Below are positions 1 to 64,000 of a stretch of 64,000 bases of DNA, piece by piece. Below the pieces are notes generated by a model. The model was not told the origin of the DNA. It was given only the letters and a program-made list of their open reading frames with translations, and ran no database searches. The position numbers and the translations under genes are program-made. The number at the start of each line of letters is the position of its first letter. The first letter of the stretch is position 1. Location: positions 1 to 64,000 of the IMG/VR virus record IMGVR_UViG_3300017991_000003. One strand, given 5' to 3'. This DNA comes from a virus.

Positions 1-76
1 CATTCGTTTTACCCAGACTCGGCGTCTGCTGGCGGGCAACGACGAGATCCAGATCCAGTACGAGGTGGCGTCCTGA
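1..76 (+). CDS. 3' end of an upstream CDS (partial, continues left of window)
   Basis: Open frame from position 2 ending at TGA 74..76 (...IQIQYEVAS*); GC-rich third positions. Confidence 0.3.
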   Translation, partial: IRFTQTRRLLAGNDEIQIQYEVAS

Positions 77-118
77 CCCCGTAGGGGGCCAGTACACTCT
101 CATTGAGGGCCCAAGGAC

Positions 119-1051
119 ATGACTACGCTAGCCAGTCCCGGAACGGTAACCGCGGCGATCCGCTTCGAGCTCGACGACGGCACCGATGTGCAGGTGACGG
201 ACCTCCAGGCGCAGGTCTACAACTCCCTCGGTGAGCTCAAGTACACGGCTACCCTGAGCAGCCCTGGGGGCGATCTCGAGATCGTCGAGGTCAACAACAG
301 CCCCGAGTACTACTACCAGATCGCCGATATCGACGTCTCGGATCACACCGAGTGGCCTGGATCGTTCCTGACGGTCACCTGGACGGTCCTGGACAGTCCC
401 GAGGTCTTCGCGCCCGTAACGAAGTTCTACTCGTTCATCCCCACGGCGCCCCTGCCCGGCACCAGCACGGTCCTGACCTGGAGCCCTGTCCGGGAAGAGC
501 CGCTGTTCGTGGGCTACACCATCTATCGTCGGCTTCCCGATGATTCGGCCTGGACATACATCGGAAGCAGTGACTTTCCGACGTTTGTGGACACCACGGC
601 GTTCTCCAGCGAGCTCATCGCCCTCACGGCGGAGTACGAGGTCCGGGCGCTGACCCAGGACGATTCGAGCCCATCTGGGACGGAGCTGATCGAGGAGCCG
701 CTCTCGAGCGACAACCCGATTGTTACCTTCCGCACCGATCAGGCGCTATGCTTGATCGTGGGTCAGGTAGTGGATGTCGGCGGGCGACCGGACCACGACC
801 AGATCGTCAACTTCTTCATCCACGAGAAGGATGCCCCGACCACCATCGGGCTTACAACCTTCAAGCAATCAGCCGTCACCGTCCCTCTGACGGTCTACGG
901 CAAGTTCGCGGCCCACTTGGTCCAAGGCACTCTGGTCACCTGCGAGATCCCTAGCGCCGGCTACACGGCGCGGTTCGTGGTGCCTTCTGAGCCCTCGGCC
1001 CTTCTCGCCGACCTGACCACCATCCCCATTGAACTACTGCGGGGAGAATAG
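119..1051 (+). CDS. hypothetical virion protein with fibronectin-III/Ig-like motif
   Basis: 310 aa ORF; W-x-P...GYTIYRR motif typical of FN3-like beta-sandwich; directly upstream of the giant fibre-like gene. Confidence 0.5.
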   Translation: MTTLASPGTVTAAIRFELDDGTDVQVTDLQAQVYNSLGELKYTATLSSPGGDLEIVEVNNSPEYYYQIADIDVSDHTEWPGSFLTVTWTVLDSPEVFAPVTKFYSFIPTAPLPGTSTVLTWSPVREEPLFVGYTIYRRLPDDSAWTYIGSSDFPTFVDTTAFSSELIALTAEYEVRALTQDDSSPSGTELIEEPLSSDNPIVTFRTDQALCLIVGQVVDVGGRPDHDQIVNFFIHEKDAPTTIGLTTFKQSAVTVPLTVYGKFAAHLVQGTLVTCEIPSAGYTARFVVPSEPSALLADLTTIPIELLRGE

Positions 1052-1053
1052 GA

Positions 1054-4000
1054 ATGGCTGACCAGAGCTACACGACGACGTCCTACATCACGCTCAAGAA
1101 GCCGGACAGCGGCAGCTTCCAGAACATCTGGGACATCCCGGTCAACGAGAACTGGGACACGATCGCTGCCCTGTTCGCGGGCGCCGTCGAGGTGGGCCAC
1201 ACGCACTCTGGTGAGGACGGCCAAGGTCCGCAGCTGGATCACGTGGACCTGCTGTCGGTGGGCAGCTACACCCACGCGCAGATCGATGCCCACATCGACT
1301 CGTCGCCGCTGCACAAGAACACGCAGGTCCAGACGATCAGTGGCGACCACCTGAACAGCCCGTCGGTCACGATCGTCTCCAACGTCAGCGAGATCCAGTT
1401 CTCGAACGCCACGGTCGTCGACAAGGGCAGCGGTGTGGTGCGCGTGATCGCGCTTGGTACCAGCACGAGCCCCGAGCTCTACTCCAAGGTCCAGTCGGCT
1501 CCTGTGGCCTGGACGGACAACTTCAACTGGCCGCACGCCACCTCGATCGGCACCTACTGCTGGGAGAGCGTGCGGACGACGGATCAGCATCCTGAGTTCC
1601 TGGCCACTGGTCCTGCGGTCGGCGCTCCCGGCACCCTGGCTCGTATCGAGCTGGACGGTGCGGTCGAGCCTCAAGGCTACGCCCTTCAACACGCCACCTG
1701 CCACGTGCCGCACGGCACCGTGCAGCGGGTGACGCTCCATGTCGATCGACTCGAGGGTCCGGCGGGTGAGGCCATCGATACCACCGATGACGTCACCCTG
1801 ACGCTCGATCTGCTCTCTGCTACCATCGGCAAGAGCTTCGACAGGCCTGCGGCCTTCGGCCTCAGCCTGGTCATCAACAAGCCGGCGGGCTCCGATACGT
1901 TGGACTTCGCTTTGAGCCTTCGTCCGCATGGGACCGATGACAACCAGGAGGTGATCTGGACTGACTTTAGCGGTCCCCTGCCGTCGGAGTACGCCGGCAC
2001 CTTTGACCAGCTTCCCCAGGCCTTCCTTGCCGGCTGCCACGAGTTCAGCCTGCGCCGGGACCCGGACGAGGCTGACGCCTTCTGGCTCCAGTACTACTAC
2101 AACGAAGGCCTGGTCTTCAGGAAGTACTTCAGCACGCTGTCGGCTGATCCGACGACGGCGCTGTTCGCATCCGGCCTACAGGATCTAGTCTCCAACCTCG
2201 GCAACTGGCCGACCGACCCGCAGCCGGTCTACGGCCGCATGGGTTGGGGCCTTGGCTACAACCTTGTCTCCGGCGCTCAGCTGATCTGCGACGTGTCCTG
2301 CGCCACGGTGTGCTCGCAGGATGACGTCGAGGTCGTCACGGGTCCGGTGACGCCCTACCCCGAGGAGGTTAGCCCGCCGGGCCAAGCCGCGGCATCCCCC
2401 TGCTGCCCGGGTTACGCCGACTTTGACGGGCTTGCGGTGGGCGACGCCTGGGACTTCGATGGTCCCGGTCTCGGCCTCCCGGAGGCCCAGTGGACGATCA
2501 CAGGCATCATCGGCGACGAGTACGGCACCCAGAACGGTCCCGGCTTCGAGGTCCAGAACCTCTCGGACGGTACCTACTGGCCGGTGTTCTGCGCGCCCCC
2601 GACACTTGACACCTTCACGTCGAACCCCATCTCGGGCTACCAGGTGGATCAGACGGTTGAGCTCACCGGCATCTCACTTCCGGCGGGCAACGATGAGCAC
2701 GCCACGCTGACGATCACCCACGGCGACAGCACTTGGCCGCTGAGCTGGCTGACCCCGGGCAGCTCGCAGTTCTACAACCAGGGCGACACGATCGCTGCTG
2801 GGATCATCACGGTCTCGGATCTGACCTGGACGGCCCAGCCGGACGGCTCGAGCAAGCTGACTGTGACCTACAACACAGGCCCGAACCTGCCTTGGGGTCG
2901 TGTCCTCGACTTCCAGGTCGAGCCGGGCTACGACGTGCTGCTTGCCTCGGACTACACCGCTAGTTGGACGGCTGCTGTTGAGGTGGTGGCGCCTCCGGGC
3001 ATTGTCACGCTTCCGGGCTTCGCTGGGGTCGTGGCGTACTGGGACGATGTGACTGATCCGGCCAACCCTGAGTGGGTCTTGGCCGACGTGCTCACCCCGA
3101 TCCCCGAAGGCTCTTGGGTCTACATTACGGTCTCGGCGGCTAACTGGCCGATGGGGGCGACGTTCTGGGACGAGGGCAACGGGTTCGTTGGCTGGACCAT
3201 CCAGGACACGGCGACTGGCGGCGTGCTTCCGAACGGCGAGTACGGCATCAACTTCCTGCCCTCGAACGGCCTCTCGCTCCTGTGGAGCCAGTTCACCCCG
3301 GACACGGTTCCTAGTGATGTGGGCGGCACCCTGCCGGCCTTCATCTCTGGAGACGAGCCGCCGTCCTCGACGGCGTTCACGACCCTGCCTCCGGGCTATC
3401 AGCTAGGCACCTCAGCTCTCCCGAGCCTAGGCGCGGTCCAGATGTACGCGATCATCAAGCTGGATGATGATTACTACACCACGCAGGGCGGAAACACGCC
3501 GGTCACGCTGGCTCTGCGCAACCCGCTGACCGGTAGCGTGATGGGTACCGGCGATCTACCCGAGACGCTCATCCCGCAGGTCAATCCGCGGGCGCCTGTC
3601 ATCGACGACGCTAGTCTCTCGATCAGCACGACCACCTTCACGCCGGGCGAGGAGGATATCACCCTCTCGTTCAAAGTCTCGTACCTAGACGCGGTGGACA
3701 ACACGATTGAGCTGGGCCTCTCGTCGGGTTGGGACGCCACGATGCCGGCTACGGTGACCATCGACGGCGCTTCTCCGGCTCCCACGATGTCCCTGACCGA
3801 TAACGGCGACGGTACGGTGACCGTCGAGGTCGATAACCTCAAGCTGGGCACCAGCGGCGCGGTCCGCACCTACATCAAGAACTCCGGGATCAGCGACACG
3901 CTGCCGAATCAGGACTCGGTGGCTTGGGGTGTGGTGGATACCACTACGGCGCCTGTCATCGCCCAGGACTCCATCGCGGTTTACGAAAACGCGGCGACGG

Positions 4001-6228
4001 ACATCACGATCCGCGTCAAAGACATCCTCACATCCGCCAATGTGCGCCTCGCTGATATCACGAACTTCACGGTTCCGATCAAGGAGACCGCGGACGAGGT
4101 CTTGGCCAAGACGCCTGATGGCGAGGGCTACTACGCCTGGGACCTGCGTGTCATCGGCATCGAGACGAGTGGTGTGTGGCCCACGACTGTCAACTTGATT
4201 GTTGATAATGGCAACGGTAACACGGATACCCTAACGCTGATCTCGGTGGAGTCAGCTCAGCCGTGCATCACCGAGATCACGGTCGATGACCCCACCCCGC
4301 AGGTTAGTGGTGGCGAGCCCTTCTGGAACTTCGAGGCTGGTATTGCGAACCAACGCACCCTCTACTTCCACACCACTGGGATCAACAACACCCTACCTGA
4401 CAAGCCGTCCTTCGTACCCACTACCGACGTGGGCCCGGGAACGCTGGCACCGGTGGGCAATGTCACACTGGTGTCGGGTGCTCCGCCCGCTGCGGCCATC
4501 TGGGCCCAGGACTTCCTGCGATCGTCCGACGTCGACGCGACGACTCAGATCTCGTTCCTCTCGAACACGGCGTCGAACGGAGACCCGAAGACTTGTACGC
4601 TCTCCTTCCCCGACTCCATCGAGTTCATCGAAGTACTAGGCCTTACCTATAGCGGCTCTGGCGGCGAGGGTGATCAGTCGGCAGGTACCGACTCCTCGAA
4701 ACTGGCTCGGGCCCAAGTGGTCTTCTCCAGCGCTCCCGAGGAGGGTCACTACTCCGAGTTCACCGTCTACGGCCGCTTCTCCCCGGCTGATGGTGCTGGT
4801 AGCGACATCACGGTCGACTTCTACGACGAGAACGGCAGCTCGGTGACCTCGAGTGTGACCGTGACCTCGGCGAGCTCGACCGCGGTCAGCGGCTACGTCA
4901 AGTTCGCCGACGACACCGCGCAGCGCATCCTGCGGGTGCGCGTGACCAACTCGACGCTATCGAAGACCACGACCGGCGTCCTCAACCGCACGGTTGTGAC
5001 GCACCCGGCGCCTCGCGTCCGCGGTGCGACCATGACCCCGCCCCACGAAGGGACGACCGGGGCGACGATCACGGTGGTGGGGTCTAACCTCACGCCCCCG
5101 GATCCGCCGACCGGCGCCTCGGCTCTCAGCTACGGCTACACCTTCTTCGATAGCGCGGCCAGCGCGGTCCTCTCGTCGGTGACCCTGGTCTCGGCCTCGA
5201 GCCGGCAGCTGGTGTTCACCGCAAACGTGGCTGCTAGTACGGCTGGCGAGACGATCGGGATCGCCATTGACTATCTGGGCGGCAACACCCACCGGGCCGG
5301 CAACCTCATCACGGTCCTCGAGGAAGAGGAAAACGACGCGTCTATCACCGACGTGCGCCTGTACGCCAAGGGCTCGGACCTCACGTCCACGACCCCGACA
5401 GCGCCGCAGACCTTCATCGACGGCACGGCATGGCTCATGGTCGTGGGCACCGGCCTCGGCGCCGCCAACGTAGCCTCCGACGGCACGGGCCTCTTCATTG
5501 AGGTGGTCGGCGAGCTCGATGACGGTAGCTCCTCGAACATCGCTGAGACGCCCCCGGGCCCCGGCACCACTGAGGCGCTGGCTAGCACGTCGATCTACCC
5601 CGGCACCTTCCGGGTCCAGAGCGACACGCAGCTCTTGATCGAGGTGCCCTGCACCCCGGCCTACTCCAACGCGCGTATCCGAGTGCACCTGGTCAAGCCG
5701 GCCACGCACCCTGATGGTGCGGTCGAGTGGGACCAGGCAGTGATCGACGACACGGGTGAAGGCACGGCGCGTAACCTGCCGAACGTGGGCTTGACGACTC
5801 GTTACGGGGCTGCGGCCCGTACCCCGAAGATCAACACTGACCCCACGGCCGGCGTCACGCACTACGACGTGGCCCGGGCCTTCCAGGCCAACAGCGGCGC
5901 CGGGACCGAGGGTGATACCTTCTCGGTGACGGTCCGTCTCGAGTCGGCGGTGACTACTGCGGACGCTCCGGCGGTCGTGGCAGTGGCTGACAGCACCTAC
6001 GGGGTCGAGTTCGAGGATGTGACGGTTGCCAAGACCGCTAATCCGCTCGAGATCCAGATCACGGTCACTGTCCCCACGCCTGGGGTGAACAACACCTACC
6101 CCCTGGCGGCGTTCGATTCGGCCACGCCGGCCGTTCCGGCCCTGCGCTTTGCTAACGGGCAGCCCATCGCGGCTGTGACCCTTGGCGCGAGTGATTGGGG
6201 CAGCATCTCCACTCAGGTTCCGTTCTAG
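1054..6228 (+). CDS. giant (1724 aa) putative tail fibre / adhesin-like structural protein
   Basis: Single uninterrupted ORF; Thr/Ser/Gly/Val/Asp-rich beta-type composition; no catalytic motif recognised; ATG at 1054 three nt after the preceding stop. Confidence 0.5.
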   Translation: MADQSYTTTSYITLKKPDSGSFQNIWDIPVNENWDTIAALFAGAVEVGHTHSGEDGQGPQLDHVDLLSVGSYTHAQIDAHIDSSPLHKNTQVQTISGDHLNSPSVTIVSNVSEIQFSNATVVDKGSGVVRVIALGTSTSPELYSKVQSAPVAWTDNFNWPHATSIGTYCWESVRTTDQHPEFLATGPAVGAPGTLARIELDGAVEPQGYALQHATCHVPHGTVQRVTLHVDRLEGPAGEAIDTTDDVTLTLDLLSATIGKSFDRPAAFGLSLVINKPAGSDTLDFALSLRPHGTDDNQEVIWTDFSGPLPSEYAGTFDQLPQAFLAGCHEFSLRRDPDEADAFWLQYYYNEGLVFRKYFSTLSADPTTALFASGLQDLVSNLGNWPTDPQPVYGRMGWGLGYNLVSGAQLICDVSCATVCSQDDVEVVTGPVTPYPEEVSPPGQAAASPCCPGYADFDGLAVGDAWDFDGPGLGLPEAQWTITGIIGDEYGTQNGPGFEVQNLSDGTYWPVFCAPPTLDTFTSNPISGYQVDQTVELTGISLPAGNDEHATLTITHGDSTWPLSWLTPGSSQFYNQGDTIAAGIITVSDLTWTAQPDGSSKLTVTYNTGPNLPWGRVLDFQVEPGYDVLLASDYTASWTAAVEVVAPPGIVTLPGFAGVVAYWDDVTDPANPEWVLADVLTPIPEGSWVYITVSAANWPMGATFWDEGNGFVGWTIQDTATGGVLPNGEYGINFLPSNGLSLLWSQFTPDTVPSDVGGTLPAFISGDEPPSSTAFTTLPPGYQLGTSALPSLGAVQMYAIIKLDDDYYTTQGGNTPVTLALRNPLTGSVMGTGDLPETLIPQVNPRAPVIDDASLSISTTTFTPGEEDITLSFKVSYLDAVDNTIELGLSSGWDATMPATVTIDGASPAPTMSLTDNGDGTVTVEVDNLKLGTSGAVRTYIKNSGISDTLPNQDSVAWGVVDTTTAPVIAQDSIAVYENAATDITIRVKDILTSANVRLADITNFTVPIKETADEVLAKTPDGEGYYAWDLRVIGIETSGVWPTTVNLIVDNGNGNTDTLTLISVESAQPCITEITVDDPTPQVSGGEPFWNFEAGIANQRTLYFHTTGINNTLPDKPSFVPTTDVGPGTLAPVGNVTLVSGAPPAAAIWAQDFLRSSDVDATTQISFLSNTASNGDPKTCTLSFPDSIEFIEVLGLTYSGSGGEGDQSAGTDSSKLARAQVVFSSAPEEGHYSEFTVYGRFSPADGAGSDITVDFYDENGSSVTSSVTVTSASSTAVSGYVKFADDTAQRILRVRVTNSTLSKTTTGVLNRTVVTHPAPRVRGATMTPPHEGTTGATITVVGSNLTPPDPPTGASALSYGYTFFDSAASAVLSSVTLVSASSRQLVFTANVAASTAGETIGIAIDYLGGNTHRAGNLITVLEEEENDASITDVRLYAKGSDLTSTTPTAPQTFIDGTAWLMVVGTGLGAANVASDGTGLFIEVVGELDDGSSSNIAETPPGPGTTEALASTSIYPGTFRVQSDTQLLIEVPCTPAYSNARIRVHLVKPATHPDGAVEWDQAVIDDTGEGTARNLPNVGLTTRYGAAARTPKINTDPTAGVTHYDVARAFQANSGAGTEGDTFSVTVRLESAVTTADAPAVVAVADSTYGVEFEDVTVAKTANPLEIQITVTVPTPGVNNTYPLAAFDSATPAVPALRFANGQPIAAVTLGASDWGSISTQVPF

Positions 6229-6268
6229 CCTATCCTTCTAACTGACGGCCAACAGGGCACTTAGCACG

Positions 6269-6811
6269 ATGACACTGGTTTCTAAGCTCCACAAGCTGGC
6301 CGCGGAGGTCATGTGGGACCCGAGTACTCGCCAGATGAGTGCTCAGCCCACTAAGCCCTCGGCGCAGCAAGCTCAGCAAGATGTGCAGGCGCAGACGGCG
6401 CAGGCTCAACAGGCGATGATGCCGGCGCAGGCTCCTCAGGGTCAGCCGGCTGCTCCTCAGATGCCGATGCAGATGCCGGACATGATGGATATGGAGAACC
6501 AACGGCTCGAGAAGCTGCTCCATAACGCCAAGCTCCGGCTAGAGATCGCCAACACGGAGCAGCAGATCCAGGACGCCAAGAACCCGGAGAAGGCCGACAA
6601 GCCTAAGGATGGGAAGGCGGAGCCGGCGAAGAAGCCCAAGGCCGAGGCTAAGCCCGAGGCCAAGGACAAGGCTGAGACCAAGCCCAAACCCAAGGGGGAG
6701 GACAAGGACCCCAAGACCAAGAATCCCGCAATCCGTGCGGCGGCGGATGCTACGGCAGCCAAGGCCAAGGCGGGGAAACCCCAGAAAGCTCCTGATAAGG
6801 AGAAGGCCTAA
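6269..6811 (+). CDS. low-complexity protein (Gln/Ala-rich N-half, Lys/Glu/Pro-rich KPEAK-type C-tail)
   Basis: 180 aa ORF; strongly biased composition; stop overlaps next start (TAATG at 6809..6813). Confidence 0.5.
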   Translation: MTLVSKLHKLAAEVMWDPSTRQMSAQPTKPSAQQAQQDVQAQTAQAQQAMMPAQAPQGQPAAPQMPMQMPDMMDMENQRLEKLLHNAKLRLEIANTEQQIQDAKNPEKADKPKDGKAEPAKKPKAEAKPEAKDKAETKPKPKGEDKDPKTKNPAIRAAADATAAKAKAGKPQKAPDKEKA

Positions 6812-7839
6812 TGGACAAGCTGGCTGGCAAGATCATCGACTTCAACGACGACCCCCGGTTCGTCACTGACCTGCGTGCTCAGGGCCTCTATGGTCATGAG
6901 CTCGTTGACCCCAAGAGCCTAGACAAGCTCCCGGACTCGGCGTTCGCTATCAAACTGGCGAGCGGGGGCCGTACCCATCGTCGATTCCCGATCCACAACC
7001 GGGTGGCTACGCAGCTTTCCGCGGCCTACTTCGCTGCTGGTGTCGAGTCTGGTGATCTAGCCAAGCTCGGCTCAGCTGCTGCGGCTGCTGTGGGGTACCG
7101 CATCGGCCAGGCGTGTGAACGTTTTGGCCTTGAGGCCCCCAGCGCCTGCGCTGGACTCGAAGACCCGGGCTCGATCGAGGTCGACGTGGACGACATCCCG
7201 CTGGATGAGCCCAAGATGGCCACTGCCGAGGCCCGAGGCTACCTTGAGCAGCGTGTGGCGTCCGGCTTCGTCGAGATGGGGCCTGAGGCACGCACTTTCG
7301 CGGTCCAGTCCCTCGTCAAGGCGGCCGGTGTCGACGCGGTCACGCGCAAGGATCTGTGGGACTACTTCCCCAAGGCGCATCTGGGCCCGGACTTCGAGGA
7401 GGGAATGCACGCCCGCGAGGTCCTGGTCAAGCGTGCTGAGGGCAACCACAGTGATTTGAGCTCGTCCATGTTTGACGCGCTCATGGAGGACCTGCGTAGC
7501 GTAGATCCGCGGGAGGCCCCGACCCTTCTAGGTACCTTCGACAAGGTGGCTGGGCTGACCGACCGGTACAAGGACGGCCTCCCGGACCCCTACCAGACCT
7601 GCTGGGGCGGCTTCTCGCTGCCCAAGGAGGCTCGAGCTCGCTTCGATGGCTCTGTGGACGCCCTCTTGGCGCCTGAGCAGGAGCGTGGTACACCTGAGGA
7701 GTACCTCGTGGACCTCGAGAAGCGCTATCCGACCCACGACGTCAACTTCCCCAAGCTGGCAGCGGTAGCCAGTGCCACAGTTGATGATCGACCCTGGCCC
7801 GACAACTACAAGAAAGCCATCCGGAGGCACTTCGCATGA
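6811..7839 (+). CDS. hypothetical protein
   Basis: 342 aa ORF, coding-like codon bias, start overlaps upstream stop; no motif recognised. Confidence 0.6.
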   Translation: MDKLAGKIIDFNDDPRFVTDLRAQGLYGHELVDPKSLDKLPDSAFAIKLASGGRTHRRFPIHNRVATQLSAAYFAAGVESGDLAKLGSAAAAAVGYRIGQACERFGLEAPSACAGLEDPGSIEVDVDDIPLDEPKMATAEARGYLEQRVASGFVEMGPEARTFAVQSLVKAAGVDAVTRKDLWDYFPKAHLGPDFEEGMHAREVLVKRAEGNHSDLSSSMFDALMEDLRSVDPREAPTLLGTFDKVAGLTDRYKDGLPDPYQTCWGGFSLPKEARARFDGSVDALLAPEQERGTPEEYLVDLEKRYPTHDVNFPKLAAVASATVDDRPWPDNYKKAIRRHFA

Positions 7840-8192
7840 GCCAAGAACACGCAGATGCCCTGATTACGGGCATGATCGCTGGTCTTGAGAAGCATGCTGG
7901 CCAGATCGGTAGCATGATGGACAAGCGTATCGAGCTCCAGAATGCAAACTCGGCTATGCGCGGCGCGGGGAAGGCGGTTGAGCCGGCCGGGCGCGCGTAC
8001 CAACGCCGCCTCGTGGCCGGTAAGCTAAGACGCGGGCGCGCCGCCGGCCTATCGAATACCGAGAACATCCGTCGAGTCAGGGGCTTTGAGCAGACCCGGC
8101 TCGACGCGGCTGAGGGGACACTGGCCGCGACCAGGAGAGCACCTCTACGCGACCGCGCCGGCTGGGCCGCTAAGAGACTCCTTCGTAAGTAG
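7836..8192 (+). CDS. hypothetical protein (Arg/Ala-rich)
   Basis: 118 aa ORF, ATGA overlap with upstream gene. Confidence 0.45.
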   Translation: MSQEHADALITGMIAGLEKHAGQIGSMMDKRIELQNANSAMRGAGKAVEPAGRAYQRRLVAGKLRRGRAAGLSNTENIRRVRGFEQTRLDAAEGTLAATRRAPLRDRAGWAAKRLLRK

Positions 8193-8194
8193 CC

Positions 8195-8812
8195 GTGAAC
8201 CAGGGTGAGGCTCTCTTCCGATCCAAGGGCATCTGGCCCGGGGTCTACCAAGCGGTCCTGAACAAGAAGTTCGGGCCCGCCTGGCTTACGTGGGAGCCCG
8301 AGACCCTCTGGGCAGAGATCAAGCGCGTCTGGAAGGCTGAGCCGAGCGGCGAGATCCAGTCCAAGATCCTCGCTACCCGGATCGCGATGACTACCGACTT
8401 GTTCTACACGGACGCCCCGGCGTTCGAGAACATGATCCTGGCGGTCAACGATGTCGAGTATGACCCCGAGCTCCTCCAGCTGGCTACCCCGGAAGAGATC
8501 GTTTACGGTGTGCGCATGCTGTCGCCTTTGCGTGACGGCTCCTTCAACCGAGAAGTGACGGGCTACATCCGAGCCTGCTGCCGTCGGGCCGGCCTCCTGC
8601 GCTATCCCGACGACCTGCGCTTTGCTGAGCCGCAGTACCCAGACAACCTGGCGCGCATCGTCTCTCAGATCACCACTAAAGAAGCTGGCGACGACCTCGA
8701 CCCGCACGATACCGTAGCGGTGCAGTCCAACAATCTGTACCGGATCCAGGTGTACGTGAACGAGAAGCTGGCCCAGATGAGCACTGACGCTCTGACCCCC
8801 TCCACAGAATGA
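8195..8812 (+). CDS. hypothetical protein
   Basis: 205 aa ORF starting with GTG at 8195; stop overlaps next start. Confidence 0.55.
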   Translation: MNQGEALFRSKGIWPGVYQAVLNKKFGPAWLTWEPETLWAEIKRVWKAEPSGEIQSKILATRIAMTTDLFYTDAPAFENMILAVNDVEYDPELLQLATPEEIVYGVRMLSPLRDGSFNREVTGYIRACCRRAGLLRYPDDLRFAEPQYPDNLARIVSQITTKEAGDDLDPHDTVAVQSNNLYRIQVYVNEKLAQMSTDALTPSTE

Positions 8813-9339
8813 CCGAGACATGGAAAGAGGTCCCGGGCTACCCCGGGTACGAGGTCTCTGATCAGGGGCGGGTACGATCGTGGCGATCCAAACGCTACCC
8901 CGGGAAGCGTCGCAAGAAGCCGTGGGTTCTGCGCCCGTGGACGAACTCGGAGGGGTACCTCCGCGTCAGCCTTTGTAAGGACGGGAAGCGGGATACGCGG
9001 CTTGTGCATCGCGTAGTGCTCTCGGCGTTTGATCCTGACCCGCCCGCAGAGCGGTTCCAGGGAGAGCATCTAGACGGGAGCAAGGACAACAACAAGCTAG
9101 CTAACCTCCGTTGGTCGACTCCAAAGGAGAACAACGCTCGGAAGCATGAGCACGGTACTCAGCCGAAGCGCGGTGAGGAGTCACACCAAGCCCGTCTAAC
9201 CGAGGATCAGGTTCGAGAGATCCGTCGGCTGAAGGCGGAGGAGGGGTGGTCGTTCACCAAGCTGGGCAAGCACTTCGGTGTCAGCGATGTGGCTTGCTCC
9301 AAGATCGTTCGCCGTAAGACCTGGAGTCACGTCAAATGA
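8809..9339 (+). CDS. free-standing HNH homing endonuclease (NUMOD4-like N-terminus)
   Basis: N-terminal W-x-x-VPGYPGYEVSDQGRVRS motif; HNH core EHLDGSKDNNKLANLRWSTPKENN (about 9064..9129). Confidence 0.7.
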   Translation: MTETWKEVPGYPGYEVSDQGRVRSWRSKRYPGKRRKKPWVLRPWTNSEGYLRVSLCKDGKRDTRLVHRVVLSAFDPDPPAERFQGEHLDGSKDNNKLANLRWSTPKENNARKHEHGTQPKRGEESHQARLTEDQVREIRRLKAEEGWSFTKLGKHFGVSDVACSKIVRRKTWSHVK

Positions 9340-11231
9340 GCTATCAGTCAAGCCAGGGTGTGACAGGGCGCGGTGTCCGCAACGATCGGACCCTGAACAC
9401 GTACCCGCACCAGTTCTTCGATCCGAGCACGAGCTACATCCCTCACTCGGTGAAGGAGATGTACCGGTGGTGCCAGTTCCTGTACATGACGCACTCCGAG
9501 ATCGCCCCGGTGATCAACAAGAAGTGCGCGTACGTCATCACCAAGCTGATCTACGACTCCGACGTCGATGCGAACGTCAAGGCGTGGAAGAACCTGCTGG
9601 AAGAGAACATCAACATCCGGGAGATGGAGTACAAGCTCCTCCTGGACTTCGAGGTCTATGGCAACGCCTTCGTCTCGATCCACTACCCCTTCGAGCGCTA
9701 TCTGACCTGCCCTAACGGTGCGTGTAAGCAGCAGCATCCGGCGCGGAACATCGACTGGGAGTACCGAGATCACGAGTTCCGGGCCAAGTGCCCTGAGTGC
9801 GGTACTACGGGGGTGTTCAAGCCGCATGATCGCAAGATCCGCAACCGCCGGCGCATCAAGCTGATCCGCTGGAACCCCAAGTTTGTCAACATCCGCTACA
9901 ACCCGTTTACCGACGACTCGGTCTACATCTACCGGATCCCCAAATGGATTCAGAAGAAGCTGACCACGGTCAAGGAGAACAAGGAGCTGGTGTCGGGCAC
10001 TCCGCTGGTCATCCTCGAGGCGGTGCGTAAGAAGCGCGACGTCGAGCTCGACCGCGACAACATCTACCACTTCAAGAACGCCAGTATCAGTCTCGAGGAC
10101 GACGCCTTTGGCATGCCCCCCATGCTGGCGGTCTTCAAGGACGCCTGGTTGTTCCAGACGTTCCGCCGCGCGCAAGAGGCCATCGCCCTTGAGCACATCC
10201 TCCCGATGACTCTCCTGATCCCGGCGCCCACGGCAGCCGGCGTCTCCCCGCACATGAGCGTGGATCTCGGGGACTGGTCGGATCGGATGAACCTGATCAT
10301 CAAGAAGTGGCGTCGAGACCCCAACGCGCTCTTCACCATCCCGTTCCCGGCTCAGGTCGAGAACGTGCGGGGTGACGCCCAAGCGCTCGCTGTCCACAAC
10401 GACATGACCCAGATCCGCCAGCAGATCACCGGCGGCCTGGACGTGCCCCAGGAGTTCATCTACGGCGGCCTGAACTGGTCTGGCTCGTCGATCAGCCTAC
10501 GAGTGCTCGAGAACCTGTTCATCGGCCGAAAGGAGCAGCTGGATGCGTTCCTCCAGTGGGTGACCGACCGCCTTCAGCGGTTCTGCCTGCTACCGGAGAT
10601 GCACATCCGTCACCGTGACTTCAAGATGGCCGACGACGCTCAGCAGAAGCAGATCGCCCTCAGCCTGCGCCAGACCAACACGATCTCTGACCAGACCTCG
10701 ATCGAGGAGCTGGGCTTCGACTACGAGCGTGAGGAGGCGCGCAAGAGGCGCGAGGAAGAGGATCGACTGGCGGCCATGGAGCGCTCACAGCTTCGCCAGG
10801 CTGAGACGCAAGGCAAGGTCATGGTCCTCCAGGCGGAGTTCCAGGCCAACGCCGAGGCTGCCCAGATGCGCCAGCAGCAAGAGCAAGAGGCGAGGGCCAC
10901 CCAAGAGGGGTACGACACGACTCCTCCGGCGGAGCCAGGCATGGAGGGCGCTCCCGGCGAGCCCGGAGCTCCGATGCCGCCCCAAGGCCCCGGCGACCCT
11001 CAGCAGGCCCCTGACCAGACGGACCCGGTCATTCTCGACATGATGGCCAACCACCTGATCAAGGGGACGCCCCCGCATCTCCTGGAGCAGGAGCTCGCGG
11101 CGCTCGAGACCACGAACCCGGCACTGGCCAAGAAGGTCCGTGAGCGCATCAAGCTGATTCAGAAGCAGACGGCTGACTACAAGCCGCTGCCTGAGCAGAA
11201 ACCCCCGCGTCGCGAGTCGACCCCCGTCTGA
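9336..11231 (+). CDS. large virion-associated protein with internal Cys4 Zn-ribbon and C-terminal coiled-coil/acidic tail (possible portal; unresolved)
   Basis: 631 aa; CPNGAC...CPEC ribbon; C-terminal EEARKRREEEDRLAAMERSQLRQAE coiled-coil-like tail as often seen in portals; no direct portal signature recognised. Confidence 0.3.
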   Translation: MSYQSSQGVTGRGVRNDRTLNTYPHQFFDPSTSYIPHSVKEMYRWCQFLYMTHSEIAPVINKKCAYVITKLIYDSDVDANVKAWKNLLEENINIREMEYKLLLDFEVYGNAFVSIHYPFERYLTCPNGACKQQHPARNIDWEYRDHEFRAKCPECGTTGVFKPHDRKIRNRRRIKLIRWNPKFVNIRYNPFTDDSVYIYRIPKWIQKKLTTVKENKELVSGTPLVILEAVRKKRDVELDRDNIYHFKNASISLEDDAFGMPPMLAVFKDAWLFQTFRRAQEAIALEHILPMTLLIPAPTAAGVSPHMSVDLGDWSDRMNLIIKKWRRDPNALFTIPFPAQVENVRGDAQALAVHNDMTQIRQQITGGLDVPQEFIYGGLNWSGSSISLRVLENLFIGRKEQLDAFLQWVTDRLQRFCLLPEMHIRHRDFKMADDAQQKQIALSLRQTNTISDQTSIEELGFDYEREEARKRREEEDRLAAMERSQLRQAETQGKVMVLQAEFQANAEAAQMRQQQEQEARATQEGYDTTPPAEPGMEGAPGEPGAPMPPQGPGDPQQAPDQTDPVILDMMANHLIKGTPPHLLEQELAALETTNPALAKKVRERIKLIQKQTADYKPLPEQKPPRRESTPV

Positions 11232-11611
11232 TGGGCGCCAAGGGCAGTGGGCGTACACGCATCGAAGCGGACCTGATGCCTCGGGTCCGTGAGGGCTTTG
11301 CACGTCGTCTCCAAGACATGGGGACGATGAGCAAGCTCGGCGCCATCCTGCTCAAGCCCAACCAAGGGACACAGCGCCGCATCCGGCGTGAGACCCTCAA
11401 TATGGACACGGTCGGTGATCAGAAGCGTTGGCAGATGCTGCACAACGACTCCGAGCGCTATGAGGTCATCACGGCCAAGGACAGCAACACCAACCGCGGT
11501 AACTACTGCCACGTGACCTACATCGAGAAGGGTGACGACCTCCCCCTCGTCAAGAGCGAGAGCGAGCTCCGTTCTGAGGATAAAGAGCGCATCAAAGAGG
11601 AGGGCGGCTGA
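11231..11611 (+). CDS. hypothetical protein
   Basis: 126 aa ORF; ATGA-type overlaps at both ends. Confidence 0.5.
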   Translation: MGAKGSGRTRIEADLMPRVREGFARRLQDMGTMSKLGAILLKPNQGTQRRIRRETLNMDTVGDQKRWQMLHNDSERYEVITAKDSNTNRGNYCHVTYIEKGDDLPLVKSESELRSEDKERIKEEGG

Positions 11612-14600
11612 TGCTCGAAGGGCAGCACTTCCGGCAGTTCAAAGAGGCGCTGACTCGGTCGGAGGGCATCGTCAAGGGTATGTTCCCGATCGAGAGCCCC
11701 ACGAAGCGGCTCGAGGTCACGAACCTGCGTTGGACGAACGTAGGCCCGGACGTGGTCTTCGACGTCGAGAAGCAGAAGCAGGCCAAGCTGAAGGAGCAGT
11801 CGATCAACGCTGTTCTGGTCGGTGACGTCACGCTGCGTGAGCTCGGCTCCAAAGGGAAAGTCCTCGACCAGACCAAGCGCTACCCGATCCTCTCGGTGCC
11901 GCACCTGACGATGAACGCTGGCTACATCGTCAACGGCAAAGAGCAGCAGGTCGTCAACCAGTTCCGTCTGCGCCCTGGCATCTACACCCGGTTCACGGGG
12001 GACGACAACGTCGAGGCGTTCCTCAACACCACGGCGATCGGTACTTACAAGATCCTCCTCGACCGCTCTACCGGTGTGATCCGTATGCGGGTCGGCACGG
12101 CCGCACGCACCCCGATCTACTCGGTTCTGATCGCGGCTGGGCTGACTGATGCCGAGATCAAGACACTGCTGGGGACGGAGCTCTACGCGGAGAACAAGCG
12201 GGCGGCCAAGCCGGATCAGGACATCCCCAAGCTCCTGAAGCGGATGCGCCCGTACCTCAACCAGCCGGCGGAGCTGGGCGAGAAGTCAAAGCTCGTGCGT
12301 CAGTATCTGGAGTCGAAGCCCCTCGACCCCGCCGTGAACAAGGTCACGGTGGGCGAGGGTCTCGACCGCATCGACCGCAATGCCCTCGTGGCGGCGATCA
12401 AGAAGGTCCTCAAGCTGTCTAAGGGTGAGGCAGAGCCCGACGACACGGAGAGCCTTGCCTTCAAGTACATCCTCTCGATCGAGGACTTCGTGCCCGAGCG
12501 GCTCCAGAAGGCGGCCGACGGGCTCAAGTACAAGATCCAGGGCGACATGCGCCGCCGGGATGAGATCCGCTTGATCCTCCCGCCCAACCGCCTGAGCCAG
12601 CCGGTGGAGTCCTTTTTCACCACCTCGGAGTTCACGCGCTACTCGAGCCAGCACAACCCGCTGGACATGGCGGCGATCTCGAGCCTGACCACCACCATGG
12701 GTGATGGCGGGATCTCGAGCTCCCATGCGATCACCGACGAGGTGCGTACGATCCACCCGAGCCACTACGGTCTCCTGGATCCCATGCACACCCCGGAGGG
12801 GTGTTGCAGCGCTGACATGGAGGTCATGACGGATCAAGGCTGGGTTGCGTGGCCCGACGTAGACCGGACCACTCGGTTTGCTTGCCTAGACGCTGATCAA
12901 GGCCTTACCTATCACCGCGCCTCCGAGCTACACGTCTACGACCACGACGGGCCTCTCTACGGGTTCAAGTCGGAGACCCTGGAATACCTGCTGACCCCGA
13001 ATCATCGTCAGTGGGTCCGCCCGATTGAGGATCGATCGACGCGTGGGTATCGGTTTGAGACCGCGGAGGAGATGTACGGTAAACGTCGGCGAGTCCGCAT
13101 CGGCGGGCATTTGGCCTACGAGGGTCAGGCCGTCGATACCTGGCAGCTCCCTGAAATCCCTAAGGGAAGCAACTCGCAGAAGGTTTTCCCGGCCTTTGCT
13201 ATTGAGGACTGGGCTGAGTTCCTTGGCTGGTACCTGAGCGAAGGGAGCAGTCGGGGTTACGTGACTTCGATCACGCAGTATGAGGCTGCGAACCCGGAGA
13301 ATGTGGCTCAGATCGAGGCGCTGTTGACACGCATGCAGGTCGCGTGGAGCCGCAGCTCCAGGAGCTTCTCGATCCCAGGTAAGCAGCTAGTCAGCTACCT
13401 GCGTCAGTTCGGCCACTCCGATACCAAGTACATCCCTAAAGAGGCGTTCGACTTCCCGGCGGCGGCGCGTGAGGCCATGCTCGAGGCGCTAATGCTCGGA
13501 GACGGTCGCAAGGGCAAGGGCCGATGCTCTTGCTACTGCACTACATCTGAGCAGCTCGCCAAGGACGTGCAGCGCTTGGCCTTCGGCCTAGGGGTGTCGA
13601 GCAAAATCACCTTTGAGCCGGATACGCGGGAGGAGCACTACCGCGGGTGCTGGATCGTCCATCTCCACGCGCTCACTGAGCGTCAGGTGCTGCCACAAAT
13701 GCGCGCAGCAGGTAACGGCCAGTTCATCGAGGAATACCAAGGCAAGGTCTACTGCGCCACGGTTCCTGGTGGCCTGCTGTACATCCGTCGAGCCGGCAAG
13801 AGCGGTTTCTGGTCCGGCAATAGCAAGGTGGGCGTGACCGGTCACTTGGCCCTGGGCGCGCGCAAGAAGGGGCAGACCCTCTACGTCCCGGTCTATGACG
13901 CCAAGACGGGCAAGCGCGTGGAGAAGTCGGTTCAAGACCTGGACCAGGCCACCATCGCGTTCCCTGATCAGTACGACAACCTGCCCGACAAGCCGGGCGC
14001 GTCGGTCAAGGGCAAGCCCACGACCAAGCTGAAGAAGGTCAAGGCCCGTAGTCGTAACGAGTTCACGGAGGTGAGTCCGTCGGCTGTGGACTACATCTTC
14101 GTCAGCTCCGACAGCTTCTTCAGCTCGACCACGGCTGCGATTCCCTTCCTCCCCAACAACGACGCCAACCGCGTCCTGATGGGTGACAAGCATATCGAGC
14201 AGTCGGTGAACCTTGAGGACCCCGACGCGCCGATGGTCCAGCACCGCATCCGAGGCCGGGGCTATGAGGAGATGTTCGGGGAGCGCCTAGCCCCCCGGGC
14301 TATCGACCCCAAGACCGGCAAGCCCGTCGGCGGAGAGGTCCTCGAGGTCACCAAGACGCATATCACCATCCGGCCGGATGGCGGCGGCCGTCGACGCATC
14401 AAGGTCCCGATCCACGACCACTACCCGCTCAACAGCCGGACGTTCCTGCACGACGAGCCGGTGGTGAAGAAGGGTGACAAGGTCAAGCCTGGCCAGATCC
14501 TGGCCCGCAACAACTTCACCAAGGACGGAGACCTGGCGGTCGGCAAGAACCTCCGAGTCGCCTACACCGCGTACAAGGGCTACAACTTCGAGGACGGCAT

Positions 14601-17600
14601 CGTCATCTCGGAAGGGGCGGCTAAGAAGTTGACCTCGGTGCACAAGTACGAGGCCCGCGTTGAGAAGGGCAAGGGCATCACGGTCGGTGCAGACGCCTAC
14701 GCTGCCGCCTACCCCTCGGAGCTGGAGCATATCCGCGACCGTGCCCGGCGCTACGACGCTGTGGGTGTTATCAAGAAGGGCCAGCAGGTCGTCAAGGGCG
14801 ATGTCCTGATCCCCGCCATCCAGGAGGTCGAGGCGCATCCCGAGTACGACTACAAGCGTCTGCACCGCAGCGCCGGTCTCCGGCACATGGATATCAGCGA
14901 GACCTGGAACCACGACTTCCCTGGTGAGGTCGTAGACGTGGTCAAGACTCGGACATTCGTGAAGGTCGTGGTCAAGAGCAAGGAACCGATGCAGGTCGGT
15001 GACAAGCTGAGCTCGCGCCACGGCGCCAAGGGCATCGTCGTCAAGATCATCCCTGATGAGGAGATGTACAAGGACGAGGAAGGTGCGACGATCGATATCC
15101 TGCTCAACCCGGCGGGGGTGCCTGGTCGCGTCAACACGGGTCAGATGCTCGAAGCCGCGGCCGGCAAGCTGGCCCGTAAGACGGGCAAGAAGTACTACAC
15201 CGACAACTTCAACGAGAAGGGCAGCACGATCAAGAACCTCCGCAAGGAACTAGCGGGGGCCGGGATCTCCGATGAGGAGACGATCGTCGACCCGAAGACG
15301 GGGCACAAGCTCGAACGCGTCCTCGTCGGCGACACGCACATCTACAAACTGACCCACCAGGTCACGGGCAAGATGAAGGCCCGCGCCTCTGTGGGTGAGC
15401 CCTACTCGGTGGACGAGCAGCCCGTGAAGGGATCAGGGTCAGGTGCCCAGCGCATCGGCATCCTCGACACCTTCAGCCTGCTTTCGGGCGACGCCACGGC
15501 GTTCCTCGAGGATGCCTTCGGCCTCAAGAGCCAGAAGAACGACGAGTACTGGCGTGCCCTCCAGACTGGGCAAACACTGCCGCCTCCGAAGACCCCGTTC
15601 ATCGAGGAGAAGTTCGTGGCCATGCTCATTGGCGCGGGCATCGACCTCAAACAGAAAGGCAGTCGCATCGACGCGGGGCCGCTGACGGATGCTGAGGTTC
15701 TCTCAATGTCCAATGGCGCCATCGAGCGCCCGGTGGCGGTCAAGGCATCGAACCTCAAACCCGAGCGTGGCGGGCTCTTCGATCCCGGCAAGACCGGCGG
15801 TCCTGGCGGCAACTACTGGAACCATATCGATCTAGCCTCTGAGGTCGTGCACCCGCTGATGACCGACGCTGCGGCGTCCGTGGGCGGGTTCAAGACCAAG
15901 AAGGAGATGGACCAGATCATCCAGGGCCTGCTCGCGGTCACCGAGGAGGGCGAGGTCGTGGAGGCAGGCACCGCGGGTGCCGTGGCCGGTGGCTCGGGAG
16001 TGAAGCGCCGACTCGCTACGATCAACGTTCCGAGGGCCATCAAAGAGACCGAGTTGGTGGCGGCGACCGCCAAGGGCGCCAAGCTGGACAAGGCCCACAA
16101 ACGGCTGCGCTACCTGCGCTCGCTTCAAGCCAGTGGCCACTCGGCTGTTGATGCCTACATCAACAAGACCCTCCCGGTCATCCCCGCCAAGTTCCGTCAG
16201 ATCGCTCCGATGCCCGACGGCAGCCTGAGTGTGGCTGACGCCAACCACGGCTACCGAGAGGTCCTTCTCATCAACGAGAAGATCAAGCAGCTGAAGGCTC
16301 TCGGAGTCGACGAGCAGAACCTGCGAGCACTCAACAAGGCTCTGGCGGACGCTACGGCCGGCCTCGTAGGCACGGCGCCTCCGATCAGCCGAGGCAAGGT
16401 CTTCCGCGGCTTCGTCAGTCAGATCCACGGCCCGACGCCTAAGTCGGGTCTGGCGCAGTCGAAGCTCATGGGACGCAACCAAGACCTGAGCGGCCGGTCG
16501 ACTGTGATCCCCAACCCCAAGCTGGGGATGGACGAGGTCGGTATCCCGGCTGAGATCGCCTACAAGATCTACAAGCCCTTCGTCATCAAGCGTCTCGTCA
16601 CCGCCGGCCACAAGCCGCTAGATGCCCGCTCCATGGTCGAGCAGGGCCACCCGGCCGCCCGTCGTGCGCTCGAGGTGGAGGCTGAAGACCGCCCGGTGCT
16701 GATGAACCGCGCGCCCTCACTGCACAAGTTCAACATCCAGGCCCTCAAGCCCCGGGTGATCGACGGTAAGGCGGTCGAGGTCAACCCGCTCATCGTGAGC
16801 GGCTACAACATGGACTTCGACGGGGATACGGCCGGTCTACACGTTCCGGTCTCTGAAGAGGCCCGGCGCGAGGCTCGTGAGAAGCTGCTCCCGTCGCGCA
16901 ACCTGTTCAGCCCTCGGGAGGAGTTCGTGGTCCATGCCCCGACCAAGGAGACGATCCTCGGGGTGTACCTGATGACTACGCCCAAGGGACTTGCCTCCAA
17001 GTCGTTCTCCTCCGACCAGGAGATGGTCAAGGCATACCAGGCCAAGGAGATCAAGGTCAACGAAGCGGTGAAGGTCCAAGGCGCTGTGACCTGCGCCGGT
17101 CAGGCCATCTTCAACACGGCGCTTCCTATGGATCTGCGCGTGGGTCGTACGTCGGTGACCGGTCCGCGTTTGAGCCAGCTCCTGGTTCGCATCGGTCGGC
17201 AGTTGGGCCCCGACCGGGCCGCTCAAGTGATCTCGAAGATCAAGGACCTAGGCAACCACTACGTGACCGAGGTCGGGTTCTCCGTGAGTCTCCGGGACCT
17301 TGAGCTTGATACGAGCAAGCGGGATCAGATCGTCAACAAGCTCAAACGAGACGCCAAGACCAAGGGGTTCGATGAGGCGGCTGGCGAGGCGCTCGAAGAC
17401 ATCGCAGCGCTGCTGGCGTCGGCAGAGGATAACCGGTTCGTGGAGGCTGGCATCACATCCGGAGCCCTAGGCTCCAAAGGCATCCACCGGATGCTGGCGA
17501 GCACCGTGGCAGTGACGGATCACAAGGGCAAGACGGTCCCGATCCCGGTCGAGAAGTCCTATGCCGAGGGCCACGATCTAGGTACCTACTTGGGTACGAC

Positions 17601-18765
17601 CCCCGGCGCCCGGAAGGGCTTGATCGACAAAGGCCTGAGCGTGGCGGATACGGGCTACTTCAGCCGCATGCTCGTCAACAGCTCGATCGAGAACCAGGTG
17701 ACCGTCGCGGACTGCGGAACCAAGTCGGGCCAGGATCTGCCGCTCAACTCCCAGGAGCTCGCGCACCGCTACGGCGCCGAGGGCCGCTACCGCAACGTCT
17801 TGATCACCTCGGACATCGCCCGCCGCCTGCGCTCCCTAGGCCAGAAAACGGTCAAGGTCCGTAGCCCTCTGACTTGTCAGGCGCAGAAGGGCGTCTGTCA
17901 GAAGTGCTTCGGCCTACTCGAGGATGGCAAACCGCCTCGCATCGGTTATCACGTCGGTGCTCTGGCCGGCCAGACCCTGGGTGAGGTGGCTACCCAGCTG
18001 ACCCTGCGCAGCTTCCACACTGGTGGCGCTGTTGGTGGGCCCGACCTGGGTTTTGAGCGCATCCGTCAGATCATGGAGATGCCTCAAAGCATCCAAGGCA
18101 AAGCCATCCTGAGCGAGGCCACCGGCCAGGTGACGCGCATCGACACAGCGCCGGCGGGCGGTAGTTACGTCTACGTCGGCTCCGAGAAGCACTTCATCCC
18201 CAAGGAGCTGGGGGTAGCGGTGAGTCGAGGCCAGCGCGTGAAGGCGGGGGATCAGCTGAGCAAGTCGGGTGTGATCAAGCCTCAGGAGCTGCTAGATACG
18301 ACAGGGGACATCAATCGTGTCCGTACCCATCTGATCAACGAGCTGGATGCTAACTACAGAGCGGCCGGCAAGAAGGTCAACCGCCGGATCTTCGAGACGG
18401 TGGTCAAGCCTCTTACTGACCGTGCGACTGTGACGGACGTCGGAGACGCCGGCCGCCATTTCCCGGTACATGCCGGGGAGGTCATGCCTGTCAACCAGAT
18501 CGAGGAGATGAACCGCAAGCTCAAGCAGCGCCGTCTTCGCCCGATCCAGTTCGAGCCTATGATCATGGGTATCAAGCAGGCCCCGTTCCAGAGCGAGGAC
18601 TTCGTGGGAACGCTCACCCATGAGAAGCTCAAGCGGACCCTCACCGAGGCCCCTAGCCTGGGTAAAGCCACGGACCTTGTGCGCGGCCACCCGATGGCCC
18701 GCCTGGGTCTCACCAACCTCCGATCCATCGAAGCCATCAAACGACCTCAAGGGGTGAAGCGATGA
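11611..18765 (+). CDS. fused beta-beta' multisubunit DNA-dependent RNA polymerase, intein-containing
   Basis: Beta motifs: SQHNPLD...HPSHYG...HTPEG, IPFLPNNDANRVLMG, GDKLSSRHGAKGIVV (14998..15033), VNTGQMLE, GAQRIGILDTFSLL. Beta' motifs in the same frame: NHIDLASEVVHPL, NMDFDGD (about 16807..16827), PSLHKFNIQA. Beta' N-terminal Zn-ribbon appears absent. Confidence 0.85.
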   Translation: MLEGQHFRQFKEALTRSEGIVKGMFPIESPTKRLEVTNLRWTNVGPDVVFDVEKQKQAKLKEQSINAVLVGDVTLRELGSKGKVLDQTKRYPILSVPHLTMNAGYIVNGKEQQVVNQFRLRPGIYTRFTGDDNVEAFLNTTAIGTYKILLDRSTGVIRMRVGTAARTPIYSVLIAAGLTDAEIKTLLGTELYAENKRAAKPDQDIPKLLKRMRPYLNQPAELGEKSKLVRQYLESKPLDPAVNKVTVGEGLDRIDRNALVAAIKKVLKLSKGEAEPDDTESLAFKYILSIEDFVPERLQKAADGLKYKIQGDMRRRDEIRLILPPNRLSQPVESFFTTSEFTRYSSQHNPLDMAAISSLTTTMGDGGISSSHAITDEVRTIHPSHYGLLDPMHTPEGCCSADMEVMTDQGWVAWPDVDRTTRFACLDADQGLTYHRASELHVYDHDGPLYGFKSETLEYLLTPNHRQWVRPIEDRSTRGYRFETAEEMYGKRRRVRIGGHLAYEGQAVDTWQLPEIPKGSNSQKVFPAFAIEDWAEFLGWYLSEGSSRGYVTSITQYEAANPENVAQIEALLTRMQVAWSRSSRSFSIPGKQLVSYLRQFGHSDTKYIPKEAFDFPAAAREAMLEALMLGDGRKGKGRCSCYCTTSEQLAKDVQRLAFGLGVSSKITFEPDTREEHYRGCWIVHLHALTERQVLPQMRAAGNGQFIEEYQGKVYCATVPGGLLYIRRAGKSGFWSGNSKVGVTGHLALGARKKGQTLYVPVYDAKTGKRVEKSVQDLDQATIAFPDQYDNLPDKPGASVKGKPTTKLKKVKARSRNEFTEVSPSAVDYIFVSSDSFFSSTTAAIPFLPNNDANRVLMGDKHIEQSVNLEDPDAPMVQHRIRGRGYEEMFGERLAPRAIDPKTGKPVGGEVLEVTKTHITIRPDGGGRRRIKVPIHDHYPLNSRTFLHDEPVVKKGDKVKPGQILARNNFTKDGDLAVGKNLRVAYTAYKGYNFEDGIVISEGAAKKLTSVHKYEARVEKGKGITVGADAYAAAYPSELEHIRDRARRYDAVGVIKKGQQVVKGDVLIPAIQEVEAHPEYDYKRLHRSAGLRHMDISETWNHDFPGEVVDVVKTRTFVKVVVKSKEPMQVGDKLSSRHGAKGIVVKIIPDEEMYKDEEGATIDILLNPAGVPGRVNTGQMLEAAAGKLARKTGKKYYTDNFNEKGSTIKNLRKELAGAGISDEETIVDPKTGHKLERVLVGDTHIYKLTHQVTGKMKARASVGEPYSVDEQPVKGSGSGAQRIGILDTFSLLSGDATAFLEDAFGLKSQKNDEYWRALQTGQTLPPPKTPFIEEKFVAMLIGAGIDLKQKGSRIDAGPLTDAEVLSMSNGAIERPVAVKASNLKPERGGLFDPGKTGGPGGNYWNHIDLASEVVHPLMTDAAASVGGFKTKKEMDQIIQGLLAVTEEGEVVEAGTAGAVAGGSGVKRRLATINVPRAIKETELVAATAKGAKLDKAHKRLRYLRSLQASGHSAVDAYINKTLPVIPAKFRQIAPMPDGSLSVADANHGYREVLLINEKIKQLKALGVDEQNLRALNKALADATAGLVGTAPPISRGKVFRGFVSQIHGPTPKSGLAQSKLMGRNQDLSGRSTVIPNPKLGMDEVGIPAEIAYKIYKPFVIKRLVTAGHKPLDARSMVEQGHPAARRALEVEAEDRPVLMNRAPSLHKFNIQALKPRVIDGKAVEVNPLIVSGYNMDFDGDTAGLHVPVSEEARREAREKLLPSRNLFSPREEFVVHAPTKETILGVYLMTTPKGLASKSFSSDQEMVKAYQAKEIKVNEAVKVQGAVTCAGQAIFNTALPMDLRVGRTSVTGPRLSQLLVRIGRQLGPDRAAQVISKIKDLGNHYVTEVGFSVSLRDLELDTSKRDQIVNKLKRDAKTKGFDEAAGEALEDIAALLASAEDNRFVEAGITSGALGSKGIHRMLASTVAVTDHKGKTVPIPVEKSYAEGHDLGTYLGTTPGARKGLIDKGLSVADTGYFSRMLVNSSIENQVTVADCGTKSGQDLPLNSQELAHRYGAEGRYRNVLITSDIARRLRSLGQKTVKVRSPLTCQAQKGVCQKCFGLLEDGKPPRIGYHVGALAGQTLGEVATQLTLRSFHTGGAVGGPDLGFERIRQIMEMPQSIQGKAILSEATGQVTRIDTAPAGGSYVYVGSEKHFIPKELGVAVSRGQRVKAGDQLSKSGVIKPQELLDTTGDINRVRTHLINELDANYRAAGKKVNRRIFETVVKPLTDRATVTDVGDAGRHFPVHAGEVMPVNQIEEMNRKLKQRRLRPIQFEPMIMGIKQAPFQSEDFVGTLTHEKLKRTLTEAPSLGKATDLVRGHPMARLGLTNLRSIEAIKRPQGVKR
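12802..13821 (+). mobile_element. intein with LAGLIDADG homing-endonuclease domain inserted after the conserved TPEG of the beta module
   Basis: Begins CCSADMEVMTDQG (block A-like), TPNH (block B-like), two LAGLIDADG-like helices (LGWYLSEGS, EALMLGDGRKG), ends ...FWSGN followed by Ser; flanks (HTPEG / SKVGV...IPFLPNNDANR) restore beta-subunit colinearity. Boundaries within a few codons. Confidence 0.65.
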
Positions 18766-19124
18766 CCAAGCGCAGCGCAGCCTACATCGAGGGTCTCCTG
18801 AAGGAGGCCGCAGGTAAAAAGAAGAAGAAGGAGAAAGACAGCCAGCCTAAGAGCTTGACTCGCTCCGACATCGACAAGGCCCGACTGAACCCGGACCTGA
18901 TGCGTCGTATGCGGATGCGTTCGAGCGTGGCTGTCCCCCTCAAAGGCGATGAGCTGCTTCAGGTGCGCCGGCTGGCGCGTCGGAACCTTCCCTTGATGCG
19001 TCAGCGCAACCCCAAGCTGACCGAGAAGGCCCTTTACGATCGCCTGGTGGCGCTGATCCAGAGCCGCCGGCCCGAGATGCGCAAGAAGCTCCTGGCAGCT
19101 GTAGCCACGGAGTACGGGACCTAG
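18762..19124 (+). CDS. hypothetical small basic protein
   Basis: 120 aa ORF; ATGA overlap with RNAP stop; Lys/Arg-rich. Confidence 0.5.
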   Translation: MTKRSAAYIEGLLKEAAGKKKKKEKDSQPKSLTRSDIDKARLNPDLMRRMRMRSSVAVPLKGDELLQVRRLARRNLPLMRQRNPKLTEKALYDRLVALIQSRRPEMRKKLLAAVATEYGT

Positions 19125-19126
19125 GA

Positions 19127-20422
19127 ATGCAGCCGCAGTATGGCGCTACCTCGTGGGCCGGGTTCGCGGAGTTCGCTGATTCCAAGGCGGGCTCCGGTGT
19201 CCACCACGTGGGCGTCGTACGCTCCTATGATCCCAGCAAGAAGCTCTACCTAGTTTCGGTCGAAGGCATCGGGGATCGACAGTGCCGCAGGCTCCTGACC
19301 GGCCTGGACAAGCCCATCCCCGTAGGCGGGGGCTGCGTGGTCGTGGAGCTCAAGGCCCGGCCGTGGCTCATTGTGGGGGAGCTGGATCGGATCTCCCGGG
19401 CCCCGGACAAAGCCCTCCCCGGGGCTAGCGAACAAGCTGCGGCCTCTGAGGCTGCGGTTGGAGCGGCGCTGACCCAGAAGGACCCGGCTCAGGCACCCTC
19501 CTTCCGCCCTCTGGATTACCAGGGGATGGCCGAGGAGCCGCAGTTTGCGGGCGATGCCGGCCTGGAGAACCGCACGAAAGACCACCTGAGGCGGTCTCGA
19601 GTGAAGGTCTACAGCTTCGGCGATATCCTGCTGTGGGCCTCTGGCCTATGCCACTCGCTGTATCACAAGGCCACCAACACCATCTACCGACGCTGCCGTA
19701 ACGAGATCTTCCAGGCAGCCGGCGTACTCCTCCAGGTCCTGACCCCTGCGGACGGGGATCAAGCGGGTAAGACGACCCGCCGATTGGTTCTACGAAGGAA
19801 CGCGCTGGATACGACCGTGATCGACAAGATCCGCTCTGAGGGCCAGATCCTGGCCTCGGACGGCGGGTCGGGCGATGAGCTCCTGATTGCCCCGGTTGCA
19901 GATCGCGGGGAGCGAACGATCTGGGGCGACCACCGTGCGGAGGAGATCGACAACGATCTGGGGACTTACCGGTTCCAGCAAGAGACGGGCGGTGAGCAGC
20001 GGATCACCGGTCAGGTGGGCTCCTTTGAGGCTGAGAACGCGGCGCACCCTGTTTCTGGCACTCAGAACCCCTCTACGCCCTCTGGCGTGGCGCATCCGGC
20101 CGCTAGTACGGCCTACGGGGACGCCGCAGAGGGGAACGTGGAGCGCGGTGTGCATCTCGATCTAGGGGGTCTCCGGGTAACCTACGACCAGGATCGGGGT
20201 GAGCTCGAGGTCCTGAATACAGCCTCTGAGGAGACTCAGCGGGTGATCATGAAGCCTGATCAGCTCCTCATGGAGCGGGCCGGGCAGTCCTTCTCGTTGG
20301 ACAACAGCGGGCTTACGATCCGCGTGAGCTCCTACACCCTCGAGGTCGACGGAGCTATCACGCAGACAGCCGGCGGGAATATGACGATCAACGCCTCTGA
20401 CATGGACGTGAACCTTGGCTGA
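19127..20422 (+). CDS. hypothetical structural protein (possible baseplate/central spike component)
   Basis: 431 aa ORF immediately upstream of the PAAR-like ORF; no catalytic motif. Confidence 0.4.
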   Translation: MQPQYGATSWAGFAEFADSKAGSGVHHVGVVRSYDPSKKLYLVSVEGIGDRQCRRLLTGLDKPIPVGGGCVVVELKARPWLIVGELDRISRAPDKALPGASEQAAASEAAVGAALTQKDPAQAPSFRPLDYQGMAEEPQFAGDAGLENRTKDHLRRSRVKVYSFGDILLWASGLCHSLYHKATNTIYRRCRNEIFQAAGVLLQVLTPADGDQAGKTTRRLVLRRNALDTTVIDKIRSEGQILASDGGSGDELLIAPVADRGERTIWGDHRAEEIDNDLGTYRFQQETGGEQRITGQVGSFEAENAAHPVSGTQNPSTPSGVAHPAASTAYGDAAEGNVERGVHLDLGGLRVTYDQDRGELEVLNTASEETQRVIMKPDQLLMERAGQSFSLDNSGLTIRVSSYTLEVDGAITQTAGGNMTINASDMDVNLG

Positions 20423-20699
20423 GGTCCAGCGAGAGGGTGACCCCATCAGCTGTGGGGACAAGCACGGCAGCGCTGCGGGGTTCCGCCTCAACGGTAAGCG
20501 TGTGGCCCTCCTAGGGGAGCTCTCGGCCGGCCATGACGGCTTCCCACCTACCCCGGTCCTCACCGGTGAGAGCCGTTTTCGGGTAAATGGGGTCCCTATC
20601 GTACTGGAGGGGGCCGCCTATGCGCCGCATACCCGCGGGGACACCACACACGCCATCCGGTTGGCGCAAGGCAGTGGCGTCGGCCTAAACGTATACTAG
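20415..20699 (+). CDS. PAAR-like spike-tip protein
   Basis: 94 aa; GDPISCGDKHGSAAGF...NGKRVALLGEL...GH...VNGVPIVLEGAAYAPHTRGD resembles PAAR repeat proteins; TTG start overlapping upstream stop. Confidence 0.35.
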   Translation: MAEVQREGDPISCGDKHGSAAGFRLNGKRVALLGELSAGHDGFPPTPVLTGESRFRVNGVPIVLEGAAYAPHTRGDTTHAIRLAQGSGVGLNVY

Positions 20700-20720
20700 A
20701 CTGGACCTTAGAGTCTTCCC

Positions 20721-21074
20721 ATGCCCGACTTCGCAACAGGAGTAATCCGAGTTCCTCCGGATAACGACAATGCGGCCTCGCCCCTAGCGGTCCGTCTAGG
20801 AGGGGTCTCGGCAGGCACAAACGCCAACATCGTAGTCGAGAACATCGGGTCTGCACGCGTCAAGGCTCGAACACGTACTACCGCCGAGACCGGTTCATTT
20901 GTCGACGTTGCCCCGGGCCGCCGAGCCCTTGTCGAGGTCAACGGCGTAGCCGGCCAAGCCATCACGTTGGACGTTTACGTCCCGCGTCAACCCCGTTTCA
21001 TTCACACTCACCAAACCGGAGCGCCGGTATCCTACCTACCGGGTCGCTTGACGGTCTATCGCGACGAAGCCTAG
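20721..21074 (+). CDS. hypothetical small beta-rich protein, paralogue A
   Basis: 117 aa; shares ASPL..V..G.VS, TLD.Y, PVSY..GR pattern with the next ORF. Confidence 0.5.
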   Translation: MPDFATGVIRVPPDNDNAASPLAVRLGGVSAGTNANIVVENIGSARVKARTRTTAETGSFVDVAPGRRALVEVNGVAGQAITLDVYVPRQPRFIHTHQTGAPVSYLPGRLTVYRDEA

Positions 21075-21075
21075 C

Positions 21076-21429
21076 ATGAGTTCCATCGGAGTCCTCCAAG
21101 TCCGGCCTGAGCACACGCAGGCCTCGCCGCTCAATGTGGCCGCCGGTAACGTCTCGCTCGTGGGCGAGGCTACCTTCACGATCCAGAACGTCGGGCACAG
21201 TGATGTCTGGTGCCGCCTCAAGAACACCAACGCGGCTACCTCGACTACCTGGGCGCGTGCTGTTCCCGGGCATCACGCGCTGCTGTCGATCGACGGTACT
21301 GCCGACGACGCCCTGACTCTGGACCTGTACAGCGCGGGACAGAGCTACCGATACATCCCGATCCACAACACAACCGCTGAACCGGTCTCCTACATCGGCC
21401 GCGTGGAGGTCACTCGCCATGGCAACTGA
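21076..21429 (+). CDS. hypothetical small beta-rich protein, paralogue B
   Basis: 117 aa; tandem duplicate of 20721..21074. Confidence 0.5.
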   Translation: MSSIGVLQVRPEHTQASPLNVAAGNVSLVGEATFTIQNVGHSDVWCRLKNTNAATSTTWARAVPGHHALLSIDGTADDALTLDLYSAGQSYRYIPIHNTTAEPVSYIGRVEVTRHGN

Positions 21430-23128
21430 TAACCCGAACCTCGGCGGCCAGCCGCTCTTCGTCTCGGCCCCCGACAACCTGCTTCAGAAGCTCGCCAGCT
21501 CCAAGCTCTCCAAGGACCCCAAGGAGTGGGAACAGGAGATCATGGACTACCTGCATGAGCAGCACCCGTACATCGCCGACCACAAGGTCGTGGTGGCCAT
21601 GAACAAGACGGATACCGACGACGGCCATGGCGTGGGCCACGTCAAGATCGGCGACAAAGTCACCATGCCGGTGATCGTCGAGAGCAACCGTCTTCAGCCG
21701 CTGGACCTGTTCGTGGCTGACGACCGTCTCCAGCCGCTGACCAAGGAGGCCTTCACCGCCGCGGTGCAGAGCCACTCCTTCGGCAAAGCCGTGAAGCCGG
21801 GCAAGGGCGAGGCGTCTGACAGCTCGATCACCTACGCGACCCTGCCGCCCTTCGACGGTAAGTACGCCTATGGCTCCTTGGGCTTCACCCGGGACCAGCT
21901 GACCGAGGTCCTCGAGCCCCTGCACGAGGCCAATCAGATGGGCTTCTGCCTGGCCAACCCTTGGTTTGGGGAGGTCCTGGGCGAGTACATCAAGCACGCC
22001 CAGCTCGAGCAAGAAGAGGAGAAGGTGGCCGGCGTCGCGTACAGCGCGCGCATGGTGACTACCCGACCCTTCGAGACCATCAAGACCGCGGGTTTTGCCC
22101 AGGTGTCGACGGATAAAGGCAACGTCCCCGCTCTAGTCTTCGATCACCATCTGACCTTTGGACGCGGTGAGGTGGCTACGCCGGGTCGGTTCTCGGTGCT
22201 CGGTCTGGATAAGGAAGCCACCTACGGTCGCGCCTGGCGAGGCTACCCCGCCGGGCGCCCTGTCCAGGAGTTCGACATCCCGGAGCGTGAGATCGGCGAC
22301 CGGGCGGTGCTCGCCCTGATCAAGGAAGGATCGGCCGTGGCTAGTGAGCCCTTCACGGTCCTGGACCAGGATGATAAGCGCACGCTGGTTGAGGCCGATG
22401 ACGGTCGGCGGTGGTCGCTGCGCTTTGATGCCGACAACCCACTGTACAAGCAGGCGGAGGATCAGATCTTCCTGTCTGACGAGTGGGCGATGTTCCCGGT
22501 GGGCCGCGAGGCGGATCTTCTGAACGTCGACGTGGCGAACCAGAAGACCCTGCCGGTAGGTATGACCTCGATTGAGAAGGTGGGCGGCCTGTTCAAGGTC
22601 CACCAGGCCGGGCGCCTCGAGAGTCTGAAGCGCGTGCCGGCCGAGGGCATGGCTCTGGATAAGCTGGCGAGCTACTTGACGGGCTTGGACGATGAGGTCC
22701 GCGGAGCGATCCTGGACCACATGGATAAGGTCGGCCGCGCCTTCTTCGTCATCTATCCCGAGGTCGAGAAGACCGCTGGCGAGACCTACTCGTTCCCCGA
22801 GCCGGATCCGTCTGTTTTCGAGTCTTGCACGCTGGCTGCTGGCCTGATCACCCCCGACCTGTGCAAGCGCGCCAAGGTCGAAGAGGAGAAGGCCAAGAAG
22901 ACCATCGATGCGATCCTGGGCTTGAACTTCCTCAATGAGGAGAACATGCACAAGTTCGTGGACCGCATCGACGCACTCGAGGAGGCCAAGGACTGCGTGG
23001 CCCAGCTGCTTCTGGCTAGTCGCCTTGGGCTATCCATCGACTCCCAGCCCCTGCGGACGGCGATGTTCTCTCTGGACTCGGTGTCTCGTGATCTCCGCGA
23101 GCTCCGCAACGCGGTGACCGCTAAGTAG
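21419..23128 (+). CDS. hypothetical protein (569 aa)
   Basis: Long ORF with coding codon bias; overlaps upstream stop; function not recognised. Confidence 0.6.
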   Translation: MATDNPNLGGQPLFVSAPDNLLQKLASSKLSKDPKEWEQEIMDYLHEQHPYIADHKVVVAMNKTDTDDGHGVGHVKIGDKVTMPVIVESNRLQPLDLFVADDRLQPLTKEAFTAAVQSHSFGKAVKPGKGEASDSSITYATLPPFDGKYAYGSLGFTRDQLTEVLEPLHEANQMGFCLANPWFGEVLGEYIKHAQLEQEEEKVAGVAYSARMVTTRPFETIKTAGFAQVSTDKGNVPALVFDHHLTFGRGEVATPGRFSVLGLDKEATYGRAWRGYPAGRPVQEFDIPEREIGDRAVLALIKEGSAVASEPFTVLDQDDKRTLVEADDGRRWSLRFDADNPLYKQAEDQIFLSDEWAMFPVGREADLLNVDVANQKTLPVGMTSIEKVGGLFKVHQAGRLESLKRVPAEGMALDKLASYLTGLDDEVRGAILDHMDKVGRAFFVIYPEVEKTAGETYSFPEPDPSVFESCTLAAGLITPDLCKRAKVEEEKAKKTIDAILGLNFLNEENMHKFVDRIDALEEAKDCVAQLLLASRLGLSIDSQPLRTAMFSLDSVSRDLRELRNAVTAK

Positions 23129-23135
23129 GTCCGCG

Positions 23136-24218
23136 ATGGCCGGCTCCACGGGGCCGTACTCGCGTTCTCAACTCTGCCGCAAGTACGGGATCACTGACAG
23201 GACCCTGAGGGCCCTCGAGGATCGAGGGACTCTTGTGCTCACGTGGTACCCCCGCAACGGGCTCATGGTCACCGACCTTGAGTCGAATGACCAAAAGCGC
23301 ATTCTGGCGATGGCGCGCAATCACGTCATGTCATTTGGGAGGGCGCAGGGGATTCCCCGGCTGCCCTTCCTGCGCTTCCTGTTCCTTCGTTTTATCCAGG
23401 TCCCGGTGGAGGATCTGTACGCGGAGCTTCTGGACAGGAACATGATTGCGGCCCGTAGCTTCAAGCTCCCTCAGCTGAAGAAGATGCACAAGGCCTTTGT
23501 GGAGGCGGTCCCGCGCCCGCTTCAGAAGAAGGTACGGGCGCATGCCGAGGCCTCGACCGCCACGGAGAAGAAGCAGCTTGACGTGCTGCTCAAGGTCTGC
23601 GGCATCTACGAGGCCTACCACAACCCACAGCAGGAGCAGAGCTTCAAGTACCTGTCGGATCCTGAGATCAAACTAGGCATCGACATGGGTTTGAGCTCTC
23701 GCGCCAAACTGCCTGAGATTGCTGACTTCATCGCAGACGTGGCGGGCTTCTCGATCAACCTCGAGGCGCTCCTGTTCTACCACGTCCTCTACCACGACAT
23801 CAGCTTCCTGGACAACGACGAGATCCAGGCCTACCTGAAGGGCCTGAAGCCGTCGCATCGGGACCTCCTAGGTAAAGCCGTCGGCTCCACGATCCCCGAG
23901 CTCCGCATGGCTCTCGGCTTCGTCGAGGACATGTCGATCGAGGACACCGTGGTCCAGCTTCGGAACGCGGTCCTAACCAAGACCTCGGCGACCCTGCTTG
24001 CCCCCGGCTCCCAAGAGAACACCCGAGAGTTCAGCGCTCTCTTGCGCAACTTCGCCTACTTGGTCGATCGCTCGAATATCGAGGGTACCGGCAAAGGAGG
24101 GGCCGCCGCGTCTATGCCCGACGTGTTCAGCCAGTTCGAGATGAAGATCTCGCAGATGGATGGGGCTGGCTTGTTTCGGCTCCCCTCCGCCGAAGGAGAA
24201 GAACTGAACCATGGATGA
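23136..24218 (+). CDS. hypothetical protein (360 aa)
   Basis: ORF ends overlapping the terminase start. Confidence 0.55.
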   Translation: MAGSTGPYSRSQLCRKYGITDRTLRALEDRGTLVLTWYPRNGLMVTDLESNDQKRILAMARNHVMSFGRAQGIPRLPFLRFLFLRFIQVPVEDLYAELLDRNMIAARSFKLPQLKKMHKAFVEAVPRPLQKKVRAHAEASTATEKKQLDVLLKVCGIYEAYHNPQQEQSFKYLSDPEIKLGIDMGLSSRAKLPEIADFIADVAGFSINLEALLFYHVLYHDISFLDNDEIQAYLKGLKPSHRDLLGKAVGSTIPELRMALGFVEDMSIEDTVVQLRNAVLTKTSATLLAPGSQENTREFSALLRNFAYLVDRSNIEGTGKGGAAASMPDVFSQFEMKISQMDGAGLFRLPSAEGEELNHG

Positions 24219-26040
24219 TGCCACGTTCGGGGGTACGCCGCTCTCCTCGAGCAATGTGGAGCTCCTTGAGGATCTGCACGAGCTCTTCCGAGATAACGAC
24301 GACATCACTGACGAGCAGTGGGAGGAGCTAGACTGGTTCGCCTACAACCAGGAAGCTGAAGAGGCCGCAGAGGAGTCTGCGGACCGGGCTGATCCGATCA
24401 ACCCGCCTCCGGGCCTTGCTGAGGGCCTGGCTCACGGCGGCGTCATTATGGCCACCATCTCGGATATGGTGGAGAACCTCCTGACGGTCGACCAGGAGCC
24501 TTTCAGCTTCGTCGGACGGGAGTACCTGAAGGGGCTGTACGACCCGGTAGAAGAGTACCCGGAGGGGTGCCGTAACCAGATCTGGATCGCCGGCCGTCAG
24601 GTCGAGAAGTCAACCACCCAGAGCGCCAAGTCCGTGGCCTTGGGGGCGCTGACCAAGAGCTACAAGACCCTGTACGTGGCGCCCCGCTTCGACCAGGTCC
24701 GGGTCTTCAGCCAGCAGCGCTTCAAGCCCATGTGCGAGGACAGCCCGAACCTCGCCCCGTGGATCAAGCCCAGCCGGACGCTGTGGCAGGTCTCCGCCCG
24801 AGAGTTCATGAACGGGGCGTTCTACAACTTCCGGAGCTGTTACCTGAGCGCCGACAACGCTCGAGGCATTACCTGCCACCACCTCAACGTCGACGAGATC
24901 CAGGACATCGTCTCTGATGCTATCCCTGTTCTGGAGGAGTGCCAAAGCCACGCTACGGCCGAACTGCGGTTCCGCTCCTATGCCGGGACGCCCAAGACGA
25001 CCTCCAATGTCCTGAGCCGGCGGTACGAGAACAGCTGCCAGTTCGAGTGGTTGAGTCAGTGCGCGGCGTGCAACCACTGGAACTTCATGGACGAGCGGAT
25101 CGTGGGCGACGACTTCTTCGCCTGCGTCCGGTGCGGCAAGGAGATCAACCCCAAGGTGGGGCAGTTCGTGCCTAAGCGCCCCGAGCTCCTCGACAAGTGC
25201 TGGGGGTTCCGAATCAGTCAGCTGATGGTCCCGTTCCAGAGTCACGCGGACATCATCGCCAAGCGGGACGACCCTAACTACAGCCGCCAGAAGTACTTCA
25301 ACGAGTGCTTGGGTCTGCCATACGACGAGGGCCAGCTGGTCCTGACCGAGGCTGTGATGCGGGACGCCTGCGACGCGGATCGAGGGATGTGGACGATCCA
25401 ACAGTGCCGCGAGCTGGCCGACCGCGGCGTGCCGCTCTTCGGCGGGGTCGATTACGGGCCGGGTGAGGGTGAGGATCCTTCTTACACAGTGCTGACTATC
25501 GGCTGGTGGGCGACCGCCGGCCACTTCGAAGTCCTCTGGATGCGCAGACTGGTTGGCGATGAGTCGAACCTGGCCCTCCAGACCAAGGTCATCAACCAGT
25601 ACTTCACCGAGGCCCGTGTCCGCTGGATGGGGGCTGACTGGGGGTTCGGTGCTGCTATCAACAAGCAGCTGATCCACGAGCACGGCTGGCACCGCGTGGC
25701 TCATCAGCGTTGCCTGCTCGAGTTCCAGTACGGCGGCCAGAAGCAGATGGCTTCCTGGAACGCCAAGGCGGAGCGGTACATCATCGACCGCAACCAGGGC
25801 ATGGAGAAGCTGATCGACTCGATCCGCACCAATCAGGTCCGATTCTTCCGAATGGAGGAGATGTCCCAGTTCGTTGACGACTTCACGACTATCTACGTGG
25901 AGTTCGATGAGCGGCGGAACACCCGGAAGTACGACCACGACCTGCCGGACGATGCTTTCCACTCGGTCAACTACGCCTACATGGCGGGCCTCCAGCACCG
26001 GAATAAGCTGGTCCCGAGCTGGCTGACTCCGCTGGATTGA
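24211..26040 (+). CDS. terminase large subunit (ATPase + RNaseH-like nuclease) with inserted Zn-ribbon
   Basis: Deviant Walker A IAGRQVEKST, Walker B-like HHLNVDEIQD, C-terminal GVDYGPGEGEDPSYTVLTIGW acidic nuclease-type motif; CAACNHW...CVRCGK ribbon. Confidence 0.55.
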   Translation: MDDATFGGTPLSSSNVELLEDLHELFRDNDDITDEQWEELDWFAYNQEAEEAAEESADRADPINPPPGLAEGLAHGGVIMATISDMVENLLTVDQEPFSFVGREYLKGLYDPVEEYPEGCRNQIWIAGRQVEKSTTQSAKSVALGALTKSYKTLYVAPRFDQVRVFSQQRFKPMCEDSPNLAPWIKPSRTLWQVSAREFMNGAFYNFRSCYLSADNARGITCHHLNVDEIQDIVSDAIPVLEECQSHATAELRFRSYAGTPKTTSNVLSRRYENSCQFEWLSQCAACNHWNFMDERIVGDDFFACVRCGKEINPKVGQFVPKRPELLDKCWGFRISQLMVPFQSHADIIAKRDDPNYSRQKYFNECLGLPYDEGQLVLTEAVMRDACDADRGMWTIQQCRELADRGVPLFGGVDYGPGEGEDPSYTVLTIGWWATAGHFEVLWMRRLVGDESNLALQTKVINQYFTEARVRWMGADWGFGAAINKQLIHEHGWHRVAHQRCLLEFQYGGQKQMASWNAKAERYIIDRNQGMEKLIDSIRTNQVRFFRMEEMSQFVDDFTTIYVEFDERRNTRKYDHDLPDDAFHSVNYAYMAGLQHRNKLVPSWLTPLD

Positions 26041-26115
26041 GTTGCTCCTTGACCGCAGCAACTTAGGATTGGCTAATAGGTTGCGCTCCTTGGACGCAGT
26101 CTCGTACCATTTCAC

Positions 26116-26137
26116 TGGCACTGGCTCCCAGTGTCAG
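26116..26137. promoter_or_regulatory. 22-nt conserved element TGGCACTGGCTCCCAGTGTCAG (copy 1)
   Basis: 20 nt upstream of the 26157 start; preceded by ATTT and hairpin-like repeats as in copy 2. Confidence 0.4.
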
Positions 26138-26156
26138 CTTCAGCTGAGCAACACGA

Positions 26157-27293
26157 ATGAACTCCCTCGCCCTCTACTTCATGGCCCGGAGCGCGGCCCG
26201 TGATCTAGTGCGTAGTGATGTCCCCCTCAACGAGGGAATCGCCAAGCACGCCTCGGAGCACGGCCTGAGCCAGCTTCAGATCCAGCGCGTGGTGGAGGCC
26301 GCCAACCACGAAGCAAACGCCCTCCTCCAGAAAACAGCGGAGGACAAGACCTTCAGCTTCGACTTGGCCAGCCTGGACGGGGTCCTCTCGGCCCTGACGC
26401 CGGGCACGGCGGCCACTACGGTCAGCCTTGGGAAGCTAGCTGAGGCTGCTGACGCCCTTCTGGAGCCTCGAACGCGGTTTGATGAGCGTGTCGAGGCTCT
26501 TCCGCGTGAGTCCGAGGACGCCAAGATTGCCCGCTTCCGCTCGACGATGCACGCCCTGGACAAGGTGGCTGATCTGGCCGCTACCCAGATGCGGGTTGTC
26601 CAGATGGACCGCATGCGTCAGATGGAGAAATGCGCCAGCGGATTCGAGCGTCTGGTGACCCAGGCCGGGGAGTACATCCGCCGCGGCGGCGCCCTCGAGG
26701 ACATGCGCAAGTACGCGCAGGCCGTCGAGCCGGGCTTCGACCGAGGCTGGGACAAGATCTTCGGCCGGGTCCAAGAAGAGCTCCAGAAGCTCGGTCACCC
26801 CTTCACGGGCGAGCTGGCCTCGGCGACCGAGCTGATGGCTGACCGCAAGGACCGGCCCGGAGGCCCGCTGCCCCACGCGGGCACCCTGAAGGTCACTAAC
26901 GGCCGCCACGCCCTGGCCGGCGAGCTCAGCACCCTCCGGGACAATGTCTCGTTCCTGGATCGCCTGGCTGACCGTACCCGGGAGATCGACAACTTCAACA
27001 GAGCTGTCCGGGTCTCTCAGCGCATGATCATCGACAACCAGGACGTGGACACCCTGTTCGCCAAGGAAGCTGAGAAACTGGCTGCCTTTACCGGGGAGGA
27101 GCTTGGGGAGCACATCGAGAAGCTCGCCAGGAAGGACTCGAACATCTCTACGGTGGAGAAGGGTCTGGTCGGCACTGCTGTTGACCATACCGGTAAAGCC
27201 TCGATCAAGGCCGTGATGAAGCGCGCCCTCTCTGATCACATCCCTGGGGCCTTTGTCGGTCCCGGTACCCCTGCTGCCTACCGCTCCAAATGA
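26157..27293 (+). CDS. hypothetical protein (378 aa)
   Basis: ORF after a 116-nt intergenic region carrying repeats; no motif recognised. Confidence 0.55.
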   Translation: MNSLALYFMARSAARDLVRSDVPLNEGIAKHASEHGLSQLQIQRVVEAANHEANALLQKTAEDKTFSFDLASLDGVLSALTPGTAATTVSLGKLAEAADALLEPRTRFDERVEALPRESEDAKIARFRSTMHALDKVADLAATQMRVVQMDRMRQMEKCASGFERLVTQAGEYIRRGGALEDMRKYAQAVEPGFDRGWDKIFGRVQEELQKLGHPFTGELASATELMADRKDRPGGPLPHAGTLKVTNGRHALAGELSTLRDNVSFLDRLADRTREIDNFNRAVRVSQRMIIDNQDVDTLFAKEAEKLAAFTGEELGEHIEKLARKDSNISTVEKGLVGTAVDHTGKASIKAVMKRALSDHIPGAFVGPGTPAAYRSK

Positions 27294-28057
27294 ACGACAT
27301 TCTGACGAAGTTCGCCGGCGTCTACGGGGGTCCCCTCGATGCAGACGAGAAGCGCGAGGTCGGTGAGTTCTCGGCCAAGCTCCTGAAGGCCGCTGCTGCG
27401 GGCGAGGGGGCTACGGTGGTTGAGATGCTGAAGGAGGCCGCTAGTCAGGTCTCCGATCCGGATGACTACGAGGCCTTGATGGGTATGCTCGAGCATCTGG
27501 AGAAAGAGGGCGCTGTCGGCTACAGGAAGGCCCTGGTCTACGGCCTACCCGCTATTGCGGCGGGCCTCAGCGCCGTACCCGCCCTAGCCTCCTTGACCCA
27601 GCACCTCGGCCGCAAGAAGCGAATCGAGCAGAGCCGGCATCAGATTCAGCGGGAGCATCCGATGCTCCGTGAGGATGTTGACTTCCACCGCTACTTCGAC
27701 ACTGTGAAGCGATTCGCTCCCGATGTCGCCGCTGATCCCCTGGTCGCCGGCAACATCATGGTCGAGATGCACCGACTTGGGCCGGCGGCTATGACGCCTA
27801 CCCGGATCAATGAGCTTCTCGGCCTCCAGGGTCGCATGAGTGAGCACCGAGGTACCATTCCTCGTCAGGTTGCTGACCTAGGTGCTGGTATCACCAGCGG
27901 CATCAAGACGCATAGCGAGTCCGCTGAGATCCTGGACCGGAACCCGCACACGGCTAAGGTTGAGCGCGCGAACCGCGCGATGTCGGCGCTCCAGAGGCGT
28001 GAGGAGCTGCTCGGGGACCAGAAGGTCCAGGACGCTATGGCCAAGCTAAAGCCCTGA
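27290..28057 (+). CDS. hypothetical protein (255 aa)
   Basis: ATGA overlap with upstream gene. Confidence 0.55.
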   Translation: MNDILTKFAGVYGGPLDADEKREVGEFSAKLLKAAAAGEGATVVEMLKEAASQVSDPDDYEALMGMLEHLEKEGAVGYRKALVYGLPAIAAGLSAVPALASLTQHLGRKKRIEQSRHQIQREHPMLREDVDFHRYFDTVKRFAPDVAADPLVAGNIMVEMHRLGPAAMTPTRINELLGLQGRMSEHRGTIPRQVADLGAGITSGIKTHSESAEILDRNPHTAKVERANRAMSALQRREELLGDQKVQDAMAKLKP

Positions 28058-28272
28058 ACTATGCGCAACGGAGCGATTAGCCACGGGGACCAAACGCGCG
28101 CGTCCTTCATCCAGCCGAGCAAAGACGCCCGGCGGATGGGGACGACGCGTCGTAAGGAGACGACCCCGCAGCAAGATCGCGATCGAGGCCCTGATTCCTA
28201 CCCTGAGCACGCCCACAACAAGTACGCAGCGATGCTTGAGGGCTTCTTGACCGTCATCAACCAGCGCATCTG

Positions 28273-38125: not shown

Positions 38126-38947
38126 GTGACTTCGCTAGGCGCTCCCGACTTCGGGGACCTGGATACCCAGGTCTTCAACCCGATGATCTACCCCAGGCGG
38201 GTGATCATCGAGGTACTTCGGAACGTCTTCGCGCAAGCCATCTTCACCGAGTTTCCCGGTCAGACGACCAACCCGTTCCTCTTCGTCACCGACGGAGATG
38301 GGGCGATCGACACGTCCAGCAAGCTGGTTATCGCCGACACGTTCAGCGACGAGCTCAGCCGCACGGACATGAGGCCCACGATCCTCGTGGGTCGAGGAGC
38401 CTTCCGGTTCAACGATCTAGCTGTCGACGGGCAGGGGTTTGGCGGGGCAGCGCCCAGCCTACTCCACGCCCCCGACGGCGAGACCGCGGTCAAGCACCTC
38501 GGTCTTGGTGGTTCGACCAAGAAGGTATTTCAGGACATGACCACCATGTCCATCGCCATCAACTGCTACGCACGTCGCAGCCAGGAGGCGGAGTCGTTGG
38601 CCTGGCACACAGCCGGGTTCATCCGCTTCTACGAGTACGAGCTCAAGCAAGGTTCGATGATCAGCAAGATCGAGAGCCCGCTTGTCGGCGACGTAGCCCC
38701 CGCCAACACCGACTCCCAGCACGATCTGTACCTGGTGCCCATTACACTGGAAGTGCACCAGTCCATCACCTGGGTCAAATCCAACGCAGCCACGGTTGCC
38801 CAGATCCTTGCCGGACTGAACCGCCCCTCGGGCAGTCAGTTCCCGCAGTACTACGGATCGCCAGCGACAGTGACCGCCAAGCCCGCGCCGATCTTCGACA
38901 GCCCCAGTCTGTTGGATCGCTGGTTCAACCTATCCCCGTCGCCCTGA
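38126..38947 (+). CDS. hypothetical structural protein (273 aa)
   Basis: Preferred over the overlapping Arg-rich frame 38119..38952. Confidence 0.5.
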   Translation: MTSLGAPDFGDLDTQVFNPMIYPRRVIIEVLRNVFAQAIFTEFPGQTTNPFLFVTDGDGAIDTSSKLVIADTFSDELSRTDMRPTILVGRGAFRFNDLAVDGQGFGGAAPSLLHAPDGETAVKHLGLGGSTKKVFQDMTTMSIAINCYARRSQEAESLAWHTAGFIRFYEYELKQGSMISKIESPLVGDVAPANTDSQHDLYLVPITLEVHQSITWVKSNAATVAQILAGLNRPSGSQFPQYYGSPATVTAKPAPIFDSPSLLDRWFNLSPSP

Positions 38948-38956
38948 TCTAAGACC

Positions 38957-41900
38957 ATGGCCCTCGAAAATCTCCGTCCCGATCTCAAGATCGAGCAGAA
39001 GTTCGTGACGGCGGCGCCGCTGGTGCCCGCGTCCTCGCTGCCCGTGGTGCTAGTCGGGCTCAACCGCGACCTTCGCTATCGGCAGCTGACCGACATTAGC
39101 GCCTGGAACGGCGGCGCCTCGGTCTCTGATGTTGACTTCCCCGGTTGGCTTGGCGGTGCCGTTGAGGACACGGACCAGACCGATACGTACCTGCGGCCTG
39201 TCGTCGAGGTCTACCACGACACCTACGGGTGGGCGGCCATCACGGACGACGTGACCTTCAAGAACATGGCGACCGCCCCGGCGATGGACATCGCCTCGGG
39301 TGTCGACGCGGTGTTCGAGGTCGCATCTGGCACGACCGGAGCCTTCGCTGTGGACACCAGCGCCCCGGCGGCTAGTGCCTTTACCGACGCCAACGCGGAC
39401 TTCATCGATGACCAGGTGGCAGCTGGGGACGTCATCAAGGTCGATGGGATCGCCACCTACGAGGTCAACTCTCTAGGCCTTGTGAGCGACACCGAGCTCG
39501 AGGTGCGCCGCATGGACAAGGGTCCCGGCACGGCGGGGGCGGCCGAAGCGGCCAAGATCTTCGTCAGCGCGGAGGACACCAACGACGTTCGCACCCTCTA
39601 CAACACCTCGACGGGGTTCACCGCTGCGGGCGGCTTCACCTCCTCGGGTGTGGCTGTGGGCGATCTGGTCCGCCTAGATCACTGGAACATCGTCAGCCAG
39701 GGCTCAGGCATCACCTTCGAGGCGGTGGGCGCGGATACCACGACTGCGAACAACGCCGGCGACACCGCGAGCGCGACCGAGCGCGTCGTGACGCTGCCGA
39801 CCGCTGACGCGCTTACGGCCTGGGACAACACCACTTACACCGGTGGTGTCTTCTTCACGGCCAACGCAGACGGCGACCTGATGCCGGCTTTCTACCTGAG
39901 CCACGCTGTGGCGGGCCCTGAGACTGTGGCCATCGCCACCGACTACGGCTCCAACCACCTGGTGGATACTGAAGACGCGGACTTCGGTGTGAAGTTCCAG
40001 TTGTTCGACTACGTCTATCGCACGGCCAGCGCCAGCACCACGGGTGCTTTCACCGCTGAGAACGCTGACGGCTATCGGACCTTCACCGACTCCTCGGTCA
40101 CGACCTTCAACGGCAGCCCGACTACTGTTCAGCTCGGCGATCACATCGCTATCAAGGACGAGGATGGGATCTACCGCCCGGTCTTCCAGGTCATCGGCTT
40201 TGGTGACGCGGGTAGCCCGGCCAGCGAGAGCCCGGATACGGACGCCACTCTGGCGGTCCAGCAGTTCGGTGACATCCTCGGCTCGGCGGTCTTTGCCTCC
40301 AACGTCGACTATGTGATCCTCGGAGCCGAGGTCGAGCAGGAGTACCTGGGCGCGACCATCTCGGCCGAGAACGCCGACGCCTACGGTGCTACGACCCGCC
40401 TGCTTGAGGCGACCGGTGAGGACTTCAACGCCGATGGCGTGACCGCTGGCGATCTGGTCTTCAGCGACTCTGGCACCCTGATGTTCATCGTGGTGCAGGT
40501 GGGTGACACCGTGAGCCCGCTGACCTACGACACCCTCGTGGTCGTGGATCACCCCAACGCCGGTACTACTCTCGGGACGACCGATACGATCGCTGAGTTC
40601 GGCTACAGCGTCCGCACCTCGGCTCGCTCTGACTTCCAAGTCAAGCGAGTGGTCGACGCGGACACGCTCGAGATCACCGCGCTCTCGACGACCCCGAACG
40701 TGATTCCGGGGACTCGCTCGATCCGCGGCGCTATCTACTTCCAGACGGCTCCCAGCATTGCGGCCAGCCCCGACGAGCTAGGTACCAACCCCGTGCTGGT
40801 GACTGCTGGCGACTCCGACAGCGCCATCAACTACACCATCGAGAAGACCCTGAGCGGGGCCTCTCTCGAGGGCGATGTCTATGTCACCTACGCGGAGATC
40901 CTGAACACGAACAGCGCTTCGCTGCTCAGCTTCAACTCCTCGACCGTCACGGACGTTCTGGGCGACGCGGTCCCGGGTAACCCGCTGGGTCTGGCTGGCG
41001 CCATCGCTGCCCAGAACACCGATGCGACCATGTACGCGATCCAGGTGACCGCGGACACCTCGGCTGCGTGGCAGACGGCTCTCGAGGTCGCCAAGACCGA
41101 CACGGTCTACAGCCTCGTGCCGCTGACCCAGAACGACACGTACCTGACGCTCTTCCAGAGCCACGTGACCACGCAGAGCCTGCCCGACAACAAGCGTGAG
41201 CGGATCCTCTGGCAGTCCAAGTGGTTCAAGACCCAAGTCGACCGCACGTCCTATGACTCCTCGGTGGACACGTCCAACGCCACGGTCAGCCGATCGGCGC
41301 TCGGTGTTCAGACCCTGACGGTCTACAAGGACGTCGTGGCCCTTGGGGTCATCATCGGTGACGAGGTCACCATGACGACCTTCAACGGCACTTCCGAGGT
41401 CTCGGTCTCCGGCCGGATCACGGACATCGACAACACGACGCCGGCCCAACCGGTCCTGACGATGGTGGCGGACGGCAACGTCCCGCTCTCGACCACGGAT
41501 CTGACGGTTCTGACCTACGACATCAAGTCGAAGAGTCTGTCTCAGACGGAGCTGGCCACGTCGGTCACGACCTACCTCACGGCCCTCAGCGAGCGCCGCG
41601 TCCGCAACATCTTCCCCAGCCGCTATCAGGTGACCTTCACCGACACGACGGGGATCTACGACTCGGGCCTCGGCGATGTCGAGGATTACGAGGTCGGTGG
41701 TGAGTACGTCGGAGCCATCATGGCAGCGCTGCGTCAGGCTCGCGGGCCGGCCCAGCCGCTGACCAAGGTTGCCGGCTCGGGTATCCAGCTCGTGATCGAC
41801 CCCTTCAGCGACTCGGTGACTCTGCAAGACCAGATCATCGATGGCGGCGGCTTCTACATCGAGCAGCCGGCTGGTGAAGGCGGTTCGGTCCAGGCGATCC

Positions 41901-42214
41901 GCGCCCTGACCACGGACGTTACGACCCTGACCTTCGCCGAAGAGTCGGTGACGAGCCAGGCTGACAACTTCGCCCGGAAGCTCCGCGGCGCTTTGAAGCC
42001 TATCCTCGGTCCCTACATCCTGGATGAGGGCTTCTACACGCTGGTCAGCACCATCGCCTCCGGCGTGGTCAACAGCGTGGTTCCCGACGAACTGAAGGAC
42101 GCCCTGCTCCTCTCGATCACCGAAGACGAGACCGCGGCCGACAGCTTCATCATGGAGTACAAGATCGACGTCTGGTTCTCCGGTGCCCGCGGCACGATCA
42201 CCATCTACATCTAG
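38957..42214 (+). CDS. large structural protein (1085 aa), possible extended tail sheath
   Basis: Long Thr/Ser/Asp/Val-rich ORF followed by a 250-aa tube-like ORF; assignment by gene order only. Confidence 0.2.
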   Translation: MALENLRPDLKIEQKFVTAAPLVPASSLPVVLVGLNRDLRYRQLTDISAWNGGASVSDVDFPGWLGGAVEDTDQTDTYLRPVVEVYHDTYGWAAITDDVTFKNMATAPAMDIASGVDAVFEVASGTTGAFAVDTSAPAASAFTDANADFIDDQVAAGDVIKVDGIATYEVNSLGLVSDTELEVRRMDKGPGTAGAAEAAKIFVSAEDTNDVRTLYNTSTGFTAAGGFTSSGVAVGDLVRLDHWNIVSQGSGITFEAVGADTTTANNAGDTASATERVVTLPTADALTAWDNTTYTGGVFFTANADGDLMPAFYLSHAVAGPETVAIATDYGSNHLVDTEDADFGVKFQLFDYVYRTASASTTGAFTAENADGYRTFTDSSVTTFNGSPTTVQLGDHIAIKDEDGIYRPVFQVIGFGDAGSPASESPDTDATLAVQQFGDILGSAVFASNVDYVILGAEVEQEYLGATISAENADAYGATTRLLEATGEDFNADGVTAGDLVFSDSGTLMFIVVQVGDTVSPLTYDTLVVVDHPNAGTTLGTTDTIAEFGYSVRTSARSDFQVKRVVDADTLEITALSTTPNVIPGTRSIRGAIYFQTAPSIAASPDELGTNPVLVTAGDSDSAINYTIEKTLSGASLEGDVYVTYAEILNTNSASLLSFNSSTVTDVLGDAVPGNPLGLAGAIAAQNTDATMYAIQVTADTSAAWQTALEVAKTDTVYSLVPLTQNDTYLTLFQSHVTTQSLPDNKRERILWQSKWFKTQVDRTSYDSSVDTSNATVSRSALGVQTLTVYKDVVALGVIIGDEVTMTTFNGTSEVSVSGRITDIDNTTPAQPVLTMVADGNVPLSTTDLTVLTYDIKSKSLSQTELATSVTTYLTALSERRVRNIFPSRYQVTFTDTTGIYDSGLGDVEDYEVGGEYVGAIMAALRQARGPAQPLTKVAGSGIQLVIDPFSDSVTLQDQIIDGGGFYIEQPAGEGGSVQAIRALTTDVTTLTFAEESVTSQADNFARKLRGALKPILGPYILDEGFYTLVSTIASGVVNSVVPDELKDALLLSITEDETAADSFIMEYKIDVWFSGARGTITIYI

Positions 42215-42232
42215 TCCCGACGGACCTGAAAC

Positions 42233-42985
42233 ATGAGTAGCTACGTCAACTGGAGCTGGGCCTCCGAGCACGTTCAAACCGAGATCACTAACGGCGAGTA
42301 CGTCAGCTCGGAGAGCACCCTCGTGCTCGCCGGCCCGTCCCGGCTGTCGATGCTCTCGGGTGATGCTTCCGGCAACCTCTCCACCACGAACTCGGTCATC
42401 CCCTTGGGTCTGATCCAGAACATCGGCATCACGCAGCAGCGCCAGCTGAGCCGCCTGTTCGAGATCGGCTCCAAGCGCGCGTACTTCGTGCCCGGCCGCC
42501 TGTTCTCGAACTTCACCATCGGCCGGATCCTGTTCTACGGTCCCAGCCTCCTGCGCTTGCTCTACGCGCTGGCGCCGCTGAACGACTCGCAGCTGGGTAC
42601 GGTGGGTACGGACCTGAACGTCGACCCGGACAGTCAGGGCGATCCGATCTCGATCCCCACGGACTACGCGGATCTCTTCCAGAGCGGGCAGCTTCAACTG
42701 AAGCCGGGCTACGGTGGTACGATCGGCGAGGCCCAGAACCGGGACTTCTTCATCAACCTAGCCAGTGAGCTCTTCAACGTGCCCTTCGGCATGATCCTGG
42801 TGTTCAAGGACACCCGGAACCGCCCGTATGGCGCGGCCTTCCTCGAGGACTGCTACATCGAGACCCACCAGATGGGTGTCGACGCCAACGCCGTGGTGAT
42901 CGGTGAGTCGGCGACGGGTCAGTTCGACAGTGTGGCCCCGATCCAGCTGGCTACCCAGAGCTCGATCTACGGGCCGACCCCGTGA
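42233..42985 (+). CDS. hypothetical structural protein (250 aa), possible tail tube
   Basis: Position after the large protein; beta-rich composition; no motif-level support. Confidence 0.2.
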   Translation: MSSYVNWSWASEHVQTEITNGEYVSSESTLVLAGPSRLSMLSGDASGNLSTTNSVIPLGLIQNIGITQQRQLSRLFEIGSKRAYFVPGRLFSNFTIGRILFYGPSLLRLLYALAPLNDSQLGTVGTDLNVDPDSQGDPISIPTDYADLFQSGQLQLKPGYGGTIGEAQNRDFFINLASELFNVPFGMILVFKDTRNRPYGAAFLEDCYIETHQMGVDANAVVIGESATGQFDSVAPIQLATQSSIYGPTP

Positions 42986-42991
42986 GCTGAG

Positions 42992-43108
42992 ATGAACCTA
43001 ACAGCGGCGCTGATGCTCGGTGCCCTAGTGCTGGGGGTGGCTATCGTTCTCTTGGACGATCGCCGCTCCCAGCGGCGTAAACGGGCCAAAAGGAATAGGC
43101 GGAGCTAA
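42992..43108 (+). CDS. small membrane peptide (38 aa; hydrophobic helix + Arg/Lys tail)
   Basis: ATG 42992, TAA 43106; MNLTAALMLGALVLGVAIVLLDDRRSQRRKRAKRNRRS; below the ORF-track length cutoff. Confidence 0.3.
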   Translation: MNLTAALMLGALVLGVAIVLLDDRRSQRRKRAKRNRRS

Positions 43109-43142
43109 AAAGAAGGAGAAGGGGGCTGCCGCTCCCTTCTCC
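43105..43142 (-). terminator. rho-independent terminator for the - strand block
   Basis: Perfect 9-bp stem GGAGAAGGG/CCCTTCTCC (43115..43123 / 43134..43142), extendable to about 12 bp; on the - strand it is followed by TTCTTTTT (complement of 43105..43114). Confidence 0.6.
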
Positions 43143-43174
43143 GTGCTCACCGAGGGCTTCTCGATAAGGGGCCG

Positions 43175-43516
43175 CTAGTCCCGGAGCAGTGCGACGCTCG
43201 CGAGGGCGTCGCGATGCCTGACCAGCTCACCGGTCGTAGGGAACCGCGTGATGCCGAGGAGTTTCAGGGCTTCCGTTGCGCTGTCCGCAATGGCCCAGAA
43301 CTGCTTACCATACGGGTCCGTGTACTGGTACAGGTTCACCACGGTCTCAGCGCGCTCGAACTCGTCCCAGGCATCTACACTCCCGATCCACTTGAGCGTG
43401 GACCAGTCGAGCTCGAAGGCAACATCCCGGTTCAGGAATTGATAGGGCCCTTGGGCCGCATCGGCCAGATTGAGGGCCACAACCAGATGCTGGTCTAGTT
43501 GATAGATCTGCATCAT
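43175..43516 (-). CDS. hypothetical protein (113 aa)
   Basis: First (distal) gene of the - strand block; ATGA overlap with upstream gene. Confidence 0.5.
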   Translation of the reverse strand: MMQIYQLDQHLVVALNLADAAQGPYQFLNRDVAFELDWSTLKWIGSVDAWDEFERAETVVNLYQYTDPYGKQFWAIADSATEALKLLGITRFPTTGELVRHRDALASVALLRD

Positions 43517-43908
43517 AGGTGGATCCTCCGCTTCGGCTCCTCAGCCTGCTTACCCCGCGCCTCTCGGCAGGAGGTGCACAGGGCGACCTCGCCGGCCCAG
43601 GAGCCGGCGTCGTCGATCCACTGATCGATGATCTGACAGCCGCAGATCAGCGTCAGTGGCTCCGGCTTAGACTCGAAGAGCGGCTCCTCCTCGTCCTCCT
43701 TCGGAGGTGCGAAGAAGTTGCGGGGCCTGAAGGTGCCGCACACCTGCCCAGAGAGCAGGATGTGGTGCAGCAGCTCGTAGGAGCCGAGCCCTCGCCGGGA
43801 TCCACACGCGTCGCAGAAGTGAGCACGGGCCGGGTAGTGGTCCGGATCCATCTTCAACATCTGCTTGAGATACGCGAGATCGTCGGCCCTGCTGTCAGTC
43901 CGCGTCAT
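43513..43908 (-). CDS. hypothetical Cys-rich protein (131 aa)
   Basis: CDACGS...CGCQ...CTSC putative metal-binding residues. Confidence 0.5.
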   Translation of the reverse strand: MTRTDSRADDLAYLKQMLKMDPDHYPARAHFCDACGSRRGLGSYELLHHILLSGQVCGTFRPRNFFAPPKEDEEEPLFESKPEPLTLICGCQIIDQWIDDAGSWAGEVALCTSCREARGKQAEEPKRRIHL

Positions 43909-44132
43909 TGCGCCCTCCTGGGCCAGTGCTGGCGGCAGAGCCGCTCAGCGTAGGCCTCAAGGGCCGCGGCCCGGTTGGCCTCGGCCGTGGCGATGCCCTC
44001 GGCCAGCTCCTCGCTGAGACCCTTGGCGGTCTCGACGTCGAGCTGGTCCTGCCGGGCCAGGAACGCCGTCACCGAGGTGACGTGTTCCTGAACGGAGGGG
44101 TGCTGGACCACACCGAGGCGTGGCACCCTCAC
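43905..44132 (-). CDS. hypothetical small protein
   Basis: GTG at 44132..44130 overlapping the upstream stop (GTGA); the longer track ORF to 44312 overlaps the membrane-protein gene. Confidence 0.3.
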   Translation of the reverse strand: MRVPRLGVVQHPSVQEHVTSVTAFLARQDQLDVETAKGLSEELAEGIATAEANRAAALEAYAERLCRQHWPRRAQ

Positions 44133-44554
44133 CGGGTCACCTCGTCGATGTAGTCCTTGATGGGCTTGTCCATCTCGATGGCGGCCTTCATGGCCGCCCA
44201 GATTTTGTCCGCATCCGCAAGCCGAAGGACCACACAGGTCCCGTAGATCGCGATGACGCTGAGCATCAGCGCGGCGGAGCCGACCACGGCGCTCGTAGTC
44301 CACCACATCCACGTGGGAAGCGGCAGGATCGTCAGGTCGTACACGCCGGCGACGACCACGATCGTGTAGACCGCGACCAGGGTCGCCACGATGGCGTACG
44401 CGGAGCGGTTGAGGTCCTTGAGGACCCCGGCGTGCATCAGCACGATGCTGATCACGCAGGTCGCCGACACGACCAGACCCGTGTTGGGGCCCAGTCCGAA
44501 GAAGGCGACGACGGCCCAGAACAGGCCGTACAGGGTGTTGAAGGTGCGCGACAT
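44129..44554 (-). CDS. small integral membrane protein
   Basis: Four hydrophobic segments; ATG at 44554..44552 preceded by GGAGG (track start 44620 also possible). Confidence 0.55.
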   Translation of the reverse strand: MSRTFNTLYGLFWAVVAFFGLGPNTGLVVSATCVISIVLMHAGVLKDLNRSAYAIVATLVAVYTIVVVAGVYDLTILPLPTWMWWTTSAVVGSAALMLSVIAIYGTCVVLRLADADKIWAAMKAAIEMDKPIKDYIDEVTR

Positions 44555-44703
44555 GGTCGGCCTCCAGTGTTGGGGTGATGATGGTGCCGGGGTAGACATT
44601 CCCCGGATCACTAAACTCATGCCCGAACCCTCGCTTGTTCTGGCGCTTTTGGGTACCTACACTTCTTGTCGATGATGAGTCGGCGCCTCTGCGGGGCGGC
44701 TTC

Positions 44704-44736
44704 TTTCATGGGCAGGGCCTCGACGCAGCGGCAGCG
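44704..44736 (+). terminator. long GC hairpin followed by ATTTT on + strand; orientation and function unresolved
   Basis: AGGGCCTCGACGC-AGCGGCA-GCGTCGGGGCCCT, about 13 bp with one G-U; sits between sigma-factor stop and membrane-protein start. Confidence 0.35.
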
Positions 44737-44753
44737 TCGGGGCCCTATTTTGT

Positions 44754-44775
44754 GGCACTGGCTCCCAGTGTCAGA
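44754..44775. promoter_or_regulatory. 22-nt conserved element TGGCACTGGCTCCCAGTGTCAG (copy 2), palindromic core ACTGG-N3-CCAGT
   Basis: Exact duplicate of 26116..26137; overlaps sigma-factor stop codon. Confidence 0.4.
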
Positions 44776-45619
44776 GATTGGGATCGATGTCCTCGAGCAG
44801 CACCCACAGCTCTCGAAGCCCCTCGTTCTCGATCTGCCTCACACGCTCCCGAGTCCGCCGGTAGAAGCGTGCGAGCTCCCCATAGGGGGTCGGGTTCTCG
44901 TGCCCGAACCCGTAGTGCCGGCGGATGATGTCCTCAGCCTCCGGCTTCAGCTGCGCCAGGGCCCAGTTCAAGAGGTCCCGGTTCTCCTGATTGATGACCC
45001 GATCGAGCATCGCCGGGGCCGGTCCTAGCTGAACCCCCTGCGCTGTGTCCTGGGTGAGCCGGCCGCACGCCTCGGTGATCTCGGTGTCCAGGGTCACCAA
45101 CCGACTATCCCGAGCGTGCCTGTACTTCCGGATCTTGTCCGGGTCCCAGCCGAGCTCCTCGAAGATCTCCTCCTCGTCCGGGTAGTAGCCGTTGGTCTTC
45201 AACATCCGGTACGCCTTGGTCTGGTAGTCGGTGACCAGGGACCGGTGGCGAATAGGCTTGGCTGAGAGGTTGCGGTACTCCCGACGGACCTCGGCGTCGA
45301 TCCACCAGACGGCGTAGGTACTGAACTTGACGTGGCTCTTCGTGCCCTTGACGACCCGGTCAAGGTCGAAATCCCTGAGCGCCTTCATAAGCCCCACGAA
45401 CCCCGCGGAGATCATGTCGTGATAGCGCGCGTCCTTGGCCTCGACGAAGCGCTGCACTCGTCGGATTACCAGGCGGACATTGTGTTCGACCAGCCGCTGA
45501 GCTGCGGCATCATCCCCCTCGCGTAGCGCTTTGACGAGCAGCTCGCGTTCTTCCTCCTTCGACAGGACTGGGTGATCAGCTGCCTTGTGTAGGGCGATCT
45601 CGTCGAAGGACCAGTCCAC
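44771..45619 (-). CDS. sigma-70-family RNA polymerase sigma factor
   Basis: Region 2: LVEHNVRLVIRRVQRF...GFVGLMKALRDFD...KFSTYAVWWI; region 4 helix-turn-helix: NPTPYGELARFYRRTRERVRQIENEGLREL. Confidence 0.75.
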   Translation of the reverse strand: MDWSFDEIALHKAADHPVLSKEEERELLVKALREGDDAAAQRLVEHNVRLVIRRVQRFVEAKDARYHDMISAGFVGLMKALRDFDLDRVVKGTKSHVKFSTYAVWWIDAEVRREYRNLSAKPIRHRSLVTDYQTKAYRMLKTNGYYPDEEEIFEELGWDPDKIRKYRHARDSRLVTLDTEITEACGRLTQDTAQGVQLGPAPAMLDRVINQENRDLLNWALAQLKPEAEDIIRRHYGFGHENPTPYGELARFYRRTRERVRQIENEGLRELWVLLEDIDPNL

Positions 45620-45620
45620 G

Positions 45621-46067
45621 TCAACAGCCGAACGTGTCGAGGAGAGCCTTTGCGATGCGGCGCAAAGTCTCCTTCTCGCGTAGGCGTGGTACCCCGAGAA
45701 GGACGAAGTCGTACTGGTTACGGAAGAGGGGACTCACGCCAGCCTCGGCTTGGGTCCCCTGGATATTCAGCTTGCGAGCCACGAGATCATAGAGGTATGC
45801 ACTGAGCTCCTCTAGATCCGCAGACACGATCTGCTTGAAGTGGATGAACACCTTGGATTGATCGCCCAAGGCCTGTGTTCCAATGTGAGCCTGGTAGCGC
45901 CGGCCGCCGCTGCTCTGAAGCTCCAGAACATCGGGGACGACTGCCACGCCTTTAGCCCCCTCGTAGAGGCTGGCGTCTTCAAGAGCCTTGGCGTCTTCAA
46001 GAGCGTTTTTCCACTCCTTAGATCCGGGCTTGATGACGGAGAAGGACGGGTCAGGTGTCGAGGACAT
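45621..46067 (-). CDS. hypothetical protein (148 aa)
   Basis: ORF one nt downstream of sigma-factor start. Confidence 0.5.
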   Translation of the reverse strand: MSSTPDPSFSVIKPGSKEWKNALEDAKALEDASLYEGAKGVAVVPDVLELQSSGGRRYQAHIGTQALGDQSKVFIHFKQIVSADLEELSAYLYDLVARKLNIQGTQAEAGVSPLFRNQYDFVLLGVPRLREKETLRRIAKALLDTFGC

Positions 46068-46527
46068 CGTTGTGCCTCAGGATGCGGGCGATGATGTCTT
46101 CGCCCTGGTAGAAGAGCTCAACCCAGTAATCGTCGGGTTTTCGAGCCAACTGGCGCTCAATCCCTAGACCGAGGAGATGAGATGCACTATTGCAGTAGAC
46201 CTCAAGCTCCCAGGCTTTGTCAACAAACTGTTGCAACCACCTAGGGGGAGCGTAGAAGGTAACCACCGGGCCTTTCTTTCGGCTAGCCCCAGGGACGCGT
46301 GCTTGTGGGAGGAGGCTGTCGAGCGTACCGTCTAGGTAAGCCTCCTCAGCGAGCCACATGATAGGCCCGCTCGCGGCCCGGTCCGCCTTCTTCAGGATGC
46401 GTAGAAGGCGTTTCTTGGTCGGGGCGGTCAAAAACGCCCGACAGTCTTGACCAGTGCTTCGGTAGCTAGTGCCGAATGGCCTGGAAACCGTGCCCGCAGG
46501 AGGCGCAGCAGTAGGACTCTCGGACAT
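46051..46527 (-). CDS. hypothetical protein
   Basis: Internal ATG (MSESPTAAPP) chosen to reduce overlap with the next ORF; start uncertain. Confidence 0.35.
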   Translation of the reverse strand: MSESPTAAPPAGTVSRPFGTSYRSTGQDCRAFLTAPTKKRLLRILKKADRAASGPIMWLAEEAYLDGTLDSLLPQARVPGASRKKGPVVTFYAPPRWLQQFVDKAWELEVYCNSASHLLGLGIERQLARKPDDYWVELFYQGEDIIARILRHNDVLDT

Positions 46528-46678
46528 GGGTCCCGAGCCTAGCTGCCTCAGCCATCTTCTGTAGGTCTCGATCTCCCTGTTCCTCGAGCTGTCCGACATC
46601 CGTAGCCTCGCGGCTGGGGGCAGGCGTGCAGTCTGCGCTGTTGCATTCAGGGCAGGAAACGACTCCGTACTTCTCCAT
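46466..46678 (-). CDS. small Zn-ribbon protein (70 aa)
   Basis: CPEC...CCASC; competes with the overlapping frame 46051..46599. Confidence 0.35.
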   Translation of the reverse strand: MEKYGVVSCPECNSADCTPAPSREATDVGQLEEQGDRDLQKMAEAARLGTHVRESYCCASCGHGFQAIRH

Positions 46679-46680
46679 GT

Positions 46681-47208
46681 TCAGTCTTCGCTAGCAGCTT
46701 GTTGTCGACGGACCTCCGCAGATGCAGCGTAGCAGAGCACCATCGCATCCGAGATGTCCTCGTGGGCTTTGGGCACACCATCAGGATAGCCCAAATCGGC
46801 CAAGTCATCGGAAAACCGTTCATTCATTCGAGCCCGCGCCCCGTCCTTATCCTTGGCCTTGACGCGACTGCGGGCCGTCTTAGCTGTGATCAGGACCGGC
46901 TCGTAACCCGCTCGGGCGACCTCCGACATCACGGCCCCGATAGCCATGGCGACCTTGCCCATGGATGATAGGTTCCTGGCGTGCTTGTTGAACTTCAAGT
47001 CCTCGATGATCACGTGATCCGGGTTCCACTTGGCGAGCACCTCCCGCACCCGCTTCCCTAGCTGCCCGATCCGAGCAGCGAAGGTGTCCTTGGCGCGCAA
47101 CCGAAGGAGCTCGACATGCAGCATCTCCCACTCATCGCTCTCATCCATCCGCATCAAGGCCACCCCTGTTTTGAGGCTGCCGCAGTCGAATCCCATTACA
47201 ACGGTCAT
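46681..47208 (-). CDS. RuvC-like Holliday junction resolvase
   Basis: GFDCGSLKTGVAL (cf. RuvC GIDPGSRVTGYGV), HVIIEDL, DAMVLCYA acidic catalytic positions. Confidence 0.6.
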   Translation of the reverse strand: MTVVMGFDCGSLKTGVALMRMDESDEWEMLHVELLRLRAKDTFAARIGQLGKRVREVLAKWNPDHVIIEDLKFNKHARNLSSMGKVAMAIGAVMSEVARAGYEPVLITAKTARSRVKAKDKDGARARMNERFSDDLADLGYPDGVPKAHEDISDAMVLCYAASAEVRRQQAASED

Positions 47209-47609
47209 TCACGCCCCCCGGCTCCTCGGCCGCGGTTACGGATGGCCCGCTGAATGGCCTCTCGCCGGCTCGGCGGGATCTTGTGCAGGGGGAGCTCGAC
47301 CGGAGCTTCGGGGACCTTCTGGAAGGGCAGGTCACCGAAGATCTTGATCAGGGATCCAAGAACGTCTTGAGCATTCATCGTGTCGAGACGCCCATCGACC
47401 ATGGAGATCGGCAGCTCGAAGGTCATCGGCTGATCGAACGGGGTCAAGTAGTGCATTCGGAGCCCCATGTGCTCCTCATCACCTTCGGGGGCGATGTTCG
47501 TCACGTGACACCAGATGAACCAGCCGGTCACGTGGATACCGGAGGCGCCGAATCGAATGTCCTTGGAGCTGAAGGTCCAGAAAGGCTTAGGAGCGTTGGG
47601 GTTATCCAT
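47205..47609 (-). CDS. hypothetical protein (134 aa)
   Basis: ATGA overlap with RuvC-like gene. Confidence 0.5.
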   Translation of the reverse strand: MDNPNAPKPFWTFSSKDIRFGASGIHVTGWFIWCHVTNIAPEGDEEHMGLRMHYLTPFDQPMTFELPISMVDGRLDTMNAQDVLGSLIKIFGDLPFQKVPEAPVELPLHKIPPSRREAIQRAIRNRGRGAGGRE

Positions 47610-47611
47610 AG

Positions 47612-47654
47612 CTAAAAGAGAGGAAGGGGCGAGGCCGGCACCCCGAAGGGCGCC
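47612..47654 (-). terminator. terminator-like hairpin plus U-tract on - strand
   Basis: GGCaCCC-CGAA-GGGcGCC stem (47636..47654), then TCTCTTTTAGC on - strand; shares AGCTAAAAG with the 43105 terminator. Confidence 0.4.
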
Positions 47655-47668
47655 GACCTCTGGGGGAC

Positions 47669-49387
47669 TCAGATGATCGCGTTCCAGTCGACGATGACAC
47701 CGGCCTCGTCGAGCAAGTCGTAGAACCAGGTCACGACGTGGACGTAAGCACCTAGCGGGTCCTTGGGGTGGCGCTTCTGGGCCTCCTCGCGCTTGGCACC
47801 GAACTCGTCGGTCTTGGCCAGCTTGTGCTTCTTGCAGGTCTGGCCGAGCAGGCTGAGCAGGGCACGCTGCTGAGTGGAGTTGAGCTTCGAGTAGTCAGGG
47901 CGCACGTTCTCGTCGAACGGCTCCTCTTCTTCCTCTTCTTCCTCTTCCTCCTCCTCGCCAGGCTCCTCCTCGTCCTCCTCCTCAAGATCGTCGAGCTCCT
48001 CATCGCTGGGCTCTTCTTCGTCGAGGTCCTCCTCGTCGAGCTCCTCGTCTTCTTCCTCGTCAGGCTCCTCCTCGTCGAGGTCCTCGTCTTCTTCCTCCTC
48101 CTCGTCGAGGTCCTCCTCGTCGTCTAGCTCCTCCTCGAGCTCTTCTTCTTCGAGCTCCTCGAGCTCCTCGAGCTCCTCCTCTTCTTCCTCCACATCAGGG
48201 GCGGAGGCAGCAACCGGAGCCTCCCGCTTGCCGATCATGTCGTCAGGCGGGATAGGGGTGTGAAGAGGGCCGGAGACAGCGATAGGGAACGCGCGGATCG
48301 TGTCCTCGGGAACGCCGAGCGTATCCGCGGCCTCCGCGAGGCTGGTGGCCAGCACGTAGCGCAGCGTGTCGGAGCCGTCCTCGTCTTGGCTGTAGGCCTG
48401 GTACACGGCATGGACCGACGGGAGCCCGATATGCTCTTGCATGTAGTTGGGGTCACCATCGGGCGCGACGAAGACAGCGCTGACGCCCGGGCAGCAACGC
48501 TCAGCCGCTTCTTTGAGGCGCATCAGGCCCACGGCCCGCCACGCATCGTCAGCGCCTTCGGTCAGGTGCGAGGACGCGGCCACGAGGGCCTCGATCATCA
48601 CATCACCGTCGGTCGGCCAGCGGTCAGAGTCGTCAGTACCGGACGCGGCCCGCTTGAGCAGCTCCTGGTAGGAGTAGTAGAGGTCCAGCTGCGGCTGGGT
48701 GAGTCGGAGCTTGAGCTCGCGGTACTTGGCCTCGCCGGGCTCGAGCCCCTCGTCCTCCTCGTCGTTCATGTCCTGGATCGCCTGCTGCACCCGGCGCTTG
48801 AGGTCTGCGGAGCGCAGCGCGTGCGGGTGACCCAGGGGCTCGCAGAAGGGCAGCCACTCGGAGATGTTGTCCTCGTGGATAGCGCCGGCGCGGACGCCCG
48901 GGCTCAGCTCGACAAGCCGGTCCCAGACCACGTGGCGCAGGACGGCGGGGTTCAGGCTCAGCGACAGCAGCATGGCCCACTGGCCTGCTAGCTGGTTGGC
49001 CTTGGCCGGGTTCATGTTGAGCCGCATGTCCGCGACCTGCTCGAAGCTCTCGGCGGCCGGCAGATCACCGACAGGAGCCGCGACCTCGATCCACGCACCT
49101 TCTCGCAGGTTGAACAGGTGGCAGGCCAGCTCAGCAGTCTGAGCGCCTCGGGCCTGCTGGAGCTCGACACACCGGTCCAGACGCTTGATCGCCGGGAGCT
49201 TGCCGGTGCCGGCGAAGGGGGCTCGCTGCCCCTGTAGGAGGTTCTGGGTTGCGTACTCGGCGCGCTCTTGAGCCTCTTCGAGGGCCACCAGTGCGGCGTT
49301 CTCGGAGCCCGGCTGCGGTTGGGTAGTCGGCGCAGCAGCCGCTTTCTTCTTCGTGGCCTTCTTGGCGGCCTTCTTTTTCTTAGCCAT
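47669..49387 (-). CDS. protein with Lys-rich N-terminal tail and ~100-residue poly-acidic (E/D/L) C-terminal tract
   Basis: ATG at 49387 (MAKKKKAAKKATKKKAAAA); acidic tract encoded at about 47910..48195. Confidence 0.6.
   Translation of the reverse strand: MAKKKKAAKKATKKKAAAAPTTQPQPGSENAALVALEEAQERAEYATQNLLQGQRAPFAGTGKLPAIKRLDRCVELQQARGAQTAELACHLFNLREGAWIEVAAPVGDLPAAESFEQVADMRLNMNPAKANQLAGQWAMLLSLSLNPAVLRHVVWDRLVELSPGVRAGAIHEDNISEWLPFCEPLGHPHALRSADLKRRVQQAIQDMNDEEDEGLEPGEAKYRELKLRLTQPQLDLYYSYQELLKRAASGTDDSDRWPTDGDVMIEALVAASSHLTEGADDAWRAVGLMRLKEAAERCCPGVSAVFVAPDGDPNYMQEHIGLPSVHAVYQAYSQDEDGSDTLRYVLATSLAEAADTLGVPEDTIRAFPIAVSGPLHTPIPPDDMIGKREAPVAASAPDVEEEEEELEELEELEEEELEEELDDEEDLDEEEEEDEDLDEEEPDEEEDEELDEEDLDEEEPSDEELDDLEEEDEEEPGEEEEEEEEEEEEPFDENVRPDYSKLNSTQQRALLSLLGQTCKKHKLAKTDEFGAKREEAQKRHPKDPLGAYVHVVTWFYDLLDEAGVIVDWNAII
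47910..48195. repeat. GAG/CTC-type low-complexity coding repeat (poly-Glu/Asp/Leu)
   Basis: Repeated CCTCGTCGAGGTCCTC units on + strand. Confidence 0.7.
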
Positions 49388-50429
49388 GGGCGGGGGTCTT
49401 CTTCTTCTTGGTTCTTTTGTAGGGGAAGCAGTCAAGGCGGTTGCGGCATCGCTTGGCCTTGGCGGTGTTGCGGCTAGAGCAGGCCTTCGGGCCAGCTAGG
49501 GGCTGTCCAAGCTCTACGAGGCGATGGACAGAGTCGATGTAGGGGTCGACGACCATGGGCAGGAAGTCGGGGTCATAGGCGATCTCGTAGGCCCGGTCGG
49601 CAAGTCGGTCCCTGTCAAGATATAGCAACGAAGTGCCCTCACAGAGGTCAGGATCTAGCGGAAAGATTCCTTGACGCCCCTGCTCGACCAAGATGGCCGG
49701 GTAGAGCTTGCCTTGGTAGGTGTCCTTCTCCAGAGGGAGCGGGCCCTGCCGGGGCTTGAGCACGAAGGTTCCGGGCTCTTTGCCCCGGACGCGCGACATA
49801 CTGTCGAACTGGTCCCGCTCCTTGCTCTTCATCTCCAGCACTCGCCAGTGCCCGGTGGGCTTGATCCAGATACCGTCAGCACGGCCGCGGATCATCCACG
49901 CGTCACCGCGATTCTTGGGGTCGGGCCGACGAATGCGGATCTCCTCGTAGCGCCATCTGACACGCTCCCGGGCTAGGACCCGATCGCAGTTGTTCTCGTG
50001 GACTACCCCATCCGCATCACGGTAGGCGACGGTGTTGGTGCACACCTCCTCGGGCCTGAACCCTTCGACGACCTGGTGACAGCTCATACACCTCCACAGG
50101 CCCCAGAGGCGCCCGACGTCGCCTGTGATCTCAGGTAGGATCACGGACTGGAAGTGGTCATGAACAGCGTGCCCAGCTGCGAACAAGCGTAGCGCCTGGG
50201 GACTAAAGCCCTGAGCGTCGCCCCACATATCGTGGAGGCGCTTGAAAGCGTCTTGGACCATACACCCGTTGCAGAGGCTGCTTGGGTTGAAGGCTCTGGA
50301 GACATACCCCTCACGCTCTTCTCGACGGAGAAGCGCCTGGTCGATGGCCGGCGTCCAAGACTGATCGGCCTCGACCCTCGTCGTCATCTTGCAGATGAAG
50401 TCGACGATGTCTTGTGTGAAGGTGTTCAC
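49380..50429 (-). CDS. putative PD-(D/E)xK nuclease with Cys cluster
   Basis: GRADGIWI...WRVLEMKSK (D...E-x-K); CNGC and CMSC upstream. Confidence 0.35.
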   Translation of the reverse strand: MNTFTQDIVDFICKMTTRVEADQSWTPAIDQALLRREEREGYVSRAFNPSSLCNGCMVQDAFKRLHDMWGDAQGFSPQALRLFAAGHAVHDHFQSVILPEITGDVGRLWGLWRCMSCHQVVEGFRPEEVCTNTVAYRDADGVVHENNCDRVLARERVRWRYEEIRIRRPDPKNRGDAWMIRGRADGIWIKPTGHWRVLEMKSKERDQFDSMSRVRGKEPGTFVLKPRQGPLPLEKDTYQGKLYPAILVEQGRQGIFPLDPDLCEGTSLLYLDRDRLADRAYEIAYDPDFLPMVVDPYIDSVHRLVELGQPLAGPKACSSRNTAKAKRCRNRLDCFPYKRTKKKKTPAHG

Positions 50430-50430
50430 G

Positions 50431-50667
50431 CTACTCCTCGTTGAGTCCCTCAGGTGCCCAACTGAACGCGCCTCGGATCTCCCGAGGGGTTGCAGCTTCT
50501 TTCAAGTTGCCGATCTCGGCTACACCCACACGGTCCTCCTCAGGCTGCTCCTTGCCCGGGTCGGCGAGGAGGACTACGTTACCTGAGGGCGATACGAAGA
50601 TGTGGTACGGCTGCTCCGGTTGATCGGCGTAGGCGGCCGCGACCTTGGCGATTAGCTCTTGTTCCAT
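50431..50667 (-). CDS. hypothetical small protein
   Basis: 78 aa ORF between two genes. Confidence 0.4.
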   Translation of the reverse strand: MEQELIAKVAAAYADQPEQPYHIFVSPSGNVVLLADPGKEQPEEDRVGVAEIGNLKEAATPREIRGAFSWAPEGLNEE

Positions 50668-51395
50668 GCGTAGTGTCTCTGTAGGTGGATGAAGGCGAGG
50701 GCTGCGGCTTCGGCAGCGTCGTACTCTTTGTCGATGTACAACCAGTTCTTGAAGCGGTTGTTGAAGGCTTGTCGATCCGGGTTTGACATGGCCCGCGCCA
50801 TCTCGGCCTCAAGCCTCGGGTCCCGAGCGGTCGGATCTAGGTTGTCGCGGCCAGGGCCTAGTAGCCCCTCCAAAGCTATGTAGAGGTGCCTCACGTGCCG
50901 GTGCTGCCCTAGGTCTGTGAAGTGGTCCTCAGGGCCTTGGTGCCCGTGAGATCCGGTCATCACGATCACCTGATCGAAGGACTCGTCTACCAAGGATCTG
51001 TAGGCCGTCCAGATGGCGCGAACCATGGTAGGGCCTCCTTTCATGAACCCTTGATAGATCAACGTGGTCAAGATTGATCGGTCGCGCAGAGCAACAGGGA
51101 TCTCACCTCCAGCTGATACAAACCCGGCCCACTCCTGCACCTGCACCGCTGTCTGTGCCATCCCTGCGATGAACAGAGCGGCGCTGGCCTGAGTACAAGG
51201 GATCTGCGACTCACCCGTACCCCCCGTCGCCTGGCCGTGGAGCACTAGCTCCCGGAGGCCTTGGATGCTATCCCCCGGTTCCCGGAAGACTCGAGCCTTC
51301 CACCCCCCGACGTTGTTGTTGATGTCGTCGCAGAGGGATTGAGCTAGGGTGCTCTTCCCGCTGCCGTCAGGGCCTTCGAGGATGATCTGGTGCAT
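50652..51395 (-). CDS. dTMP/dNMP kinase-like P-loop kinase
   Basis: N-terminal ILEGPDGSGKSTLA matches thymidylate-kinase-type P-loop. Confidence 0.45.
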   Translation of the reverse strand: MHQIILEGPDGSGKSTLAQSLCDDINNNVGGWKARVFREPGDSIQGLRELVLHGQATGGTGESQIPCTQASAALFIAGMAQTAVQVQEWAGFVSAGGEIPVALRDRSILTTLIYQGFMKGGPTMVRAIWTAYRSLVDESFDQVIVMTGSHGHQGPEDHFTDLGQHRHVRHLYIALEGLLGPGRDNLDPTARDPRLEAEMARAMSNPDRQAFNNRFKNWLYIDKEYDAAEAAALAFIHLQRHYAWNKS

Positions 51396-51952
51396 CAGGT
51401 GGTCTGGGCGATTACGCGTTGGAGAAGGGAGCCATGAGTCACGACCAGCTCGTGCTTGGCGGTCAGGGGATCCAGCTTGGCCTTGAAGGTCAAGCCAAGG
51501 GACCCGAGCATCCCAGTGCGCTGTCGCTCCAAGTCCTCTTGGATGACCTCTACGGGGATGCGGGTCTCCTTGGTGGTGATGTCGAAGTACCGAAACGGCC
51601 CGTCAACGAACTGCTCGAGCTCCTCAGTCATGGGCATGATCAGGAGATCAGCGGGGAAACCCTCAAACACGCGATACGTGTTGTGGTCCGTGAAGTGGTA
51701 GGCGAGGGCGATGTTCGGGCGCGCTAGCTTGCGCGCGTCTTGCACCGCCTTCTCCCACCACCGAGGCTGGAACCGGAAGTCGGTCCCTGTTCTCGACTTG
51801 GCCTCGACAAACCACCCGTAAGGGGTGCCGAGGTCTCCTCGGAAGAACGAGCCGCAGCCAGATCCGGGGACCCGCTGCAAGCCGGTCTCTCGCATCAGGC
51901 GAAGCTCGTGCGCGTCACCCGTCCTCTTGTTCGAGGCCGGCCTCGAGCGCAT
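51395..51952 (-). CDS. hypothetical protein, possible PD-(D/E)xK-type nuclease
   Basis: GDLGTPYGWFVEAKSR motif; start uncertain (51952 or 51895; track ORF to 52075 overlaps RecA-like gene). Confidence 0.3.
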   Translation of the reverse strand: MRSRPASNKRTGDAHELRLMRETGLQRVPGSGCGSFFRGDLGTPYGWFVEAKSRTGTDFRFQPRWWEKAVQDARKLARPNIALAYHFTDHNTYRVFEGFPADLLIMPMTEELEQFVDGPFRYFDITTKETRIPVEVIQEDLERQRTGMLGSLGLTFKAKLDPLTAKHELVVTHGSLLQRVIAQTT

Positions 51953-53525
51953 CGAGGGGGTCACCTCCCTCTGCTTCTTCTGAATCTTCGGCAGCCCCAG
52001 CGGCTGGCTGATGTCCTTTGAGTCGGTCATGGGCTTCGTGAATGAGATCCTGGAGAGGGTCGTCGAAAGGCCCATAGAGATGGGCCTCTGCGTCGAGGTG
52101 GCCTCGGAAGGTCCGCGGCATGATTGCGGCAGCCAGCGGATAGCGCAGGCGATAACCGATGTCGGGCCGGCTCAGGAAGGCCTTGATGTCCGCGATCTTG
52201 GTGAAGGTGCGGCCGAGGATCTCATACCCCCGCGAGGTCTTCTTGAACCACCTGTCATCAGGCGGCAGCTCCCAAGCGCCCTCAGATAGGGCTTTCAGGA
52301 GCTCAAACACGCGCGCACCCTCGTCGGTCTCGCCGGCTTCGTAGTGGACACGGTCAAACAGACGATCCTTGAGGAACAGCCGAGCCTGGGCGCTAGCGTT
52401 GGTGCCGCCCCCGGACGCCTTGTCCTTCTTCATCGTCATCGTCATCTCCGCCATGGCGGCGGGCTCACGGTAGCCGCCGTCCCACGGGTTGTAGCGGGTG
52501 CGGATCTCCATGTTCTGCATGAGCGCGTACTTGAGGGCGTTACCGCCCGACGCGATCTTGGAGGGACCGCCGTAGCCCCCGGGGCCCGACTGGATGTTGG
52601 CGCGCCACTGGTTGGTCTGGATGAACGTGGGCATCACGCCCGACTGGTTCCAGGCCTCGTTTTGCGCGCTGATCAGCTTCGGGTACAGGCGGGACAGCTC
52701 ACGAGCCCGGGACGCGGTCTGCTTACGACCCGCCAGGTCCTCGTCAATCGCAGCCATGGCCACACTGTCGAGGATGATCAGATCGGCAGCGCCGTTCTTG
52801 ATCAGGTGGGAAGAGAGGATCTCGACCTGGTTCAAGGACGTGATGCGGGCCACAGCTACTGTCGAATCCGGGCTGATGAGTAGGCCCTCTTCGACCTCCT
52901 CGTACTCAGCCATCGGATCGCTCATGTCCACACGATCCGCGATCTTGAACCCCCAGGACTGTGCCCATAGCGGGTCGAAGTCACCCTCGACATCGATGAA
53001 GAGGACGGTCGACACATCGTTGGCACCGCAGCCGCAGCGGATCACGTTATCCCGCTCACCCAGGTCATCATGGAAGGTGAGGATCGGAGTCATGCAGCGC
53101 CGGCAAGTGCGCTGGAAGGAGCCGGCCAGTAGGTAGCACATGAGCGACTTGCCCACATGCTCCGGGCCAATGATCTGCGTCCGGGTGCCGATGGCCATGC
53201 GGATGTTCATGTCCATCTCGACCAGTCCCGTGAACAGGAGCCGGCGGCGGAACTCAGCTGCGGCCTGCGTCGCTCGCCAAGAACCCGTGGGCTGCTTGTT
53301 GAGCTCGACTGTCGCAGACTTCATCCCGTCGCTGAACCGAGCGCTGGTGCGTGTGTCGCGCGGGCTCTTCACTCCGGCCGTCAGCGCCCGCTTCGGAGCG
53401 TCGTCCTTGGCTGCGGCCTTCTTGGTCCGCTTCTTGGCCTTCTTCTTGGTCGCCTTCTTCTTGGTGGCCTTCTTGGTCACCTTCTTTGTGGCTTTTTTGG
53501 CGACCTTCTTCTTCTTGGCCGCCAT
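51915..53525 (-). CDS. RecA/UvsX-family recombinase with Lys-rich N-tail and Cys-cluster insertion
   Basis: KKKKVAKKATKK tail; Walker A GPEHVGKS; LIILDSVAMAAIDEDL (cf. RecA IVVDSVAAL); CRRC...CGC; acidic C-terminus. Confidence 0.5.
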   Translation of the reverse strand: MAAKKKKVAKKATKKVTKKATKKKATKKKAKKRTKKAAAKDDAPKRALTAGVKSPRDTRTSARFSDGMKSATVELNKQPTGSWRATQAAAEFRRRLLFTGLVEMDMNIRMAIGTRTQIIGPEHVGKSLMCYLLAGSFQRTCRRCMTPILTFHDDLGERDNVIRCGCGANDVSTVLFIDVEGDFDPLWAQSWGFKIADRVDMSDPMAEYEEVEEGLLISPDSTVAVARITSLNQVEILSSHLIKNGAADLIILDSVAMAAIDEDLAGRKQTASRARELSRLYPKLISAQNEAWNQSGVMPTFIQTNQWRANIQSGPGGYGGPSKIASGGNALKYALMQNMEIRTRYNPWDGGYREPAAMAEMTMTMKKDKASGGGTNASAQARLFLKDRLFDRVHYEAGETDEGARVFELLKALSEGAWELPPDDRWFKKTSRGYEILGRTFTKIADIKAFLSRPDIGYRLRYPLAAAIMPRTFRGHLDAEAHLYGPFDDPLQDLIHEAHDRLKGHQPAAGAAEDSEEAEGGDPLDALEAGLEQEDG

Positions 53526-53953
53526 CAGGCTCCTTCGTCAGCCCCCTCAGTGAGCTGCTCGGTGTGGAACAGCGGGTCCTTGCCGACCGACTGTAGGACG
53601 CGGTTGAAGATGTCGCGGTTGGCCACGACGCAGCGGTGCTGGAACTCCTCGACGATGCCCTCCATGTTCTCGGCAATCTCTTCCCGGGAAGCAGGCACGT
53701 TCACGGTGACGTGAACCTCATGGCTCGAGTAGGCGCCGTAGACCTCGGAGATGCGGGCGTGGTGGCCGACCGAGATCGATCCGACATTAGCGGGGTTGGT
53801 CATGATGTGGCGGGTGTCGATGATGTGGGTGTTGCTATAGCGGAGGACGTACTTGGTGCGTCCTCGCGGGATGGCTCGAATCGTCACCTCGAGGGTGACC
53901 GGGCGGGCTGTGATCTCACAGCCCTGGATAGTCGATGACATGGCAGCGGGCAT
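53525..53953 (-). CDS. hypothetical protein (142 aa)
   Basis: ATGA-type coupling with neighbours. Confidence 0.5.
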   Translation of the reverse strand: MPAAMSSTIQGCEITARPVTLEVTIRAIPRGRTKYVLRYSNTHIIDTRHIMTNPANVGSISVGHHARISEVYGAYSSHEVHVTVNVPASREEIAENMEGIVEEFQHRCVVANRDIFNRVLQSVGKDPLFHTEQLTEGADEGA

Positions 53954-55379
53954 CCTTGTAGGAGGCTAGCCGGCGGCGCCCGAGCGCGGCCAGAACGGGG
54001 GAGTTGGTGTGGACCGGGTCCACCACGATCGGGACCGGCTTCCCGTCGACCTCTCGCTCGATACGCCCTCGGGTCTGGCGAACATCACGACGGGGAGAGG
54101 CGAGTACAGCGGCATCCTTCCATGGTACATCAAGGGCCTTGTCAGCAATGCCGTAAGTGCAGAAGGTGACCGGCTTGTCGAGGGAGGCGTCCCGGCCGAC
54201 GCGCCCAACCTTGGCATGCTTACCGAAGAACAACCCGCTCGAGCCCGGATGCCGGGCTTCCCATAGCTCGTGCAGGTGGATGAGCTGCTTCTGGAACTGG
54301 CCGAATACCATGACCTGACGCCCCTTTTGGAACAGGTGGCCGACGATGTTAACCAACCAGGCTGAGTACGCAGGGTCAGCGATGACCGTCTGAATGTAGG
54401 CCGTGTAGTTGTGCTTGTCCTTCCAGGCGACGTCCGGGGGAGTCACCATCGGGTTGAGCGGGGGCCGGCCCGGGCAGCTAGTGGGAAAGCCGGCGAAGTC
54501 CGGGCACTCACGGCATCCTGCGAGTGTTGTCATCCCGACCTTCGCCTTGCACCACGCCATCCGGTAGTCGTCGTACTCGACGAGGGTCGTAACTGGGTAG
54601 CGGTAGATCGTGGCAGGGACCAGCTTGGCCGCGGCTTCGACCACGTGGTTACCCAGCGCCGCCTTGAACACCCACTCGAGCCCATCCCGGCGATCCGGGG
54701 TGGCGGTCAGGGCGATGCTCCAGGTGAAGGCTAGGTTCGTGAGGCTGCCGAAAAAGCAAGGTGCTGAGAACACATGCGCCTCGTCGACGAGGAGCATGTC
54801 GAGTTCCATCGGGTCTTCGGCCCACTCTTGTCGCCAGAGGCTCTGACCGACCATGATCGTGAACCGAGCTCGCGTGTCTCGACGCATCTGCCCGTGGCCT
54901 CCGCCGAGGATCTCGACGGTGGCCTCGGGCAGGAAGCGCTCGATCGCACCTTTCCACTGCTCGGCGATGTCGACCTGATCGACCAGCACGCCGACCCGCG
55001 CCGCTTGCAACGCGTCAGCGCAGTAGAGGCCCATGACTGTCTTGCCAGTGCCGCAATCAGCCCGCAGAAGCAGCCCCTCCTTGCGAGGCAGCTCATGTAG
55101 GATCTCACTGACCGGCGTCTTCTGGTTGTCTCTCAGCTCGCCCTTGAACTGCCGCTGTGGGTGCTCTTGGATCGGAGCCCGAGCCGGCAGCGCTCGGGTG
55201 AAGTTCTCTAGCCAGAAGCGAGGTACAAGCAGGGAGCCGTCACTGAACTCATGCCACAACGGGAAGGGCTCTCGATCTCCTTCAGGGCGCGCGATAAGGT
55301 CTTGGTCCCGATCAAAGGGCCACAAGGCAGGATCGCCGAGGATCTCGGCAGGGACGTGGACGAGGCCGCGTAGTTTCAT
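53916..55379 (-). CDS. superfamily-2 DEAH-box helicase
   Basis: Motif I ADCGTGKT, motif II LLVDEAHVF, C-terminal helicase-like region. Confidence 0.65.
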   Translation of the reverse strand: MKLRGLVHVPAEILGDPALWPFDRDQDLIARPEGDREPFPLWHEFSDGSLLVPRFWLENFTRALPARAPIQEHPQRQFKGELRDNQKTPVSEILHELPRKEGLLLRADCGTGKTVMGLYCADALQAARVGVLVDQVDIAEQWKGAIERFLPEATVEILGGGHGQMRRDTRARFTIMVGQSLWRQEWAEDPMELDMLLVDEAHVFSAPCFFGSLTNLAFTWSIALTATPDRRDGLEWVFKAALGNHVVEAAAKLVPATIYRYPVTTLVEYDDYRMAWCKAKVGMTTLAGCRECPDFAGFPTSCPGRPPLNPMVTPPDVAWKDKHNYTAYIQTVIADPAYSAWLVNIVGHLFQKGRQVMVFGQFQKQLIHLHELWEARHPGSSGLFFGKHAKVGRVGRDASLDKPVTFCTYGIADKALDVPWKDAAVLASPRRDVRQTRGRIEREVDGKPVPIVVDPVHTNSPVLAALGRRRLASYKDARCHVIDYPGL

Positions 55380-55396
55380 GGCATTGGTAGGGGGTG

Positions 55397-55804
55397 TCAG
55401 TAAACAGTGGTCAGGATCGGGGTAGCCATCGACAAGTCAAAGACCCAGGTCATCTCCAGGTACCGGTGCTTGGCCATAGGTCTTCCGTGATGGTTGTGCT
55501 GCGCAGGCTTGGTCTGTTCAACAGCCTCCAGAGCCGTTCGGCAAAGCCAGGTATGGAGCCCCTCATTCGTCTCTTCGTCGCGGTGCTTGAGGAACACGTC
55601 AAGGCAGCGGATCGATGCTCGATCCACCGCGTGGGCGGTGACTTCAAGGCTTGTGGCCTGCATCAACATGCCGCGCCGCTTCAGTTCTTCAGCAGCGTCT
55701 TTCGCTTGATCGTGCTCTACACGCACCATCCAGCGCAGGTACCCAGGCGGTACACGTGTGATCGGCTCACCTGTATGTTTTCCGCGTTGCATCACAACCG
55801 CCAT
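55397..55804 (-). CDS. hypothetical protein (135 aa)
   Basis: ORF. Confidence 0.45.
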   Translation of the reverse strand: MAVVMQRGKHTGEPITRVPPGYLRWMVRVEHDQAKDAAEELKRRGMLMQATSLEVTAHAVDRASIRCLDVFLKHRDEETNEGLHTWLCRTALEAVEQTKPAQHNHHGRPMAKHRYLEMTWVFDLSMATPILTTVY

Positions 55805-56046
55805 GGCTCACAGCCCTCCTCGTCGGCCAGGAGACGCGCTAGCGCCTCGTCCTTGGTGTAATCCTTTGGCCACTCTCTGACTTCCACTGTAGGGTTGCGG
55901 AGACCGGCGCTAAGGCTTTGAAGATCCTTCCCCAGCCGGCGGAGGACCCCATCGAAGAGGTCCTCCTCTGGCTCGAGGAAGATGCGGGGAAGTTCGATGT
56001 AGGAGTCGAACCCCTCTGCACAGACTCGGACGTCAATACCCCTCAC
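55792..56046 (-). CDS. hypothetical protein (84 aa)
   Basis: ORF overlapping neighbours by a few nt. Confidence 0.4.
   Translation of the reverse strand: MRGIDVRVCAEGFDSYIELPRIFLEPEEDLFDGVLRRLGKDLQSLSAGLRNPTVEVREWPKDYTKDEALARLLADEEGCEPWRL

Positions 56047-64000: not shown

What the first reader, a model, noticed from the sequence alone, without database searches (positions are those of the whole stretch)
47669..49387. Protein combining a histone-H1-like Lys-rich tail with a ~100-residue poly-acidic tract
Basic N-terminus MAKKKKAAKKATKKK and an extreme E/D/L tract near the C-terminus, encoded by a GAG/CTC repeat at about 47910..48195. Such charge-segregated proteins can act as DNA mimics, nucleoid remodellers or chaperones, and the repeat is a likely site of length polymorphism.
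Basis: partly seen in the sequence, partly recalled or inferred. Interest (0 to 1): 0.55.

Follow-up and report, generated by a model that had tools for sequence, protein, structure and literature searches.

The report
Phage recombination-module protein with polyacidic linker
A real phage gene encodes a protein with a short lysine-rich head, a conserved helical body of unknown fold, a floppy stretch of about 90 acidic residues and a small tail domain; the charged parts vary between relatives, while the body and its fixed place between a DNA-cutting exonuclease and a junction resolvase are what is conserved.

Summary
Window 47669..49387 (minus strand) is an intact 572-aa ORF. It starts MAKKKKAAKKATKKK and has a 92-residue tract (aa 398-489) that is 82% Asp/Glu.

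It is a real gene of an uncultured phage of about 175 kb. It belongs to an unannotated family known only from metagenomes, with 63 representatives. The family always sits in the block Cas4-like exonuclease, this gene, a 134-aa ORF, RuvC.

- **Conserved parts:** a roughly 360-aa helical core (AF2 pLDDT above 90, no significant match to any solved structure) and an 80-aa three-helix C-terminal domain.
- **Variable parts:** the acidic tract is a disordered linker. The nearest relatives have a shorter acidic, a neutral or a basic one. Across the family it runs from 3 to 198 aa.
- **Recurrence:** acidic linkers and Lys-rich N-tails each appear in 15 of 56 members, in phages of 37-67% GC.
- **Length polymorphism:** two otherwise identical assemblies differ only by one 9-nt GAAGAAGAG unit in the tract.

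My best reading (moderate confidence) is a non-enzymatic DNA-associated adaptor of the phage recombination and repair machinery, with a charge-tunable flexible tether. A dedicated DNA mimic or histone-like function is not supported. Interest is moderate.

The parts
47669..49387 (-). Whole gene: 572 codons plus the stop at 47669-47671
   Evidence: ORF list, sequence and translation. An identical or near-identical protein is called on independent contigs.
49331..49387 (-). Lys/Ala-rich N-terminal tail (aa 1-19, MAKKKKAAKKATKKKAAAA), net charge +9
   Evidence: It has low to moderate pLDDT. Comparable tails occur in 15 of 56 family members, but the tail is absent in close relative P0004 and vestigial in P0002.
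48233..49318 (-). Conserved, mostly helical core domain (aa 24-385), itself acidic (net -26, pI 4.6)
48953..49051 (-). Candidate helix-turn-helix (aa 113-145, ESFEQVADMRLNMNPAKANQLAGQW...). Family motif: F-x-E-Y-x-E-x-x-L-x-I-S-x-x-K-A-x-x-L-x-x-x-W
47903..48232 (-). Hypervariable disordered linker (aa 386-495)
   Evidence: pLDDT is below 50 apart from a weak helix at 403-420. Alignment occupancy is low. Across the family the linker runs from 3 to 198 aa and from net -76 to +7.
47921..48196 (-). Polyacidic tract (aa 398-489, 75 of 92 residues D/E) encoded by an in-frame GAG/GAA/GAC/CTC repeat
47922..47953 (-). Near-perfect 9-nt repeat (GAAGAAGAG on the coding strand, 3.6 copies) encoding the final Glu run; site of the observed copy-number difference
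   Evidence: TRF reports period 9 with 95% matches. L007 lacks exactly one unit, while L011 matches the window.
47672..47902 (-). C-terminal three-helix domain (aa 496-572, pI 8.8)
47631..47660 (-). 13-bp GC-rich hairpin with a UUCG loop, immediately after the stop codon
   Evidence: RNA fold -30.9 kcal/mol, z = -2.5. The terminator scan did not call it, because the U-run lies about 14 nt further downstream. Relatives also have an intergenic gap of about 60 nt here.
49380..50429 (-). Upstream partner gene: Cas4-like PD-(D/E)XK exonuclease (349 aa). Its stop overlaps the target's start by 8 nt
   Evidence: PHROG hits: phrog_2506 exonuclease 2e-11 and Cas4-domain families. Homologues lie directly upstream of the family member in 9 of 10 loci.
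47205..47609 (-). Downstream conserved 134-aa ORF of unknown function, with a conserved H-K-I-P-P-S-R-R motif
   Evidence: Homologues sit downstream of the target in 8 loci. No family or PDB match.
46681..47208 (-). RuvC-like Holliday-junction resolvase, closing the conserved block
   Evidence: Pfam RuvC 1.7e-9 and phrog_159 4.7e-18. Conserved downstream in relatives.

Best explanation
The gene encodes a modular, non-enzymatic accessory protein of the phage's recombination, repair and replication module. A conserved helical core carries a probable helix-turn-helix and a few invariant basic residues. A flexible linker of freely evolving length and charge joins it to a small three-helix C-terminal domain that most likely docks onto a partner. 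The co-translated Cas4-like exonuclease is the leading candidate partner; other proteins of the block are alternatives. In this phage the linker has expanded, through in-frame slippage of GAR/CTC codons, into a polyacidic tract of about 90 residues. The N-terminus has gained a Lys-rich tail of 15-19 residues.

The likely roles of the charged parts are as follows. The Lys tail gives non-specific affinity for nucleic acid. The polyacidic linker acts as an extended, self-repelling tether and probably also as an intramolecular competitor that masks the Lys tail and the basic patches until a partner or DNA is engaged. Acidic tails work this way in T4 gp32, T7 gp2.5, SSB, HMGB1 and the RNA polymerase delta subunit.

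**Shown here:** the gene is real; the domain layout; the pattern of conservation; disorder of the linker; synteny; the repeat polymorphism.

**Inferred:** DNA binding; partner docking; electrostatic autoregulation.
For: - **Family and conservation.** There are 63 representatives at E of 1e-3 or better. Core and C-terminal domain are conserved; the linker is not.
- **Structure.** The AF2 model is confident for the core and C-terminal domain and disordered for aa 387-490.
- **No catalytic signature.** Conserved positions are hydrophobic, Gly or Pro, plus Lys/Arg at positions 80, 129, 157 and 201. There is no conserved acidic, His or Cys constellation.
- **Synteny.** The block exonuclease, target, 134-aa ORF, RuvC is kept in 9 of 10 loci whose targets are only 22-52% identical. 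It sits next to RecA/UvsX-like, ResIII and UvrD helicase genes.
- **Translational coupling.** The target's start overlaps, or lies within 10 nt of, the exonuclease stop in most loci.
- **Selection acts on the protein.** Acidic linkers recur at the same position in phages of 37-67% GC, with different codons and motifs.
- **Slippage is ongoing.** A 9-nt unit indel is the only difference in 21.7 kb between two assemblies.
Against: - The core is itself strongly acidic (net -26; family median -8.5). That is unusual for a DNA-binding domain and fits a pure protein-protein scaffold equally well.
- Profile searches at sequence level gave no ParB or HTH family hit in any of 56 members.
- Lys-rich tails and acidic linkers are not significantly associated across the family (Fisher p = 0.08, Spearman rho 0.06). 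Linker charge does not correlate with the charge of the other parts. This gives no support to a charge-compensation model.
- Members with a 3-aa linker show that the tether is dispensable for the core function.
- Physical interaction with the exonuclease was not tested.
Confidence: 0.42

Rival explanations
1. One reading: the polyacidic tract is a DNA mimic or decoy. The protein would be an anti-defence or host-takeover factor that titrates host DNA-binding proteins such as nucleoid proteins, RecBCD/AddAB or restriction enzymes. The Lys tail would target it to the nucleoid.
For: - The tract has extreme negative charge (75 of 92 residues D/E) and the whole protein has pI 4.2.
- Acidic tracts recur in 15 of 56 members irrespective of genome GC, which suggests selection for negative charge.
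- The gene sits beside a recombination exonuclease, the place where lambda keeps gam (general knowledge).
- The linker is hypervariable, as expected for arms-race proteins.
Against: - The closest relatives replace the tract with a neutral or a basic linker while keeping core, C-terminal domain and synteny.
- Some members have almost no linker.
- The tract is predicted to be disordered rather than a rigid mimic of B-DNA.
- The conserved parts are the core and the C-terminal domain.
- A single Pfam Anti-RecBCD_p2 hit in one member at E 0.018 is noise.
Confidence: 0.13
2. The protein is a transcription accessory factor for the phage's own RNA polymerase and sigma factor. It would work like the Gram-positive RNA polymerase delta subunit (RpoE), whose Lys tract plus polyacidic disordered region displaces nucleic acids from RNA polymerase.
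For: - The phage encodes a 2384-aa beta/beta'-like RNA polymerase protein.
- It also encodes a sigma-70-family factor, 3-4 genes downstream of the target in every long locus.
- A K-tract combined with an acidic disordered region matches the charge logic of delta (my own knowledge of B. subtilis RpoE).
- There is a weak Sigma70_r4_2 hit at aa 341-365, E 0.07.
Against: - None of the 56 members matches HARE-HTH or delta.
- In the model the 341-365 segment is strand-helix-strand, not an HTH.
- The tightest and most constant neighbours are the exonuclease, the 134-aa ORF and RuvC, not sigma.
- The charged parts that make the analogy are not conserved.
Confidence: 0.12
3. The protein is a replication initiator or replisome organiser of the lambda O type: an N-terminal origin-binding domain, a linker encoded by the origin itself, and a C-terminal domain that recruits the helicase or its loader. 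The purine-rich repeat DNA would form part of the origin.
For: - It has the two-domain-plus-linker layout.
- The gene lies in the replication and recombination module near helicases.
- The cumulative GC-skew minimum falls at about 46-48 kb.
- The tract is a 276-nt polypurine/polypyrimidine stretch.
Against: - There are no iterons or other repeats in or around the gene apart from the coding GAR repeat.
- Relatives with a neutral linker have no repeats in the linker region.
- Acidic tracts occur with unrelated DNA sequences in phages of 37% to 67% GC.
- The GC-skew minimum lies a few kb from the switch of gene orientation at about 43-44 kb, so transcription bias may account for it.
Confidence: 0.08
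4. The charged segments have no function of their own. The tract is a neutral, slippage-driven low-complexity expansion tolerated in a linker whose only requirement is to be flexible. The Lys-rich start is a by-product of the AAG-rich overlap with the upstream gene's Lys-rich C-terminus.
For: - Linker length runs from 3 to 198 aa and its charge can be of either sign.
- A repeat indel separates otherwise identical genomes.
- The exonuclease ends in KRTKKKKTPAHG, encoded just upstream of and overlapping the target's start.
- Tail and tract are not statistically coupled.
Against: - 71% of linkers are net negative, 32% reach -10 or lower, and longer linkers are more negative (rho -0.46, p = 3e-4).
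- Acidity recurs in AT-rich and GC-rich phages with different codons, which argues for a protein-level bias.
- Lys-rich N-tails of 20-45 aa in other members extend far beyond any gene overlap.
Confidence: 0.2

Closest known systems
phrog_17202 (PHROGs v4, function unknown)
   Same: 28 of 56 family members match this PHROG, best E 2.9e-12. The family has therefore already been catalogued as a cluster of viral proteins.
   Different: The window protein itself does not reach E 0.01 against it. The PHROG carries no function. No member was found in 50,697 GenBank phage records by tblastn.
ParB/Spo0J and KorB (HTH DNA-binding domain, flexible linker, small C-terminal domain)
Lambda Red-beta and RecT-type partners of phage exonucleases
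   Different: The core is helical and has no Rad52-like beta-beta-beta-alpha annealing fold. There are no RecT, Erf or Red-beta family hits. The phage also has a RecA/UvsX-like recombinase. The bundle similarity is generic.
Acidic-tail autoregulated nucleic-acid-binding proteins (T4 gp32, T7 gp2.5, E. coli SSB, HMGB1, B. subtilis RNA polymerase delta subunit)
   Same: A basic segment and a long disordered acidic segment share one polypeptide. In the known cases the acidic part competes with nucleic acid and recruits partners (my own knowledge). This is the closest functional analogy for the charged parts.
   Different: There is no OB fold, HMG box or HARE-HTH. Here the acidic part is an internal linker followed by a folded domain, not a terminal tail. 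It is not conserved among close relatives.
Linker histone H1 and bacterial Hc1- or AlgP-type Lys/Ala-rich proteins
   Same: The Lys/Ala-rich composition of the first 15-19 residues.
   Different: The segment is very short, there is no winged-helix globular domain and no family hit. The protein as a whole has pI 4.2.
Phage DNA-mimic proteins (Ocr, ArdA, Gam, Arn)
   Same: Very high density of negative charge, encoded by a phage.
   Different: Classical mimics are folded, with carboxylates arranged like the DNA backbone. This tract is predicted to be disordered, is variable and is dispensable within the family. No structural match.

Membership tests
Linker histone H1/H5 | Globular winged-helix (GH1/GH5) domain | tested here: not met
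Linker histone H1/H5 | Long Lys/Ala/Pro-rich tail of about 100 aa | tested here: not met
   Only 15-19 residues are Lys/Ala-rich. The resemblance is in composition only.
ParB/KorB | ParB N-terminal (ParBc, CTP-binding) domain | tested here: not met
   No Pfam or NCBIfam hit in any member.
ParB/KorB | HTH DNA-binding domain fold | tested here: inconclusive
Red-beta/RecT/Erf single-strand annealing proteins | Rad52-like annealing core; family HMM match | tested here: not met
Red-beta/RecT/Erf single-strand annealing proteins | Gene adjacent to its partner exonuclease | tested here: met
   The exonuclease homologue is directly upstream in 9 of 10 loci.
SSB, gp32 or gp2.5 type | OB-fold ssDNA-binding core | tested here: not met
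   The AF2 secondary structure is almost all helical. No SSB family hits.
RNA polymerase delta subunit (RpoE) | N-terminal HARE-HTH domain | tested here: not met
   No Pfam hit in 56 members.
RNA polymerase delta subunit (RpoE) | Binding to RNA polymerase | not testable with these tools
   Needs co-purification or complex prediction.
Folded DNA-mimic proteins (Ocr, ArdA, Gam) | Rigid folded scaffold displaying DNA-like charge | tested here: not met
   Tract pLDDT is below 50. No fold match. The tract is absent in close homologues.
phrog_17202 | HMM match | tested here: inconclusive
   28 of 56 homologues match, but the window protein does not at E of 0.01 or better. The link is transitive, through the profile search.

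The most novel reading that the evidence does not exclude
The conserved 360-aa core is a new fold that serves as the dedicated partner of the Cas4-like exonuclease in a widespread, uncultured lineage of large phages that carry their own RNA polymerase. It would take the place that Red-beta, RecT or UvsY-type mediators hold elsewhere. The linker would be a charge-tunable autoinhibitory element that evolves rapidly by codon slippage and sets how tightly the protein engages DNA or its partners.
Probability: 0.15. Interest if true: 0.65.

Novelty: new variant of a known kind. Interest (0 to 1): 0.38.

Why it matters
If the adaptor model holds, this family would be a previously unrecognised core component of recombination-dependent replication or repair. 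It occurs in a broad lineage of uncultured phages of about 145-190 kb, with GC from 37% to 67%. It would also be a natural series for asking how the length and charge of a disordered linker tune a DNA-transaction protein, since net charge runs from -76 to +7 on one scaffold. The 9-nt repeat is a ready strain-typing marker for this phage. By itself, though, a low-complexity acidic linker in a hypothetical phage protein is not rare, and no mechanism has been demonstrated.

Tried and rejected
- **GenBank phage records.** tblastn of the window protein and of P0010, P0008 and P0020, and of the exonuclease, found nothing. Megablast of 20 kb found nothing. The terminase is 30% identical or less to that of any cultured phage.
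- **Family libraries.** Pfam, PHROGs and NCBIfam on the protein, and on all 56 members, returned only phrog_17202 (function unknown) and noise.
- **PDB by sequence.** Profiles of the whole family (A2, A3) and of the HTH-like sub-domain (A4) hit only low-complexity or coiled-coil noise: RSP9, nucleoplasmin, stathmin, TPR designs.
- **First AF2 run.** With 4 sequences the model was poor (pLDDT 46) and was discarded. The second run, with 56 sequences, was used.
- **Fold searches.** Foldseek against PDB and BFVD gave nothing at E of 1e-3 or better. The afdb50 library was unavailable.
- **Alignment-based homologue searches.** The metagenome scan returned only one locus that was already known.
- **In-gene origin of replication.** Rejected, because there are no iterons and relatives with a neutral linker have no repeats in the linker.
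- **HTH at aa 341-365.** The weak Sigma70_r4_2 hit was rejected because the model shows strand-helix-strand there.
- **Charge compensation.** No significant correlation was found between the tail, core or C-terminal domain and the linker.
- **The 134-aa downstream ORF.** No match anywhere.
- **Cluster look-ups.** Every member examined is metagenomic and either unnamed or called 'hypothetical protein'.
Full report
**1. The observation**

The minus strand of window 47669..49387 carries an uninterrupted 572-codon ORF.

- **N-terminus.** It begins MAKKKKAAKKATKKK, with 9 Lys in 15 residues. The binomial tail against the Lys frequency of the rest of the protein is 1e-10.
- **Acidic tract.** Residues 398-489 (window 47921..48196) hold 75 Asp/Glu in 92 positions, against 14% elsewhere in the protein (tail 7e-47). 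The remaining residues are mainly Leu and Pro.
- **Rank in the window.** This is the most acidic 30-residue stretch of any reading frame in the 64-kb window.
- **DNA repeat.** The tract is encoded by an imperfect, always in-frame GAG/GAA/GAC/CTC repeat with periods of 9-54 nt. The coding strand is 78% purine.
- **Start codon.** The ATG at 49387 is the plausible start, not the TTG at 49435. It overlaps the stop of the upstream gene (ATGGCTAA), and homologues begin at the same MAK... position.
- **Frame integrity.** A conserved C-terminal domain follows the tract in the same frame here and in relatives, so there is no frame error.

**2. Where the window comes from**

The window is part of a phage genome.

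- It encodes a large terminase (phrog_675, 2.9e-64) and a 2384-aa protein with RNA polymerase beta/beta'-type matches.
- On the minus strand lies a replication and recombination module. In order it holds a UvrD-like helicase, a ResIII helicase, a RecA/UvsX-like recombinase, a RusA-like resolvase, a thymidylate-kinase-like P-loop protein, a Cas4-like PD-(D/E)XK exonuclease, the target, a 134-aa ORF, RuvC and, further on, a sigma-70-family factor.
- An ENA contig of 174,660 bp and an IMG/VR contig of 91,577 bp carry the same sequence.
- Nothing similar is present among 50,697 GenBank phage records at the DNA level, and the terminase is 30% identical or less to that of any cultured phage.

This is an uncultured lineage.

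**3. Homologues and what is conserved**

A word-indexed search with the N-terminal 398 residues found only four proteins.

| Protein | Length | Identity to the query (aa 1-398) | Linker | N-terminal tail |
|---|---|---|---|---|
| P0001 | 569 aa | 100% | as the window, with 9 Glu in the last run instead of 12 | as the window |
| P0002 | 507 aa | 56% | about 45-aa acidic | only MAKK |
| P0003 | 511 aa | 55% | neutral, rich in Thr, Val and Pro | MDKKKKKKNK |
| P0004 | 533 aa | 58% | Lys/Ala-rich and basic | none |

In the alignment of these five sequences, residues about 25-380 and 494-572 are conserved. The segment between them is not.

An exhaustive profile search of 1.84 billion representatives found 63 family members at E of 1e-3 or better, 47 of them at 1e-10 or better. 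An alignment of 56 of them (A3) shows the following.

- The core is present in nearly all members. Conserved positions are mainly hydrophobic, Gly or Pro. A few basic positions are also kept: Lys/Arg in 84% of members at position 80, 95% at 129, 100% at 157 and 84% at 201.
- No catalytic-looking constellation is conserved.
- The linker ranges from 3 to 198 residues and from net charge -76 (this protein, the extreme) to +7.
- 71% of linkers are net negative, and longer linkers are more negative (rho -0.46, p = 3e-4).
- Lys/Arg-rich N-tails occur in 15 of 56 members, acidic tracts in 15 of 56, and both together in 7. The two are not significantly associated (Fisher p = 0.08).
- Acidic linkers occur at the same position in phages whose gene GC ranges from 37% to 67%, with different codons and motifs. 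The bias towards acidity therefore acts on the protein, not on the DNA.
- The core itself is acidic (net -26 here, family median -8.5). The whole protein has pI 4.2, while the N-tail has pI 10.9 and the C-terminal domain pI 8.8.

**4. Structure**

With the 56-sequence alignment, AlphaFold2 gives a confident model: mean pLDDT 83, with the core mostly 90-98 and the C-terminal domain 85-97. Residues 387-490 fall below 50, apart from a weakly supported helix at 403-420.

- The core is almost entirely helical. It has one small strand-strand-helix-strand element at 327-368.
- The C-terminal domain is a three-helix bundle.
- Foldseek against the PDB and against BFVD found nothing at E of 1e-3 or better.
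- The best-conserved sequence stretch is F-x-E-Y-x-E-x-x-L-x-I-S-x-x-K-A-x-x-L-x-x-x-W. It lies on helices 115-121 and 127-142 and reads like a helix-turn-helix with a Ser N-cap and a Lys at the start of the recognition helix. This is an inference.
- Pfam, NCBIfam and PDB sequence profiles give no support for it.
- The weak Sigma70_r4_2 hit at 341-365 falls on a strand-helix-strand element and was dismissed.

**5. Genomic context across the family**

Ten loci were examined. Their targets are 22-52% identical to the window protein.

- A homologue of the Cas4-like exonuclease (27-63% identical) lies directly upstream in nine of them. In two of these nine, one gene is inserted between them (ThyX in L009, a 155-aa gene in L015).
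- The 134-aa ORF, RuvC or both lie downstream in nine.
- A sigma-70-like gene follows a few genes later wherever the contig is long enough.
- The target's start overlaps the exonuclease stop, or lies within 10 nt of it, in most loci. This suggests translational coupling.
- A 13-bp GC hairpin with a UUCG loop follows the target's stop, and relatives keep an intergenic gap of about 60 nt there.

**6. Repeat polymorphism**

Over 21.7 kb the ENA contig (L007) is identical to the window except for one 9-nt gap. The gap removes exactly one GAAGAAGAG unit of the near-perfect 9-nt repeat at 47922..47953, giving 9 Glu instead of 12. The IMG/VR contig carries the 12-Glu allele. Either this is a true copy-number variant between populations, or the assemblers resolved the repeat differently. 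Mapping reads would decide. One low-coverage relative contig has a frameshift just after its acidic linker (P0075 and P0076), most simply an assembly error.

**7. Interpretation**

Selection keeps the helical core, the C-terminal bundle and the position between the exonuclease and RuvC.

My best explanation (confidence about 0.4) is a non-enzymatic, probably DNA-associated adaptor of the phage recombination and repair machinery.

- The core would bind DNA or a large partner.
- The C-terminal bundle would dock onto a partner. The co-translated exonuclease is the first candidate.
- The linker would be a flexible tether whose negative charge keeps it extended. It may also compete intramolecularly with nucleic acid for the Lys tail and the basic patches, as acidic tails do in gp32, gp2.5, SSB, HMGB1 and RNA polymerase delta (established knowledge for those proteins, inference here).

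**8. Rivals**

- **A dedicated DNA mimic or anti-defence decoy** (confidence about 0.13). The close relatives with neutral or basic linkers, and the predicted disorder of the tract, weaken this reading.
- **A delta-like transcription factor for the phage RNA polymerase and sigma** (about 0.12). There is no HARE-HTH, and the tightest neighbours are recombination genes.
- **A lambda-O-like initiator with an origin inside the gene** (about 0.08). No iterons were found, and the relative with a neutral linker has no repeats in that region.
- **A purely neutral low-complexity expansion** (about 0.2). This is compatible with the adaptor model for the conserved parts, but it conflicts with the recurrent acidity across GC contents.

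**9. Novelty and score**

The family is uncharacterised and known only from metagenomes. All cluster members examined are unnamed or called 'hypothetical protein'. Its only catalogue entry is phrog_17202, function unknown. It fails every membership test I could run for H1, ParB, annealing proteins, SSBs, delta and folded DNA mimics.

In architecture it resembles known modular DNA-transaction proteins with disordered linkers, so I class it as a new variant of a known kind. Interest is moderate (0.38). The charge pattern itself is not remarkable for a phage protein. The conserved core with no recognisable fold, fixed in an exonuclease-RuvC block across a broad uncultured phage lineage, does merit follow-up.

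Noticed in passing
window 11611..18765 (+): A 2384-aa ORF matches several phage 'RNA polymerase beta subunit' PHROGs and two large families of unknown function (phrog_25354 at 1.7e-115, phrog_24349 at 4.9e-76). It looks like a single-chain beta/beta'-type RNA polymerase in a phage of about 175 kb that also encodes a sigma-70-family factor.
   Followed up: no
window 44771..45619 (-): A 282-aa sigma-70-family factor (RpoS/RpoD-like; TIGR02394 at 4e-29, well below the trusted cutoffs). It is conserved a few genes downstream of the target in every long related locus.
   Followed up: partly
window 33159..33830 (+): A second protein with a polyacidic C-terminal tail (...EAEEEEELEGLEEPEEEAADEDEDDEEEEDLEG...). 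The tail is preceded by a Pro-rich spacer and a segment that reads like a SAP/HeH (Rho-N-like) motif, MGYNDLRAKAKRHDVSAGGGRDAIIERLLALEG.
   Followed up: no
window 47631..47660 (-): A 13-bp GC-rich hairpin with a UUCG tetraloop sits directly after the target's stop codon (-30.9 kcal/mol, z -2.5). A CUCUCUUUU run follows only about 14 nt later, so it is not a canonical intrinsic terminator.
   Followed up: partly
window 46681..47208 (-) and 51395..52075 (-): The module encodes two different junction resolvases, a RuvC-like one and a RusA-like one, in addition to a RecA/UvsX-like recombinase.
   Followed up: no
window 47205..47609 (-): A 134-aa ORF is conserved right after the target across the family, with an invariant PPS-R core in an H-K-I-P-P-S-R-R motif. 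It has no match in Pfam, PHROGs, NCBIfam or the PDB.
   Followed up: partly
window 49380..50429 (-): The Cas4-like exonuclease has no Pfam hit and only PHROG-level matches. It ends in a Cys-rich segment (C-x10-C-x5-C) followed by a Lys-rich tail, KRTKKKKTPAHG, which is conserved in distant homologues.
   Followed up: partly
P0075 and P0076, on one 2131-bp ENA contig (relatives of P0002): The homologous gene is split into 436-aa and 80-aa ORFs by a frameshift just after its acidic linker. This is probably an assembly or sequencing error next to the repeat.
   Followed up: partly
window 1054..6228 (+): A 1724-aa ORF with no PHROG match at E of 1e-4 or better.
   Followed up: no

What the first reader, a model, noticed from the sequence alone, without database searches (positions are those of the whole stretch)
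51915..53525. RecA-family recombinase with Lys-rich tail and Cys-cluster insertion
Walker A GPEHVGKS and a RecA-like core motif, but with an N-terminal KKATKK-repeat tail like the neighbouring acidic-tract protein, a CRRC...CGC insertion and an acidic C-terminus. This is an atypical architecture for a phage recombinase.
Basis: partly seen in the sequence, partly recalled or inferred. Interest (0 to 1): 0.5.

Follow-up and report, generated by a model that had tools for sequence, protein, structure and literature searches.

The report
Phage RecA with zinc-ribbon insertion
This gene encodes the DNA strand-exchange enzyme (RecA type) of a large uncultured phage; it has a complete catalytic core plus a four-cysteine, probably zinc-binding insertion shared by more than a hundred uncultured relatives, and a lysine-rich DNA-grabbing tail, so it is a new variant of a familiar enzyme.

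Summary
ORF 51915..53525 (-) encodes 536 aa with Walker A GPEHVGKS (120-127), a 40-residue Lys-rich N-terminus, C141-R-R-C144 ... C164-G-C166, and an acidic C-terminus.

The Cys cluster is a roughly 34-residue insertion between the P-loop helix and strand beta2. It is not private to this gene: 117 of 135 aligned sequences (the top exhaustive-HMMER hits plus E. coli RecA) carry all four Cys, and the genomic contexts sampled are phage replication modules. I found it in no cultured phage and in no paper.

The Lys tail is real, with a Shine-Dalgarno site, stop/start overlap and conservation in all four close homologues. Basic N-termini recur in the ~500-aa "long" subfamily.

The acidic C-tail is a normal RecA feature.

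Verdict: a genuine RecA-type recombinase and a new variant of a known kind. Interest is moderate. The roles of the zinc ribbon and the tail are inferred, not shown.

The parts
51915..53525 (-). Whole CDS, 536 aa plus stop: RecA-type recombinase
53530..53535 (-). Shine-Dalgarno AAGGAG, 4 nt upstream of the ATG. The upstream ORF's TGA (53525-53527) overlaps the ATG (53523-53525).
   Evidence: Read directly from the sequence. Supports translation of the Lys tail.
53406..53525 (-). Residues 1-40: Lys-rich (KKxT)n tail, 22 K/R, predicted disordered
   Evidence: Imperfect 12-nt tandem repeat. Low pLDDT. Conserved in P0002, P0003 and, upstream of the mis-called start, in P0004.
53226..53405 (-). Residues 41-100: linker, then the equivalents of the RecA N-terminal helix and strand beta0 (about 62-100), the polymerisation elements
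53145..53168 (-). Residues 120-127: Walker A GPEHVGKS (K126 = E. coli K72)
   Evidence: The Lys is invariant in 135/135 sequences.
53010..53111 (-). Residues 139-172: Cys4 insertion (C141, C144, C164, C166) between the P-loop helix and beta2; predicted zinc-ribbon-like pair of hairpins
   Evidence: Invariant Cys. All four Cys in 117/135 rows. pLDDT 96-98 with short strands. Absent from E. coli RecA.
52974..53009 (-). Residues 173-184: strand beta2 TVLFIDVEGDFD with the catalytic Glu E180 (= E. coli E96)
   Evidence: Glu present in 133/135.
52866..52940 (-). Residues 196-220: ~25-residue beta-hairpin insertion just before strand beta3, specific to the ~500-aa 'long' subfamily
   Evidence: Glu-to-Walker-B spacing is 72 here against 47 in E. 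coli RecA and in the short Zn-RecAs. Strands at 209-212 and 215-217 in the model.
52764..52781 (-). Residues 249-254: Walker B strand LIILDS (D253 = E. coli D144)
52542..52610 (-). Residues 306-328: Q306 (= Q194), R308 (= R196), loop L2 and G327-G328 of the GGNALKY motif (the motif runs on to Y333)
52419..52430 (-). Residues 366-369: KKDK, where K367 and K369 = E. coli K248 and K250 (trans-acting ATPase lysines)
52119..52328 (-). Residues 400-469: RecA-type C-terminal domain with an ~11-residue insert
51918..52118 (-). Residues 470-536: helical C-terminal extension ending in a disordered acidic tail (about 505-536)
   Evidence: (pLDDT 54-62 at the end).

Best explanation
This is the RecA-type strand-exchange ATPase of a large (about 175-193 kb), 63% GC, uncultured tailed phage. 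It is a functional analogue of T4 UvsX but structurally closer to bacterial RecA.

Inferred from full conservation of the RecA machinery: it polymerises head to tail on single-stranded DNA through its N-terminal helix and strand, binds DNA through loops L1 and L2, and hydrolyses ATP at subunit interfaces. This would serve recombination-dependent replication and repair together with the neighbouring helicases, Cas4-like exonuclease and junction resolvases.

Three additions decorate this core:
1. A ~34-residue Cys4 module, most likely a structural zinc ribbon, is inserted between the P-loop helix and strand beta2. Together with a 25-residue hairpin inserted before the adjacent strand beta3, it should sit on the face of the core away from ATP and DNA. 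In E. coli RecA that face receives the neighbouring subunit's N-terminal helix, so the likeliest role is to buttress the filament interface or offer an outer-surface docking site.
2. A disordered polylysine N-terminal tail enlarges the positively charged N-terminal patch that RecA already uses to capture DNA.
3. An acidic C-terminal tail acts as the usual autoinhibitory flap and may pair with the basic tail.

Shown here: fold, motifs, conservation and genomic context. Inferred: zinc binding, the position of the insertions in the filament, and the role of the tails.
For: Family:
- Pfam RecA scores 32.2 bits against a cut-off of 27; PHROG 97 UvsX-like matches at E 2.4e-18 over residues 31-415.
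- Mycobacterial RecA is the best PDB sequence hit.
- The AF2 model has pLDDT 91.6 and pTM 0.89.

Catalytic residues: K126, E180, D253, R275, N305/Q306, R308, G327/G328, Y333 and K367/K369 align to E. coli K72, E96, D144, R169, N193/Q194, R196, G211/G212, F217 and K248/K250. All but Y333/F217 were counted across the family and are conserved there.

Cys4:
- Invariant down to 37% identity.
- All four present in 117/135 aligned sequences, and CxxC...CxC found in 105/131 by pattern search.
- Modelled at pLDDT 96-98 as short hairpins.

Tail:
- The Shine-Dalgarno site and stop/start overlap support translation.
- The tail is conserved in all four close homologues.
- N-terminal net charge of +8 or more occurs in 12/33 long-subfamily members, 4/90 short and 0/11 without zinc.
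- In E. coli RecA, N-terminal basic residues on the outer filament surface capture DNA, E18K is a gain-of-function change, and K6 of the N-terminal helix salt-bridges to D139 of the next subunit (PMC2672939).

Context: XPB-like SF2 helicase, UvrD-like helicase, Cas4-like exonuclease, two junction-resolvase-like genes and thymidylate kinase surround the gene. Part or all of this order recurs in loci L002, L006, L007 and L008. Terminase and head protease show that this is a phage.
Against: - There is no biochemical evidence.
- The score against NCBI's RecA equivalog model is far below its cut-off (29.6 against 325 bits), so this is not an orthologue of cellular RecA.
- The second metal knuckle is CxC rather than the canonical CxxC (94 of 105).
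- Zinc cannot be told apart from iron (rubredoxin-like) or from no metal by computation.
- I had no access to model coordinates or a multimer prediction. The placement of the insertions near the subunit interface therefore rests on strand topology and recalled RecA structure.
- A Lys tail could serve localisation, packaging or partner binding instead of DNA capture.
- No SSB or mediator gene was recognised nearby, so the pathway is incomplete.
Confidence: 0.75

Rival explanations
1. It is a RadA/Sms-like or DnaB-like ring helicase (branch migration or replication) rather than a filament-forming recombinase. On this reading the cysteine cluster plays the part of the RadA/Sms zinc finger.
Against: - The L2-flanking GGNALKY motif and the K248/K250 equivalents are RecA signatures.
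- The zinc module is internal, not N-terminal.
- Neither Pfam nor NCBIfam reports a Lon-like or helicase domain.
- No KNRFG motif is present in the sequence.
Confidence: 0.05
2. It is a Sak4/RadB-like annealing protein: a RecA remote homologue that anneals single strands with its SSB but does not perform ATP-driven strand invasion.
For: Many phage 'RecA-like' genes are of this kind (PMC5928155, listed).
Confidence: 0.03
3. The enzyme is a RecA-type recombinase, but the Lys-rich tail is not a DNA-capture device. Instead it is an address or interaction tag shared with the neighbouring Lys-tail/acidic-tract protein, for example for co-localisation on the nucleoid or phage DNA, for loading into virions, or for binding the neighbour's polyacidic tract, which would act as a chaperone or inhibitor.
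For: - Two genes about 4 kb apart start with nearly the same peptide, MA(A)KKKK.AKKATKK, and the encoding DNA is identical at 34 of 40 nt.
- These are the only two such N-termini in the window.
- The neighbour carries a ~100-residue poly-Asp/Glu tract, an obvious electrostatic partner.
Against: - The nucleotide similarity lies in low-complexity AAG-rich sequence and is weak evidence.
- In the syntenic loci the neighbour's basic start and acidic tract vary or are absent (L002, L006, L007).
- Basic termini recur in many divergent Zn-RecAs, which points to a property of the recombinase itself.
- Added N-terminal positive charge is known to enhance E. coli RecA D-loop formation (PMC2672939).
Confidence: 0.15
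4. The four cysteines do not bind zinc. They could form an iron site (rubredoxin-like or an Fe-S cluster) or disulfides that act as a redox switch on filament assembly.
For: Four invariant Cys in two short knuckles also fit rubredoxin-type Fe(Cys)4 sites. The second knuckle is an unusual CxC.
Against: The module is small, and its predicted beta-hairpin knuckles match a zinc ribbon. Its length between the knuckles varies from 11 to 95 residues first to last Cys, as expected for a structural metal staple. Nothing in the context suggests redox chemistry.
Confidence: 0.1

Closest known systems
Bacterial RecA (E. coli RecA, PDB 3cmu; S. pneumoniae RecA, 8amd)
   Different: - Only 21% identity, and far below the NCBI equivalog cut-off.
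- Carries a Cys4 insertion between the P-loop helix and beta2.
- Has a 25-residue hairpin before beta3 and an 11-residue insert in the C-terminal domain.
- Has a ~65-residue C-terminal extension and a 40-residue polylysine N-terminal tail.
- Encoded by a phage.
T4 UvsX and UvsX-like phage recombinases (PHROG 97; PDB 3io5, 9gbg)
   Same: It is a phage-encoded RecA-family recombinase in a replication/recombination module with helicases. It matches PHROG 97 at E 2.4e-18.
RecA of Streptococcus phage Dp-1 (gp15) and MS1
   Same: An insertion at exactly the same site, between the P-loop helix and beta2. The loop therefore tolerates insertions in phage RecAs.
   Different: The Dp-1 insertion is a ~45-residue charged, probably helical segment with no cysteines.
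RadA/Sms
   Same: A RecA-superfamily ATPase combined with a four-cysteine metal finger.
Lys/Ala-rich tails of nucleoid proteins (histone H1, actinobacterial HU/Hlp, Chlamydia Hc1), recalled from memory
   Same: Low-complexity KK(A/T)-type repeats in a disordered terminal tail, known to give sequence-independent DNA binding.
   Different: Here the tail is fused to the N-terminus of a recombinase. No homology is claimed or testable. The host, and therefore its nucleoid proteins, could not be identified.

Membership tests
RecA family (Pfam PF00154; bacterial-type RecA fold) | Sequence score above the curated family threshold | tested here: met
   PF00154 scores 32.2 bits against a gathering cut-off of 27, E 9.6e-8.
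RecA family (Pfam PF00154; bacterial-type RecA fold) | RecA-fold ATPase core with Walker A Lys, catalytic Glu after beta2 and Walker B Asp | tested here: met
   K126, E180 and D253 align to K72, E96 and D144. They are conserved in 135, 133 and 133 of 135 family rows.
RecA family (Pfam PF00154; bacterial-type RecA fold) | DNA-binding loops L1 and L2 with the Q194 switch, R196 and the GGNALKF motif | tested here: met
   N305-Q306, R308, G327-G328 and GGNALKY are present.
RecA family (Pfam PF00154; bacterial-type RecA fold) | Trans-acting lysines K248 and K250 at the subunit interface | tested here: met
   K367 and K369, within KKDK.
RecA family (Pfam PF00154; bacterial-type RecA fold) | N-terminal polymerisation helix/strand and RecA-type C-terminal domain | tested here: met
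RecA family (Pfam PF00154; bacterial-type RecA fold) | ATP-dependent filament formation and strand exchange | not testable with these tools
   Needs purified protein.
Cellular RecA orthologue (NCBIfam TIGR02012 equivalog) | Score above the equivalog cut-off | tested here: not met
   29.6 bits against a cut-off of 325.3. It is a divergent phage paralogue, not cellular RecA.
UvsX-like phage recombinases (PHROG 97) | Significant match to the PHROG profile | tested here: met
   E 2.4e-18 over residues 31-415. PHROG 97 is a broad RecA/UvsX grouping. The fold is closer to RecA than to T4 UvsX.
RadA/Sms | N-terminal C4 zinc finger, KNRFG motif and Lon-like C-terminal domain | tested here: not met
Sak4/RadB-type core-only RecA homologues | Short (~200-250 aa) core-only architecture and closest fold match to Sak4/RadB | tested here: not met
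Zinc ribbon (structural Cys4 metal site) | Two Cys knuckles on beta-hairpins, conserved across the family | tested here: met
   CxxC...CxC; all four Cys in 117/135 rows. Short strands at pLDDT 96-98. The second knuckle is CxC, which is non-canonical.
Zinc ribbon (structural Cys4 metal site) | Stoichiometric zinc binding | not testable with these tools
   Needs metal analysis of purified protein.

The most novel reading that the evidence does not exclude
The Cys4 module, the hairpin and the polybasic tail together define an undescribed class of phage recombinases. The idea is that the zinc module sits at the protomer-protomer interface, clamping the neighbour's N-terminal helix, while the tail captures DNA. 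The enzyme would then nucleate on SSB-coated or naked DNA without a UvsY or RecFOR-type mediator. The neighbouring Lys-tail/polyacidic protein could act as its electrostatic chaperone or inhibitor. If so, this would be a self-loading, metal-dependent RecA with possible use in isothermal amplification.
Probability: 0.15. Interest if true: 0.6.

Novelty: new variant of a known kind. Interest (0 to 1): 0.4.

Why it matters
RecA/UvsX enzymes are among the best-studied proteins in biology, and phage versions are the working part of recombinase-polymerase amplification.

A large clade of phage RecAs carries a conserved metal-binding module inside the ATPase core, often together with a polybasic terminus. 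It numbers at least a hundred clusters at the 50% identity level. It appears to have gone unremarked: these proteins are simply labelled "RecA" in databases, and four full-text searches found no description.

If the module lies at the filament interface or recruits partners, it would be a new way of regulating filament assembly. If the tail boosts DNA capture, these enzymes may load without mediators.

For this window itself, the practical result is a confident annotation: the phage's strand-exchange protein, inside a recombination-dependent replication module.

Tried and rejected
- **First structure prediction.** The 5-sequence alignment gave pLDDT 45 and was unusable. It was replaced by a 134-sequence alignment.
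- **Word-indexed protein search.** It returned only 4-5 relatives, even after trimming the Lys tail. The exhaustive HMMER search was needed to see the family.
- **INPHARED phages.**
  - The full-length protein gave no tblastn hit at 1e-5.
  - Probes with four different queries found only RecAs without the Cys cluster.
  - I checked this by translating the RecAs of Moorella phage MTATph1, Dp-1 and Vibrio phage Ares1.
- **IMG/VR scan.** It found only the same phage.
- **GTDB genome scan.** It found no relative, so there is no prophage and no host clue.
- **Host inference from the terminase.** The best cultured relatives are about 27-30% identical and infect mostly Bacillota hosts (Geobacillus, Staphylococcus, Bacillus), which is uninformative. 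The comparison with host nucleoid proteins could therefore not be made.
- **AFDB fold search.** The library was unavailable.
- **Literature.** Four full-text searches for a zinc or cysteine insertion in phage RecA found nothing relevant.
- **Search for an SSB, UvsY or RecO-like mediator.** PHROGs and Pfam recognised none in the 43-64 kb module.
- **Rfam on 43-64 kb.** No hits.
- **Repeats in the ~1 kb stretch without a called gene (56046-57025).** Nothing found.
- **Extending beyond the window.** A look-up on an edge gene returned only a short unrelated-sample contig of small unknown ORFs.
- **Readings rejected.** RadA/Sms-like helicase, Sak4-like annealase and a wrong start codon for the tail. 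Reasons are given under the rival explanations and in the observation check.
Full report
**1. Observation**

The window holds an ATG-initiated ORF at 51915..53525 on the minus strand, 536 aa. Its start is well supported. A perfect AAGGAG lies 4 nt upstream (53530-53535), the TGA of the upstream ORF overlaps the ATG (TGATG), and only four codons separate the ATG from the preceding in-frame stop.

The protein has:
- Walker A GPEHVGKS at residues 120-127.
- C141-R-R-C144 and C164-G-C166.
- 22 K/R in its first 40 residues, arranged as (KKxT)n and encoded by an imperfect 12-nt tandem repeat.
- 13 D/E in its last 40 residues.

The neighbouring gene starts MAKKKKAAKKATKKK and contains a ~100-residue acidic tract. 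Its start is taken at 49387, as in the public gene call.

In a 63% GC window, only four K-rich segments occur in any six-frame ORF of at least 60 aa, and two of them are these N-termini.

**2. What it is**

Sequence evidence:
- Pfam RecA scores above its gathering threshold (32.2 against 27 bits).
- PHROG 97, "UvsX-like recombinase", matches residues 31-415 at E 2.4e-18.
- The best PDB sequence matches are mycobacterial RecA.

Structure evidence:
- A first prediction from five sequences was useless (pLDDT 45).
- A 134-sequence alignment built from the exhaustive search gave a confident model of residues 68-536 (pLDDT 91.6, pTM 0.89).
- These are well ahead of T4 UvsX (19.0), Rad51/Dmc1 (about 18.5), RadA/Sms (17.7), the DnaB/gp4/Twinkle helicases (14-17), KaiC (about 17), RadB (16.0) and Sak4 (11.2).
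- Because 312 aligned residues exceed the ~240-residue core, the RecA N-terminal and C-terminal domains are included.

Residue mapping. The mapping is K126=K72, E180=E96, D253=D144, R275=R169, N305/Q306=N193/Q194, R308=R196, G327/G328=G211/G212, Y333=F217 and K367/K369=K248/K250. All but Y333/F217 were counted across 135 aligned sequences and are conserved there.

The protein therefore has everything RecA needs for ATP-dependent filament formation and strand exchange. It is not a cellular RecA orthologue: the NCBI equivalog model scores 29.6 bits against a cut-off of 325.

**3. What differs from RecA**

Relative to E. coli RecA, the differences are:
- A Lys-rich tail (residues 1-40) and linker.
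- A ~34-residue Cys4 insertion (139-172) between the P-loop helix and strand beta2.
- A ~25-residue beta-hairpin (196-220) immediately before strand beta3.
- An ~11-residue insert in the C-terminal domain.
- A ~65-residue C-terminal extension that ends in a disordered acidic tail.

The acidic tail is not an anomaly. E. coli RecA ends in one too (visible), and it is known to be autoinhibitory (established knowledge).

**4. The Cys cluster is a clade hallmark**

The word-indexed search found only three relatives at 60-64% identity and one at 37%. All of them have the four Cys.

The exhaustive HMMER search of 1.84 billion cluster representatives found 604 hits at E of 1e-3 or better, 90 at 1e-10 or better and 24 at 1e-30 or better. 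Among the best 150:
- 105 of the 131 with a canonical Walker A show CxxC-(x)n-CxC right after the P-loop helix (consensus Q-R-x-C-R-x-C ... C-x-C-G). The first-to-last Cys span runs from 11 to 95 residues, median 25.
- In the 135-row alignment (134 family sequences plus E. coli RecA), 117 rows have Cys in all four columns.

The module is modelled at pLDDT 96-98 as short hairpins, which is what a zinc ribbon looks like. The non-canonical CxC second knuckle is the rule (94 of 105).

Two subfamilies emerge. A "short" one (90 sequences, about 400 aa) has only the Cys4 insertion and otherwise canonical RecA spacing. A "long" one (33 sequences, about 500 aa) includes this gene and adds the hairpin and the C-terminal extension.

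The contexts I sampled are phage replication modules. PolA, an SF2 helicase and a small ORF precede the RecA in L002, L006 and L008. RuvC and a sigma factor follow it in L002, L006 and L007. The short-subfamily locus L009 has RNase H and thymidylate kinase nearby. The best BFVD matches are "RecA/RadA recombinase [uncultured Caudovirales phage]".

I could not find the module in cultured phages:
- Five tblastn probes of INPHARED with four different queries returned only RecAs without it.
- Translating the RecAs of Moorella phage MTATph1, Streptococcus phage Dp-1 and Vibrio phage Ares1 confirmed this.
- Dp-1 is instructive because it has an unrelated, cysteine-free insertion at the very same site.

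Four literature searches found no description of a zinc or cysteine insertion in RecA.

**5. The Lys tail**

It is conserved in P0002 and P0003. It is also conserved in P0004 once the mis-called start is corrected: the in-frame upstream sequence reads MATPKKKAAKKAAKKSTKR. The 37%-identical P0005 has only MVKKPK.

Across the family, an N-terminal 30-residue net charge of +8 or more occurs in 12 of 33 long-subfamily members, 4 of 90 short ones and none of 11 without the Cys module. Several others instead carry a basic C-terminus. The tail is thus a recurrent, length-variable appendage of this kind of recombinase.

There is a mechanistic precedent. In E. coli RecA, the N-terminal basic residues K8, K19, K23 and R33 line the outer surface of the filament and capture ssDNA and donor dsDNA. 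The charge-adding change E18K raises D-loop yield to about 187% (PMC2672939). A polylysine extension of that same terminus is most simply read as an enlarged DNA-capture arm.

The neighbour's similar start is noteworthy: 34 of 40 nt are identical, but in low-complexity sequence. It is inconsistent among the syntenic loci.

**6. Where the insertions probably sit (inference)**

Both insertions precede adjacent parallel strands (beta2 and beta3). They therefore emerge on the same face of the sheet, opposite the ATP site and the L1/L2 loops. In E. coli RecA that face includes D139, which salt-bridges to K6 of the neighbouring subunit's N-terminal helix (PMC2672939).

I therefore expect the Cys4 module and the hairpin to form a small extra lobe at or beside the polymerisation interface on the filament exterior. 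That is close to where the next protomer's Lys tail begins.

I could not test this.

**7. Context**

The window is part of a 175-193 kb metagenomic contig and is also in IMG/VR.

It carries a large terminase subunit and a head protease. Very large ORFs that I take to be structural lie on the plus strand. A minus-strand replication/recombination block carries the following genes:
- a UvrD-like helicase;
- an XPB-like SF2 helicase;
- a small ORF translationally coupled to the recombinase;
- the recombinase itself;
- a junction-resolvase-like protein;
- a thymidylate-kinase-like protein;
- a Cas4-like exonuclease;
- the Lys-tail/acidic protein;
- RuvC;
- a sigma factor.

No SSB or mediator was recognisable.

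The terminase is at most 30% identical to any cultured phage's, and GTDB genomes hold no relative of the recombinase. The host is therefore unknown.

**8. Verdict**

It is a bacterial-RecA-like paralogue of a novel large phage. It belongs to a sizeable, apparently undescribed clade defined by a Cys4, probably zinc-binding, insertion in the ATPase core, and within it to a long subfamily that often carries a polybasic N-terminus.

I rate it a new variant of a known kind, with interest 0.4. Identity and anatomy are shown. Metal binding, the position of the insertions in the filament and the function of the tails are inferred and await the experiments listed under next steps.

Noticed in passing
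window 47669-49387 (-): A conserved protein of unknown function starts with MAKKKKAAKKATKKK and contains a ~100-residue almost pure Asp/Glu tract before a conserved C-terminal domain. Homologues sit at the same position in L002, L006 and L007, but the basic start and the acidic tract are variable or absent there. Pfam, PHROGs, NCBIfam and the PDB gave no significant match.
   Followed up: partly
proteins P0075, P0150 (also the long hits P0065, P0086, P0091, P0112; 736-880 aa): Some Zn-RecA homologues are about twice the normal length. In P0075 and P0150 the sequence breaks at a Cys one residue after the catalytic Glu (..IEG|C....AEH|C..). This looks like an intein inserted in the ATPase core, as is known for mycobacterial RecA.
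   Followed up: no
L006 8680-8870 (JGI 3300008255 contig): The public gene call for P0004 starts at an internal Met. The in-frame upstream sequence encodes MATPKKKAAKKAAKKSTKR..., so the deposited protein lacks its Lys-rich tail because of a mis-called start.
   Followed up: yes
L004 2336-3496 (Streptococcus phage Dp-1 gp15): The Dp-1 RecA has a ~45-residue charged, cysteine-free insertion at the same loop (between the P-loop helix and beta2) where the metagenomic clade has its Cys4 module. This loop seems to be an insertion hot spot in phage RecAs.
   Followed up: partly
window 56046-57025: About 1 kb between the UvrD-like helicase and the next gene has no gene in the public calls. A 443-aa minus-strand ORF (56043-57374) spans it but overlaps the helicase and was not picked by my GC3-based gene filter. 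No repeats or Rfam hits were found.
   Followed up: partly
window 53525-53953 (-): A 142-aa ORF with no family match is translationally coupled to the recombinase (TGATG overlap). A small ORF occupies the same position in L002, L006, L007 and L008. It is a candidate partner or mediator of the recombinase.
   Followed up: partly
window 1054-6228 (+) and 11611-18765 (+): Two very large plus-strand ORFs (1724 aa and 2384 aa) lie in what I take to be the structural module. Most of the mid-sized ORFs around them that I scanned have no PHROG match, which underlines how distant this phage is from cultured ones.
   Followed up: no
window 51395-52075 (-): The ORF downstream of the recombinase overlaps its 3' end by 38 nt in the public gene call (185 aa). 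It matches Holliday-junction-resolvase PHROGs 2002 and 244 and, weakly, a PD-(D/E)XK family. Together with RuvC at 46681-47208, this gives the module two junction-resolvase-like genes.
   Followed up: partly
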